40,000 nt of DNA, from NCBI RefSeq assembly GCF_014180685.1, contig NZ_JACEHF010000001.1, positions 97,976 through 137,975 of the forward strand, given 5' to 3'. The stretch comes from Nocardioides pelophilus. Lineage in GTDB: Bacteria; Actinomycetota; Actinomycetes; Propionibacteriales; Nocardioidaceae. The position numbers and the translations under genes were made by a program. Below, piece by piece: positions 1 to 40,000 of this stretch. Within the stretch, counting starts at the first letter, position 1; each line of letters starts with the position of its first letter. Under the pieces are notes generated by a model, which saw nothing but the letters and a program-made list of their open reading frames with translations, searched no databases and had not been told where the DNA came from.

Positions 1-486
1 TCCGCCGTCGAGGGAGAGGATCTTGTACTGCTCGATGCCCGGCAGAGCGGAACCGACGACTCCGAAGTAGGAGTACAAGGCGAAGTGGACACCTTCCTGG
101 CCGAGCTCGCGGGTGACCTGGACGCCGGCCTGGGTGTCACCGGACTTGTGGTCCTTGAGCACGATCTGGAAATCCGGGCCGCCAGCGGCCTTAATCTGGG
201 CGGCAGCGAGCTTGGCGCCGTTGGCCTGCACCTTGCCGTAGTAGGAACCGGGGCCCGAGAGCGCAAGAACGAGGCCCACCTTGATCTTCTGACCACCAGC
301 GAGGTGGTCCGGGTCGGCTCCGCTGAGCCTGACCAGGTCCCTGACCGAGCTCTTGTCGACCGTGACGTCATTGTCGTCGCCTCCGCTTGGGGACGAACCG
401 CAGGCCGCGAGGGCGGCAATGGCCAACGTACTCACGCATGCCGCGACGACGGCGCGCCGACGGAAACGGCTGAATGGGGACCGCAC
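1..486 (-). CDS. ABC transporter substrate-binding lipoprotein (LivK-like / type-1 periplasmic binding protein); C-terminal part cut off by the window edge
   Basis: Absent from the ORF track because it runs off the window. Reverse translation from GTG at 484-486 (aaggagag RBS 4 nt upstream) gives VRSPFSRFRRRAVVAACVSTLAIAALAACGSSPSGG: a signal peptide plus lipobox LAAC. It continues KIKVGLVLALSGPGSYYGKVQANGAKLAAAQIKAAGG, typical of branched-chain-amino-acid-type binding proteins. The + ORF 85..504 is its antisense shadow. Confidence 0.6.
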   Translation of the reverse strand, partial: MRSPFSRFRRRAVVAACVSTLAIAALAACGSSPSGGDDNDVTVDKSSVRDLVRLSGADPDHLAGGQKIKVGLVLALSGPGSYYGKVQANGAKLAAAQIKAAGGPDFQIVLKDHKSGDTQAGVQVTRELGQEGVHFALYSYFGVVGSALPGIEQYKILSLDGG

Positions 487-706
487 AATTCTCTCCTTGT
501 GTAACTATCGGACATGCGTGTGTGCAATATGCACCTGGCGGGAGAGCATGAGTGACTCGCGTCACCCCTGTCAAGTACCTTGCCGTGATTTCGTTCACAT
601 ATTGGTGACACAATGGCGGACCGTGTACTTGTTGCACATCCGATGATCGGTCCCGGACGGACGATCTGTTCAGCCGGCTCGATCCCTCAGTCCTAAGGTG
701 AGCGTC

Positions 707-1438
707 ATGGCACAGGCCCCCGAACCCCGCAAGACCGACGATGTAGCCGACGAGTCAGCCGTCTCCTCGCGCAACATCGGGTCGAAGACCCTCGCACGCG
801 GCCTGCGCGCCCTCGAGCTGGTAGCGACCACGGTCGACGGACTGACGGTCCAAGAGCTCGCCATGACACTCCACATCCACCGGACGATCGCGTACCGAGT
901 GCTAGCGACGCTGGAGGACTTCCGCCTGGTCGCCAAGGATGCCGAAGGCCGCTATCGCGCCGGCAGCGGGCTCTCTGCCCTGGCTCACCATGTTCAGCAC
1001 GGTCTGCGAGACAAGGTGGAGCCTCATCTGCGGTCCCTGGCGCGTGAACTCCAAGCCACCGTTGCTCTCATTGTGGTCGAAGGCCGCGAGGCCGTTGCCG
1101 TGTCCGTGATCGAGCCGCCGGACTCCAGCTACCACCTTTCCTTTCGCGCCGGCAGCCGTCACCCGCTGGACCGCGGCTCGGCCGGACGTGCGCTCACCGC
1201 CGCGATGCCTGCCTCCCCCGATGACCCCGACGAGGTCAAACAGACCCGCGAACGGGGCTATGCCCGCACTCACGGCGAGGTTGAACCCGGGGCCTACGGA
1301 CTGGCATTCCCGCTCAAGTACGTGCCCGGTCTCCCAGCCGCATGCATCAACCTCATCACCTACCGCGAGGACCTGATCGAGCGAGCTCTCCCGATCATGG
1401 CCGCCGAGGTCGCCGTGATCAACGCCGAGCTCCACTGA
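707..1438 (+). CDS. IclR-family transcriptional regulator
   Basis: N-terminal wHTH 'LARGLRALELVATTVDGLTVQELAMTLHIHRTIAYRVLATLEDFRLV' followed by an IclR-type effector domain. ATG 707 is preferred because of the aaggtga RBS at 695-701; the track start GTG 698 is the alternative. Confidence 0.85.
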   Translation: MAQAPEPRKTDDVADESAVSSRNIGSKTLARGLRALELVATTVDGLTVQELAMTLHIHRTIAYRVLATLEDFRLVAKDAEGRYRAGSGLSALAHHVQHGLRDKVEPHLRSLARELQATVALIVVEGREAVAVSVIEPPDSSYHLSFRAGSRHPLDRGSAGRALTAAMPASPDDPDEVKQTRERGYARTHGEVEPGAYGLAFPLKYVPGLPAACINLITYREDLIERALPIMAAEVAVINAELH

Positions 1439-1780
1439 CAAGACGGCCCGCCACAGCGAGGGCGCCCGCGAGTCGGCGCAGGATCCACCTAACCCAAGCA
1501 GACGCCTGGCAGCGACCAGCTCGCCGCGAGACGCCAGTCGCCTGGCCGCCGTAGGTCAGCTGTGCGACCGCGCTCTCGCCCTTCCGCAGGCCGCCGCAAG
1601 GACGCGCTGTCATCGAACAAATGCGGTAGGCCTGTTGCGACCTCCGTTCAACTCAACGCAGGCATCTCTCCCGAGCTCACCATTCCTCCCCTGCCCTTGG
1701 GCGGCTCCCCTGGACGCATCGAGTCCTCACCAGACCCTTGCCAAAGTCGTGACGTCTGCCACATGATGTCCCAATCTTCT

Positions 1781-1801
1781 ATTTACACAGAGCGTGTAAA
1801 T
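1781..1801. promoter_or_regulatory. AT-rich perfect palindrome (operator candidate) directly upstream of the FAD-oxidoreductase gene
   Basis: atttacac-agagc-gtgtaaat: 8-bp perfect inverted arms with a 5-bp spacer. It lies in an unusually AT-rich patch 17 nt upstream of ATG 1818. The IclR gene is the nearest regulator. Confidence 0.4.
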
Positions 1802-1817
1802 ATAGAAATGAGGGCTC

Positions 1818-3452
1818 ATGATTGAGGCATCAGAGCGCCCCGGCCCATACGACGTCGACGTCGACGTCGTCGTCGCCGGCAGCGGCGCAGCAGGAATGTC
1901 GACAGCGGTCATCGCCGCTTCGCTCGGCCGGAAGGTCCTCGTGCTCGAACGTGCTTCCCGGTTCGGCGGGACAACCCGCAAGTCCGCAGCAGGTGTCTGG
2001 ATCCCGAACAACCGGTTCCTGCAAGAGAAGGGCATCGAGGACAACAAGCTCGACGTCCTGAAGTACCTAGCCCGCATTGGCCGCCCAGCAATGTACGACC
2101 CAGATTCCCCCACCCTCGGCCTCGACCAGTGGGAGTACGACGGCCTCGAGGCCTTCTATGACCACGGTGCGAGAGCTCATGCCGCACTCGAAGAACTCGA
2201 CGCGCTGCATCTCGCCCAAGCCACCAACGGCCTCATCGACTATCTCGCCCACCTCCCTGAGAACAAGATGCCCGAGGGTCGAGGCATGTACCAGGCAGCC
2301 TCAATGGGCGGCGCAGACGGCGGCCAGCTGCTGATCGACGACTTCGTCAACGCGGCGCGCAACCTCCAGGTCGACCTACGCACCGAACACCGGGTCGTCG
2401 ACACCATCATCGACCGGGGCAGGGTGGTCGGCGTCGTCGTCGAGACCGCCGCCGGCGAGCGCCTCGAGATCCACGCCCGCGTCGGGGTAGTCCTGGCCAC
2501 AGGCGGATTCACCCACAACGCCGAGATGCGATTGAACTTCCTCGACGGTCCCTACATCGGCGGGTGCGCCGTGCCCACCAACACCGGCGACTCGGTCGCG
2601 ATCGCCTCCGAGCTCGGCGCCCAACTCTCGAACATGAACCAGGGATGGGCCGGGCCGATCGTGGTCGAACGCCTCCTCAAGGAACCCACCGAGGTCTTCT
2701 GCTCCTTCTACACCCTCGGCGACGGACTCGTATCGGTGAACTGCGGAGGCAAGCGAGTAGCCAACGAAAAGGCCCCGTACAACGAGCTCGCCCGAGTCAT
2801 GGCCGCCTACGACCCGCGCACCCTGCGCTACGAGAACTTCCCGCTCATCACTATCTGGGACCAGCAGGTTGCCGACCGGTGGGCCATCGACCGGCTCGGA
2901 AACCCGGTCCCGGTCGACCCCGATAACGCCTACTGGGTCATCTCAGGCGACACCCTTGAGGAGCTCGTCCACGCCATCGACGAGCGACTGGCCGAGCTCG
3001 GCAGCCACGTTGGGCACCGACGCCTCGAGCCGGACTTCGCCGCGCAATTGAAGGAGACACTGAACCGGTTCGCCGGCTTCGCCGCGGATGGCGTCGACGC
3101 CGACTTCCACCGGGGCGAAACTCGTTTCGAGCGCTACGTCAGCTCTCGGTTCGGCGACGGCGACGGCAAGAACCCGCTGCTCAGGGCGCTCGACACCGAC
3201 GGCCGGCTCCACGCCACGATCCTGGCTCCGGGACTGCTCGATACCAAGGGCGGACCGCGCACCGACCTGCAGGGTCGGGTCCTCAACACGCGCGGTGAGC
3301 GCATCGAAGGCCTCTACGCCATCGGCAACGCCGCCGCCTCCCCATCAGGTCAGGGCTACGCGGGAGCCGGCGGAACCCTCGGACCAATCGTCACCTACGG
3401 ATACCTCGCCGGCCGGTACCTCGGCTCCGATCAGGTCTCCGTGCACCCCTAG
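1818..3452 (+). CDS. FAD-dependent oxidoreductase (3-ketosteroid-delta1-dehydrogenase / fumarate-reductase flavoprotein-like)
   Basis: N-terminal dinucleotide fold 'DVDVVVAGSGAAGMSTAVIAASLGRKVLVLERASRFGGTT'; C-terminal 'GLYAIGNAAASPSGQGYAGAGGTLGPIVTYG' typical of the KstD/FRD flavoprotein family; 544 aa. Confidence 0.8.
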   Translation: MIEASERPGPYDVDVDVVVAGSGAAGMSTAVIAASLGRKVLVLERASRFGGTTRKSAAGVWIPNNRFLQEKGIEDNKLDVLKYLARIGRPAMYDPDSPTLGLDQWEYDGLEAFYDHGARAHAALEELDALHLAQATNGLIDYLAHLPENKMPEGRGMYQAASMGGADGGQLLIDDFVNAARNLQVDLRTEHRVVDTIIDRGRVVGVVVETAAGERLEIHARVGVVLATGGFTHNAEMRLNFLDGPYIGGCAVPTNTGDSVAIASELGAQLSNMNQGWAGPIVVERLLKEPTEVFCSFYTLGDGLVSVNCGGKRVANEKAPYNELARVMAAYDPRTLRYENFPLITIWDQQVADRWAIDRLGNPVPVDPDNAYWVISGDTLEELVHAIDERLAELGSHVGHRRLEPDFAAQLKETLNRFAGFAADGVDADFHRGETRFERYVSSRFGDGDGKNPLLRALDTDGRLHATILAPGLLDTKGGPRTDLQGRVLNTRGERIEGLYAIGNAAASPSGQGYAGAGGTLGPIVTYGYLAGRYLGSDQVSVHP

Positions 3453-3527
3453 ACCCCGAAGACAACGACCTCACTACATGGCCCCCTTCGCGCAAAGCGC
3501 ACCCGCCTCACAAGAAGAAGGAAGCAG

Positions 3528-3950
3528 ATGACCAGCTCCTACGGCGACGACGTCGCCGCCATCATCCGTCTCAGGTCCGAGTACTCCTGGGCGTACGACA
3601 ACGGCGACGCCGCTACGTTCGGTGCCCTGTTCGCCGAAGACGGCGAGTGCAACCTGGGCGACTGGGGTGTGTTCGCCGGCCCGGCCGCGATCACCGCGGG
3701 CATCGCCGGACAGCTCGTCGCCCCCGACCCGGCCCCCGCCTGCCTGCACCACGCCACCACCCCGCGCATCGAGGTCGACGGCGACTCTGCCGAGGGCACC
3801 TGGTACGTGACCGTCTACCACCAGCCCCGCGAAGGCGACGTCCACCCGGTCCGGTTCGTCGGCCGCTACTTCGACACCTACACCCGCAAGCCGGACGGCT
3901 GGAAGTTCGCCAGCGTCCGTCTCGACCCCTACTGGTTCGCCGGCTACTGA
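3528..3950 (+). CDS. SnoaL-like / NTF2-fold protein
   Basis: 140 aa. 'IIRLRSEYSWAYDNGDAATFGALFAEDGEC' is the typical SnoaL_4-type opening and the size fits. gaaggaag RBS upstream. Confidence 0.65.
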   Translation: MTSSYGDDVAAIIRLRSEYSWAYDNGDAATFGALFAEDGECNLGDWGVFAGPAAITAGIAGQLVAPDPAPACLHHATTPRIEVDGDSAEGTWYVTVYHQPREGDVHPVRFVGRYFDTYTRKPDGWKFASVRLDPYWFAGY

Positions 3951-4011
3951 GTCACCCCGAACACCCCGCCCCTACCCGGCTGACGCACGGCCGCCTAACA
4001 AAGGAGAACCC

Positions 4012-4950
4012 GTGAAGGGTTGGCAGTTCACCCATACCAATAACCCACTTGAGGTGGTCACTCTTCCCGACCCCGAGCCGGGGCCGGGCGAGGTTGTCGT
4101 CGCTGTCAAGGCCGCCGGCCTGTGCCACTCTGACGCCTCCCTGTTCGAGGACGAGAAGTGGCTCCAGATGATGGACCTTCCCGTCATCCCCGGCCACGAG
4201 ATCGCCGGTCTCGTCGAGTCAGTCGGCCCCGGCGTCAGCAGCCGCAAGGCCGGCGACCGCGTCGTGGTGTTCCCGATGCTGAGCTGGCACGGGTACATGC
4301 GCAACGGAGGCTTCGGCACCAAGGTGCTCGCCCAGGCCGAGGCCCTTGTTCCCATCCCCGACAATGTCTCCTTCGAGATCGCGGCAACCTCCACTGACGC
4401 CGGTATGACCTCTCACGCCGCGGTCATCACCACCGGCCAGGTCAAGGCCGGCGAACGCGTCGGCATCATCGGCTTCGGCGGACTCGGTCAGATTGGCGCA
4501 CGGGTCGCGATCTTGACCGGCGCCGAGGTGCACGTCGCCGAGATCAACGAGGCCGCCTGGGACAGCGTGATGGAGTCCGGCGCCAAGCAGGTCGTCAAGG
4601 ACGTCACGGAGTTCGCCGGCCTCGACCTCGACGTCATCGTGGATTTCGCCGGCTTCGGCACCACCACGGCTGGCGCCATCGAGGTCATCGGCGACGACGG
4701 CCGAGTCGTCGTGGTCGGAATGGCGAAGCTCGAGGCGACCATCAATACCTACCCGCTGATCATGAAGAACGTGAAGGTGCTGGGCAACGTGGGTGGAACT
4801 GCGGACGACATCGCCGCCGTCCTGGCCTGGATGAGCAGCGGCGACATCAAGCCGCGCACCGAGCACACCGACTTCGGCGGTATCCCCGCCGGTCTTGAGC
4901 GACTCCACCGCGGCGAGGTCCGCGGTCGCCTGATCGCCAGCTACAAGTAG
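4012..4950 (+). CDS. Zinc-dependent alcohol dehydrogenase (MDR family)
   Basis: 'GLCHSDASLF' and 'PVIPGHEIAG' catalytic-zinc motifs; 'GIIGFGGLGQIG' Rossmann motif. GTG start with aaggag RBS. Confidence 0.85.
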   Translation: MKGWQFTHTNNPLEVVTLPDPEPGPGEVVVAVKAAGLCHSDASLFEDEKWLQMMDLPVIPGHEIAGLVESVGPGVSSRKAGDRVVVFPMLSWHGYMRNGGFGTKVLAQAEALVPIPDNVSFEIAATSTDAGMTSHAAVITTGQVKAGERVGIIGFGGLGQIGARVAILTGAEVHVAEINEAAWDSVMESGAKQVVKDVTEFAGLDLDVIVDFAGFGTTTAGAIEVIGDDGRVVVVGMAKLEATINTYPLIMKNVKVLGNVGGTADDIAAVLAWMSSGDIKPRTEHTDFGGIPAGLERLHRGEVRGRLIASYK

Positions 4951-4964
4951 ACGAACACAAGGAG

Positions 4965-5729
4965 ATGAGCGAACGGATGACTGACATTCTCGACGGCCGC
5001 GTGGTCGTCGTCACTGGCGCCGGGCAGGGAGTGGGCCTGGGCATCGCCCAGGTCCTGGCCGGGCACGGAGCCACCGTCGCGATGACCGACATCGACCTGA
5101 AGCGTGTCGAGGAGTCGGCCGCGAAGCTGCGCGCTGAAGGTGCGCAGGCACAGGCCTTCGCCCACGACGTCAGTGACCCCGGCAACACTCGTGCGGTCCT
5201 GACCTCGATCCTCGAGTCTTTCGGACGCTACGACGCTTTGGTCAACAATGCAGGCGTGGCGACTCAGTGCGGTTTCGAGAACGTCTCCGAGGAGGACTGG
5301 GACCGGATCACCGGGATCAACCTTCGTGGCGCCTTCTTCGCCGCCCAAGCCGCCGGGGTGTACTTCAAGCAGCGCGGCGAGGGTGGCCGCATCGTCAACA
5401 TCGGGTCCTTTGTCTCCCGCAAGGCGGTGGAGGAGTACATCATCTACAACGTCAGCAAGGCCGGCATCGTGATGATGACTGAGACGCTCGCGCTCGAACT
5501 AGGCCCGCACAACGTCAACGTAAACTCCGTTTGCCCGGGCATCGTCCGGACCCCGATCTGGGACACGCTGGACCCCGAGCAGTGGACCCGGCAGGAGCAG
5601 CAGGTTCCGCTGCGTCGCGGACAGCGGCCCGAGGACATCGGGGAGGCTGTGGCATTCCTCCTCTCCGCAGCGGGTTCCAACATCACCGGCGCTTCGCTCC
5701 CGGTGACCGGCGGCCTGGCGATGTGGTGA
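4965..5729 (+). CDS. Short-chain dehydrogenase/reductase (SDR)
   Basis: 'GRVVVVTGAGQGVGLGIA' (TGxxxGxG), 'NNAG', 'YNVSKAG' (YxxxK). An alternative start at ATG 4977 is possible. Confidence 0.9.
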   Translation: MSERMTDILDGRVVVVTGAGQGVGLGIAQVLAGHGATVAMTDIDLKRVEESAAKLRAEGAQAQAFAHDVSDPGNTRAVLTSILESFGRYDALVNNAGVATQCGFENVSEEDWDRITGINLRGAFFAAQAAGVYFKQRGEGGRIVNIGSFVSRKAVEEYIIYNVSKAGIVMMTETLALELGPHNVNVNSVCPGIVRTPIWDTLDPEQWTRQEQQVPLRRGQRPEDIGEAVAFLLSAAGSNITGASLPVTGGLAMW

Positions 5730-6112
5730 CGACCGGTCCGTGGCGGGCGGGGACCTGAGCGTTCCGGCACCGTGCCGAACGAGACCCGGTGGGCGCCGGC
5801 GTGAGCCAAGGCGTTTCCCAGTTGAGGCGAAGGTCGGTCGGAAAGGTTCGTCTCGAGAACTGGCTCTTGAGGATCTGGAGGTCGCGCCCGGACACGTCAT
5901 TGGTGATGAACGTGACCAGGACGAGCGACTCGAGCGCGGAGAAGCCGACAACGTGGGTACGACGGCGGAGGGATGACGCCACCGCGGCGCGGCACTCCGC
6001 CCCTGATTGCGGCGGCTACCTGTCGTTGTCGAAGCCCTTGACCTGACCGTCATTACCGGCCGTGCAAATCATCCACCATGCCAAGGTGCGTGACTGGCTG
6101 CTCACCGTCCGT

Positions 6113-6754
6113 TCAGAGGACCTGCGGCACCTCGGGCAGTGGAAGCGCAGCGATCCTGGATGCTTCTCCCGCGTCCAAGCCGAGCAGGAGAAGGACATGC
6201 TTGGTGAAGGTGTCGGAGATCTGAGCATCGTCAAGCGAGGGATTCGCGTCGAGCATCTGCAGCAGCCCGAGCAGCGCGCCGCCGACGGCCATGAGCGCTG
6301 ACTCTGGATCGGGCATGGTGAACCGGCCCGTCTCGATCCCGCGCCGGAGGTCGGCCATCGCTCGCGGCCGTAGCCCTCGGTCGGTCAGCAGGATCGAGGC
6401 GCCAGCGTTGAGGATGACGCGCACGAGCTCGGGTAGCTGGCGTTGCAGGCGACCCGACATTCGGAAGCTGGTCGCGAAGATCTCGGCTGGGTCCTCGAGG
6501 CCGGCGACGATCTCGTCGCGGAAGGCGCCCCAGACGTCCAGGGCGGATTCGACGGCCTCGGTGAAGAGCGCTTCCTTCGACTCGAAGTGGTTGTAGAAGG
6601 TGCCGAACCCGACGTCTGCGGCGTCGGTGATCTCCTGGATGCTCGCGTTCGACCGTCCTTCGGCCAGCAGTTCCTGGGCCGCCGTGATGAGTGCGTTCCG
6701 GGTCCGCTCGCGGCGGCGATCGACCCGTGTCGGGGCGGCAGCGGTCTCTGTCAT
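6113..6754 (-). CDS. TetR-family transcriptional regulator
   Basis: 'RRERTRNALITAAQELLAEGRSNASIQEITDAADVGFGTFYNHFESKEALF' is a TetR HTH. The start is set at the internal ATG (6752-6754); the Arg-rich 74-codon extension in track ORF 6113..6976 overlaps the divergent hydrolase gene and is not credible. Confidence 0.85.
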   Translation of the reverse strand: MTETAAAPTRVDRRRERTRNALITAAQELLAEGRSNASIQEITDAADVGFGTFYNHFESKEALFTEAVESALDVWGAFRDEIVAGLEDPAEIFATSFRMSGRLQRQLPELVRVILNAGASILLTDRGLRPRAMADLRRGIETGRFTMPDPESALMAVGGALLGLLQMLDANPSLDDAQISDTFTKHVLLLLGLDAGEASRIAALPLPEVPQVL

Positions 6755-6768
6755 GACCCATATCATAC

Positions 6769-6828
6769 CTGATGACTTCATCAGAAACACTTGACAGAGG
6801 GTCTCATCGTTAGTGATGCTTTCATCAG
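6769..6828. promoter_or_regulatory. Two related operator-like inverted repeats bracketing a TTGACA box in the divergent TetR/hydrolase intergenic region
   Basis: ctgatga-ct-tcatcag (6769-6784, perfect 7-bp arms) and gtgatgc-tt-tcatcag (6813-6828, imperfect copy). ttgaca lies at 6791-6796 between them. Confidence 0.45.
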
Positions 6829-6849
6829 TTAGCCAAGAGAGGGCCACTG

Positions 6850-7728
6850 ATGACCACCACGAACGAGCTCCCCCGCACCGAGCACTCCATCCGCGTCGGC
6901 CACCGCGACATCTTCGTGATCGAAGCCGGCACGGGCGACCCGGTCGTCCTGCTTCACGGGGGCGGCGCAGGCGCAACCGGGGGCTCGAACTACTCGCGCA
7001 ACATCGAGGCGCTGGCCGCCCACTTCCGCGTGATCGTCCCCGACATGCCGGGCTACGGGCAGTCCTCGAAGACTCTCGACCACAGCGATCCCTTCGGCGA
7101 CCTGGCCAGCGCGATGCGCGGCCTGCTCGACGAGCTCGGCATCGACAAGGCCCACTTCGTGGGCAACTCGTACGGCGGCGCCGCGGCCCTTCGCTTGGCG
7201 ATGGACCGGCCCGACAAGGTCGACAAGTTGATCCTGATGGGCCCGGGCGGCATCGGCACCACTCGCGGGCTGCCCACCAAGGGCCTCAACAGCCTGCTGA
7301 GCTACTACGGCGGCGAGGGGCCGACCCGCGAGAAGCTGGAGACCTTCATCCGGGAGTACCTCGTCTTTGACGGCGCGAGCGTGCCGCAGGACCTCATCGA
7401 ACTTCGCTACCAGGCCAGCATCCAGCCCGAGGTCGTCGCGAACCCCCCGCTTCGGCGCCCGTCAGGGCCGACCGCACTCAAGACGCTGATCAGGATGGAC
7501 TTCACCCGCGACAAGCGGCTGGCCAGCGTGCAGGCACCGACCCTGGTGATCTGGGGCCGAGACGACAAGGTCAACCGGCCCGCCGGCGGCGTGACCCTGG
7601 CCAACACCATGCCCAACTGCGACCTCTTCCAGGTGGCCAACACCGGCCACTGGGTGCAGTGGGAACGGGCGGAGCTGTTCAACGCGATGGCGATCGACTT
7701 CTTCGGCAGCGACAAGGCGCAGCCGTGA
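6850..7728 (+). CDS. Alpha/beta hydrolase, meta-cleavage-product (C-C bond) hydrolase, BphD/HsaD/MhpC-like
   Basis: 'VVLLHGGGAGA', nucleophile elbow 'GNSYGG', 'LILMGPGG', 'TGHWVQWE'. It sits next to an extradiol dioxygenase. Confidence 0.85.
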   Translation: MTTTNELPRTEHSIRVGHRDIFVIEAGTGDPVVLLHGGGAGATGGSNYSRNIEALAAHFRVIVPDMPGYGQSSKTLDHSDPFGDLASAMRGLLDELGIDKAHFVGNSYGGAAALRLAMDRPDKVDKLILMGPGGIGTTRGLPTKGLNSLLSYYGGEGPTREKLETFIREYLVFDGASVPQDLIELRYQASIQPEVVANPPLRRPSGPTALKTLIRMDFTRDKRLASVQAPTLVIWGRDDKVNRPAGGVTLANTMPNCDLFQVANTGHWVQWERAELFNAMAIDFFGSDKAQP

Positions 7729-8762
7729 GCGACTTCTTCCGGCCCAACACCGACGGGTCGGTCTTCGGCGCCGTCCACCTCGGCTACCTGGTGGTCGAGT
7801 CGCAAAGGCTTACCGACTGGCGCCGCTTCGGCGCCGACGCGATCGGCCTCCACGTCGACGAGGTCACCGAGGACGTCCTGCGCTTCCGGCTCGACGACCG
7901 CGAGTGCCGGTTCCTGATCCAGCGCGGACCAGCCGAGGACCTGATGGCGGTCGGCTGGCACGTCGACGACCACGAGACGTTCGACCGGATCGTCAAGCGC
8001 GTCACCGAGCGCGGCGTACCCCTCGCCGAAGGCACCCCCGAGGAGGCTGCCCTGCGCGGTGTCGAGCGGCTGTGGCGGTTCGCCGGCCCCAAGGGCATCG
8101 TCCAGGAGATCTTCACGACCCCGACCACCACCAGCAGGCCGCTGCGGATGATCAACAGCGGCTGGGTCACCGGCGAGGGCGGCATGGGCCACGTCGCGAT
8201 CACCTCACGCGACCCGCGTGGCATCCACGGCTACTACAACACCGTCTTCGACTCCCGGCTCTCTGACTTCATCGACGAGAACATCAGCGGCCTGACGTTG
8301 AAGATCCGGTTCCTGCGGGTCAACGAGCGCCACCACTCGATTGCGGTCGCCAACGTGCAGGGCCTCAACATCGACCCCATCCGCACGCGAGCCCAGCACG
8401 TCAACATCCAGGCAGCATCGCTCGAGGACATGATCAGCTCCTATGAGCGGGTCCGGCGTCTTGGGTTCCGGATGGCCTGGTCGGTCGGCCAGCACACCAA
8501 CGACCGCGAGCTCTCCTTCTACTGCGTGACGCCGAGCGGGTTCGAGCTCGAGGTCGGCTGGAACCCGATCGTTATCACCCCCGAGCTCGAGGCCGCCTGG
8601 CAGGTCGCCACCCATCAGGGCATCAGCATCTGGGGCCACACCCCCGTCCACGACGGGGTCCTCGACAAGCTCGGCCAGCTGCGGCAAGCCGCCCGCAACG
8701 CCCGTCGTCCAGAGATCAACGTTCCCGAACTCAGCACCCCGTTCACAGGAGCCCCGGCATGA
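7725..8762 (+). CDS. Type I extradiol ring-cleavage dioxygenase (VOC superfamily, BphC-like)
   Basis: 'HLGYLVVES', 'MGHVAITSRD', 'RFLRVNERHHSIAV', 'GFELEVGW' are consistent with His/His/Glu iron ligands. The start is set at GTG 7725, which overlaps the hydrolase stop (GTGA); the track start 7659 lies inside the upstream gene. Confidence 0.8.
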   Translation: MSDFFRPNTDGSVFGAVHLGYLVVESQRLTDWRRFGADAIGLHVDEVTEDVLRFRLDDRECRFLIQRGPAEDLMAVGWHVDDHETFDRIVKRVTERGVPLAEGTPEEAALRGVERLWRFAGPKGIVQEIFTTPTTTSRPLRMINSGWVTGEGGMGHVAITSRDPRGIHGYYNTVFDSRLSDFIDENISGLTLKIRFLRVNERHHSIAVANVQGLNIDPIRTRAQHVNIQAASLEDMISSYERVRRLGFRMAWSVGQHTNDRELSFYCVTPSGFELEVGWNPIVITPELEAAWQVATHQGISIWGHTPVHDGVLDKLGQLRQAARNARRPEINVPELSTPFTGAPA

Positions 8763-10447
8763 CCAGCACGAGCACGCAGTACGACGTCGTCATCTCTGGC
8801 CTCGGGCCGACCGGCCTCACCTTGGCCACGCTGCTCGGTCGCCGTGGCGTGAGCGTGCTGGTGCTCGAGCGGGAGCCCCAGTTCTACGGCAACGCCCGCG
8901 CCGTCTACACCGACGACGAAGCACTGCGGATCTTCCAGACCGCCGGCGTTGCCGACGAACTGCACGCCGACATGAACGTCGACTCCATCGTCCAGTGGGT
9001 CAAGGCCAACGGCGACGTTCTCATCCAGTTCCAGGAGTCTCAGCGCCCCCTGTGGTGGCCGGTCACCAACTTCCTCTACCAGCCCTACCTCGAGACCACC
9101 TTGGAGAAGGCACTCGACCGCTACCCGGGCGTTGAGATCCGGCGTGGCCGCGAGGTCGTGGACTTCGCCCAGGACCCCGGCGGCGTCGACGTCCTCCACG
9201 CCGCCAGCACCGGCAGCGGCTACGGCCGGCACGAGAACGTCGTCGACGAGAAGAGCCGCGAATCGGTGCGGGCCAAGTACCTCGTCGGCGCCGACGGCGG
9301 TCGCAGCGTCGTTCGCCTCAACCTGGGCATCGACATGACCGGCAAGTCCTACCCGGAGCGCTGGCTTGTCGTCGACCTCAAAGCGAAGGAAGGCGTCGAC
9401 GCGTTCCGGCACCTGCCGTACTTCGACTTCGTCTGCAGCCCGGAGATGCCGACCGTCTCCTGCCCGCAGCCCGGTGGGCACCATCGGTTCGAGTTCGCAC
9501 TGAAGGACCAGGACAGCAAGGAGCGATTCGAGTCCGACGAGACCGTCCGCGAGCTGATCTCGCGCTACGTCAACCCCGACGAGGTCGAGGTCAAGCGGCA
9601 GCTGGTCTACACATTCAACGCCGTCGTTGCGGACAAGTGGCGCGAGGGCCGGGTCCTGCTTGCCGGAGACGCCGCGCACATGACGCCGCAGTTCATCGGC
9701 CAGGGCATGAACGCCGGGATCCGTGACGCCGACAACCTCTCATGGAAGCTCGCCGCGATCCTCAAGCACGGCGCCGCCGACAGCATCCTCGACACCTACG
9801 AGACCGAGCGCCGACCGCACGCGACCGCGATGATCAAGCTGTCGGTGTTCAACAAGTCCCTGGTCTCGATCAAGAACCCGATGCGCGCCCGGAGCAGGGA
9901 CCTCGCGATGGCCGCCTCACTGCGCACCCCCGGCCTGGGCAAGTGGGTCAAGCGGGCCGGCATGAAGCCGAAGCCGCGGCTCAAGAAGGGCTGCTATCTC
10001 GGGCTTCCGCGCGGCGTGCGCGGGGTCGAGGGCACGTTGTCCCCGCAGCCGATGGTGCGCCGGTACGACGGCCGCCCAACTCGCTTCGATGACGCGGTCG
10101 GCTTCGGCTGGACGGTGGTCGGTGTGGGCATCGACCCTCGTGAGGCGCTTGGTGAGCACCTGCACCACTGGGAGCAGGTGGAAGCCACCTTCGCCACCGT
10201 CTTCGCCGCGGGCACCCGGCCCCAGGGGGAGATCGGCGACGGCCGGCGCAAGGCCGGCTTGGTGGACCTCGAGGACACCACCGGAGCCTGGACGGCGTGG
10301 CTGAAGAAGGCCGGGATCCGGCACGGCAGTCTCGTCGTGCTGCGCCCGGACAAGTTCGTCTTCGGCGTCGGCGACGGCGCTTCCCTCACCACTGCCCTCA
10401 CCGACCAACTGGGCCTGGCCACGCGCGTGTCAGTCACGGCCTCATGA
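8759..10447 (+). CDS. FAD-dependent aromatic hydroxylase, MhpA-like (3-(3-hydroxyphenyl)propionate hydroxylase family)
   Basis: 'YDVVISGLGPTGLTLATLLGRRGVSVLVLEREP' (GxGxxG) and 'GRVLLAGDAAHMTPQFIGQGMNAGIRDADNLSWKL' (GD / FAD-binding motif). ATGA overlap with the upstream gene. Confidence 0.85.
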   Translation: MTSTSTQYDVVISGLGPTGLTLATLLGRRGVSVLVLEREPQFYGNARAVYTDDEALRIFQTAGVADELHADMNVDSIVQWVKANGDVLIQFQESQRPLWWPVTNFLYQPYLETTLEKALDRYPGVEIRRGREVVDFAQDPGGVDVLHAASTGSGYGRHENVVDEKSRESVRAKYLVGADGGRSVVRLNLGIDMTGKSYPERWLVVDLKAKEGVDAFRHLPYFDFVCSPEMPTVSCPQPGGHHRFEFALKDQDSKERFESDETVRELISRYVNPDEVEVKRQLVYTFNAVVADKWREGRVLLAGDAAHMTPQFIGQGMNAGIRDADNLSWKLAAILKHGAADSILDTYETERRPHATAMIKLSVFNKSLVSIKNPMRARSRDLAMAASLRTPGLGKWVKRAGMKPKPRLKKGCYLGLPRGVRGVEGTLSPQPMVRRYDGRPTRFDDAVGFGWTVVGVGIDPREALGEHLHHWEQVEATFATVFAAGTRPQGEIGDGRRKAGLVDLEDTTGAWTAWLKKAGIRHGSLVVLRPDKFVFGVGDGASLTTALTDQLGLATRVSVTAS

Positions 10448-10611
10448 CGACCGCCACCCGGGTCGATGTCCACCACCATCTGGTGCGACAGGACTACACA
10501 GTCCTCGCCCGATGCCAGGTCACCGCGTCCCTCACCACCACCGACGGGCGGCCGCTCGGCACCGTCGAGGCCACCTTTGATGACGCGCACAACCGGGGTG
10601 ACCAGCCATGA
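10444..10611 (+). CDS. Small hypothetical protein (55 aa), translationally coupled on both sides
   Basis: ATG 10444 overlaps the hydroxylase stop (ATGA), and its own stop overlaps ATG 10608 (ATGA). No recognisable motif, so support comes from the coupling geometry only. Confidence 0.35.
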   Translation: MTTATRVDVHHHLVRQDYTVLARCQVTASLTTTDGRPLGTVEATFDDAHNRGDQP

Positions 10612-11378
10612 GTCGGCCCATCAACACCTTGTCGGCCATCTATCCGGTGCTGCTCCGCTCCGACCTGCCCCACGATGAGGCCGACGCCTACTGGGCCGGC
10701 CCTCACGCCGAGCTGGTCAAGCGCGGTGGACACATCATGGAGTACAACCAGTACCACCTCTCCCGCACCGACGTCGGCTACTGGCCGGCGACCCCAACCG
10801 TCGGGGTGACCCCGGACCCGGCGTTCCGCTGGGACGGCGTCACCGAGGTACGACTGGCGAGCTTCACCGAGATGGCACGAGCCGCCTACGGCATGCTCGA
10901 CACGATCTTCCGGGACGAGCAGAACGTCTTCGACAACGTCCTCGGCCACGTATGCGGACCGGGCGGTGCGCGCTGGTGGACCCCCACCCACGACCCGACG
11001 GTCGGCCATCGCACTGTGCTGATGCTGCGACGTCGCCGAGGGCACAGCTACCGGGCGTTCCGGTCCTTCGTCCATACGACGTTCGGGCCGGCACTCGACG
11101 CGGCCGGCGCCCGCGACGTACGGACCTACACGTTCCTGCCCTTCACAGGTGTCGCCCACCGCACGCCAGGCACCTCGCACATCCACCCGCCCAGCCACCG
11201 GCACCACGGAGCGATCATCTTCGGCCTGCCCGACCGCACCGCCATCGACGGACTGCTCGAGTCTCCGACCATCCGGGCCGTGATCACCGAGCAGGCCACC
11301 CATCTGACCGCGGTCCATGCGTACGGCGTAGACCGGACCGTCCCAGTCATCGGCCCCGTGATCGGAGAGATCGCATGA
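10608..11378 (+). CDS. Hypothetical protein, possibly a tandem EthD-like (dimeric alpha/beta barrel) protein
   Basis: 256 aa. '[17 protein letters not shown]' resembles the EthD opening. Codon usage looks coding and both gene borders overlap neighbours. The family assignment is a guess. Confidence 0.45.
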
Positions 11379-11605
11379 CCACCCCAAGGCCGCTCATGGA
11401 ACAACCGATCCAAGTCGACCGAGGGACCCTGACCCTCGGCTACGCCGGCGTCTACTCCAGCTTCCTGCGGCATGCCCAGGCCGCATCGGCGACCTACGGC
11501 GTCGATGTCCGAACGCTGCTGGCCGAAGCCGGCAAACGCAAGCTGATCGGCGGCCAGGAAGACATGATCGTCGACATCGCGCTCGATCTGGCGAGCGCTC
11601 GATGA
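11375..11605 (+). CDS. Small hypothetical protein (76 aa)
   Basis: ATG 11375 overlaps the upstream stop (ATGA) and its stop overlaps ATG 11602 (ATGA). No motif recognised. Confidence 0.4.
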
Positions 11606-12447
11606 GCGAGCGCGAAGACGCGGAGTCCCTGGCCGACGCCGTACTAGACGCGGTCGAAGAGGATCTGCAGCCGCATGAGGACTCCGGAGTCCCCGATGCC
11701 GTGCTGACCACGCTGAGCATCCTGAAGAAGCTGGGCATCGACTGGGTCCGCCGATACCACCGGCTGGAACTCTCCGGTGAACTGCTCAAGCCCGATCAGC
11801 AGGTGCTGTTCGTGGCCAACCACGGCTTCGGCGGCATCGTCGACCTCAACGTCTTCGCCGCGCTCGCGACCTTCGACAGTCTCGGCATCGACCGACCGAT
11901 CACCTTCCTCACCCACCAGATCGCCTGGACAATGCGGGTCGGAAAGCTGTTCGAGCCGTTCGGTGCCAGGCCCGCGTCGCGGGAGGCGGCGGAGGCTGGC
12001 TTCGCGGAGGGCGGGCACGTGTTCGTCATGCCCGGCGGAGACCTCGACGCGTTCAAGGGCTTCAAGGATCGCAACAAGATCGTCTTCGGCGGCCGTTCCG
12101 GTTTCGCCCGGCTCGCGATAGACGCTGGCGTCCCGATCGTCCCCATCGTCACGGCAGGCGCTGGCGAGTCCCTGATGGTGCTCTCGGACGGCCAGCGCCT
12201 GGCTCGAGCGCTCCGGCTCGACAAGACCCTGCGGGTGAAGGCGCTGCCGGTGTCGGTCTCGCTTCCCTGGGGCCTCAACGTCGGTGGTGTCGGGCTGCTC
12301 CCCTATCTGCCACTTCCCACCAAGCTGGCCACCCGCGTGCTCCCGGCGATGACCGCGGGGCCCGAGGAATCGGCTGCCGACTTCGCGACGCGCGTCGAAT
12401 CCGAGATGCAACAAGCCTTGACCGCACTCGCGGAGGAACGGCGATGA
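11602..12447 (+). CDS. Lysophospholipid / glycerol-3-phosphate acyltransferase-family protein (PlsC-like)
   Basis: '[14 protein letters not shown]' (HxxxxD acyltransferase block) and 'VFVMPGG...FKG'; 281 aa. Confidence 0.7.
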
Positions 12448-13715
12448 CAAGCGCCCCGACGCTCGCGACCCCACTGGCCATCGGGTCCATGACCGTTCGC
12501 GGCCGCCTGTTCAAGTCGGCCACCAGCGAGACTCGGGCCACCGACGAGGGATTCGTGACCGACGAACTGCTGGCCTTCTACGAACCGATGATCGAGGCCG
12601 GAACGCCGATGATCATCACCGGCAACCTCTACGTCTCTCTCCAGGGAAAGTCGGCCGACCGCCAAGCCGGCATCGACACCGACGACAAGATCCCCGGCCT
12701 TCGCCGCTGGGTCGACCTCGCCCACCGCCACGACGTCAAGCTCGTCGCCCAGCTCAACCACGGCGGCCGCCAGATCGGCCACCCAGCACCGGGCGTCGAT
12801 CGGCTCGTCTCAGCCTCCTCGGTCCGCGAGCCCCTCTACGGCACGAAGCCGTCGCCTCTCCGGCTCGACGAGATGTCCGGCGTGGTCGAGTCGTTCGCCG
12901 CCGCAGGTGAACGGGCACGCGAGGCCGGATTCGACGGCGTCCAGATCCACGCCGCCCACGGCTACCTGCTCAGCCAGTTCCTCACCCCGCACACCAACCG
13001 CCGCAACGACGCCTACGGCGGAAGCCTCGAGAACCGCGCCAGGCTGTTGATCGAGGTGCTGCGCGGGCTCCGATCACGACTCGGCGAGGACTACCCCATC
13101 CTGGTCAAGCTGAACGGCACCGACGACCTTCCCTTCCGCAAGGGCGCGACCACCGGCGAGCTGGTCCAGGTCGCTCAGTTGCTCCAGGACGAGGGAATCG
13201 ACGCGGTCGAGGTCTCCCGCGGCCACTACGAGTCGTGGCCGGGGATGGTCCAGGGCAACTACCGGGGCTTCCTGAAAACCAGCCTCACGGTCGGCGCCGG
13301 CCGCTACAACACACGGCGCCGCAAGGTCGTCCAGTTCGCCTTGGCGCCCATCGCTGAACGCGTCGCCCAGCTGCTACGCCCGCCCCAGGAGGGCTTCAAC
13401 CTCTCGCAGGCCGAGCAGTTCGCCGCCGCTCTCGACGTACCCGTCATCTGCGTCGGTGGCTTCCACACCAAGGCAGGCATCGAAGCCGCCATCACAAGCG
13501 GGAAGGTCGACGCGGTCTCAGCGGCTCGGGCGATGATCGCCGACCCCCACCTCTACCGCAACACCGTCGGCGACATCTCTGTCCGGCCCGTCTGCGGCTA
13601 CTGCAACGGGTGCATCGCCCGCTTCGGAGGCATGCCCATCGACTGCTACAGCGACGACATCCGCGACGAACGAAAAGCCATGATCCAACGCTTCCACGAG
13701 CACCCAGCCCAGTGA
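12444..13715 (+). CDS. NADH:flavin oxidoreductase (Old Yellow Enzyme family)
   Basis: 'GFDGVQIHAAHGYLLSQFLTPHTNRRNDAYGGSLENRARL' is the canonical OYE active-site block. Confidence 0.85.
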   Translation: MTSAPTLATPLAIGSMTVRGRLFKSATSETRATDEGFVTDELLAFYEPMIEAGTPMIITGNLYVSLQGKSADRQAGIDTDDKIPGLRRWVDLAHRHDVKLVAQLNHGGRQIGHPAPGVDRLVSASSVREPLYGTKPSPLRLDEMSGVVESFAAAGERAREAGFDGVQIHAAHGYLLSQFLTPHTNRRNDAYGGSLENRARLLIEVLRGLRSRLGEDYPILVKLNGTDDLPFRKGATTGELVQVAQLLQDEGIDAVEVSRGHYESWPGMVQGNYRGFLKTSLTVGAGRYNTRRRKVVQFALAPIAERVAQLLRPPQEGFNLSQAEQFAAALDVPVICVGGFHTKAGIEAAITSGKVDAVSAARAMIADPHLYRNTVGDISVRPVCGYCNGCIARFGGMPIDCYSDDIRDERKAMIQRFHEHPAQ

Positions 13716-13735
13716 CCACAACACAGGAAGAATCC

Positions 13736-14236
13736 ATGTCGATCGAAGACAGCCGCAACGGCACCAGCCCGACGCGGCGCACCCTGATCACCGGAGCGAC
13801 TGCCGCCGGACTCGGCGCCCTGGCCGCGACGCTTGTGCCCCAGCCCGCCGAAGCAGCCATCACGACACCGATCAAGCTGGTGTGCGCGATCCAGCGTCGA
13901 CCGGATCTCACCCCGCGCGAGTTCTACGACTACTGGCTCTACAAGCACGGCCCGTTCGCGACCGAACAGGTGAAGCAGCTCGGCGCATACAGGTACGTCC
14001 AGAGCCACACCACCGAGGCGGCCCTGAACCTGACGCTGCGTGAGAGCCGCGGAACCATGCCGCCATTCGACGGAGTGACCGAGGTCTGGTTCCGCTCGGC
14101 ACTTGCGCTGGCCACCGCCTTGGCTACGCCTGCCGGAGCACAGGCGAACAACAAGCTCGCCGAGGACGAGAAGAACTTCATCGACCTCAGCCGCTCGTCG
14201 TACTTCTTCACCACCGAACACGTCATGCTCGGCTGA
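13736..14236 (+). CDS. EthD-domain protein with a twin-arginine (Tat) signal peptide
   Basis: Start at ATG 13736 (aggaag RBS). 'SPTRRTLITGATAAGLGALAATLVPQPAEAA' has a TRRTLIT Tat motif, an h-region and an AEA cleavage site. The mature part 'KLVCAIQRRPDLTPREFYDYWLYKHGPF...GVTEVWF' is EthD-like. Confidence 0.65.
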   Translation: MSIEDSRNGTSPTRRTLITGATAAGLGALAATLVPQPAEAAITTPIKLVCAIQRRPDLTPREFYDYWLYKHGPFATEQVKQLGAYRYVQSHTTEAALNLTLRESRGTMPPFDGVTEVWFRSALALATALATPAGAQANNKLAEDEKNFIDLSRSSYFFTTEHVMLG

Positions 14237-14271
14237 GCTGCGACCCAGCCCCACGAGCTACAGGAACAACG

Positions 14272-14844
14272 ATGAGCACCGCCCAGGACGTGAGCGAGCA
14301 GGTAACACTCGTCAGCGCTGTCCGGCTTCGGGCGGGCGCAGAGGACGCACAGCGGATCCTTCACGACACCGGGGTCGCCGCTGCGCGGGCGCAAGGAGGC
14401 CTCGTGCGCGACGAACTTGTAGCCTCGGTGCCCGGCGTTCAGGTCGAGACCGTGGCATTGCTGACCTTCATCGATCGTGCACATCTCGACCAATGGCTTG
14501 CCTCACCCGAGCGCGCCGAGGTCCTCCGCGGCATGGACGACCTGGCAGTTTCCGAGCGCAGCATCAACGTCCTCAACGGCTTCCCCGGCTGGTTCGCGGA
14601 TGCGGGTGGGCGCGTCCCGGTCCGTTGGAAGCAGGCGCTGGTGGTGATCGCGGGGCTGATCCCGGTTTCGTACGTCGTGACGGAGCTCCGCACGCTGACG
14701 GCGCCCGAGCTGCCTCTGCCTGCTGTCATCGTCGTCAACGCCATCGCCAATGTCTGCATCCTGACGTGGATCGTGATGCCCGGGCTGCACCGGCTCCTGG
14801 CGCGATGGCTGCTCGAGAAGTCGCCCAGAGCTCGCGGCCTGTAG
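14272..14844 (+). CDS. ABM (antibiotic-biosynthesis-monooxygenase-like) domain fused to two C-terminal transmembrane helices
   Basis: The N-terminal ~100 aa have a ferredoxin-like ABM pattern ('VTLVSAVRLRAG...VALLTFIDRAHLDQWLASPE'). Hydrophobic segments 'WKQALVVIAGLIPVSYVV' and 'LPAVIVVNAIANVCILTWIVMPGL' follow. Confidence 0.55.
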   Translation: MSTAQDVSEQVTLVSAVRLRAGAEDAQRILHDTGVAAARAQGGLVRDELVASVPGVQVETVALLTFIDRAHLDQWLASPERAEVLRGMDDLAVSERSINVLNGFPGWFADAGGRVPVRWKQALVVIAGLIPVSYVVTELRTLTAPELPLPAVIVVNAIANVCILTWIVMPGLHRLLARWLLEKSPRARGL

Positions 14845-14915
14845 CCAACAGCGCTCCTGCCGCACGTGCGGCCCAACCCTTCGACTGTGGTCCACCAGGG
14901 CGGCTCCACCGGATG

Positions 14916-15854
14916 TTATGCGTGCGTCACCGGGGTGCGCTGGCTCCCCAGGTCCAGGGCGCCGTCATCGGTGGCAACGCTGACCGTGACCAGGTCGCCG
15001 TGCTGGAGGTACTTCGGATTCTTCGCCTGCTTGTCAAAGAACGCCTTCCACTTCACGTGCGCCGGTAGGAGGTTGGCGATGAGCTGCACGACCTTCGGAG
15101 GAGCAGACAGCGCGGTGCCGACCGGTGTGCCGGTCAGGACGAGGTCGCCGGGGTCGAGCCTCTGGAAGCGCGACAGCGCCTGCAGCGCCTCGATCGGCGG
15201 GAAGACCATGTCGCCGGCGATGATCATGTTCTGGCGGGTTTCTCCGTTGACCGACAGGTGCAGGCGCAGGTCGCCGAAGCGGTCCAGCTCACCGGGTTCC
15301 AGCAGCAGCAGCACCGGGCCGACCGGCGTGAACGTCGGGTAGGACTTCGCTTCGAAGAACTGGGTCTTGGGCAGTTGCAGGTCCCGCGCGCTGACGTCGT
15401 TGGTGACCACCAGCCCGACGACGTACTCCTCCAGGTTGGCCGCGGTGATCTCGGTGCCCACGGTCAGTGGCTGGCCGATCACGAGGCCTACCTCGACCTC
15501 GTAGTCGAGGAACCGCACGTGGGCAGGGCGGACGATCTCGTCGTACGGGCCGGAGATGGAGCCGGACGTCTTCCGGAAGAACGTCAACGGGATGCTGTCT
15601 GGATCCATCCCCGAGTCGATGACGTGCGAGCGGAAATTGGTCATCTGCGCGACCACGCGGCAGGGCGCGGTCACCGGCGAGACGAGCTCGAGCGACTCGA
15701 CGGAGACCGCCTCGCCACCGGTGCGGGCGGTCTCGACGGCCGCCCGATCCGCCAGCAGTTCGGCGGTCGTCGCCGCGGTGGTGTTGACGCGGACGGCGCC
15801 CTCGGCGGTCTGGACCCACCATGCGTCGGCGGTGCGGAGGACGGAGATGCTCAT
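14916..15854 (-). CDS. Fumarylacetoacetate hydrolase (FAH) family protein
   Basis: 'FLDYEVEVGLVIG', 'VTNDVSARDLQ', 'GDLVLTGTPVG'. Start at ATG 15852-15854 overlaps the upstream stop (ATGA); the longer track ORF (to 16307) is an Arg/Pro-rich artefact inside the upstream gene. Confidence 0.85.
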   Translation of the reverse strand: MSISVLRTADAWWVQTAEGAVRVNTTAATTAELLADRAAVETARTGGEAVSVESLELVSPVTAPCRVVAQMTNFRSHVIDSGMDPDSIPLTFFRKTSGSISGPYDEIVRPAHVRFLDYEVEVGLVIGQPLTVGTEITAANLEEYVVGLVVTNDVSARDLQLPKTQFFEAKSYPTFTPVGPVLLLLEPGELDRFGDLRLHLSVNGETRQNMIIAGDMVFPPIEALQALSRFQRLDPGDLVLTGTPVGTALSAPPKVVQLIANLLPAHVKWKAFFDKQAKNPKYLQHGDLVTVSVATDDGALDLGSQRTPVTHA

Positions 15855-16972
15855 GAGGTTGCCACTTTCATCAGGCCCCGCAGTCGGGACAGGTCGAACT
15901 CGTTGTCTTGGCGAAGAGCGGTGGCCATGGCTCGCAGTTCCCTCAAGGACTCGCGTCCGGGCGCGATGCCGAGGAAGTCCTTGGTCGCGGGTGGTCCCCA
16001 CTGGGCCAGTCCGGACGCGGTCATCGGTGCCCAGCCCGGTTCGAGGGTGTTGTCGAACCGGTCGCCATCGGTGAAGTGCTCGACAAGGAAGCCGTCGGGG
16101 TCGCGCCAGTAGTCGAAGATCTGGCTTCCCTGGATGTGCCGGCCGATCCCCCACGATCGGTCGTACCCGAGGTCGAGCAGGTGCTCGCCGCCTGCCGCGA
16201 GCGCGTCGAGATCGCTGACCTGGTAGGCCGAGTGGACGTATCGGTTGCTGGGGCCCAGTGTCATCGCAAGCGCGTGGTGGTCGGCCAGCTCGGAGCCACG
16301 GTCGCACCGGATGAAGCTCATCGTCGGCCCCCGCTCGCGCTGGCCCGGGTAGTAGAGGAAGTCGCTGACGATCATGCCGAGGTGCGTCAGGTACCAGTCC
16401 AGGCTCTCGCGGTAACGGGTGCTCTGGAGCACGACGTGCCCGAGGCGCTCGACGACGGCCGGCGCGCGCGGCGGCCGCTGGGTGGCGTTGACGCGTCGTA
16501 CCTCACCCCCGGTGTTGACGACCAGCGGCTCCTGGGGCGGCTGGGCAGGGAGTTCGTGGGTGCCGGCGACGACACGGACACCGGCGCCGTCGGGCGCGGT
16601 GAGGTCGACGACCGCGCCACCGAGGCTCTCGGGCAATGCGTCTACCCGGGTGCCGGTGGCGTTCGCCAGCCGCAGGAGGTCGCTGCCCTCAGCAGCCCGG
16701 AACGCGGTGCCTGCGAAGCGCGATCGGGCTCCGCGTCGGATGATGACGGCCGGGCTGCCGGCGTAGACACCGCGGAGCTGGACCTCCTCGCTGGTCCGGC
16801 TCACGGTCGCGAACCCGAAGGCGTGGGCAAACCGCTCAGCAGCGGCCAGGTCGGGCTTCTCGAACTCGAGCCAGGCGAGATCGGCAACCTTGATGACCGG
16901 GTTGGCTGCCCGGCCCGGGTGCTCGCCACGCAGCGCACCCTGCTCGCTGTGCAGATCGTTGTGCGTGCCCAT
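15851..16972 (-). CDS. VOC-superfamily ring-cleavage dioxygenase (hydroquinone / extradiol type)
   Basis: Two glyoxalase-like halves: 'VADLAWLEFEKPDLAAAERFAHAFGF' and 'LGHVVLQSTRYRESLDWYLTHLGMIVSD...HHALAM...HSAYQV...GFLVEHFTDGD'. Start at ATG 16970-16972 overlaps the DoxX stop. Confidence 0.75.
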   Translation of the reverse strand: MGTHNDLHSEQGALRGEHPGRAANPVIKVADLAWLEFEKPDLAAAERFAHAFGFATVSRTSEEVQLRGVYAGSPAVIIRRGARSRFAGTAFRAAEGSDLLRLANATGTRVDALPESLGGAVVDLTAPDGAGVRVVAGTHELPAQPPQEPLVVNTGGEVRRVNATQRPPRAPAVVERLGHVVLQSTRYRESLDWYLTHLGMIVSDFLYYPGQRERGPTMSFIRCDRGSELADHHALAMTLGPSNRYVHSAYQVSDLDALAAGGEHLLDLGYDRSWGIGRHIQGSQIFDYWRDPDGFLVEHFTDGDRFDNTLEPGWAPMTASGLAQWGPPATKDFLGIAPGRESLRELRAMATALRQDNEFDLSRLRGLMKVATS

Positions 16973-17331
16973 CAGAGCCTGCCGACTGCGACGAAGAGCG
17001 TGAGCAGAAGCAGGACGCCGTTGAAGGCGACCTCTCGGTGCTCTCCGCGGCGGGCGTGCACGACGATCGCGCCGACCATGGCGATCGCGAGGCCTCCGGC
17101 GGCAAGGGCGGTGAGGACCGGGGCGATGTCGAGGGCGCGGGGCAGGATCAGCCCGGCCGCTCCGAGAATCTCGGCGACGCCGGTCAGCCGGATCACCGGA
17201 AGGGGCACGTCGTGCACCCAACCGCCGACCCTCGTCTCCAGCGTGGCCAGGGACTGAGTGGCCTTCATCAGCCCCGCGCCGAGGAAGATGAGGGCGAGCG
17301 CGATCTGCAGGACCCACAGGACGGTGTTCAT
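16972..17331 (-). CDS. DoxX-family membrane protein
   Basis: 119 aa with four hydrophobic helices; 'MNTVLWVLQIALALIFLGAGLMKAT' is a typical DoxX N-terminus. Confidence 0.8.
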   Translation of the reverse strand: MNTVLWVLQIALALIFLGAGLMKATQSLATLETRVGGWVHDVPLPVIRLTGVAEILGAAGLILPRALDIAPVLTALAAGGLAIAMVGAIVVHARRGEHREVAFNGVLLLLTLFVAVGRL

Positions 17332-19034
17332 GCGGCGACTCCCCTGACGAGGTCGATGAGCGAATGCGGTTTGGCGGGCGGGACGTCGCCACGCCAGGCG
17401 ACGTGCTGGTCCGGGCGGATGAGGACGAGGTCACGCTCGTACAGGGCGCGGGCGTGGGGGTCGCGGACGTCGACGACCTCGAGCGGCAGGCCGACCGCAG
17501 CGGCGGCCTTCTCCAGTGCTGCCGTGTCGTGCTCGGCAAAACAGAGCAAGGTGAACCCCGGGCCGAACAGGTCGAAGATGGCTGTCCCGTCGACGAGCTT
17601 GATGCTCGGCGGCCGCACGCCGGGTGTGGTGGAGGGGACGTAGGCGTCCATCGTCTGCTTCGGCGCCGGGCCGGGCTCGTGGGCGATGATCGGTGAGGTG
17701 TCGTAGCGATAGCCGAGCTCGATGCCCAGTGCCTCGTTCTCGAGGTTTCCGAGGTCGGCGATCTCGCGCCCCAGCCGACGGCGGGTGCGCTCGCCAGACC
17801 AACCTTCGCTGTGCATGTCGCGCCAGTCGGTCGTCATGATCGCGGCCCGCACCAGCGCGTGGCGTGCAGCCGCGTCGCGGTTGCGGACTGCGACGGCGCG
17901 GCGCTCCGCGGCGTACGCCTTCAGCAGGCCCGGTGTGCCCCAGCCCTGGACATTGGCGGCGAGCGCCCAACCGAGGCCGACCGCGTCGCCGACGCCGGTG
18001 TTCATGCCGTAGCCACCGGTCGGCGTGACCTGATGGACCGCGTCCCCGGCGAGCCATAGCCGCCCGGCGCCGAAGGAGTCCGCGACGACGAGGCGCGGCA
18101 CCCACGCGTTGGCGACCTGCACGTCGACGTCGAGGTCGTGACCGAGGCGGTCGCGAACGAACTGCACCGGATCAATCGAGTCGGCATCAACACCGACACC
18201 GAGTGGCGAGTGGAGGGTCCAGATCTCACCGTCGTCCTGGGAGATGAGGGTCCAGCCCTCCGGAGACTGCAGATGCCAGACGTAGCCGAAGCGTCGGTGG
18301 ATCTCGCGGTCGCGGGAGTGGAAGTGAACGAGGTAGAAACGACCGTCGGGCGGTCGGGTGCCGTCGTACCGCACGTTGCGCAGCAGGCTGCCGACCGTTC
18401 GGCGCACCCCCAGTTGCTTGACCGCCAGCCTGCGGAGATCGATCTGGTGCTCACCGATCCCGAGACCGCGACGGATCCGGCTGCCCGCACCGTCGCAGCC
18501 GGCGAGGTACAACGCGCGGACGGTTCGGCGACTGCCCGTGGCCGTCTCGACGAGCTCGGCCGTCACGCCGTCGTCATCCTGGGCGAACGAGTCGAGACCC
18601 CAGCCATACTCGACCCGACCGTGATCGGCACGTGCGACCAGCAAGTCACGCAGCGCGGGCTCGAGGACGACCTGGGAGACCCGCATCGCGGGTTCGAGAG
18701 GCAGCGTGCCGTCGTTGGTGCCCGCGACCAGAGCCCGCGCCTCCTCGACCGACGGGTAGGCGAACGAGGCGAGCTCCCACCCGGCAGCGCCCGTCGCCCA
18801 AGTGACCTTCACCGGGTGATCGCTGGGGACGGCGCGGGCGCGAAGGTCGTCGGCGATACCCAAGCGCCGGAAGAGCTCCATAGAGCGCCCATTGGTGATG
18901 TCCATCTTGGGGTGCTGCGTCGTACCCGCGTTGCGCTCGACGAGCAGGGTCTCGACGCCGTGTCGCTCGAGCTCGTGAGCGAGTGTGAGCCCGACCGGGC
19001 CAGCGCCGGCGATCAGAACTTGAACTCTCTCCAC
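17328..19034 (-). CDS. FAD-dependent aromatic-ring monooxygenase (PheA/TfdB/PcpB-like)
   Basis: 'VQVLIAGAGPVGLTLAHELERHGVETLLVERN' and 'GRLWLAGDAVHQVTPTGGYGMNTGVGDAVGLGWAL'. Start is placed at GTG 19034 so that the 19041-19062 palindrome is intergenic; the track start ATG 19094 is the alternative. Confidence 0.85.
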   Translation of the reverse strand: MERVQVLIAGAGPVGLTLAHELERHGVETLLVERNAGTTQHPKMDITNGRSMELFRRLGIADDLRARAVPSDHPVKVTWATGAAGWELASFAYPSVEEARALVAGTNDGTLPLEPAMRVSQVVLEPALRDLLVARADHGRVEYGWGLDSFAQDDDGVTAELVETATGSRRTVRALYLAGCDGAGSRIRRGLGIGEHQIDLRRLAVKQLGVRRTVGSLLRNVRYDGTRPPDGRFYLVHFHSRDREIHRRFGYVWHLQSPEGWTLISQDDGEIWTLHSPLGVGVDADSIDPVQFVRDRLGHDLDVDVQVANAWVPRLVVADSFGAGRLWLAGDAVHQVTPTGGYGMNTGVGDAVGLGWALAANVQGWGTPGLLKAYAAERRAVAVRNRDAAARHALVRAAIMTTDWRDMHSEGWSGERTRRRLGREIADLGNLENEALGIELGYRYDTSPIIAHEPGPAPKQTMDAYVPSTTPGVRPPSIKLVDGTAIFDLFGPGFTLLCFAEHDTAALEKAAAAVGLPLEVVDVRDPHARALYERDLVLIRPDQHVAWRGDVPPAKPHSLIDLVRGVAA

Positions 19035-19040
19035 ACCACC

Positions 19041-19062
19041 TATTGAACACTTCTGTTCAATA
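19041..19062. promoter_or_regulatory. Perfect 9-4-9 palindrome (TetR operator candidate) between divergent monooxygenase and TetR genes
   Basis: tattgaaca-cttc-tgttcaata. A third half-site-like copy, tgtcaata, lies at 19065-19072. The patch is AT-rich relative to its flanks. Confidence 0.5.
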
Positions 19063-19108
19063 CGTGTCAATAGTGTCTCATCGAGCCGATACATGTCACA
19101 CTCTCAAC

Positions 19109-19705
19109 ATGAGTGCGACCGAACGCCGCATCCGCGCAGCAGCCATCCGGCTGTTCGCGGAGCGCGGCCACGCCGACGTCTCGATCAGCGACCTTGCCGC
19201 CGAGGCGGGCGTGGCCCGCGGCACGCTCTACCGCAACGTCGGATCGATAGATGCGTTGTTCGACCAGGTCCGCGGGGACCTGGCTGTCGAGCTGCACCAA
19301 GCCAACGTCGAAGTGATGGACGCCGCAGGCATCACCGATCCCCCGCTTCGCCTCGCGGTCGGAATGCGAATGCTCGTGCGCGGAGCCCATGCGGATCCCC
19401 CGCTCGGCCAGTTCCTCGCGCGGTTCGCGCTGACCGATGAATCCTTGCGCAGCATGGTCGCGGGGCCGCCCATGGCAGACGTTGCGGCGGGCATCAAGGC
19501 CGGCCGCTACACCGTCACAGCAGGTCGCGACCTCAGCGTCGCCTCGCTGATCATGGGCGCGACGGTCAGCGCGATCTGGATGGTGCTCCAAGGCCACCAG
19601 GCCTGGCGCGACGCCGGCACCGACGCAGCCGAACTGGTGCTGCGCGCACTCGGCGTCGATCCGATCGAAGCCCGCGAGATAGCGACCGAGCCACTGCCCG
19701 AGTGA
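19109..19705 (+). CDS. TetR-family transcriptional regulator
   Basis: 'RRIRAAAIRLFAERGHADVSISDLAAEAGVARGTLYRNVGSIDALF' is a TetR HTH. Start set at ATG 19109 (internal Met of track ORF 19043..19705). Confidence 0.85.
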   Translation: MSATERRIRAAAIRLFAERGHADVSISDLAAEAGVARGTLYRNVGSIDALFDQVRGDLAVELHQANVEVMDAAGITDPPLRLAVGMRMLVRGAHADPPLGQFLARFALTDESLRSMVAGPPMADVAAGIKAGRYTVTAGRDLSVASLIMGATVSAIWMVLQGHQAWRDAGTDAAELVLRALGVDPIEAREIATEPLPE

Positions 19706-20055
19706 CAACTCGTCCGGGCTGCCGATCACAGGCCGAGGTCCCGGCTCTGGTGGTCATCATTGCCTCGGCGGACCGGATCGCCGCACAGACACCTGGGGAC
19801 CTCGCCAATTCACTACATACGGCTCCGACCAGGTTTTCGGGGCATAAACGCGGCATGGATCGAATCTCATTCGCGGCCCCCACGTCAGGTCAACTAGAAC
19901 CACCAACCGTCCGAGGCCGCCGCGAGTGCGGGTTGCGTGTGACGCGAGTGGCGTGCGCGCAACGAAGGGGCTGCCCGTCCCCTGGCATTCACACCACCGC
20001 CTTCACCCCGTCGCCGACGTGGCGACGCGCGCGAGTCTCATCCAGGCGACCGCGT

Positions 20056-21432
20056 CTACACGCTGGCACCACGCAGTGAGTAAAGGGGTTCGATCCCGTA
20101 GGTGCGCGTCACCCGGTACGTCGCCACGTTGCTGGGGTCCAAGATCGCCGCTGGGGGCGCTGCCGGCAAGCCGAGAAGTTCGTCACGAAGCGACGGCGAC
20201 GTTGGCTCGTCCGTGCCGTTCGCGACACCGTCTGAATCGAAGAAGAGCACGAACGTCTGTCTGCCGGTTTGGACACTGGGTAGAACGATCCCGTCCAGGT
20301 CGACTGCAGCGACCCGACGAAGATACTCAGTGACGACTTGCGTGGGCACGTACTCGACGTGCTGGCGACCATCCGGAATCACGGGCGCCGTTATCGCGCT
20401 CACGAAAGATCCCAGGAACGAAAGCATCCGGTACTCCCGACGTCGCCCTTGGTCGAAGGGAGACGGCAGGCGTGGTCGAACCGTGAGGTCAAGGACGGTC
20501 AGATCTCGAGTGGTAATGAAACGTCCGACGACCGCGAGGGGGTCGACGCCGTGCCCTGCAATCTCGGCGACCGCCGTTTCAGGATCGGAGGATCCGTAGA
20601 ACAGCGAGATTCCCTGGGGAGACATGCGGTTGGCCGCCGCCCTACCTCTCGGAGCGGGCCCCAGGGCCTCTGCGGTCGGGGAAATCGCGCCTGGCTTCTC
20701 GCAGAGTCGGCCTCTGAACACTGGCGTCCCTGCGGGCAGCGATCGCACGAGACCGTTCTTCTCGTTGACGTACTCCCGAAGTTTGCGGAGGAAGCGTGAT
20801 GTCGGGTCGTGGCGCGTGTCGTCATCCAGGAAGACGAAACGCGCCTCGTGCTTCACGGTTTCAGCAAACTGCGTCCACTCGTAGTCGAGATCGTCAGTGT
20901 CCGCCGCTGTCCCCCAGGTCGTCCACTCGTTGTCGTCGCCAATCGCACTCGAGACAAGCTCAAGGGCGTCATCGATGACCGCGGGCTCGAACGCGTCAGC
21001 GGCCAACTCGTAGACCGCCTCGCGCGTGTCGAACTGGGGACCAACGTAGACGCCGTCCTCGTTGTCCCATGGCAACTCATCGGACGTCGTGAAGAAGTAC
21101 CGGAAGGATTCGATGAACGTCGCCATGAGAGTCTCGACCGGAACTACAGCTGGCTCGTCCGCCTCTTCGCCACAAAGGCCGCAGACTCCGGGCGTGATTT
21201 CTTCGCGGAGATCGGCTTCGAGTGCGGGATCGATGACATGAGTTAGACAGATCGATCCCTCGACGTCGTCGTAGCCGCGGGCCGCGAGTTCTTCCGCCCA
21301 CCTCTTCGCTAGACCCATGGCGTCATCATGATGCTCATCGAGCCTCGGTTCCCTTCTTGGGCAGGTTGGACGCTTGATAACCGTCGGCTGAAAGTCCCTG
21401 CACTTGGGCGTACCACTCGGGATGTGCGGCAC
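20056..21432 (-). CDS. RES-domain protein with a HEPN/RES-associated N-terminal domain (putative NAD+-targeting effector)
   Basis: C-terminal RES signature in order: 'AANRMSPQGISLFYGSSDPETAVAEI', 'EYVPTQVVTEYL', 'GIVLPSVQ'. The N-terminal acidic region has 'GSICLTHVIDP...GVCGLCGEE'. GTG 21432 lies 11 bp after the pAgo stop; ATG 21318 ('MGLAKRWAEELA') is an alternative start. Confidence 0.75.
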   Translation of the reverse strand: MPHIPSGTPKCRDFQPTVIKRPTCPRREPRLDEHHDDAMGLAKRWAEELAARGYDDVEGSICLTHVIDPALEADLREEITPGVCGLCGEEADEPAVVPVETLMATFIESFRYFFTTSDELPWDNEDGVYVGPQFDTREAVYELAADAFEPAVIDDALELVSSAIGDDNEWTTWGTAADTDDLDYEWTQFAETVKHEARFVFLDDDTRHDPTSRFLRKLREYVNEKNGLVRSLPAGTPVFRGRLCEKPGAISPTAEALGPAPRGRAAANRMSPQGISLFYGSSDPETAVAEIAGHGVDPLAVVGRFITTRDLTVLDLTVRPRLPSPFDQGRRREYRMLSFLGSFVSAITAPVIPDGRQHVEYVPTQVVTEYLRRVAAVDLDGIVLPSVQTGRQTFVLFFDSDGVANGTDEPTSPSLRDELLGLPAAPPAAILDPSNVATYRVTRTYGIEPLYSLRGASV

Positions 21433-21443
21433 TCAACTTCTGT

Positions 21444-22868
21444 CTACATGAAGAGGCGGAACTGGTAGCTGTCATCGGGGAGGTCGGGGACGCGTCCGAT
21501 CATCTTCGCCAGCTTCTGACTGTACGAGATCGTGACCGGTGTGTGGCCGTAAAGAGCGTCGTTGTTCCAGTCGAGCTTTGAGAGGGCGAGGATCTCGGCT
21601 GCGGGCACTTCGAGAGGCCCCTGTCCTGCGTCGCGCTCGAAGGAGATGGGCATTGGCAGTGCCTTCGCGGCCTGGTTGTACTTACCTCCGCGCACTCCAA
21701 CGCCTTGTGCCGTGCCGGATACCCAGAGGAGCGCCTCGTGGTAGGAGAGGTACTGCAGGGAACCTCGATCTACAGGCCAGTCGTGTGGCTCTGCACCCTT
21801 GTTGTCCTTGTGTTCACGGAGGGCGACCCCAGTCCATGGGGTCTGGGAACGCACCTGCAGGCATTCGATTTCGGGCACGGCCGCGCTCCAGGCGTCGAAA
21901 ACGCCGGCGATCTCATCTGGGGTCCAGCGGGTCGTCTTGTGCGCGACAAGACGGGCTGGCATGGCTCCCGCACGACGGCGCTGGTACAGACTCGCGCTGC
22001 GGGTCATGACGGTGTGCATCTCCTCGCGGGTCAGGTGTGGGTTGTCAAGGTCGCGGTCGGCGCCGACGTTGTACGCGATGAACTCGAACCCGCCGCCCTC
22101 GGCGTCGAACACTTGCGAGCAGCAGGTGACGAACTCGTTGGCCGTACCTCCACGGATCGCGTATGCCAGACCGATGTAGGCGGTGTCGGTCGGCGTCGGC
22201 TGGACTATCCGGAAGGGGACGCCCCCGGCCTTGGTCAGCAGCGCGATCGAGAGGCGCCAGTACATCGAGCAGTACAAGGGGAACTGAAGCGCGCCCGCCT
22301 CGCGCACCACTTGGATCGGGCAGGCCAAGGGTGCAGCGGTCGCCTTAAGGCGGTCGTGCAGATCGTAGGAGCCGTCTGGGCTGCGGCGGAGCGGCTCCCA
22401 GGCGCGAGGGAGAAGAAGCACAATCACGTCCCAGCTGTCCCTGATCGATTGCAGCTGCGCAACTGCTCGCGCGATGACTTCGCTGAGCCGTTCGTGAGCG
22501 TCTGAGCCTGTACCCGGGGCGTCCGAGCTCAGGTCGACGTGCGCGGCTCGCTGAGGTAGCAGCTCCGCGCGAACCAGATTGGTGAACCCGGGGAAACGGG
22601 GCACGTAAGCGTGCCGGTCACTGGGCTCGTGTGCCAAAGTGGCACCCCTTAGGAAGGCGTAGAGCATTTCCCGCTGCCCAGTCATGGTGATCGTGGCGAC
22701 GCGCACAACTCCGGTCGGTGGCCCGGCATAGGGGCCGTGTTGAAGCAGCCCGAGCAGCGGGTTCCCGGCCGTTCGCGGCCTCGCAGAATTGTCGAACTTC
22801 AGCAGGGGTTCCGGGAGCCAGGCGTGGGGGGCCCACGGCTGGCCGGGCTGTAGGGCACTAGCACTCAT
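21444..22868 (-). CDS. Short prokaryotic Argonaute (MID + catalytically inactive PIWI)
   Basis: 474 aa. MID 5'-end pocket pattern 'DLHDRLK...PIQVV...LLTKAGGVPF' (HK-type). 'AYIGLAYAIRGG' stands where active Agos have GxDV, so the first catalytic Asp is missing. Argonaute-type C-terminus 'YQFRLFM'. ATGA overlap with the upstream SIR2-APAZ gene. Confidence 0.85.
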   Translation of the reverse strand: MSASALQPGQPWAPHAWLPEPLLKFDNSARPRTAGNPLLGLLQHGPYAGPPTGVVRVATITMTGQREMLYAFLRGATLAHEPSDRHAYVPRFPGFTNLVRAELLPQRAAHVDLSSDAPGTGSDAHERLSEVIARAVAQLQSIRDSWDVIVLLLPRAWEPLRRSPDGSYDLHDRLKATAAPLACPIQVVREAGALQFPLYCSMYWRLSIALLTKAGGVPFRIVQPTPTDTAYIGLAYAIRGGTANEFVTCCSQVFDAEGGGFEFIAYNVGADRDLDNPHLTREEMHTVMTRSASLYQRRRAGAMPARLVAHKTTRWTPDEIAGVFDAWSAAVPEIECLQVRSQTPWTGVALREHKDNKGAEPHDWPVDRGSLQYLSYHEALLWVSGTAQGVGVRGGKYNQAAKALPMPISFERDAGQGPLEVPAAEILALSKLDWNNDALYGHTPVTISYSQKLAKMIGRVPDLPDDSYQFRLFM

Positions 22869-24664
22869 GGTGCTCTCCAGCTGTACGCGGAGGTCGCCCC
22901 GACGCGGAACCCGCCGAACGTCTTCGGATCTGCGGCGTACGGAAGGCGGAGTGACGCTGCTTTACGACCCGGCGCGATTGCCGTGGTCCACGCCTGGATC
23001 AGTTCGGCCCACTTCTCGTTCTTCTTACGCTGCACCCACCGCTCGCGGCGCCACTCCGACGCCGAGTCCGGCTCGTCCTGCTGTTCGTCAGAGCGTTCCC
23101 AGCGATCGACCCAGGTGTACGGCGAGAAGATGAGCCAGGTAAGCCCCCACCGGAATTCCACGTGAAGTCTGACAGCCTCGGCCCACCGCCTTGGCTGGCC
23201 GTCACGGTCGGGCCCGTAGCGGTCAATGAGTCGCCCGGCCACGTGGCCGCCGTAGACGTTCTTGAACATCTGCAGTAGTTCAGTGCGCTCGGGGGTCAGA
23301 TCGTCCCATTCCTCGAGGACCACTTCGTTGTGCCGGCGCGTGATCCTGGGCCAGGCGGGTAGGGCCTTGGCGATGGCTCGGGTCAGTCCGTCGACAAGAA
23401 GCGCGTGTGGGCCAGGCTCCAATACGCCCGACGTGAGATCGAGGTCAACAACTTCGGCGCGGCTCCCGACCAGATCGCTGAACTCCTCGCCGTTGCCCCA
23501 TCCCCAAACGGCACCGCCTGCCATGACCGCGACGCCGCGCCAGTCGGTCTCTCTGCATCGTGCCCGAAACTCCTCGTGGTCGACTCCGGAGATTGTGGCG
23601 CGCAAGGCTGTCGCCGGTGCGGACAGAATGGGGATGGCGTTGTACCGAATGATCGGGTAGTGCTTACCTGTTGCCGTCGGCGGCGCTGCCGCAGTTCGCT
23701 GGGCCCGCGGCTGCAGGCCTGAGACGTACTTGCGTGCCTCGGCAGTCAGATCGGCTTGCTTGGCCAAGTCGACCATCAACTCATCGAACGTCTCCAGTTC
23801 GAGCAGGTGCGCTGACACTCCGAGATCCTGTGCGTCCTGCAGCAGAGAGATAACACGGTTCGATGTGCGGTCACGGTTGCGCGTGAACCACCAGAGCCCG
23901 GCTGGCCAGGCACCGTCGACCTTAGAAGCTGACTCGAGCATCTCCATAACGCTGTCGTCGCGGCCGCTGTACCCGACTACGGCGAGCCCAATGCTCCGGC
24001 TCGCATCGTGAACGGATTGCCGTAAGACCGCGTCCTGGCTGGCGAGCTCGGACTTAAGGTTCTTCAACGCCGACTCTTGAAAGTCACCATGCAGCTTGAT
24101 CAGCGTGGGGTGGGCCGACGGCTTGAGGATCTGTCGTGCCCGGTCGGAACTTCCGAGGGCAGCGACGTTGAGGAGCGTCGGCTTGTTGGCATCGCCCACC
24201 GTGGCGAACGACTCGGCGGCGGCCTGCTCGATCAGCGCGTCGAAGTTGGTGGTGACCGTGATGTTCACCAGGCCCGCACTGATGAGGGCGCCAAAGATGC
24301 GCTGGCCATAACTGGGTTTGCGGCCGGACAGGAGACCCTGAAGGTACTCGTGGCGCGAGGACTCCTCGGGCAGTGCTAGCTCGAATGCCGTGGAGTAGTC
24401 GTCGTCGGTCCCGAACGGGACCATCCCATTGTGGCCGTTGAAGTACGCATCGAGGGCAGCCTGTATGGCTGGGTCGTTGGGATGCAGGTGTTGGCGGACG
24501 AGCCCGTGCCTATCGGCGTAGAGGCGGAGCAGAAGATCGTCGCGGATCTGGCTCGCGGTCGGCAGTCCCGCAAGAGCGCTAGCTCCAGCGCCGAGTAGCC
24601 AAGCAAAGCGCTGGGGCTTTATAGCCCAAGCGCGGATGAAGTTGCCGCGGTCCTCGAGGTTCAC
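22865..24664 (-). CDS. SIR2-APAZ protein (NADase effector partner of short pAgo)
   Basis: SIR2 motifs 'WLLGAGASALAGLPT', 'TVTTNFD', 'LIKLHGDF', 'VVGYSGRD', followed by a ~300-aa C-terminal region in the position of APAZ. 599 aa; GTG start. Confidence 0.85.
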   Translation of the reverse strand: MNLEDRGNFIRAWAIKPQRFAWLLGAGASALAGLPTASQIRDDLLLRLYADRHGLVRQHLHPNDPAIQAALDAYFNGHNGMVPFGTDDDYSTAFELALPEESSRHEYLQGLLSGRKPSYGQRIFGALISAGLVNITVTTNFDALIEQAAAESFATVGDANKPTLLNVAALGSSDRARQILKPSAHPTLIKLHGDFQESALKNLKSELASQDAVLRQSVHDASRSIGLAVVGYSGRDDSVMEMLESASKVDGAWPAGLWWFTRNRDRTSNRVISLLQDAQDLGVSAHLLELETFDELMVDLAKQADLTAEARKYVSGLQPRAQRTAAAPPTATGKHYPIIRYNAIPILSAPATALRATISGVDHEEFRARCRETDWRGVAVMAGGAVWGWGNGEEFSDLVGSRAEVVDLDLTSGVLEPGPHALLVDGLTRAIAKALPAWPRITRRHNEVVLEEWDDLTPERTELLQMFKNVYGGHVAGRLIDRYGPDRDGQPRRWAEAVRLHVEFRWGLTWLIFSPYTWVDRWERSDEQQDEPDSASEWRRERWVQRKKNEKWAELIQAWTTAIAPGRKAASLRLPYAADPKTFGGFRVGATSAYSWRAP

Positions 24665-24770
24665 CTTCCATCCCTCAGTAGTGCGATGAAGGGTCGCTCT
24701 GCCGGGATCCTCCAGGTGAGTTCCCTGCTGCCGCGGAAGTGGCGGATCTCGAGTCGCCGGCGGTCCACGG

Positions 24771-25556
24771 TCAACCGATGTTGGTGCAGGTCACTGCAGC
24801 GACTGCGTCGTGGCTATGGATGCTCTCGAAGTTCCGAACCCGCACCTCGTGCGCGACTCCAAGCGCACGGCATGCCTGAGAAAGATCGCGCGCCATGTCC
24901 TCAACGAATGCCGGGTTGTCGTGCGCATTCATCGTGACGACACGCTCGTCGACGCGCTTGATGATCGGAAAGACCGGAGTTGACCCAACGTCGCGGATCA
25001 TGTCGAACTGACGATGAACCGGCAGCGGATACACGTCGTCGGACATCCCCAAGACGGTGAGGCTCACTCGACTGCGCTGATTGTGAGCGCCGTAGTCGCT
25101 GATCGCCTTGCTGCACGGACAAAGACTCGTGACGTCGGTCTCCGTTGTCGTGCGCGCCACGACGGCGTCGTCGTTCAGCGCGGCATGAATCGAGACGTCG
25201 CTGGCTTGCCATGCCTCGATGCCGGACGCGGGCGAGACGACCTCGAATGCAATCGGCAGTGACACGGCCAGCCGCACACCGTCGACGTCCAATCGGTCGG
25301 CAGCTGCCTTGAGGGTGGTGGGCAGTTCCCGCGGGTCGAAGTCACGGAGGTGCTCGTGTACGAGTTCGAGCATCCGGCTCATGTGCGTGCCGCGGCGATT
25401 AGCGGGGAGTCGAACCGTCACATCAACGGATGCAACCCCGCTCTGCAGTGTCGTTCCGTCGCTGAACCGGACTGGGTATCGCACTCCAGCGACTCCAACC
25501 TCGTCGAGTTCGATCCCTCGACGGTCAGCCTGGTCCTGAATGTCAGGCAGCTGCAT
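24771..25556 (-). CDS. folE2: GTP cyclohydrolase IB (FolE2)
   Basis: 'NRRGTHMSRMLELV', 'TSLCPCSKAISDYGAHNQRS', 'FESIHSHDAVA' are FolE2 hallmark blocks. Start at the internal ATG 25554-25556. Confidence 0.9.
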   Translation of the reverse strand: MQLPDIQDQADRRGIELDEVGVAGVRYPVRFSDGTTLQSGVASVDVTVRLPANRRGTHMSRMLELVHEHLRDFDPRELPTTLKAAADRLDVDGVRLAVSLPIAFEVVSPASGIEAWQASDVSIHAALNDDAVVARTTTETDVTSLCPCSKAISDYGAHNQRSRVSLTVLGMSDDVYPLPVHRQFDMIRDVGSTPVFPIIKRVDERVVTMNAHDNPAFVEDMARDLSQACRALGVAHEVRVRNFESIHSHDAVAAVTCTNIG

Positions 25557-25560
25557 TCGC

Positions 25561-25929
25561 TCACGCCCCTCGGTACACGCAGCCGGAAGTACAGGTCTCT
25601 CGGACCCTGATCTCATTGAGGTTTGGAAGCACCGCGATCAGGCGATCCCAGATCCACTTGGCGAGAACCTCGCTGGTCGGGTTCTCGAGCCCTTCGATCT
25701 CGTTGAGGTAGTAGTGATCGAGTTGGTCTTCGAGGGGCTTGAAGGCGTCCTTGATGTCGCCGAAGTCCTGAACCCAGCCGCTCTCGTCGCCGACGGGCCC
25801 GAGGACATGGATCTCGACCTTGTATGAGTGACCGTGGAGGCGAGCGCACTTGTGACCCTCTGGGACGTTCGGTAGGCGGTGCGCCGCTTCGAAGGAGAAC
25901 TCGCGGTAGATCTCAGCTGTGTGTGTCAC
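25561..25929 (-). CDS. queD: 6-carboxy-5,6,7,8-tetrahydropterin synthase
   Basis: '[28 protein letters not shown]' (Cx3HGH zinc/catalytic motif) and '[13 protein letters not shown]'; 122 aa. Confidence 0.9.
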
Positions 25930-26561
25930 GGAATCCCCAGGTACTTGTGGGTCTGCAGGCTGAGCTGCCAGCGCGGGTGCTCCATGCAGAACTTGACTGC
26001 GAGCTCGGTGTTGGCGGGAAGGTCGGGGCCATCCATCGGCTGGACGCGGAAGCTGGCGAAGTCCAGGTGCTCGAATGACACAGGGTCTACGCCGCCCTGG
26101 GGGACGACGAACTTCAACTCCTGTCCGCTCTGGACCACCAACTCGGCGCCAACCTTGGGGCTGACGCAGAGCCAGTCGATCCCGGCCGGCGGCTCGATCG
26201 TTCCGTTGGTCTCGACCGCTACGTAGAAGCCTCGAGCCTTGAGGGCCCGTACGGCGAGAGCGTCAAGTTGCAGCAGCGGCTCCCCGCCGGTGCAAACAAC
26301 CATGGGTTCACCGCCGGAACCATGGGGCCACCTCGATGCAACTGCGTCGGCGAGAGCCTCGGCGTCGCGGAACTTGCCGCCGCCTTCGCCGTCGGTGCCA
26401 ACGAAGTCCGTGTCGCAGAACTTGCAGATGGCGCGCTCTCGGTCCTTCTCGCGCCCGGTCCAGAGGTTGCAGGAACTGAATCTGCAGAACACGGAAGGGC
26501 GTCCAGCATGGGCACCCTCACCCTGGAGGGTGTAGAAGATCTCCTTGACCTTGTAGGTCAC
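25926..26561 (-). CDS. queE: 7-carboxy-7-deazaguanine synthase (radical SAM)
   Basis: '[47 protein letters not shown]' carries the CX14CX2C-type QueE cluster motif. ATGA overlaps on both sides. Confidence 0.9.
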
Positions 26562-27256
26562 GCCTGCGACCCCTGGTACTCAAGCGGATCCTCGAGACCC
26601 GCCTCAGCGAAGCCCTTGAGCCTGAGCAGGCAAGAGTCGCAGTGGCCGCATGGCCGGCCTTGGTCGTCCGGGTCGTAACACGAGGACGTGAGCGAGTAGT
26701 CCACTCCGAGCCGCTTGCCGATTTCGACGGTCTGAGCCTTGGTCAGCTCTATGAGCGGAGTGTGGATCCTGAGTTCGTTCCCCTCGACTCCGGCGCGGGT
26801 GGCGAGGTTCGCCATGCGCTCGTAGGCGGCGATGAACTCGGGCCTACAGTCCGGGTAGCCCGAGTAGTCGAGCGCGTTCACGCCGATGAAGATGTCGGTC
26901 GCTCCCACCACCTCCGCGTAGGCCAGAGCGAACGACAGGAAGACCGTGTTGCGGGCCGGCACGTAGGTGATCGGGATCTCCTCGCCGGAGATCTCCGCGG
27001 CGGAGTCATGCTTGGGGACCTCGACGTCGGCCGTGAGGGCGGATCCGCCGAACACGCGTAGGTCGATGTCACACACAACATGCCGAGAGACTCCGGCTGC
27101 CTCCGCGACGCGCTGCGCAGCGGCGAGTTCGATCTCGTGGCGCTGACCGTAGCGGAAGCTCAGGGCGTACGGTTCGAAACCCTGGTCCTTGGCGATCGCG
27201 AGCACGGTGGTGGAGTCCAGTCCCCCGCTCAGCAGTACGACGGCCTTCCTCGTCAT
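26558..27256 (-). CDS. queC: 7-cyano-7-deazaguanine (preQ0) synthase
   Basis: '[14 protein letters not shown]' PP-loop and C-terminal zinc cysteines '[21 protein letters not shown]'. Start is placed at the third Met (ATG 27254-27256) behind ggagagga; the track start 27274 is the alternative. Confidence 0.9.
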
Positions 27257-27292
27257 GCGCCTCATCCTCTCCATCTGTACACAACCTCGGTC

Positions 27293-27349
27293 CTACTCCA
27301 TAGCAACGAAACTACACGATAGAGTAGCCGCGTCGAACATGTAGTTTCG
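27293..27349. promoter_or_regulatory. Interleaved inverted repeats (pseudoknot-capable element / operator) in the queC-dpd divergent intergenic region
   Basis: Pair 1: cgaaactaca (27307-27316) with tgtagtttcg (27340-27349), 10 bp perfect. Pair 2: ctactc (27293-27298) with gagtag (27322-27327). The order a-b-a'-b' gives H-type pseudoknot topology on either transcript. This is the AT-richest line I counted in the island (29 G/C out of 60 nt). Confidence 0.35.
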
Positions 27350-27363
27350 GAAGCTGTGAGGTC

Positions 27364-28233
27364 ATGTCGCGACGGAAACTGACGATCATCGTCACCTGCA
27401 CTGACAGGAAGTTGGCGACCCCACGCCCCGAACTGATGGCTCGCAATCTTCCCCGTGGGGAGGTGGAAGCCCGCGCCCGGGTGTGGACGAAGTCAGTGGC
27501 CCGATCGCAAACGACCTCGCCGCTGATCGATCTGTACCGTGGCGAGACCTGGAGCCAGGTCAAGCGACTCATCGCCACCGCACGAGATGTCGGCTTCGAA
27601 CCGGACGTACTGGTAGCTTCAGCCGGACTGGGGCTTCGCTCCCTGAGCGACACGGCGCCTGCGTACGCGGCAACCTTCAGCGCTGGCCACGCTGATTCAG
27701 TTGCGGTCTCGATGGCCGAGACTCGGGCTTGGTGGAGAGCACTCCCCCGAACTTCGGCCCCCGTAGGCGGGCGTGCCCTGTGGGTGCTCTCAGAGAGCTA
27801 CTCACGGGCGATAGGAACCGACCTGTTAGAAAGCACCGCACCCAGCGAACTGCTGGTCTTTGGTGGCTCCCGGGAGATCCCCGATGACTTCCGGATCGCA
27901 TCAGATCGCTGGCTCCGCCAGGCCCTCGGTGGCACCACGACGAGCCTCAACCTTCGCGCGGCTACGCGGTGGCTAACGCTCACGAGGAACACGGATCCAT
28001 TTGCCGAAGACGCCCCTGTACTTTGGCGCGACTGGTCGGAGCGTTCACGCCGCCAGGAGGAGTACAACCGCAAGGCGATGTCGGACAGCGCAGTGCTTGA
28101 GTTCATCAGTGCCCTCAGGACACACGATCCGGCAATCTCCAAGACTCGCGCTCTCAAGTCGCTACGGGACTCGGGCTTGGCCTGCGAGCAGCGGCGCTTC
28201 TCAGACCTCTTCCTACAGGCGGCAGCCCGGTGA
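27364..28233 (+). CDS. Hypothetical protein, first gene of the dpdA operon (possible YaaA/DUF6884-like fold; occupies the place a DpdC-type function might take)
   Basis: 289 aa. Its stop overlaps the next start (GTGA). 'KLTIIVTCTDRKLA' and 'LIDLYRGETWSQV' are reminiscent of the strand-S/C-x-x-K plus 'lYxG' pattern of DUF328/DUF6884-type proteins, but I cannot confirm this. Confidence 0.5.
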   Translation: MSRRKLTIIVTCTDRKLATPRPELMARNLPRGEVEARARVWTKSVARSQTTSPLIDLYRGETWSQVKRLIATARDVGFEPDVLVASAGLGLRSLSDTAPAYAATFSAGHADSVAVSMAETRAWWRALPRTSAPVGGRALWVLSESYSRAIGTDLLESTAPSELLVFGGSREIPDDFRIASDRWLRQALGGTTTSLNLRAATRWLTLTRNTDPFAEDAPVLWRDWSERSRRQEEYNRKAMSDSAVLEFISALRTHDPAISKTRALKSLRDSGLACEQRRFSDLFLQAAAR

Positions 28234-29366
28234 CTAACCCAGATTGGCTGATACGCCGAGCGCTGAAGGTGCTGCAGAGCGACGAGACGCCGCTTTACCT
28301 GTTCACCCTCGCGGCCGAGGAGGTCGACCTGGTTGCCGATGTTGCCCGCATCGGCCGGGACGAGGCGGGAAAGTTGATCGGCTATCAGCGCCCCGAGAAG
28401 CAGAAGCACGTCAAGCAGATCCAGGATTACCTGGACTCCGAAGATCCCCTCTTCCCCAACGGGCTCATCCTCGCTTTGCCACCGGAGGTCAAGTTCAAGT
28501 CCAGCCGCGGCCCGACGACGACCGACGGGCTCGCCGTGGCTGGGACCTTGGAGATCCCGATCGCGACGGACCGGGAAGGTCCCCGACCGGCATGGATCGT
28601 TGATGGGCAGCAGCGCAGTTTGGCGCTTGCTCGAACCAGGAACCGACGCCTGCCCGTCCCGGTTGCTGGGTTTGTGGCTCCCACCCTGGAGCTCCAGCGT
28701 GAGCAGTTCCTACGCGTGAACACCGTTCAGCCTTTGCCAACCGGTCTCGTCACCGAACTACTGCCCGAGATCTCCAGCGTGCCGTCCGCACGCATGGCCA
28801 CAAGACAGTTGCCCTCAGCGCTCGTCGACATGCTGAATCAGGACAAGGACTCGCCTTTCCGCGGGATGATCCGGCGAGCATCCACGCGGGCCGAAGAGAA
28901 AAAGCGGGCCGTCGTCACTGACACCAGCCTTGTGGAGGCCATCCGCGAATCAGTCGAGTCACCGTCAGGGGTTCTCTTCCCGTACCGAAACATCGCCAGC
29001 GGGACAACCGACACCGAGGGCATCCGGCGGGTGCTCTTGGCCTACTGGGGGGCGGTGCGAGAGACGTTCCCTGAGGCGTGGGGCAAGTCCGCGAACAAGA
29101 GTCGGCTCATGCACGGGGTTGGCATCCGGGCGATGGGTCGGGTCATGGACCGGGTGATGACCCATGTGCGCGACGATGACCCGCGGGCCCAGGAGCGCGC
29201 TGCGCAGGAACTGGGGCTGATCGCGGAGAAATGCCGATGGACTAGCGGCACTTGGGAGGATCTGGGTGTCGCGTGGAATGACCTGCAGAACACGCCGCGA
29301 CACATCAGCGCGCTCTCGAACTACCTCGTGCGCACGTACCTTGCTGAACGGACCGGTCGAAAGTGA
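28230..29366 (+). CDS. dpdB: DGQHR-domain (here DGQQR) ParB/DndB-like protein, DpdB-like paralog 1
   Basis: 'GYQRPE', 'PAWIVDGQQRSLAL', 'FLRVNTVQPLPTGLVTELLP', 'KSRLMHGVGIRAMG', 'CRWTSGTW', 'LQNTP'. Immediately upstream of dpdA, and its stop overlaps the dpdA start (GTGA). Confidence 0.75.
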   Translation: MTNPDWLIRRALKVLQSDETPLYLFTLAAEEVDLVADVARIGRDEAGKLIGYQRPEKQKHVKQIQDYLDSEDPLFPNGLILALPPEVKFKSSRGPTTTDGLAVAGTLEIPIATDREGPRPAWIVDGQQRSLALARTRNRRLPVPVAGFVAPTLELQREQFLRVNTVQPLPTGLVTELLPEISSVPSARMATRQLPSALVDMLNQDKDSPFRGMIRRASTRAEEKKRAVVTDTSLVEAIRESVESPSGVLFPYRNIASGTTDTEGIRRVLLAYWGAVRETFPEAWGKSANKSRLMHGVGIRAMGRVMDRVMTHVRDDDPRAQERAAQELGLIAEKCRWTSGTWEDLGVAWNDLQNTPRHISALSNYLVRTYLAERTGRK

Positions 29367-30589
29367 AGTTCTACTTCCCAGACAGCCAGGACCTCGTCAG
29401 TCCGACCTACGACTTCCTACGCGACGAGTACGTGGCACATCGAGTCCGGCAAAGGGACGACCGATACGCCCACGAGGTGCTTGAACGGGCCCCTTACCAC
29501 GGCGTGCTTGTCAGCAAGTCGATCGTCGACGGTTCCATCAAGGGCGCAGGCAAGTACTCGGGCGCCCAGCGCGCCCGCATGTATCGGATGGGCGTACGGC
29601 GCTTCTTCCGCCTCCCAGACGAGGTGGAGACGCTCGGCGACAACGGCGCCTTCAACTACGTCGATGAAGAAGTGCCTCCAGTCACGGCGGAGGAAACCCT
29701 CGACTTCTACGACGAGTGCGGCTTCGATGCGGGGGTCAGCACCGACCACATCATTTTCGGTTACGCCCCGGGCGCCACGGAAGCAGATGTCGACCCGCAG
29801 TGGGCAGAACGTCGACGTCTGACGTTGAGGCTTGCCGAGCAGTTCATCGAGGCAGTCCGCGAACGACGAAGCACCGTGCAACCGGTTGGCGCCGCGCAGG
29901 GCTGGAGTCCCGATAGCTTCGCCGACAGCGTGCACGCCCTTCAGGACATGGGATACGAACGAATCGCGCTGGGCGGCATGGTCCCTCTCAAGACCAACCA
30001 GATCCTCGCCTGCCTCACTCGCATCCATGAAGTACTCAAGCCCGAGACCGAACTGCATCTTCTCGGCATCACGCGGATCGACTCGATGGATGACTTCGCC
30101 GACTTCGGCGTTGCAAGCTTCGACAGCACGTCGGCGTTCCGCCAGGCATTCATGGACGACCGGAAGAACTACCACACAGCTGAGCGGGCCTACGTAGCCA
30201 TCCGAGTCCCGCAAGTCGACGGCAACCCAACACTCAAGCGCGCCATCCTCGCCGGCGCGGTCAGCCAAAGGGAGGCGTTGACCGCCGAACGCGACGCCCT
30301 CAAGGCGCTCAGGGCCTACGACGGAACCGTGCGCGCCCGGCGGGCATGCATCGACGCACTCGGCGCGTACGAGGCGGTGTGCCAGTCCAAGAAGTCATAT
30401 CTAGCTGCATACGACGAGACACTCGCGGACGCGCCCTGGACGCGCTGCCGTTGCAAGCTGTGCACGCAACATGGCGTTGAGATCGCCATCTTCCGCGGCA
30501 CCGAACGCAACAAGCGTCGTGGGTTCCACAACATGTCGGTGCTCGCTCAACGCATGAGTGTTCTTAGGTCCAACACGAGGAGAGCCTGA
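29363..30589 (+). CDS. dpdA: TGT-like DNA 7-deazaguanine transglycosylase DpdA
   Basis: TIM-barrel TGT blocks 'LGDNGAFNY', 'ERIALGGMVPLK', 'LHLLGITR', 'ASFDSTSAFRQA'. Zinc site 'CRCKLCTQH...RGFHN' (CxCxxC...H). 408 aa, next to preQ0 genes and DGQHR-type proteins. Confidence 0.85.
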   Translation: MKFYFPDSQDLVSPTYDFLRDEYVAHRVRQRDDRYAHEVLERAPYHGVLVSKSIVDGSIKGAGKYSGAQRARMYRMGVRRFFRLPDEVETLGDNGAFNYVDEEVPPVTAEETLDFYDECGFDAGVSTDHIIFGYAPGATEADVDPQWAERRRLTLRLAEQFIEAVRERRSTVQPVGAAQGWSPDSFADSVHALQDMGYERIALGGMVPLKTNQILACLTRIHEVLKPETELHLLGITRIDSMDDFADFGVASFDSTSAFRQAFMDDRKNYHTAERAYVAIRVPQVDGNPTLKRAILAGAVSQREALTAERDALKALRAYDGTVRARRACIDALGAYEAVCQSKKSYLAAYDETLADAPWTRCRCKLCTQHGVEIAIFRGTERNKRRGFHNMSVLAQRMSVLRSNTRRA

Positions 30590-31698
30590 TGGCCGATCGC
30601 TACGAAATCCGGCTTCCCGCATTGCGGATCCGTCAGGGACAGCAGTACATCTACACTTTCGGCGTCGATGGCAAGCAGATCCACGACTTCGCAACAGTCA
30701 GTCGGGTCCACCGTCACGACATCGAACTCCAGGGCTACCAGCGTCCTGAGGTGCTCAGCCACATTCGAGCTATCCGCCGTTACCTCGAGTCCGATGGGGC
30801 AATGCTTCCCAACGCGATCGTGCTTGCCTTCGATGAACGGGTGAAGTTCGAGCCGGTAGGTTCCCGCAGCGTCGTTGACTACGTCGCCGCCGGCGAACTC
30901 GTCATTCCTGTCGATGAATCGCTGCCGGATGACGAGAAGCCCGCTTGGCTCGTGGACGGGCAGCAGCGAAGTGCCGCGATCCGCGATGCGGACCTCGCCG
31001 AGTTCGCAGTCGCTGCAGTCGGATTCATCGCCCACGGCGAAGCGGAGCAGCGCTCGCAGTTCATCTTGGTGAACAACACGAAGCCCCTGCCGAAGGGCCT
31101 CATCCATGAACTCCTGCCGGACACCAAAGGGCATCTCCCGACCGCATACGCCAAGAAGCAGTTGCCGGCGCAGGTGCTCACGCGTTTGAACTTCGGGCAA
31201 CGGGCGAAGGGCGAACCGTTTGCGGGACGAATCGCAACGCCCACCATGGCCGATGGCTACATCAAGGACAACAGCGTCCTGAAGATGATCGAGAACAGCC
31301 TCTACGACGGCGCCCTGTACCAATATCGCGATCCCGTGGACGGGAGCGGCGACATCGACCAGATCGTGTTGCATCTCAACTACTACTGGACCGTCGTGCA
31401 GGTGACCTTTCCCGACGCATGGGAACTCCCGCCCACCAAGTCACGCCTCACGCATGGCGCGGGCATTCAAGCACTCGGCTACGTGATGGACGCCTTGACC
31501 GACGGAACGCCTGCTGCTCGACTTCCGAAGCTTGGCATCGAGCACAAAATCGCGGCGCTTGCGGAGCATTGCGCGTGGACGAGCGGATCGTGGAACCTGG
31601 GTGGCGACGAACCGCGTCGGTGGAACGGCATCCAGAACACCCCAAACGATGTGAGGTTGCTGTCGAGTCACCTGCTGCGGGCCGTTCGACGAGCCTAG
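30589..31698 (+). CDS. dpdB: DGQHR-domain (here DGQQR) ParB/DndB-like protein, DpdB-like paralog 2
   Basis: Collinear with paralog 1: 'GYQRPE', 'PAWLVDGQQRSAAI', 'FILVNNTKPLPKGLIHELLP', 'KSRLTHGAGIQALG', 'CAWTSGSW', 'IQNTP'. 1-nt overlap (TGATG) with dpdA. Confidence 0.75.
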   Translation: MADRYEIRLPALRIRQGQQYIYTFGVDGKQIHDFATVSRVHRHDIELQGYQRPEVLSHIRAIRRYLESDGAMLPNAIVLAFDERVKFEPVGSRSVVDYVAAGELVIPVDESLPDDEKPAWLVDGQQRSAAIRDADLAEFAVAAVGFIAHGEAEQRSQFILVNNTKPLPKGLIHELLPDTKGHLPTAYAKKQLPAQVLTRLNFGQRAKGEPFAGRIATPTMADGYIKDNSVLKMIENSLYDGALYQYRDPVDGSGDIDQIVLHLNYYWTVVQVTFPDAWELPPTKSRLTHGAGIQALGYVMDALTDGTPAARLPKLGIEHKIAALAEHCAWTSGSWNLGGDEPRRWNGIQNTPNDVRLLSSHLLRAVRRA

Positions 31699-31704
31699 TT
31701 GGTT

Positions 31705-33873
31705 CTAGCCGCCGAGCGCTTCTTCCAGGGCGCGCAAGAAGCCGGAGTGGCCCTTCAAGCGCGGAAGGATCTGCTTCTCCCGCGGACGCACGGCGTCAAT
31801 CGCGCCCGTGGCTTGGTGCGCTGCATGCCAGGTATCGACAATGAAGTAGTCAGCCCTCTCTGCAAGGGACTTGAGCGCTTGGGTGGCGACCTCGTCGTGG
31901 TTCTCCTTCACGTCACCGACGGAACATAGCTTCGCGAGACGGGCCCTGAGGTGGGTCTCGACGCGGGGCAGAAGCGAGTAAATTCCGACGAGCTTGCCGT
32001 CGAGTGCCGACCACACGTCGCGCTCAATCTTCGGCGCCTCAATTTCCTGTGATGGCAACCCGAGGCCGGCGGCGAGCACTTCCACCTCTACCCGTTCTCG
32101 GAAGCTCAAGCGTCCGGAGTGCAGTCGGGCACCATCGATCATCAAGACCGCCAGCCCGGTGCGCTTCGAATCAACGGGGCACGGTGAATCGGCCACGAGC
32201 TCAAGTACGTTGATGCACCATCCGACCGCGTTGGGTGACGCGATCCGCTGCCAGATCTTGAGGGTTAGGTCGAGCACCTCTTCGTACTCCCCTGCCGAAG
32301 GACCCACTTCGAGCCAGGCGGCGAAGAGATCGAGGTAGGCGGAGCGAACCATTTCGCTGAAGTTGTCCTGTTCCGACAACAACGCCAGCACGACCTGACA
32401 GAAGTCGTTCGAGGAGCCGCCGGCCAAGATGCGGGCCGACTCCCGGCACAGTAGGTCGATGCATGCCCGCAGTTGATCCGCATTGGTTCCTCCGGACGCT
32501 TCGAGCAATGCATCGCACACGGCGGCGAGTTGCTGGGCGTCCAGAGTTCCGAGTTGCGGCCAAGCCTCCGCGTTGTTGCGGGCAACCGCGGCCGCATCCG
32601 CCCATCTCACGTCGCCTGCGAGCCTCTTGGCCCATTCGACCCAATCTGCGCAGGAGGCATCAACGAACTGCTCGAGCTCCGCCAGGTCTCTTCTGCCGTG
32701 CCTCGTGAGTTCGAGTGCCCCGCGCTTCCCGAGATCACGGACCGCAGCGAGCACGCGTGGCGCGTGCTCTACCTCGCCAGAATCGAGGATGGCCTGCAAG
32801 GCAAGTTCGGCATACCTGGCAGTGGGGTCTGTGATGAAGGTCGAGACCACGTCCGCGAGTCGGCCTTCCCGAAACGCCTCAGCAACAGGGTCGGCCACTG
32901 GCACAAGGACTGGAGCGTGACCCGGCAGGTCGGCTGGCGTGGCCGTCGCTTCACGCTCGGGTGCGCTGGCGAGCGCTTTCAACCGGTGTCGTTCTTCTGG
33001 CTCTTCGGCCCGCTCGAGAATCGAGGTCTGCCACTCGACATCTTCGTCCGCGAGTGCCGCCAAGAAGCACACTCCGCGACCTTCCGGCGTGGAAGGTACG
33101 CGCACGGACCGCACTAGCGGCCCGAACTCCCCAAGTACGCCGCGTTCGTTGAAGGCGATGCGGGGGTTCTCGTGCTCTGGTCCGGAGAGTTCCGTCCACC
33201 AGACCATTCGCAGCAAAGTCTCCGAAATCGCCCTCGGGCGACGCGTCTGCAGCAGCGCGCTGATATAAGGCATTGCCCGCATCTCGGCCCAGCGCCCGAA
33301 CGCGGCGAAGTACTCAATTCGCAGGTAACGAAGATTTTCGGCGCTCACATGGCCGTTGAGAACGATCTGGTCGAGCAGACTGCGGGCCGAATCGTCGTCC
33401 CGGCGCAGGAGTGCTAACCGGAAGTCGCGAAGGAGTTCACTGTTCGTCGGCTTGATCTCCAAGGCCGTCCACTGGCGCCCTCCGACCGAGGCGACCATGT
33501 CTTCGAGTCGCGCCAGCATCTCCGCTGCTCCGTTGGGCCTGTGGTCGACCCGCCGTAGGAACGACGCGCGGACCAGGCCCGTGGACTTCCATGCAGGCGG
33601 TAGTTCCGCATTCAGGCGTGATTCGGTGACCGTGTCGACGGACACTACGCCCGGACCGAGGAATGCAACGACCACCTCGCGTCCGCGACGTTGACCTTCG
33701 CTGTCCTCGCTGAAGAGGTAGAAGCCGTTCGTCCACGGAAGTACGAGCCACTCGCTCGCCCCCGTTCGGAACCTAGAGACCTGAGACTCGACGAGCCCCT
33801 CGATGCGGTCCACGAACGCTCCGAATCGACCGAGGTCGCCGATCAGGTCAGGGAGAGCGGTATCAATCCTCAC
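31705..33873 (-). CDS. Large hypothetical protein (722 aa), last gene of the helicase/PLD operon
   Basis: GTG start overlaps the PLD stop (GTGA). Codon bias looks coding throughout, and the sequence is mostly alpha-helical by eye. I recognise no catalytic motif (no Walker A, no nuclease motif). Any relationship to Dpd (for example DpdD) or DrmE-type proteins is untested. Confidence 0.65.
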   Translation of the reverse strand: MRIDTALPDLIGDLGRFGAFVDRIEGLVESQVSRFRTGASEWLVLPWTNGFYLFSEDSEGQRRGREVVVAFLGPGVVSVDTVTESRLNAELPPAWKSTGLVRASFLRRVDHRPNGAAEMLARLEDMVASVGGRQWTALEIKPTNSELLRDFRLALLRRDDDSARSLLDQIVLNGHVSAENLRYLRIEYFAAFGRWAEMRAMPYISALLQTRRPRAISETLLRMVWWTELSGPEHENPRIAFNERGVLGEFGPLVRSVRVPSTPEGRGVCFLAALADEDVEWQTSILERAEEPEERHRLKALASAPEREATATPADLPGHAPVLVPVADPVAEAFREGRLADVVSTFITDPTARYAELALQAILDSGEVEHAPRVLAAVRDLGKRGALELTRHGRRDLAELEQFVDASCADWVEWAKRLAGDVRWADAAAVARNNAEAWPQLGTLDAQQLAAVCDALLEASGGTNADQLRACIDLLCRESARILAGGSSNDFCQVVLALLSEQDNFSEMVRSAYLDLFAAWLEVGPSAGEYEEVLDLTLKIWQRIASPNAVGWCINVLELVADSPCPVDSKRTGLAVLMIDGARLHSGRLSFRERVEVEVLAAGLGLPSQEIEAPKIERDVWSALDGKLVGIYSLLPRVETHLRARLAKLCSVGDVKENHDEVATQALKSLAERADYFIVDTWHAAHQATGAIDAVRPREKQILPRLKGHSGFLRALEEALGG

Positions 33874-34400
33874 AGGACACCACCAAACCTGTCGAACGCA
33901 TCCATGCGCGCTTGCGCTACATACCCCTGATCCGTGCGGAGATCGACGGACTCTTCCCTGACTTGGATGCCATTGAAAGTGATATTCATGCTTCCCGCGA
34001 GAGCGAAGTCGTCTCCGGTGAGGGCCTTGGTGTGGAGGTTGTTCGACGTATCAATGGCGATTGTGAACTGGCCCTCCACACGCAGATCTGCGGCCAGCAA
34101 CTTGAGCCTCTCGAGGAAGCGCGTGTTGTGATCGTCAGTCGTCGTGCCGACGACGATGTGTGCATCCTTCTCAGCAAGAGCCACCAGGATCTCCGCAAGT
34201 CGGATTCTTCGCTTGCCGAAGCGAGTCAGCGCGTCGAAGTTCCCCGCGGTGTTGTCGAGTAGTTCCACATCGGAGACCCAAGGCGAGACGAGCCAGAGGC
34301 ACTTGCTTGGGAAGCAGAGCTCGGCACTGAATAGGCCGGCAAGGAGGTCAGCCGCCTCAGTTGCGCTGGCGCTTTGCGACTTCCGGATGACGCGATTCAC
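33870..34400 (-). CDS. Phospholipase-D-family (single HKD) nuclease-like protein, DpdK/DrmC-like
   Basis: 'NLHTKALTGDDFALAGSMNIT' is an HxK(x4)D...GSxN motif, at about 34011-34034. The single copy implies a Nuc-like dimer. Start set at GTG 34398-34400, overlapping the helicase stop (GTGA); the track start 34478 lies inside the helicase gene. Confidence 0.8.
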   Translation of the reverse strand: MNRVIRKSQSASATEAADLLAGLFSAELCFPSKCLWLVSPWVSDVELLDNTAGNFDALTRFGKRRIRLAEILVALAEKDAHIVVGTTTDDHNTRFLERLKLLAADLRVEGQFTIAIDTSNNLHTKALTGDDFALAGSMNITFNGIQVREESVDLRTDQGYVAQARMDAFDRFGGVL

Positions 34401-37400
34401 CAAGTCTCCCTCAGCGCGAGCCGGGCTTCGGCGAGGGCGCCACGGTCGTGTACGCCGAGCACTTCTGGATAGCACCACAGCGGACCTACCTCGATCGGTG
34501 TCGTGTGGAGGTCGATCACGGCGGTTCGAAGTGCTCGCTTGGACGCCGCTGGAACGCGCAGGAGAAGTTCGCCGTGGGCACGAAGGAGCCTATGGGCCTC
34601 GGATCTGCTCCCGTCGTTCCAGGCGGTGAACTCGAGACTCTCGACCGGCGAGTGCCAATGTGCGCGGAGCAGCTCGATCGATCCGTCGCCACGTCCGGCG
34701 TACGGGTTGAAGCTACGGGTCGAACGTGCAGAGCGGCCCCGAGGCCACAGCACGTTCGCGATTGCACGCGCGCGTTTCATCTCGTCGGGGCTCTCAAGGT
34801 GCAGATACGGGTCAACGCTGTCACGGCTAGCCAGGAGAGCAGCCAAAGTCCGAGGCTCGATTTCGAGACCGCTCCGACGTTCGGCGGCGTCACGGGCCTG
34901 CAGCCACTCTCTCACCTCTCCCAGGAAGGCCGGATCTGCTCCCGGACCTGCGAGGCGCGTGGAGAGCGCGATCTTCCCAGGGTGCTCCAGCACAAGCCCA
35001 GAGCTCTCGAGGGCGGTGTCCAATCCCACGGCGGCACGCCGCACCGCGTCGTGCCCTTCCGGCCAACTGTCGGCCAGGGCAGCTACAGCGCCTTGCACAG
35101 ACACATCGGTGCAGTCGATCACCGCACGCAGTTGGTCGTCGAGCAGTTCAAGATCGGTGGGACGAAGCACATCGGCCAGTGCCATCGGCAACCGCTCTGG
35201 TCCCTCGATCAGATCGACCGCGAGGGCTTCGATCTGACCGGTACCGCCGGGCGACTGCTCTGAGATGTAGAACGTGGCGCTCTCGTGTGGGTCGACATCA
35301 ATCAGAAGGTCGTCGGCATCGACATGGCCATTGCCGGCAACGAGTGCGTCTAGCAAGGTGTGGGCAGCGCTTAATGTGAAGCGTCGCTCATTCCACGCCA
35401 GCCACTCGTCGGAACGCCGAGGGGCGCGGGAACCGATCAGGTGACTGAGCACGCTTCCGAGCACGTCCGCGTCCCCGATCCATGCCGAGAGGGTGCCGGG
35501 ATTCGCCGGGTCGATCAGACCAAGCACGGTCCCCACTCGCCGCATCTCGTCGGCGAACTGCCGGTCGTCAGGGTGGCCAGCGCTCCAGTCCCACACGGCG
35601 GCGAACGCTTCGGCCGCATCCGCCAGACCGCTCCGGTCGAATGTGGACATTTCGTCGGGGAATCCAGGGTCGCTCTCTATAAGTTCGCGCATCCACTCGG
35701 CGCGCTCGGCGGGCGTTGGACCGGCGTCAAAGGACGGCAGAGCCACACGACCGTGGAGAGCATCGGCATGAATCTCGACCCCGAGTGCGGCTTGCTCCCA
35801 GGACCCGTCACTGCCCGCGCAGAACCGAATTCGCTTCGGGTTGGACTGGCCGTTCAGCCAGAGCACGCCTCGTCCCGATTCCGCGTAACGGACCAGGCGT
35901 ACACCGCCACCTTGACTGTGCAGGTGGGCAGTAATAGCTGGGAAGAAGCCGCAGGCAGCACCCGCGACTGGCAGGGGTGTCCCCGCCCCAAGAGGTGTTG
36001 CGTTGAAGTTCCAATCGGCGCGCATGGACGACGCATCACTGACCTCCGGCGGTACCGACGCCAGAGCGACGCGGCTCGGAGCAAACACGTGTGTGACACG
36101 TCCGTCTGTCACAACGTCATCGATGGGAATGCCGCCGAACGTCGCCACGTCGACGAGATGGGTGCCGTCGGTGTCGAGTTCGGGCGGTAGAGCCACCCAA
36201 TGGCGCTTGTTGGCAGCCCAAACTCCGAAGTGCCGCGAAACATTGCCCGGAAGGAACTCACGAATCGCCCGGAGCGCGGGAAGGTGCTCGACGGTGGTCT
36301 CGCCTCGCGCCCAAGGCACCTGGAACTCCACATCCGGGACGAGCAGTTCGTCGAAGAGGTTTCCCGGTACAAACTCACGCAGAGGTGTGCGCGTCCTCAC
36401 GCCAGAGTCGTCATCAGCAGGTCGTTCGGCGTTCCACTGATCCCGAAGCCTGCGGCGCAGAGTTGGAACAACTGCCGCCAGTAACGGCCGTGGCGCCTCC
36501 CAGAGAATCTTGTCGACCGTAACGTCGGCAACCGTCCCGTTTCCGAGAGACAGACTTCGACGAAGGTGGCGGGTCAATGAGGTGCGCTCAGGCCCGTCAC
36601 GGAGAAGTGCAGCAAGAAGATCGGCCAGCTTTGTTTGCCGTTCCTGTGTCTTCGGCCTCCACCTGGGGTCCTTGGCGAGCAGATCGGCAGGACCCGAACT
36701 GTCTGCCCAGGTCGAATTCCGTCCGTACCCCAGCCGCTGCGCGAGCCAGTCGAGCAGGCTGTAGACCGCTTGAATTCGCAGGACGTAGAGGTTCCCCAAG
36801 GGCAAAGAACGGGGCGGCACAATGGGGCTGAAGAGCGCATCGTAGGCGTCCCAGGCATCACGATCGCGACCCCAGTCGCTGAGAACCACCACAGTCCATG
36901 GCCGCGTAGAAGCGTTTCGTCCCGCGCGACCCTTACGTTGGAGGAACTGCGCGACATCATGCGGAGCCTTGTGCTGAAGTACCGCACCGACGCGGTCGTC
37001 ATCGAACCCCACTTCCAGGCTGGCGGTCGCAACCACAATCTCCGCGTCTGACGCAACACCAGTGTCCTGAGAACTCGTTCGACCAATGCCCTTCTGCACG
37101 TCGCCGTCGATCTCGTGCCCCAGCGTCTCGGCAAGCCACCAGTACTGACCCTCCGGGTCGCGAAGGCTGGGATCCTCCTTCCGGGGTGGCTGAATGGAAC
37201 TCTGATCATGAGACCGTAAGTGGGCCAACGTGAGTGGGCTCGTGTTCTGCTTCACCTGACCGGGCCATGCCCAGCCTTCCGCGTCGAGCACGTCCCAGTA
37301 CAAGCGGTTCGTACTGTCGAGCTTGTCCGTGAAGGCGAAGAGGCGGCTACCGAAGATCCCACCTGAGTCGACTGGCGGGTTAAAGGGATTCCCGACCATC

Positions 37401-38785
37401 GGGTCTAGCGAACGCGACAGAGCCATCGCCGCCTGGATCGTGGTCGAGAGCGTCCCTGTGTTGCCGTGCGGGTTGTGGCGCAGCGCCATCAAGTACTCAG
37501 CCCCGGACTCTTCCAGCTCAGAAGGATCCGGTTCGACGACCGAGACGCGACCAGCATCAAGATCAACGAGACGGCCGAAGAACCCCGCTGCGTCCGTAAG
37601 GGTTGCCGACAGGCCGGCCCACAGTGGCTCGTAGCCAAGTGCCTTGCGCAAGCGACGAAATAGGTAGGCGTTCTGCGCGCCGGTTGTTCCTTCGTAGGTA
37701 TGAACCTCGTCCAGCAAGACAGCCCGAAGCCCGCTGTGAACGACGCCGAATGCACGCAGGTTGCCCGGCGAAGACAGTTGTCGGTTGAGCGACTCGGTGG
37801 TGCTGAGCATCACTCTGGGTGGGTGCGATCGAGCGGATTCGCGCGTCAGGCGCAAAAGGCTCCCGGGGACCTCGGTGCCACACGCCGTACACCTGAGCAA
37901 CTCGGTGCCGGTTCGGAGTTCCTGAATCGGCCAAACGAGCGCGCCGTCCTCGCAGTCCTCGTTCGGGCAATGCAAGAACGGGCAGACATAGCCGCCGGCC
38001 ACTTTGCGCCACGAGTCGGCTCTACCGTCGCGGACGAGTTTGGCCGACGCGGGCGTGGCGCCGAACCATGTCGCGAGGGTAACGGGGCTCGAGTCGCCGC
38101 CGATTCCCTGAAGTCGCATTGCGTACGCGACGAGCGCGCGCAACTGGTCCTTTAGCAGCTCGTTGCGCGGATAGAGGGCGAGGGCGAGTACACCCGGTGG
38201 GCGACCGGCGTTGTCGCAGATCCAGGCCAGCATCGGCATGTAAAAGGCAAGGGTCTTTCCGCTTCCCGTGCCGGCGGTGACCACGACGCCAGCCGCCTCC
38301 CTCGTGCTCAGTGCCTCGAGAACCTGCTGAGTGGACCGCTGCTGGAATGCGGAGACGTGGTGTGGGGTGAGCGCTCGGAGCGCGTCGATGCCCGCGGAGG
38401 CGAGTGAGTCACCGACCGCAGTCTCGAAGACAGCCGCGGGAACGTCGCGCCGGGGGCGACGGCGAGGTCGTTGGAGCAAGCGATAGTCGAGGACGAGCGG
38501 CCGTCCCGAAAGCACTGCTTCCCCGCGGAACGCCTGCCGTAGCGTCGCCAACAGTCGGACCGTCTCGGCACTTCGTGAGCGATACCCGCCGGACGGCGTC
38601 TCGACGACCAGGGCCAACTCCAACATCTCGTCGAGCAGTCGTTCGCCATCTCCGTAAGCACGGAGCACGTCCACCAGTTCGTCGCGATGCCACTGAGCAC
38701 CGACCGCACCCCAGGCAAGCAGCGCAGCCTCGCGGAGTTCGATCGCAGTCAGCGCCTTCTGGAGCAACTCAGACATCAGCATCAT
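34397..38785 (-). CDS. Giant SF2 DEAD/DEAH-box (DEVH) helicase with a Cys-rich insertion and ~820-aa C-terminal extension, DpdJ/DrmA-like
   Basis: Q motif 'FQQRS'; motif I 'AGTGSGKT' (38252-38275); Ia 'LYPRNELLKDQ'; II 'LLDEVH' (37700-37711); III 'LSAT'; V/VI 'ATASLEVGFD...FLQRKGRAGR'. Zinc-ribbon-like 'CPFLHCPNEDC...CTAC' lies between Ia and II (37880-37984). I recognise nothing in residues ~640-1462. Confidence 0.85.
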   Translation of the reverse strand: MMLMSELLQKALTAIELREAALLAWGAVGAQWHRDELVDVLRAYGDGERLLDEMLELALVVETPSGGYRSRSAETVRLLATLRQAFRGEAVLSGRPLVLDYRLLQRPRRRPRRDVPAAVFETAVGDSLASAGIDALRALTPHHVSAFQQRSTQQVLEALSTREAAGVVVTAGTGSGKTLAFYMPMLAWICDNAGRPPGVLALALYPRNELLKDQLRALVAYAMRLQGIGGDSSPVTLATWFGATPASAKLVRDGRADSWRKVAGGYVCPFLHCPNEDCEDGALVWPIQELRTGTELLRCTACGTEVPGSLLRLTRESARSHPPRVMLSTTESLNRQLSSPGNLRAFGVVHSGLRAVLLDEVHTYEGTTGAQNAYLFRRLRKALGYEPLWAGLSATLTDAAGFFGRLVDLDAGRVSVVEPDPSELEESGAEYLMALRHNPHGNTGTLSTTIQAAMALSRSLDPMVGNPFNPPVDSGGIFGSRLFAFTDKLDSTNRLYWDVLDAEGWAWPGQVKQNTSPLTLAHLRSHDQSSIQPPRKEDPSLRDPEGQYWWLAETLGHEIDGDVQKGIGRTSSQDTGVASDAEIVVATASLEVGFDDDRVGAVLQHKAPHDVAQFLQRKGRAGRNASTRPWTVVVLSDWGRDRDAWDAYDALFSPIVPPRSLPLGNLYVLRIQAVYSLLDWLAQRLGYGRNSTWADSSGPADLLAKDPRWRPKTQERQTKLADLLAALLRDGPERTSLTRHLRRSLSLGNGTVADVTVDKILWEAPRPLLAAVVPTLRRRLRDQWNAERPADDDSGVRTRTPLREFVPGNLFDELLVPDVEFQVPWARGETTVEHLPALRAIREFLPGNVSRHFGVWAANKRHWVALPPELDTDGTHLVDVATFGGIPIDDVVTDGRVTHVFAPSRVALASVPPEVSDASSMRADWNFNATPLGAGTPLPVAGAACGFFPAITAHLHSQGGGVRLVRYAESGRGVLWLNGQSNPKRIRFCAGSDGSWEQAALGVEIHADALHGRVALPSFDAGPTPAERAEWMRELIESDPGFPDEMSTFDRSGLADAAEAFAAVWDWSAGHPDDRQFADEMRRVGTVLGLIDPANPGTLSAWIGDADVLGSVLSHLIGSRAPRRSDEWLAWNERRFTLSAAHTLLDALVAGNGHVDADDLLIDVDPHESATFYISEQSPGGTGQIEALAVDLIEGPERLPMALADVLRPTDLELLDDQLRAVIDCTDVSVQGAVAALADSWPEGHDAVRRAAVGLDTALESSGLVLEHPGKIALSTRLAGPGADPAFLGEVREWLQARDAAERRSGLEIEPRTLAALLASRDSVDPYLHLESPDEMKRARAIANVLWPRGRSARSTRSFNPYAGRGDGSIELLRAHWHSPVESLEFTAWNDGSRSEAHRLLRAHGELLLRVPAASKRALRTAVIDLHTTPIEVGPLWCYPEVLGVHDRGALAEARLALRETW

Positions 38786-39473
38786 CTACCGGCGAGCCCG
38801 CGACGATCCTGAAACGGTCGAGCGCGTTGTGCGACTTCAGCCAATCGATGACATCCGCTGTCATGAGTTCGATCGAGGCACCTCCGCGCGCAACAGCCGA
38901 GAGGAACCGTCGTACTGAGTCGGGCTTAAGCGACTCCTCCAGCCTGCGCAACGACACCTCGGCTCGAGTCAGGAGTTCGGCGGACTGCTGCGAAGGAGCC
39001 GAACTCTGCGTACGCGCCAACTCTCCGAGCGCCGTTCGCAGCTCCTGTGAGATGCCCGCGATGCCCTCGACCTCGGACAAGGTCTCGGAGAGGCTGAGGA
39101 GATCAGTCACGTCTCCAAGCCGATGAGAGGCATAAGCGCTCCACCGCTCCTTTACAGCGATGTGGACATCCCCTCGGAAGCGTTCAAGGGCCTTGATAAC
39201 GCGGTTCAGAGGACGCGAGTCCAGCGAGGCCGCTGCTTCGGCTAGGTCACGGGCGAGATCTGGGCTTGGGTACTTCCCTTCCCACCCGAACGGCCGCACC
39301 ACCGAGACGCCCTCGACGAGCACGCGAAACTCGGCGATCAGTCGTTCTAGATCCGTCCTCGCTTCCTCCAAGAGAGCGACTTGGCGCCGCGCCTCGTCGG
39401 CATTCTTTGCGAGTTGCACCGCCTCTTCAGCGGAAGCAATCCACGACACCCCTGCTCCGTCTGTCGCCATCAC
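38769..39473 (-). CDS. Hypothetical alpha-helical / coiled-coil protein (234 aa)
   Basis: ATGA overlap with the upstream ORF, and its stop overlaps the helicase start region by 8-17 nt. Heptad-like helical sequence, for example 'EEAVQLAKNADEARRQVALLEEARTDLERLIAEF'. No enzymatic motif. Confidence 0.6.
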   Translation of the reverse strand: MMATDGAGVSWIASAEEAVQLAKNADEARRQVALLEEARTDLERLIAEFRVLVEGVSVVRPFGWEGKYPSPDLARDLAEAAASLDSRPLNRVIKALERFRGDVHIAVKERWSAYASHRLGDVTDLLSLSETLSEVEGIAGISQELRTALGELARTQSSAPSQQSAELLTRAEVSLRRLEESLKPDSVRRFLSAVARGGASIELMTADVIDWLKSHNALDRFRIVAGSPVDDADV

Positions 39474-40000
39474 TTGCCCCCCGGTCCAAGAGAATTGGCG
39501 AGCGTCGCCAACTCTTCGACTTGTGTCTTCACTTGGGCGCGGAGGGTCGAGACATCTCCGGCGTGACCGCCTCCTCGCTCGGACTCCTTCTTCGTCTCCC
39601 CCACGACGTGCTTCACGAACGTCAATGCCTTCGCGAGCCGCTCAAGCTCACGTATTGCGCGCTGGCGATACACCACTGCTCCGATATCCCCATCGCCGAT
39701 GATCGGTACGTCGTCGAGCGTCGCCCCGGAAATGAGTTCGAGGGCAGCGCGGAAATCCAGCCATTTGTCTTGGGGCCGGAAGAGGCCACCGTCCCTTGCC
39801 AGCACACTGACCTCTTCAGCCGCCAACGCGACGGCTGCGGGCGGATGTCCCTCGAGCAGCGAGGTGACGGTTTCGTACGCCTGCTTTGCCGACTCCGCCG
39901 CGGGGCTGGTACCGGCGGCCACAGCAGCCACGAGATCCTGGGCAGCCTGAGCCAAAACCGGATCTGCCTTCGAAGCTGCCACTTCGTCGAGTGCCTTCTT
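39470..40000 (-). CDS. Hypothetical alpha-helical protein; the frame is open to the window edge, so the N-terminus may lie beyond it
   Basis: The frame is open from 39470 to 40000 with no stop; GTG 39982 is a possible start. 'RQRAIRELERLAKALTFVKH...LRAQVKTQVEELATLAN' is helical. Coupled to the downstream gene. Confidence 0.5.
   Translation of the reverse strand, partial: KKALDEVAASKADPVLAQAAQDLVAAVAAGTSPAAESAKQAYETVTSLLEGHPPAAVALAAEEVSVLARDGGLFRPQDKWLDFRAALELISGATLDDVPIIGDGDIGAVVYRQRAIRELERLAKALTFVKHVVGETKKESERGGGHAGDVSTLRAQVKTQVEELATLANSLGPGGK

Follow-up and report, generated by a model that had tools for sequence, protein, structure and literature searches.

The stretch of Nocardioides pelophilus DNA analysed here (the window, 40,000 nt) carries on its minus strand a SIR2-APAZ gene, a short pAgo gene and, directly 3′ of this pair, a gene encoding a RES-domain protein. 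In the ORF list the last of these appears as a GTG-initiated ORF of 458 aa, 20056..21432 (-), with GTG 21432 separated by 11 nt from the pAgo ORF at 21444..22868 (-). The initial annotation had described this same-strand arrangement and codon count correctly, and the motifs that it quoted, including the RES signature, are indeed present in the translation. The three genes are as follows.

22865..24664, minus strand: SIR2-APAZ gene of SPARSA, 599 aa (Pfam SIR2_2; PADLOC Aga_SIR2-PNTD1-PNTD2, 2e-141; PDB 8in8_B 'Sir2 superfamily protein', 1.2e-48)
21444..22868, minus strand: short pAgo gene (MID-PIWI) of SPARSA, 474 aa (PADLOC pAgo_I, 7e-160; PDB 8in8_C 'Piwi domain protein', 1.9e-89)
20056..21318, minus strand: RES gene, 420 aa, very probably a single-gene defence protein of the aRES type combining HEPN_RES_NTD1 and RES domains (ORF, Pfam, alignment and NCBI call)
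20056-20058, minus strand: stop codon of the RES gene

The first two genes overlap by 4 nt, with the end of the SIR2-APAZ ORF covering the pAgo start, and the pAgo falls into class I of the short pAgos, with homologues that are 472-476 aa long. Judged by their domains and organization, the 599-aa and 474-aa genes are a canonical SPARSA pair, the system known from the solved Sir2/Piwi complexes 8in8, 8jkz and related structures, and it is this complete pair that stands upstream of the RES gene.

The RES ORF itself is, by the evidence of its homologues, a real gene, because 142 of them are found at E<=1e-5 and nearly all possess both the HEPN_RES_NTD1 and the RES domain. Its start is most likely ATG 21318, which gives a protein of 420 aa and a gap of 125 nt after the pAgo stop, since the N-termini of nearly all homologues in a 20-sequence alignment coincide with Met39 of the 458-aa ORF (in the context 'MGxAKxW...') and the NCBI annotation of the identical Nocardioides pelophilus protein is likewise 420 aa long. 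The initial annotation had named this ATG as an alternative that would speak against its own reading of an appended gene, and it is this alternative that the homologues and the NCBI call support. Only one over-called metagenomic ORF shares the 38 additional codons that reach back to GTG 21432, and the alignment of homologue N-termini speaks strongly against the 458-aa GTG start.

Both domains are recognized well above the Pfam cut-offs. In the numbering of the 458-aa ORF, HEPN_RES_NTD1 (PF18870) matches residues 80-205 and covers 126 of the 131 positions of the profile (E 4.4e-18; 66.3 bits, gathering cut-off 27.4), and RES (PF08808) matches residues 261-403 (E 6.4e-18; 65.7 bits, gathering cut-off 23.2). 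These matches bear out both domain calls of the initial annotation, the RES signature and the HEPN/RES-type N-terminal domain. The features of the 420-aa protein, in its own numbering, are listed below.

20818..21195, minus strand: HEPN_RES_NTD1 (PF18870; Pfam), residues 42-167, presumed sensor or regulatory module
20224..20652, minus strand: RES domain (PF08808; Pfam, Foldseek), residues 223-365, predicted NAD+ phosphorylase catalytic domain
21172..21249, minus strand: C24-x2-H27...C46-x2-C49 motif at the start of the N-terminal module, a probable zinc knuckle pair judging by its conservation
20626..20628, minus strand: codon of R231, the 'R' of RES, corresponding to R215 of the Escherichia coli UC5 aRES by mapping and invariant in 74 sequences
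20563..20565, minus strand: codon of E252, the 'E' of RES, corresponding to E236 of the UC5 protein by mapping and invariant in 74 sequences
20275..20277, minus strand: codon of S348, the 'S' of RES, corresponding to S334 of the UC5 protein by mapping and invariant in 74 sequences

The AlphaFold2 model of the 420-aa protein is a confident one (pLDDT 93.7, pTM 0.88). Its best Foldseek matches in the PDB are RES toxins, namely Xre-RES of Pseudomonas putida (9r35 and 6gw6) and ParT (6d0i), followed by ART-fold PARP domains; the top match, 9r35_A, has a probability of 1.00 and a TM-score of 0.54 on the target, and the E-values for 9r35, 6d0i and 6gw6 are modest, 6e-3 to 1e-2. No significant match came from sequence searches of the PDB, whether with the protein or with its profile; the sole match was a chance-level B-box (E 0.56). 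The activity directed at NAD+ that the initial annotation had predicted from the RES domain is correct as a prediction.

The structural matches raise the question of whether the protein might be an orphan toxin of a RES-type toxin-antitoxin pair (Xre-RES, MbcTA or NatRT-like), with an antitoxin that has been lost, escapes recognition or is encoded elsewhere, and with a role in persistence or addiction. Much is indeed common to the N. pelophilus protein and the RES toxins of type II systems (Xre-RES of P. putida, ParST, MbcTA and NatRT): the RES domain with an ART-like fold, the conserved R, E and S residues, the best structural matches and the predicted NAD+ phosphorylase activity, a chemistry that is reported to be the same (literature cited in bioRxiv 10.64898/2026.01.28.702374). 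However, the RES toxin chains matched in the PDB comprise 144-160 residues, whereas the protein studied here has 420, about 220 of which form an extra, conserved N-terminal module. Upstream, where a cognate antitoxin gene (Xre/COG5642-type) would normally be expected, lies pAgo, in agreement with the observation in the initial annotation that no such antitoxin lies beside the RES gene; the conserved DNA block that contains the RES gene (21421->19947) has no other ORF, and the small ORFs flanking the gene, inspected as candidates for a hidden antitoxin, have no Pfam matches. The homologues are likewise solitary in varied contexts, and the two-domain family to which they belong defends against phage without a partner (bioRxiv 10.64898/2026.01.28.702374). 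An orphan toxin therefore seems to us a very improbable identity for this protein, the control of which would presumably be intramolecular and triggered by infection rather than based on an antitoxin.

That two-domain family has been described as aRES, standalone RES-domain proteins of defence islands, in a preprint of January 2026 from the Sorek laboratory (Osterman et al., bioRxiv 10.64898/2026.01.28.702374). Operationally, an aRES is a protein of 300-600 aa that has a RES Pfam domain and PF18870 in one chain. The aRES genes of E. coli UC5, Klebsiella pneumoniae and Enterobacter chengduensis each guard E. coli against diverse phages as single genes, and the protection is accompanied by growth arrest and NAD+ depletion; on phage infection the products are nicotinamide and ADPR-1''-phosphate, the latter of which the phage NARP1 pathway is unable to recycle. 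Active-site point mutations are reported to have abolished defence. The residues mutated in the UC5 protein, predicted to belong to the NAD+-binding and active sites, are R182, R184, R215, Y225, E236 and S334, with R215A among the mutants built (bioRxiv 10.64898/2026.01.28.702374). All of this comes from a preprint in which function was shown for enterobacterial members only.

Our analysis places the N. pelophilus protein in this family on several grounds. Its length lies within 300-600 aa with either start (420 aa from ATG 21318, 458 aa from GTG 21432), and it unites PF18870 and PF08808 in one chain. Against the E. coli UC5 aRES (sequence from Table S4 of bioRxiv 10.64898/2026.01.28.702374) BLASTP gives an E-value of 2e-23 over 351 residues that span both domains, at an identity of only 23%, and a profile of 74 homologues aligned to the same protein by hhalign yields a probability of 99.7% and an E-value of 1e-26 over 331 columns, the N-terminal module included. 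The six residues mutated in UC5 (R182/R184/R215/Y225/E236/S334) correspond to R202/R204/R231/Y241/E252/S348 in the N. pelophilus protein, and all six are invariant in the 74 homologues. The homologues also stand alone: their genomic contexts are varied and none of 87 lies with a pAgo, although in N. pelophilus the gene follows pAgo co-oriented at a distance of 125 nt. Taken with the location in a defence island, this makes us confident that the RES gene is a standalone member of the aRES family, a neighbour of the two-gene SPARSA and of a Dpd system in the same island but independent from both. It would be a new actinobacterial member of an already described family, for which phage defence and NAD+ depletion may be expected by analogy with the tested proteins.

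The assignment leaves room for differences. The N. pelophilus protein is actinobacterial and distant from the enterobacterial proteins tested so far, as the low identity indicates, and its gene has the same orientation as a pAgo gene that lies unusually near. The first metal-binding knuckle also differs, as the E. coli UC5 aRES has CxxC...CxxC where the N. pelophilus protein has CxxH...CxxC. All 74 homologues keep C24, C46 and C49 of this motif, and H27 is nearly invariant in the 20-sequence alignment; the motif is probably zinc-binding. Neither PADLOC-DB v2.0.0 (2023) nor NCBIfam recognizes the RES gene, which fits the recent date of the aRES family. For the annotation of actinobacterial defence islands this means that a RES gene missed by both resources can now be assigned to a defined family.

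Given that the gene follows a SPARSA pair so closely, we asked how often the two occur together. The initial annotation had raised two readings, of which the first made the RES protein a third component or backup effector appended to SPARSA, activated by or together with the guide-directed SIR2-APAZ/pAgo and providing a second route of NAD+ destruction. Such a reading has its attractions. The gene lies on the same strand 125 nt after pAgo (11 nt with the GTG start), with no terminator detected between the two; both effectors would act on NAD+ with different products (ADPR versus ADPR-1''P), and as the ADPR-1''P route resists phage NARP1 (bioRxiv 10.64898/2026.01.28.702374), the pairing would be adaptively sensible. 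If the RES gene were part of the system, however, it should recur beside related pAgo genes, and it does not. Scanning one genome per species gave 80 SPARSA loci with pAgo identities of 40-75%, of which 76 have a recognizable upstream SIR2-APAZ and 71 extend at least 1.4 kb beyond pAgo. None of the 80 yielded a RES homologue: tblastn, a full-length HMM at E<=10 and an HMM of the RES domain only with filters off all produced nothing but noise at E>1. The enrichment of RES genes next to short-pAgo operons, which the initial annotation had proposed to look for, is accordingly absent from this sample. The two pAgo genes most closely related to that of N. pelophilus (88% and 78% identity) have no RES gene beside them either. 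Each stands in a gene pair of the same lengths, 599 and 474 aa; 3′ of pAgo there is an unrelated 151-aa ORF in one and an opposite-strand relaxase in the other.

The reciprocal search led to the same result. Among 87 loci of aRES homologues (80 from a metagenome scan together with the first seven), none contains a pAgo or a SIR2-APAZ by tblastn and pAgo HMM, and positive controls for the two locus searches recovered 87/87 and 80/80. For the three closest RES homologues whose context could be read (identities of 83%, 77% and 64%), the neighbours include a PIN gene and a type I R-M/AbiE cluster besides genes of unrelated kinds, and in no case a pAgo. With 0/71, a RES gene would follow pAgo in less than about 4% of related operons. 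This does not exceed the general occurrence of aRES, which is present in 4% of genomes overall and in 1.37% of those from Actinomycetota (bioRxiv 10.64898/2026.01.28.702374). Both samples bound the frequency of the association across related loci, which is a different matter from cooperation in the N. pelophilus strain itself.

What does lie 3′ of pAgo in related loci is diverse. In 74 SPARSA loci the first ORF after pAgo is of mixed kind, including Abi_C (5), integrases (5), DUF1156 methylases (4) and parts of R-M systems, and some loci have co-oriented single-gene defence modules (Abi_C, Shedu SduA, DUF6602) only 3-60 nt after pAgo. The arrangement in N. pelophilus is one case of this general pattern of varied defence modules 3′ of SPARSA, and its adjacency most plausibly reflects the way in which defence modules that move independently come to cluster. 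That unrelated defence genes occupy the same position elsewhere, that the homology break falls exactly between pAgo and the RES gene, as described below, and that validated aRES proteins defend as single genes (bioRxiv 10.64898/2026.01.28.702374) all speak against a third component, as does the lack of recurrence in 80 and 87 loci and in the closest relatives of both genes; we regard that reading as very improbable, and a candidate "three-gene SPARSA" can be removed from consideration. The second reading of the initial annotation, an independent single-gene abortive-infection module that sits beside the operon, fares well, its module type being the one described as aRES (bioRxiv 10.64898/2026.01.28.702374). 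For the same reason the arrangement, which had seemed to lie outside known systems, is not novel: the type of single-gene module involved had already been described and named, and here it stands beside SPARSA.

The limits of the two modules can be read from nucleotide-level homology. The SPARSA block, as defined by blastn homology with the closest SPARSA loci, L088 and L089 (80% at the nucleotide level), runs 24665->21441, so that it begins at the start of SIR2-APAZ and ends 3 nt beyond the pAgo stop codon. The aRES block, defined by homology with the closest aRES locus, L007 (85.7% over 1493 nt), runs 21421->19947 and keeps, besides the gene, 103 nt upstream of the ATG and 109 nt past the stop. 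Three features follow from these block ends.

21422..21440, minus strand: junction of the SPARSA and aRES modules, 19 nt, between the blastn block ends, containing GTG 21432
21319..21421, minus strand: 5′ flank of the aRES module, homologous to L007, probably its own promoter with a possibly leaderless mRNA
19947..20055, minus strand: 3′ tail of the aRES module, kept with L007 past the stop, with a conserved GC-rich hairpin GUCGCC-ACGUC-GGCGAC that might possibly be a terminator

The hairpin in the 3′ tail has a fold z-score of -1.8. A search for direct or inverted repeats around the modules found none that would mark a mobile element, only short repeats at chance level.

The upstream neighbour of the aRES homologue in L007 is a divergent, unrelated gene, so that the conserved 5′ flank is most simply the promoter region of aRES itself; on conservation with this single related locus, the flank probably carries the gene's own promoter. 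The window shares with L007, L004, L094 and L095 a conserved hexamer, NATGAT, that occupies -12..-7 relative to the ATG, and a Shine-Dalgarno sequence is absent before ATG 21318, which together suggest that the aRES mRNA may be leaderless. The initial annotation had held that a promoter of its own in 21319-21443 would separate the gene from the operon. Part of this has been borne out, as about 100 bp of upstream sequence travel with the RES gene in L007; a match to the sigma-70 consensus, on the other hand, is missing. Scans of 19700-25200 with sigma-70 promoter and terminator consensus sequences returned zero sites, but the consensus is of the E. coli type and uninformative for an actinobacterium. 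The predicted RNA fold of the 125-nt gap between pAgo and aRES is in no way unusual (z = 0.44). With neither a promoter nor a terminator match and with a spacer of unremarkable fold, co-transcription of aRES by read-through from pAgo is possible.

It might even be that aRES, functionally independent and still starting at ATG 21318, is expressed mainly by read-through of the SIR2-APAZ/pAgo mRNA. The co-orientation, the short gap with no predicted terminator and no unusual structure, and the empty sigma-70 scan would all agree with this. Yet the upstream sequence is kept in L007, and there a promoter belonging to the gene itself is required, because the neighbour is divergent; the -10-like NATGAT before the ATG is conserved, and the scan was not tuned to actinobacterial promoters. 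On balance we consider predominant read-through rather unlikely, and the identity of the gene as aRES is unaffected either way.

A bolder proposal goes further, in that SPARSA and aRES would be co-transcribed in N. pelophilus and form a layered NAD+-depletion pair or, in a stronger version, SPARSA activity or its products would help to trigger aRES. Phages with NARP1 can recycle the ADPR released by SIR2 but not the ADPR-1''-phosphate released by aRES, and in such a pair a phage that beats one arm would be caught by the other. We think this very improbable.

For a standalone aRES, a simple course of events can be envisaged by analogy with the enterobacterial proteins. In the uninfected cell the protein would be kept inactive, presumably through its Cys/His N-terminal module, the part of the protein to which a sensing or autoinhibitory role would most readily be ascribed. 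Phage infection would activate it, and the RES domain would then catalyse the phosphorolysis of NAD+ to nicotinamide and ADPR-1''-phosphate. As NAD+ is drained, the infected cell would be arrested and the infection aborted, leaving the phage unable to propagate.

Judging by its gene content, the window represents a defence island, and aRES lies at its edge. A Dpd cluster for 7-deazaguanine DNA modification and restriction (DpdC, DpdB, DpdA, a second DpdB, DpdD, DpdK and DpdJ), accompanied by the preQ0 genes FolE2, QueD, QueE and QueC, begins near 24.8 kb and reaches to at least 39.5 kb. Scans for tRNAs and Rfam families found none in the window. The G+C content of the Dpd-cluster region is lower than that of the flanking TetR/monooxygenase region. 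SPARSA and aRES would both deplete NAD+ and differ in chemistry, with SIR2 yielding ADPR and RES yielding ADPR-1''-phosphate (bioRxiv 10.64898/2026.01.28.702374), so that two NAD+-depleting systems with different products lie 125 nt apart, one of them a two-gene system that in 80 related loci and in its nearest relatives is without the RES gene. By an idea that is generic to defence islands rather than derived from evidence specific to this locus, it may serve as a test bed for asking whether pairs of NAD+-depleting systems complement each other against phage NAD+ reconstitution.

The N-terminal module of aRES, a single-gene anti-phage family that degrades NAD+, contains a C-x2-H ... C-x2-C motif (window 21172-21249, residues 24-49 of the protein) that is invariant or nearly so throughout the family, and this conservation suggests that the module harbors a zinc knuckle, a prediction made from sequence. 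The experimentally validated E. coli aRES features CxxC...CxxC, whereas the window protein has C-x2-H ... C-x2-C. A PDB sequence search with the window protein and its profile returned a sole match, the TRIM41 B-box, at chance level (E 0.56).

Upstream of the aRES ATG, a NATGAT hexamer occupies positions -12 to -7 (window 21325-21330) and is kept in the closer actinobacterial homologs (L007, L004, L094, L095). In the window and in these homologs no Shine-Dalgarno sequence was found upstream of the start; more distant homologs have GGAGG-type ribosome-binding sites instead. Conservation of NATGAT together with the lack of a Shine-Dalgarno sequence hints at leaderless aRES transcripts in this sub-lineage.

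In locus L002, as also in L003 and L004, an aRES homolog (77% identical in L002) lies between two co-oriented ORFs, neither of which has a Pfam match in L002:
4577-5431, co-oriented, ORF (284 aa)
6918-7778, co-oriented, ORF (286 aa)
The upstream ORF stops 22 nt short of the aRES start. Since the corresponding stretch in L001, which encodes an identical aRES protein, is called as an opposite-strand ORF of 248 aa, the upstream ORF may be a gene-calling artefact of GC-rich DNA.

The deposited start of the window pAgo (21444-22868) is probably placed too far downstream. The annotated protein has 407 aa (86% coverage); the full ORF encodes 474 aa, which places it in the length class of its homologs (472-476 aa), and there is a 4-nt overlap between it and the SIR2-APAZ stop.

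Surveying SPARSA loci of other genomes, we observed that the neighbors immediately 3' of pAgo include Abi_C-domain ORFs (~260-280 aa, gap 3-4 nt) and large DUF1156/methyltransferase ORFs (919-1095 aa, 4-95 nt away):
7411-8184, same strand as pAgo, Abi_C (L038, L040, L055; Paraburkholderia)
5440-6282, same strand as pAgo, Abi_C (L073; actinomycete MAG)
7547-10306, co-oriented with pAgo, DUF1156/methyltransferase (L039, L046, L048)
7444-10731, co-oriented with pAgo, DUF1156/methyltransferase (L056)
Abi_C, accounting for 5 of the 74 downstream neighbors, is more recurrent there than RES, and the four individually identified cases represent two phyla; this recurrence might reflect either a real association or a favored insertion site. 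The DUF1156/methyltransferase ORFs come from MAGs of Acidimicrobiia and Pseudomonadales and probably represent neighboring defence systems.

On its upstream side, the window SPARSA is directly adjoined by a Dpd cluster (7-deazaguanine DNA modification/restriction; 24771-39473), which brings its own preQ0 genes (FolE2, QueD, QueE and QueC) and has two DpdB paralogs:
24771-25616, FolE2
25561-25929, QueD
25926-26561, QueE
26558-27274, QueC
28230-29366, DpdB paralog 1 (PADLOC DpdB, ~1e-147)
30589-31698, DpdB paralog 2 (PADLOC DpdB, ~1e-147)
DpdA sits between the two DpdB paralogs, both full-length, and the second is followed by DpdD, DpdK and then DpdJ.

Follow-up and report, generated by a model that had tools for sequence, protein, structure and literature searches.

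The minus-strand block at positions 31705-40000 of the window, the whole 40,000-nt stretch of Nocardioides pelophilus DNA that was analysed and to which all coordinates refer, is almost certainly the distal part of a canonical Dpd (7-deazapurine-in-DNA) restriction operon, with dpdE-F-G and most of dpdH lying beyond the window edge. ORF calls, together with junctions read on the coding strand, resolve the block into tightly coupled ORFs in the 5' to 3' order dpdH (3' end)-dpdI-dpdJ-dpdK-dpdD; the window holds four complete genes and the 3' end of the fifth, dpdH, whose full length is about 1020 aa (Table 1). A sequence-only reading had taken the block for a dpd-type restriction arm, and this is borne out by DpdJ, DpdK and DpdD, all above curated cutoffs, and by the adjoining modification genes. 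Its further proposal of an undescribed variant was not sustained, since every gene maps to the DpdH C-terminus, DpdI, DpdJ, DpdK or DpdD, although DpdH is represented by its end only and DpdI by a match below its cutoff. One-to-one mapping onto Dpd components, named beforehand as the outcome that would speak against a new variant, is what was found, and because the components match in this way and stand in the known order, the block is assigned to known Dpd.

Table 1. Features of the N. pelophilus dpd island within the window and the evidence for each.
Feature	Coordinates	Strand	Evidence or remark
folE2	24771-25616	-	NCBIfam FolE2 212 bits
queD	25561-25929	-	QueD 113.9 bits, cutoff 89
queE	25926-26561	-	NCBIfam QueE 340 bits
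queC	26558-27274	-	NCBIfam QueC 214 bits
dpdC	27364-28233	+	PADLOC DpdC PDLC02817, 332 bits, E 6e-100
dpdB, first paralogue	28230-29366	+	NCBIfam DpdB 409 bits, cutoff 300
dpdA (DNA guanine transglycosylase)	29363-30589	+	NCBIfam DpdA 604.9 bits, cutoff 200
dpdB, second paralogue	30589-31698	+	NCBIfam DpdB 508 bits, cutoff 300
dpdD, 722 aa, last operon gene	31705-33873	-	NCBIfam and PADLOC DpdD
dpdK, 176 aa, single-HKD phospholipase-D-family nuclease candidate	33870-34400	-	NCBIfam and PADLOC DpdK
dpdJ, 1462 aa, YprA-family SF2 helicase	34397-38785	-	NCBIfam and PADLOC DpdJ
dpdI, 233-234 aa, helical	38769-39473	-	start GTG 39473 or ATG 39470
dpdH 3' end, last 176 codons	39470-40000	-	frame open to base 40000; PADLOC DpdH match

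The giant DEVH helicase of the earlier reading was identified as DpdJ. It matches NCBIfam NF041067 with 1164.3 bits (cutoff 800), residues 12-1461 covering profile positions 1-1480 of 1482, scores 1230 bits against the PADLOC DpdJ model, and is 30.6% identical to Enterobacter DpdJ over the full length. When examined for the hallmarks of the YprA family, the protein shows the RecA1/RecA2 core motifs (AGTGSGKT as Walker A at residue ~172, DEVH at position 359 and QRKGRAGR as motif VI at 616) and lacks the C-terminal four-Cys DUF1998/MZB cluster, the C-terminal cysteines being scattered at 945, 989, 1225 and 1438. The weak PDB matches include YprA (6znp). The earlier statement that a DUF1998-type Cys cluster is missing is thus correct for the C-terminal type; a Cys cluster does exist in the helicase, however, inserted in RecA1 (C268, C273, C278, C299 and C302). 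The canonical Dpd clade of the YprA family has been described as having lost the four-Cys DUF1998 cluster while keeping one zinc module in RecA1 (10.1101/2025.09.15.676423), and because the same loss is reported there, the helicase is, as judged from its motifs and profile matches, a member of the DpdJ sub-clade of the YprA family and not a new type.

The gene directly downstream of dpdJ encodes the phospholipase-D-family protein, which was likewise confirmed as DpdK by 189.6 bits against NCBIfam NF041068 (cutoff 100) and 181.7 bits against the PADLOC model. Its longest ORF begins at 34478, and the DpdK profile and the gene call of a relative place the start at GTG 34400. The protein carries one HxK(x)4D...GSxN motif, at residue 123, of which HxK and GSMN are conserved in actinobacterial, Enterobacter and Paenibacillus orthologues.

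A helicase beside a small PLD nuclease also raises DISARM (DrmA/DrmB/DrmC plus methyltransferase), and the block could be read as a DISARM-like system that pairs a DrmA-type helicase with a DrmC-type PLD and stands next to a deazaguanine module. Both systems combine a YprA-clade SF2 helicase with a small PLD nuclease, both depend for restriction on a self mark, and an SNF2 partner (DpdE/DrmD-like) is seen in relatives of the N. pelophilus block; DpdJ and DrmA have been placed in one YprA clade (10.1101/2025.09.15.676423), and the helicase and the PLD give weak partial matches to DrmA models and to DrmC (E 8e-4), respectively. The best DrmA score, however, reaches 23.8 bits, with the cutoff set at 950, whereas helicase and PLD match the DpdJ and DpdK equivalog models over the full length and far more strongly. 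Profile searches returned no methyltransferase, DrmMI and DrmMII included, among the operon proteins, as had been noted earlier, or among the relatives' upstream genes, and no separate DrmB-like (DUF1998) gene was found among the operon ORFs of the window or upstream in the relatives. In contrast to DISARM, the helicase of the block is not split from an OB-CON-DUF1998 module, the self mark would be a 7-deazaguanine, and Dpd PLD nucleases lack the N-terminal four-helix bundle present in DrmC (10.1101/2025.09.15.676423). Taken together, a DISARM-like system is scarcely credible here. The missing DUF1998 cluster and methyltransferase had been offered as traits that set the block apart from Dpd as well, but both are published for canonical Dpd, in which 7-deazaguanines introduced through DpdA/B/C serve as the self mark with no methyltransferase (PMC10164549), and they separate the block from DISARM only.

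The 722-aa protein, formerly described as an orphan, is DpdD by equivalog match, with 453.5 bits to NCBIfam NF041061 (cutoff 300; profile positions 24-704 of 704) and 467.5 bits to the PADLOC model. An NCBI entry, "protein DpdD [Nocardioides pelophilus]", is 100% identical to it, and all homologues carry Pfam PF28109, labelled "DpdD". Most of the AF2 model (pLDDT 88.5) is a long alpha-solenoid, which lies between an alpha/beta domain at the N-terminus and a small flavodoxin/receiver-like alpha/beta domain at the C-terminus. Fold searches with DpdD gave generic matches only and no nuclease or NTPase fold, the end-domain matches being weak (TM <= 0.49, E >= 3e-3). In the C-terminal domain N658, D660, H686 and T689 are invariant, and D675, D680, T681, W682 and H683 are near-invariant. 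Of the genes, dpdD is the one most tightly coupled to the PLD gene in Actinomycetota, in Enterobacteria and in Paenibacillus, where the relative is 935 aa long. One speculative and rather doubtful reading of these features is that DpdD could be a non-catalytic solenoid adaptor whose receiver-like C-terminal domain binds a ligand or partner and gates a DpdJ-DpdK effector.

Upstream of dpdJ, two small helical proteins had been proposed. The 234-aa protein is real and occupies the DpdI slot, whereas the supposed 170-aa protein is the C-terminus of DpdH and not a gene of its own. This fragment matches PADLOC DpdH PDLC02876 (E 1.8e-13) at profile positions 1033-1199 of 1206 and is 53-56% identical to Nocardioides DpdH C-termini. 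In the relatives, DpdH is a P-loop/AAA ATPase of ~1018-1032 aa, full length in L004, L001 and L011, which scores 878 bits with PADLOC and 378-401 bits with NCBIfam, under the cutoff of 450. The dpdI product gives a weak match to NCBIfam DpdI NF041066 (E 2.9e-13), its 50.4 bits falling short of the cutoff of 150. It shares 65% identity with the Nocardioides protein at this position and, by pairwise BLAST, is weakly similar to the Enterobacter protein that occupies the DpdI slot (22% identity, E 1.5e-5). Its place between dpdH and dpdJ, its size and this weak BLAST match support orthology to DpdI. The Enterobacter protein itself was left unnamed by NCBI.

The earlier view that these genes are made as a coupled unit was confirmed on the coding strand. 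The dpdJ stop and dpdK start overlap in GTGA at 34400-34397, as do the dpdK stop and dpdD start at 33873-33870, and the dpdI stop and dpdJ start share 17 nt (38785-38769), or 8 nt if a later ATG is used; all three agree with the junctions given before. The ATGA reported at 39470-39473 requires correction, since the coding strand there reads AAG TGA TGG, and dpdH and dpdI overlap in GTGA if dpdI starts at GTG, or by the one base shared within TGATG if it starts at ATG. The latter yields 233 aa and is the gene call in the 88% relative L011. No promoter-like or terminator-like site above shuffle expectation was detected inside the block. Because the junctions overlap, by about 4-17 nt, and internal promoter and terminator signals are absent, the arrangement indicates co-expression of the block genes. 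The operon also runs past the window edge, as had been proposed, the dpdH frame still being open at the last base.

The restriction operon converges on dpdC-dpdB-dpdA-dpdB, with the stop codons of dpdD and the second dpdB 6 nt apart, and is linked to these modification genes and a complete preQ0 set, which together span 24771-31698. The two DpdB paralogues are 36% identical. The island is flanked by a SIR2-APAZ/short pAgo pair and a HEPN/RES protein.

Comparison with other Dpd islands was carried out for actinomycete relatives and, on the enterobacterial side, for the NCBI-annotated copy on Enterobacter cloacae plasmid pPOL9A (NZ_CP086409.1). The order dpdE-F-G-H-I-J-K-D is found in Nocardioides, Mycobacterium and Mycolicibacterium relatives, in most of them facing B-A-B-C, and the same E-F-G-H-I-J-K-D order is annotated on pPOL9A. 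Each restriction protein of the window was paired with an Enterobacter counterpart by pairwise BLAST at 22-31% identity. In the relatives, the SNF2 protein DpdE (771-780 bits) and the RecQ-like DpdF (589-592 bits) are both above cutoff; DpdG reaches 50-51 bits, under its cutoff of 80, and L011 has Pfam PF28110 (DpdG) in that slot. The families are those of the dpdA-K system known from Salmonella enterica serovar Montevideo and from related enterobacteria, with DpdH, I, J, K and D seen in N. pelophilus and DpdE, F and G in its relatives. Also shared with the enterobacterial system are the gene order (E-G as seen in relatives) converging on dpdB-dpdA-dpdC, the overlapping junctions, the single-HKD DpdK, and a DpdJ with a RecA1 Cys cluster and no DUF1998 Cys4 cluster. 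Unlike the enterobacterial islands, that of N. pelophilus carries an additional DpdB paralogue 3' of dpdA, is adjoined by the full folE2-queD-queE-queC set, and resides in an actinomycete.

The islands of Nocardioides sp. SYSU DS0663 and D00065, of Mycobacterium asiaticum and of Mycolicibacterium arenosum carry the same genes in the same order, the duplicated dpdB among them, with identities of 65-75% for DpdJ, 74-83% for DpdK and 56-64% for DpdD; they differ from the N. pelophilus island in flanking genes and show no structural difference. An undescribed modification-dependent defence variant, distinct from both Dpd and DISARM, is highly improbable. Such a variant might be argued from the weak conservation of DpdI, with its score below cutoff, from the copy of Pfam that was searched, which gave no family for DpdI or DpdD, and from two DpdB paralogues in place of one. 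All components nevertheless match Dpd families, the genes stand in the same order as in the enterobacterial island and in many actinobacterial islands, and a 100% identical protein is already DpdD at NCBI. Moreover, no copy-number change has been reported more often in dpd islands than duplication of dpdB, and 333 unique actinomycete islands have been catalogued (PMC12235509); Kineococcus radiotolerans is an experimentally modified actinobacterial example (PMC12235509). There is also very little likelihood that the locus is a decayed or non-functional remnant. Although L011 carries mobile-element insertions between dpdD and dpdB, in N. pelophilus each of the four complete genes covers its profile in full, catalytic motifs are intact, translational coupling is conserved, and the modification and preQ0 genes are intact as well.

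As a canonical Dpd system, the island would be expected to work as follows. FolE2, QueD, QueE and QueC would make preQ0, DpdA and the DpdB ATPase would swap specific guanines of host DNA for it, and DpdC would turn preQ0 into dADG; this modification step is shown in the literature for the Salmonella system and is extended to N. pelophilus by orthology. DpdA/B/C have been reported to modify DNA and DpdD-K to confer the restriction phenotype (PMC10164549), and the dpdD-K products would restrict unmarked DNA, for which the evidence is genetic and comes from Salmonella only. DpdHI has been described as BrxC-like (10.1101/2025.09.15.676423), and DpdH with DpdI may form a P-loop ATPase module of this kind for DNA sensing or complex assembly. 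DpdJ would be a YprA-like ATP-driven translocase or helicase that tracks along unmodified DNA with its own DNA-binding accessory domains. DpdK is the probable cutting nuclease, and as a single-HKD PLD would have to dimerise to form one active site. DpdD, translationally coupled to DpdK, may provide a scaffold in which small alpha/beta domains cap a solenoid, most likely bridging or regulating a DpdJ-DpdK effector and not acting catalytically.

The block is already known, in that public databases annotate such operons as Dpd, and the N. pelophilus locus brings no new component, order or domain. The adaptor role suggested for DpdD is undescribed for any Dpd protein, and is a question of the Dpd family and not of this locus. 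The GC-rich actinobacterial Dpd orthologues have intact motifs and could be used as another protein source for reconstitution.

Profile searches identified the minus-strand block at 31705-40000 as already known Dpd restriction genes. The 722-aa protein matches DpdD (NCBIfam NF041061, 453.5 bits against a cutoff of 300; PADLOC DpdD, 467 bits), the PLD protein matches DpdK (NF041068, 189.6 bits against 100; PADLOC DpdK, 182 bits), and the helicase covers the DpdJ profile from end to end (NF041067, 1164 bits against 800; PADLOC DpdJ, 1230 bits). The 234-aa protein reaches 50 bits (E 3e-13) with the NCBIfam DpdI profile NF041066, under its cutoff of 150, and the ORF at the window edge matches positions 1033-1199 of the 1206 in the PADLOC DpdH profile (E 1.8e-13). 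Pfam searches of the five proteins returned only DEAD/Helicase_C above cutoff and ResIII and PLDc_2 below it, with no family for DpdD or DpdI; this is why a reading from motifs could put names to so little of the block. PF28109 (DpdD) and PF28110 (DpdG) are present in precomputed annotations of homologues and relatives; PF28109 occurs in 106/106 DpdD homologues and is labelled "DpdD" in the gene table of L011, the closest relative with retrievable context. The 722-aa protein had been called an orphan, yet it is a DpdD equivalog, and a database protein 100% identical to it already bears the name "protein DpdD [Nocardioides pelophilus]". A PDB sequence search found no solved structure of DpdD or DpdK, and the matches to DpdJ were limited to helicase cores of a generic SF2 or YprA/DruE-like kind.

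ORF calling in the window gave continuous minus-strand ORFs across the block (table). On the coding strand, GTGA overlaps join dpdJ to dpdK and dpdK to dpdD, and dpdI overlaps dpdJ by 17 nt, or by 8 nt with a later ATG, all as the sequence-only reading had described. The ATGA it placed at 39470-39473 was misread: the coding strand there is AAG-TGA-TGG, so that dpdH and dpdI overlap by GTGA, or by 1 nt with an ATG start. A consensus scan of the block detected no promoter-like sites, and terminator-like sites in it were not above shuffle expectation; together with the overlaps at every junction read, this upholds a tightly coupled operon. The supposed separate 170-aa helical protein at the edge is instead the 3' end of a longer gene, since its frame is open to the last base.

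Genes of the Dpd region and neighbouring defence genes in the window
Feature	Position	Strand	Remark
HEPN/RES protein, 458 aa	20056-21432	-	Pfam matches
SIR2-APAZ partner and, directly downstream of it, short pAgo, 474 aa	21444-24664	-	PADLOC matches
dpdC	27364-28233	+	profile match
dpdB, first paralogue	28230-29366	+	above DpdB equivalog cutoff
dpdA	29363-30589	+	profile match
dpdB, second paralogue	30589-31698	+	above DpdB equivalog cutoff
dpdD, 722 aa	31705-33873	-	ORF
dpdK, 176 aa	33870-34400	-	start backed by homology; longest ORF form 33870-34478
dpdJ, 1462 aa	34397-38785	-	ORF
dpdI slot, 234 aa	38769-39473	-	ORF
dpdH 3' end	39470 to window edge	-	frame open to very last base

The block converges on the second dpdB, with 6 nt separating the stop codons of that gene and dpdD. 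The minus strand ahead of the dpdC-dpdB-dpdA-dpdB genes carries queC, queE, queD and folE2, and together these genes make up a predicted modification arm that is complete and includes a dedicated preQ0 supply. Lying beside them, the DpdJ, DpdK and DpdD matches confirm the proposal that the block is the restriction arm. The two DpdB paralogues flanking dpdA are 36% identical to each other, and this layout is kept in Nocardioides and Mycobacterium relatives. Across 2335 catalogued dpd islands, of which 333 come from Actinomycetota, no other copy-number change is as frequent as a duplicated dpdB (PMC12235509); the literature on dpd duplications offers no function for the second copy.

Immediately adjacent on the other side of the preQ0 genes, the short pAgo (pAgo_I, 531 bits) and its 599-aa SIR2-APAZ partner (Aga_SIR2, 470 bits) resemble, by sequence, a SPARSA-type system. 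The 458-aa protein has Pfam matches to HEPN/RES N-terminal domain 1 and to a RES domain (66 bits each) and is likely a toxin or defence gene; it marks the left edge of the island. Upstream, at 1-19 kb of the window, are catabolic genes of aromatic-ring hydroxylase, dioxygenase and FAA-hydrolase type and a TetR regulator. With such defence neighbours, followed by ordinary aromatic-catabolism genes, the Dpd system sits in a defence island.

Gene content beyond base 40000 was read from relatives, namely six loci from a genome scan (L001-L006) and L011. The scan with DpdJ recovered loci in Nocardioides, Mycobacterium asiaticum, Mycolicibacterium arenosum and actinomycete MAGs, with DpdJ identities of 65-75%. 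Upstream of DpdI the relatives encode DpdE (771-780 bits, cutoff 500), DpdF (589-592 bits, cutoff 550), then DpdG (50-51 bits, under the cutoff of 80) and DpdH; DpdJ, DpdK and DpdD come after DpdE-F-G-H-I, and facing B-A-B-C genes are also found in L001, L004 and L006. In L011 the DpdD is 88% identical to that of the window, the gene calls of 233, 1462, 176 and 722 aa equal the lengths inferred for the window genes, with 233 aa for dpdI from the ATG start, and DpdH has 1024 aa. At 12944-16028 of this locus (Logan DRR655544), the space between dpdD and dpdB, 6 nt in the window, holds an insertion of three genes, for a transposase fragment, an HNH protein of 276 aa and a 518-aa protein without annotation.

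The NCBI annotation of Enterobacter cloacae plasmid pPOL9A gives the same order, dpdE-F-G-H-(unnamed)-J-K-D facing dpdB-dpdA-(unnamed). In BLAST comparisons with the Enterobacter counterparts, DpdJ is 30.6% identical over its full length and DpdK 27.8% identical, DpdD aligns in two segments (E ~1e-7), and the DpdI-slot protein matches with E 1.5e-5. Finding dpdD behind dpdK thus reflects the usual gene order and no rearrangement. An undescribed variant of a modification-dependent defence system had been proposed, with one-to-one mapping onto Dpd named beforehand as evidence against it; checked by NCBIfam and PADLOC profiles and gene order, the genes in the window map one-to-one onto Dpd components, with dpdI and the end of dpdH as probable matches, and the proposal is very unlikely. 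A Dpd-like island on Paenibacillus sp. 37 plasmid pART37 (7720-36470) departs from the canonical Dpd architecture: dpdJ is present twice, the 935-aa protein after dpdJ-dpdK shows distant homology to DpdD (E 1e-11), DpdA has 689 aa, and there is one additional TGT-like gene.

The lack of a DUF1998 Cys cluster and of a methyltransferase was correctly observed, but both are canonical Dpd traits; they set the block apart from DISARM, not from Dpd. Canonical DpdJ has lost the four-Cys DUF1998 cluster and retains a single zinc-binding module inside RecA1, with an N-terminal MukF-like wHTH and a C-terminal ALBA-like domain, and its paired PLD nuclease is without the DrmC four-helix bundle (bioRxiv 10.1101/2025.09.15.676423). 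Window DpdJ fits this description: Cys 268, 273, 278, 299 and 302 lie in the stretch that separates Walker A (172) from DEVH (359), and its C-terminal half has no more than scattered Cys. The self mark of Dpd is dPreQ0/dADG installed by DpdA/B/C (PMC10164549), so it is in the nature of the system to have no methyltransferase. DISARM membership of the block was rejected, since the best DrmA match reaches 23.8 bits against a cutoff of 950 and the block shows neither a DrmB-like ORF nor a methyltransferase match.

To characterize DpdD, an alignment of 67 sequences and AF2 models were used. In the full-length model, which is confident (pLDDT 88.5), an N-terminal alpha/beta domain spans residues ~1-130, an alpha-solenoid follows at ~144-603, and the chain ends in a small alpha/beta domain of three layers at ~615-722. 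This confidently modelled C-terminal domain carries a conserved D-x4-DTWH-x2-H-x2-T signature, with N658, D660, H686 and T689 invariant and D675, D680, T681, W682 and H683 near-invariant. Foldseek searches against the PDB returned only generic TPR/HEAT/importin-like solenoids for the full-length model (TM <= 0.25) and only weak flavodoxin/CheY-receiver-like matches for residues 600-722 modelled alone (pLDDT 87; TM <= 0.49, E >= 3e-3), giving no specific fold match for the C-terminal domain and indicating neither a nuclease nor an NTPase fold. With matches so generic or weak, a catalytic assignment from structure is not justified. The most reasonable reading of the models is that DpdD would act as a scaffold or regulator of a DpdJ-DpdK effector, which is consistent with the translational coupling of dpdK and dpdD in three phyla.

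In Salmonella, DpdA and the DpdB ATPase put preQ0 into DNA, where DpdC turns it into dADG, and the restriction phenotype requires dpdD-K, with no individual roles assigned (PMC10164549); a literature search found no biochemical characterisation of DpdD-K. In the proposed mechanism, DpdH and DpdI would form a BrxC-like ATPase module (assignment from bioRxiv 10.1101/2025.09.15.676423), DpdJ would be an ATP-driven translocase, and DpdK would be the nuclease, having to dimerise because it carries a single HKD. The HxK and GSxN residues of DpdK are conserved in actinomycetes, Enterobacter and Paenibacillus. The Nocardioides pelophilus locus sheds no special light on the general biochemistry of DpdD-K.
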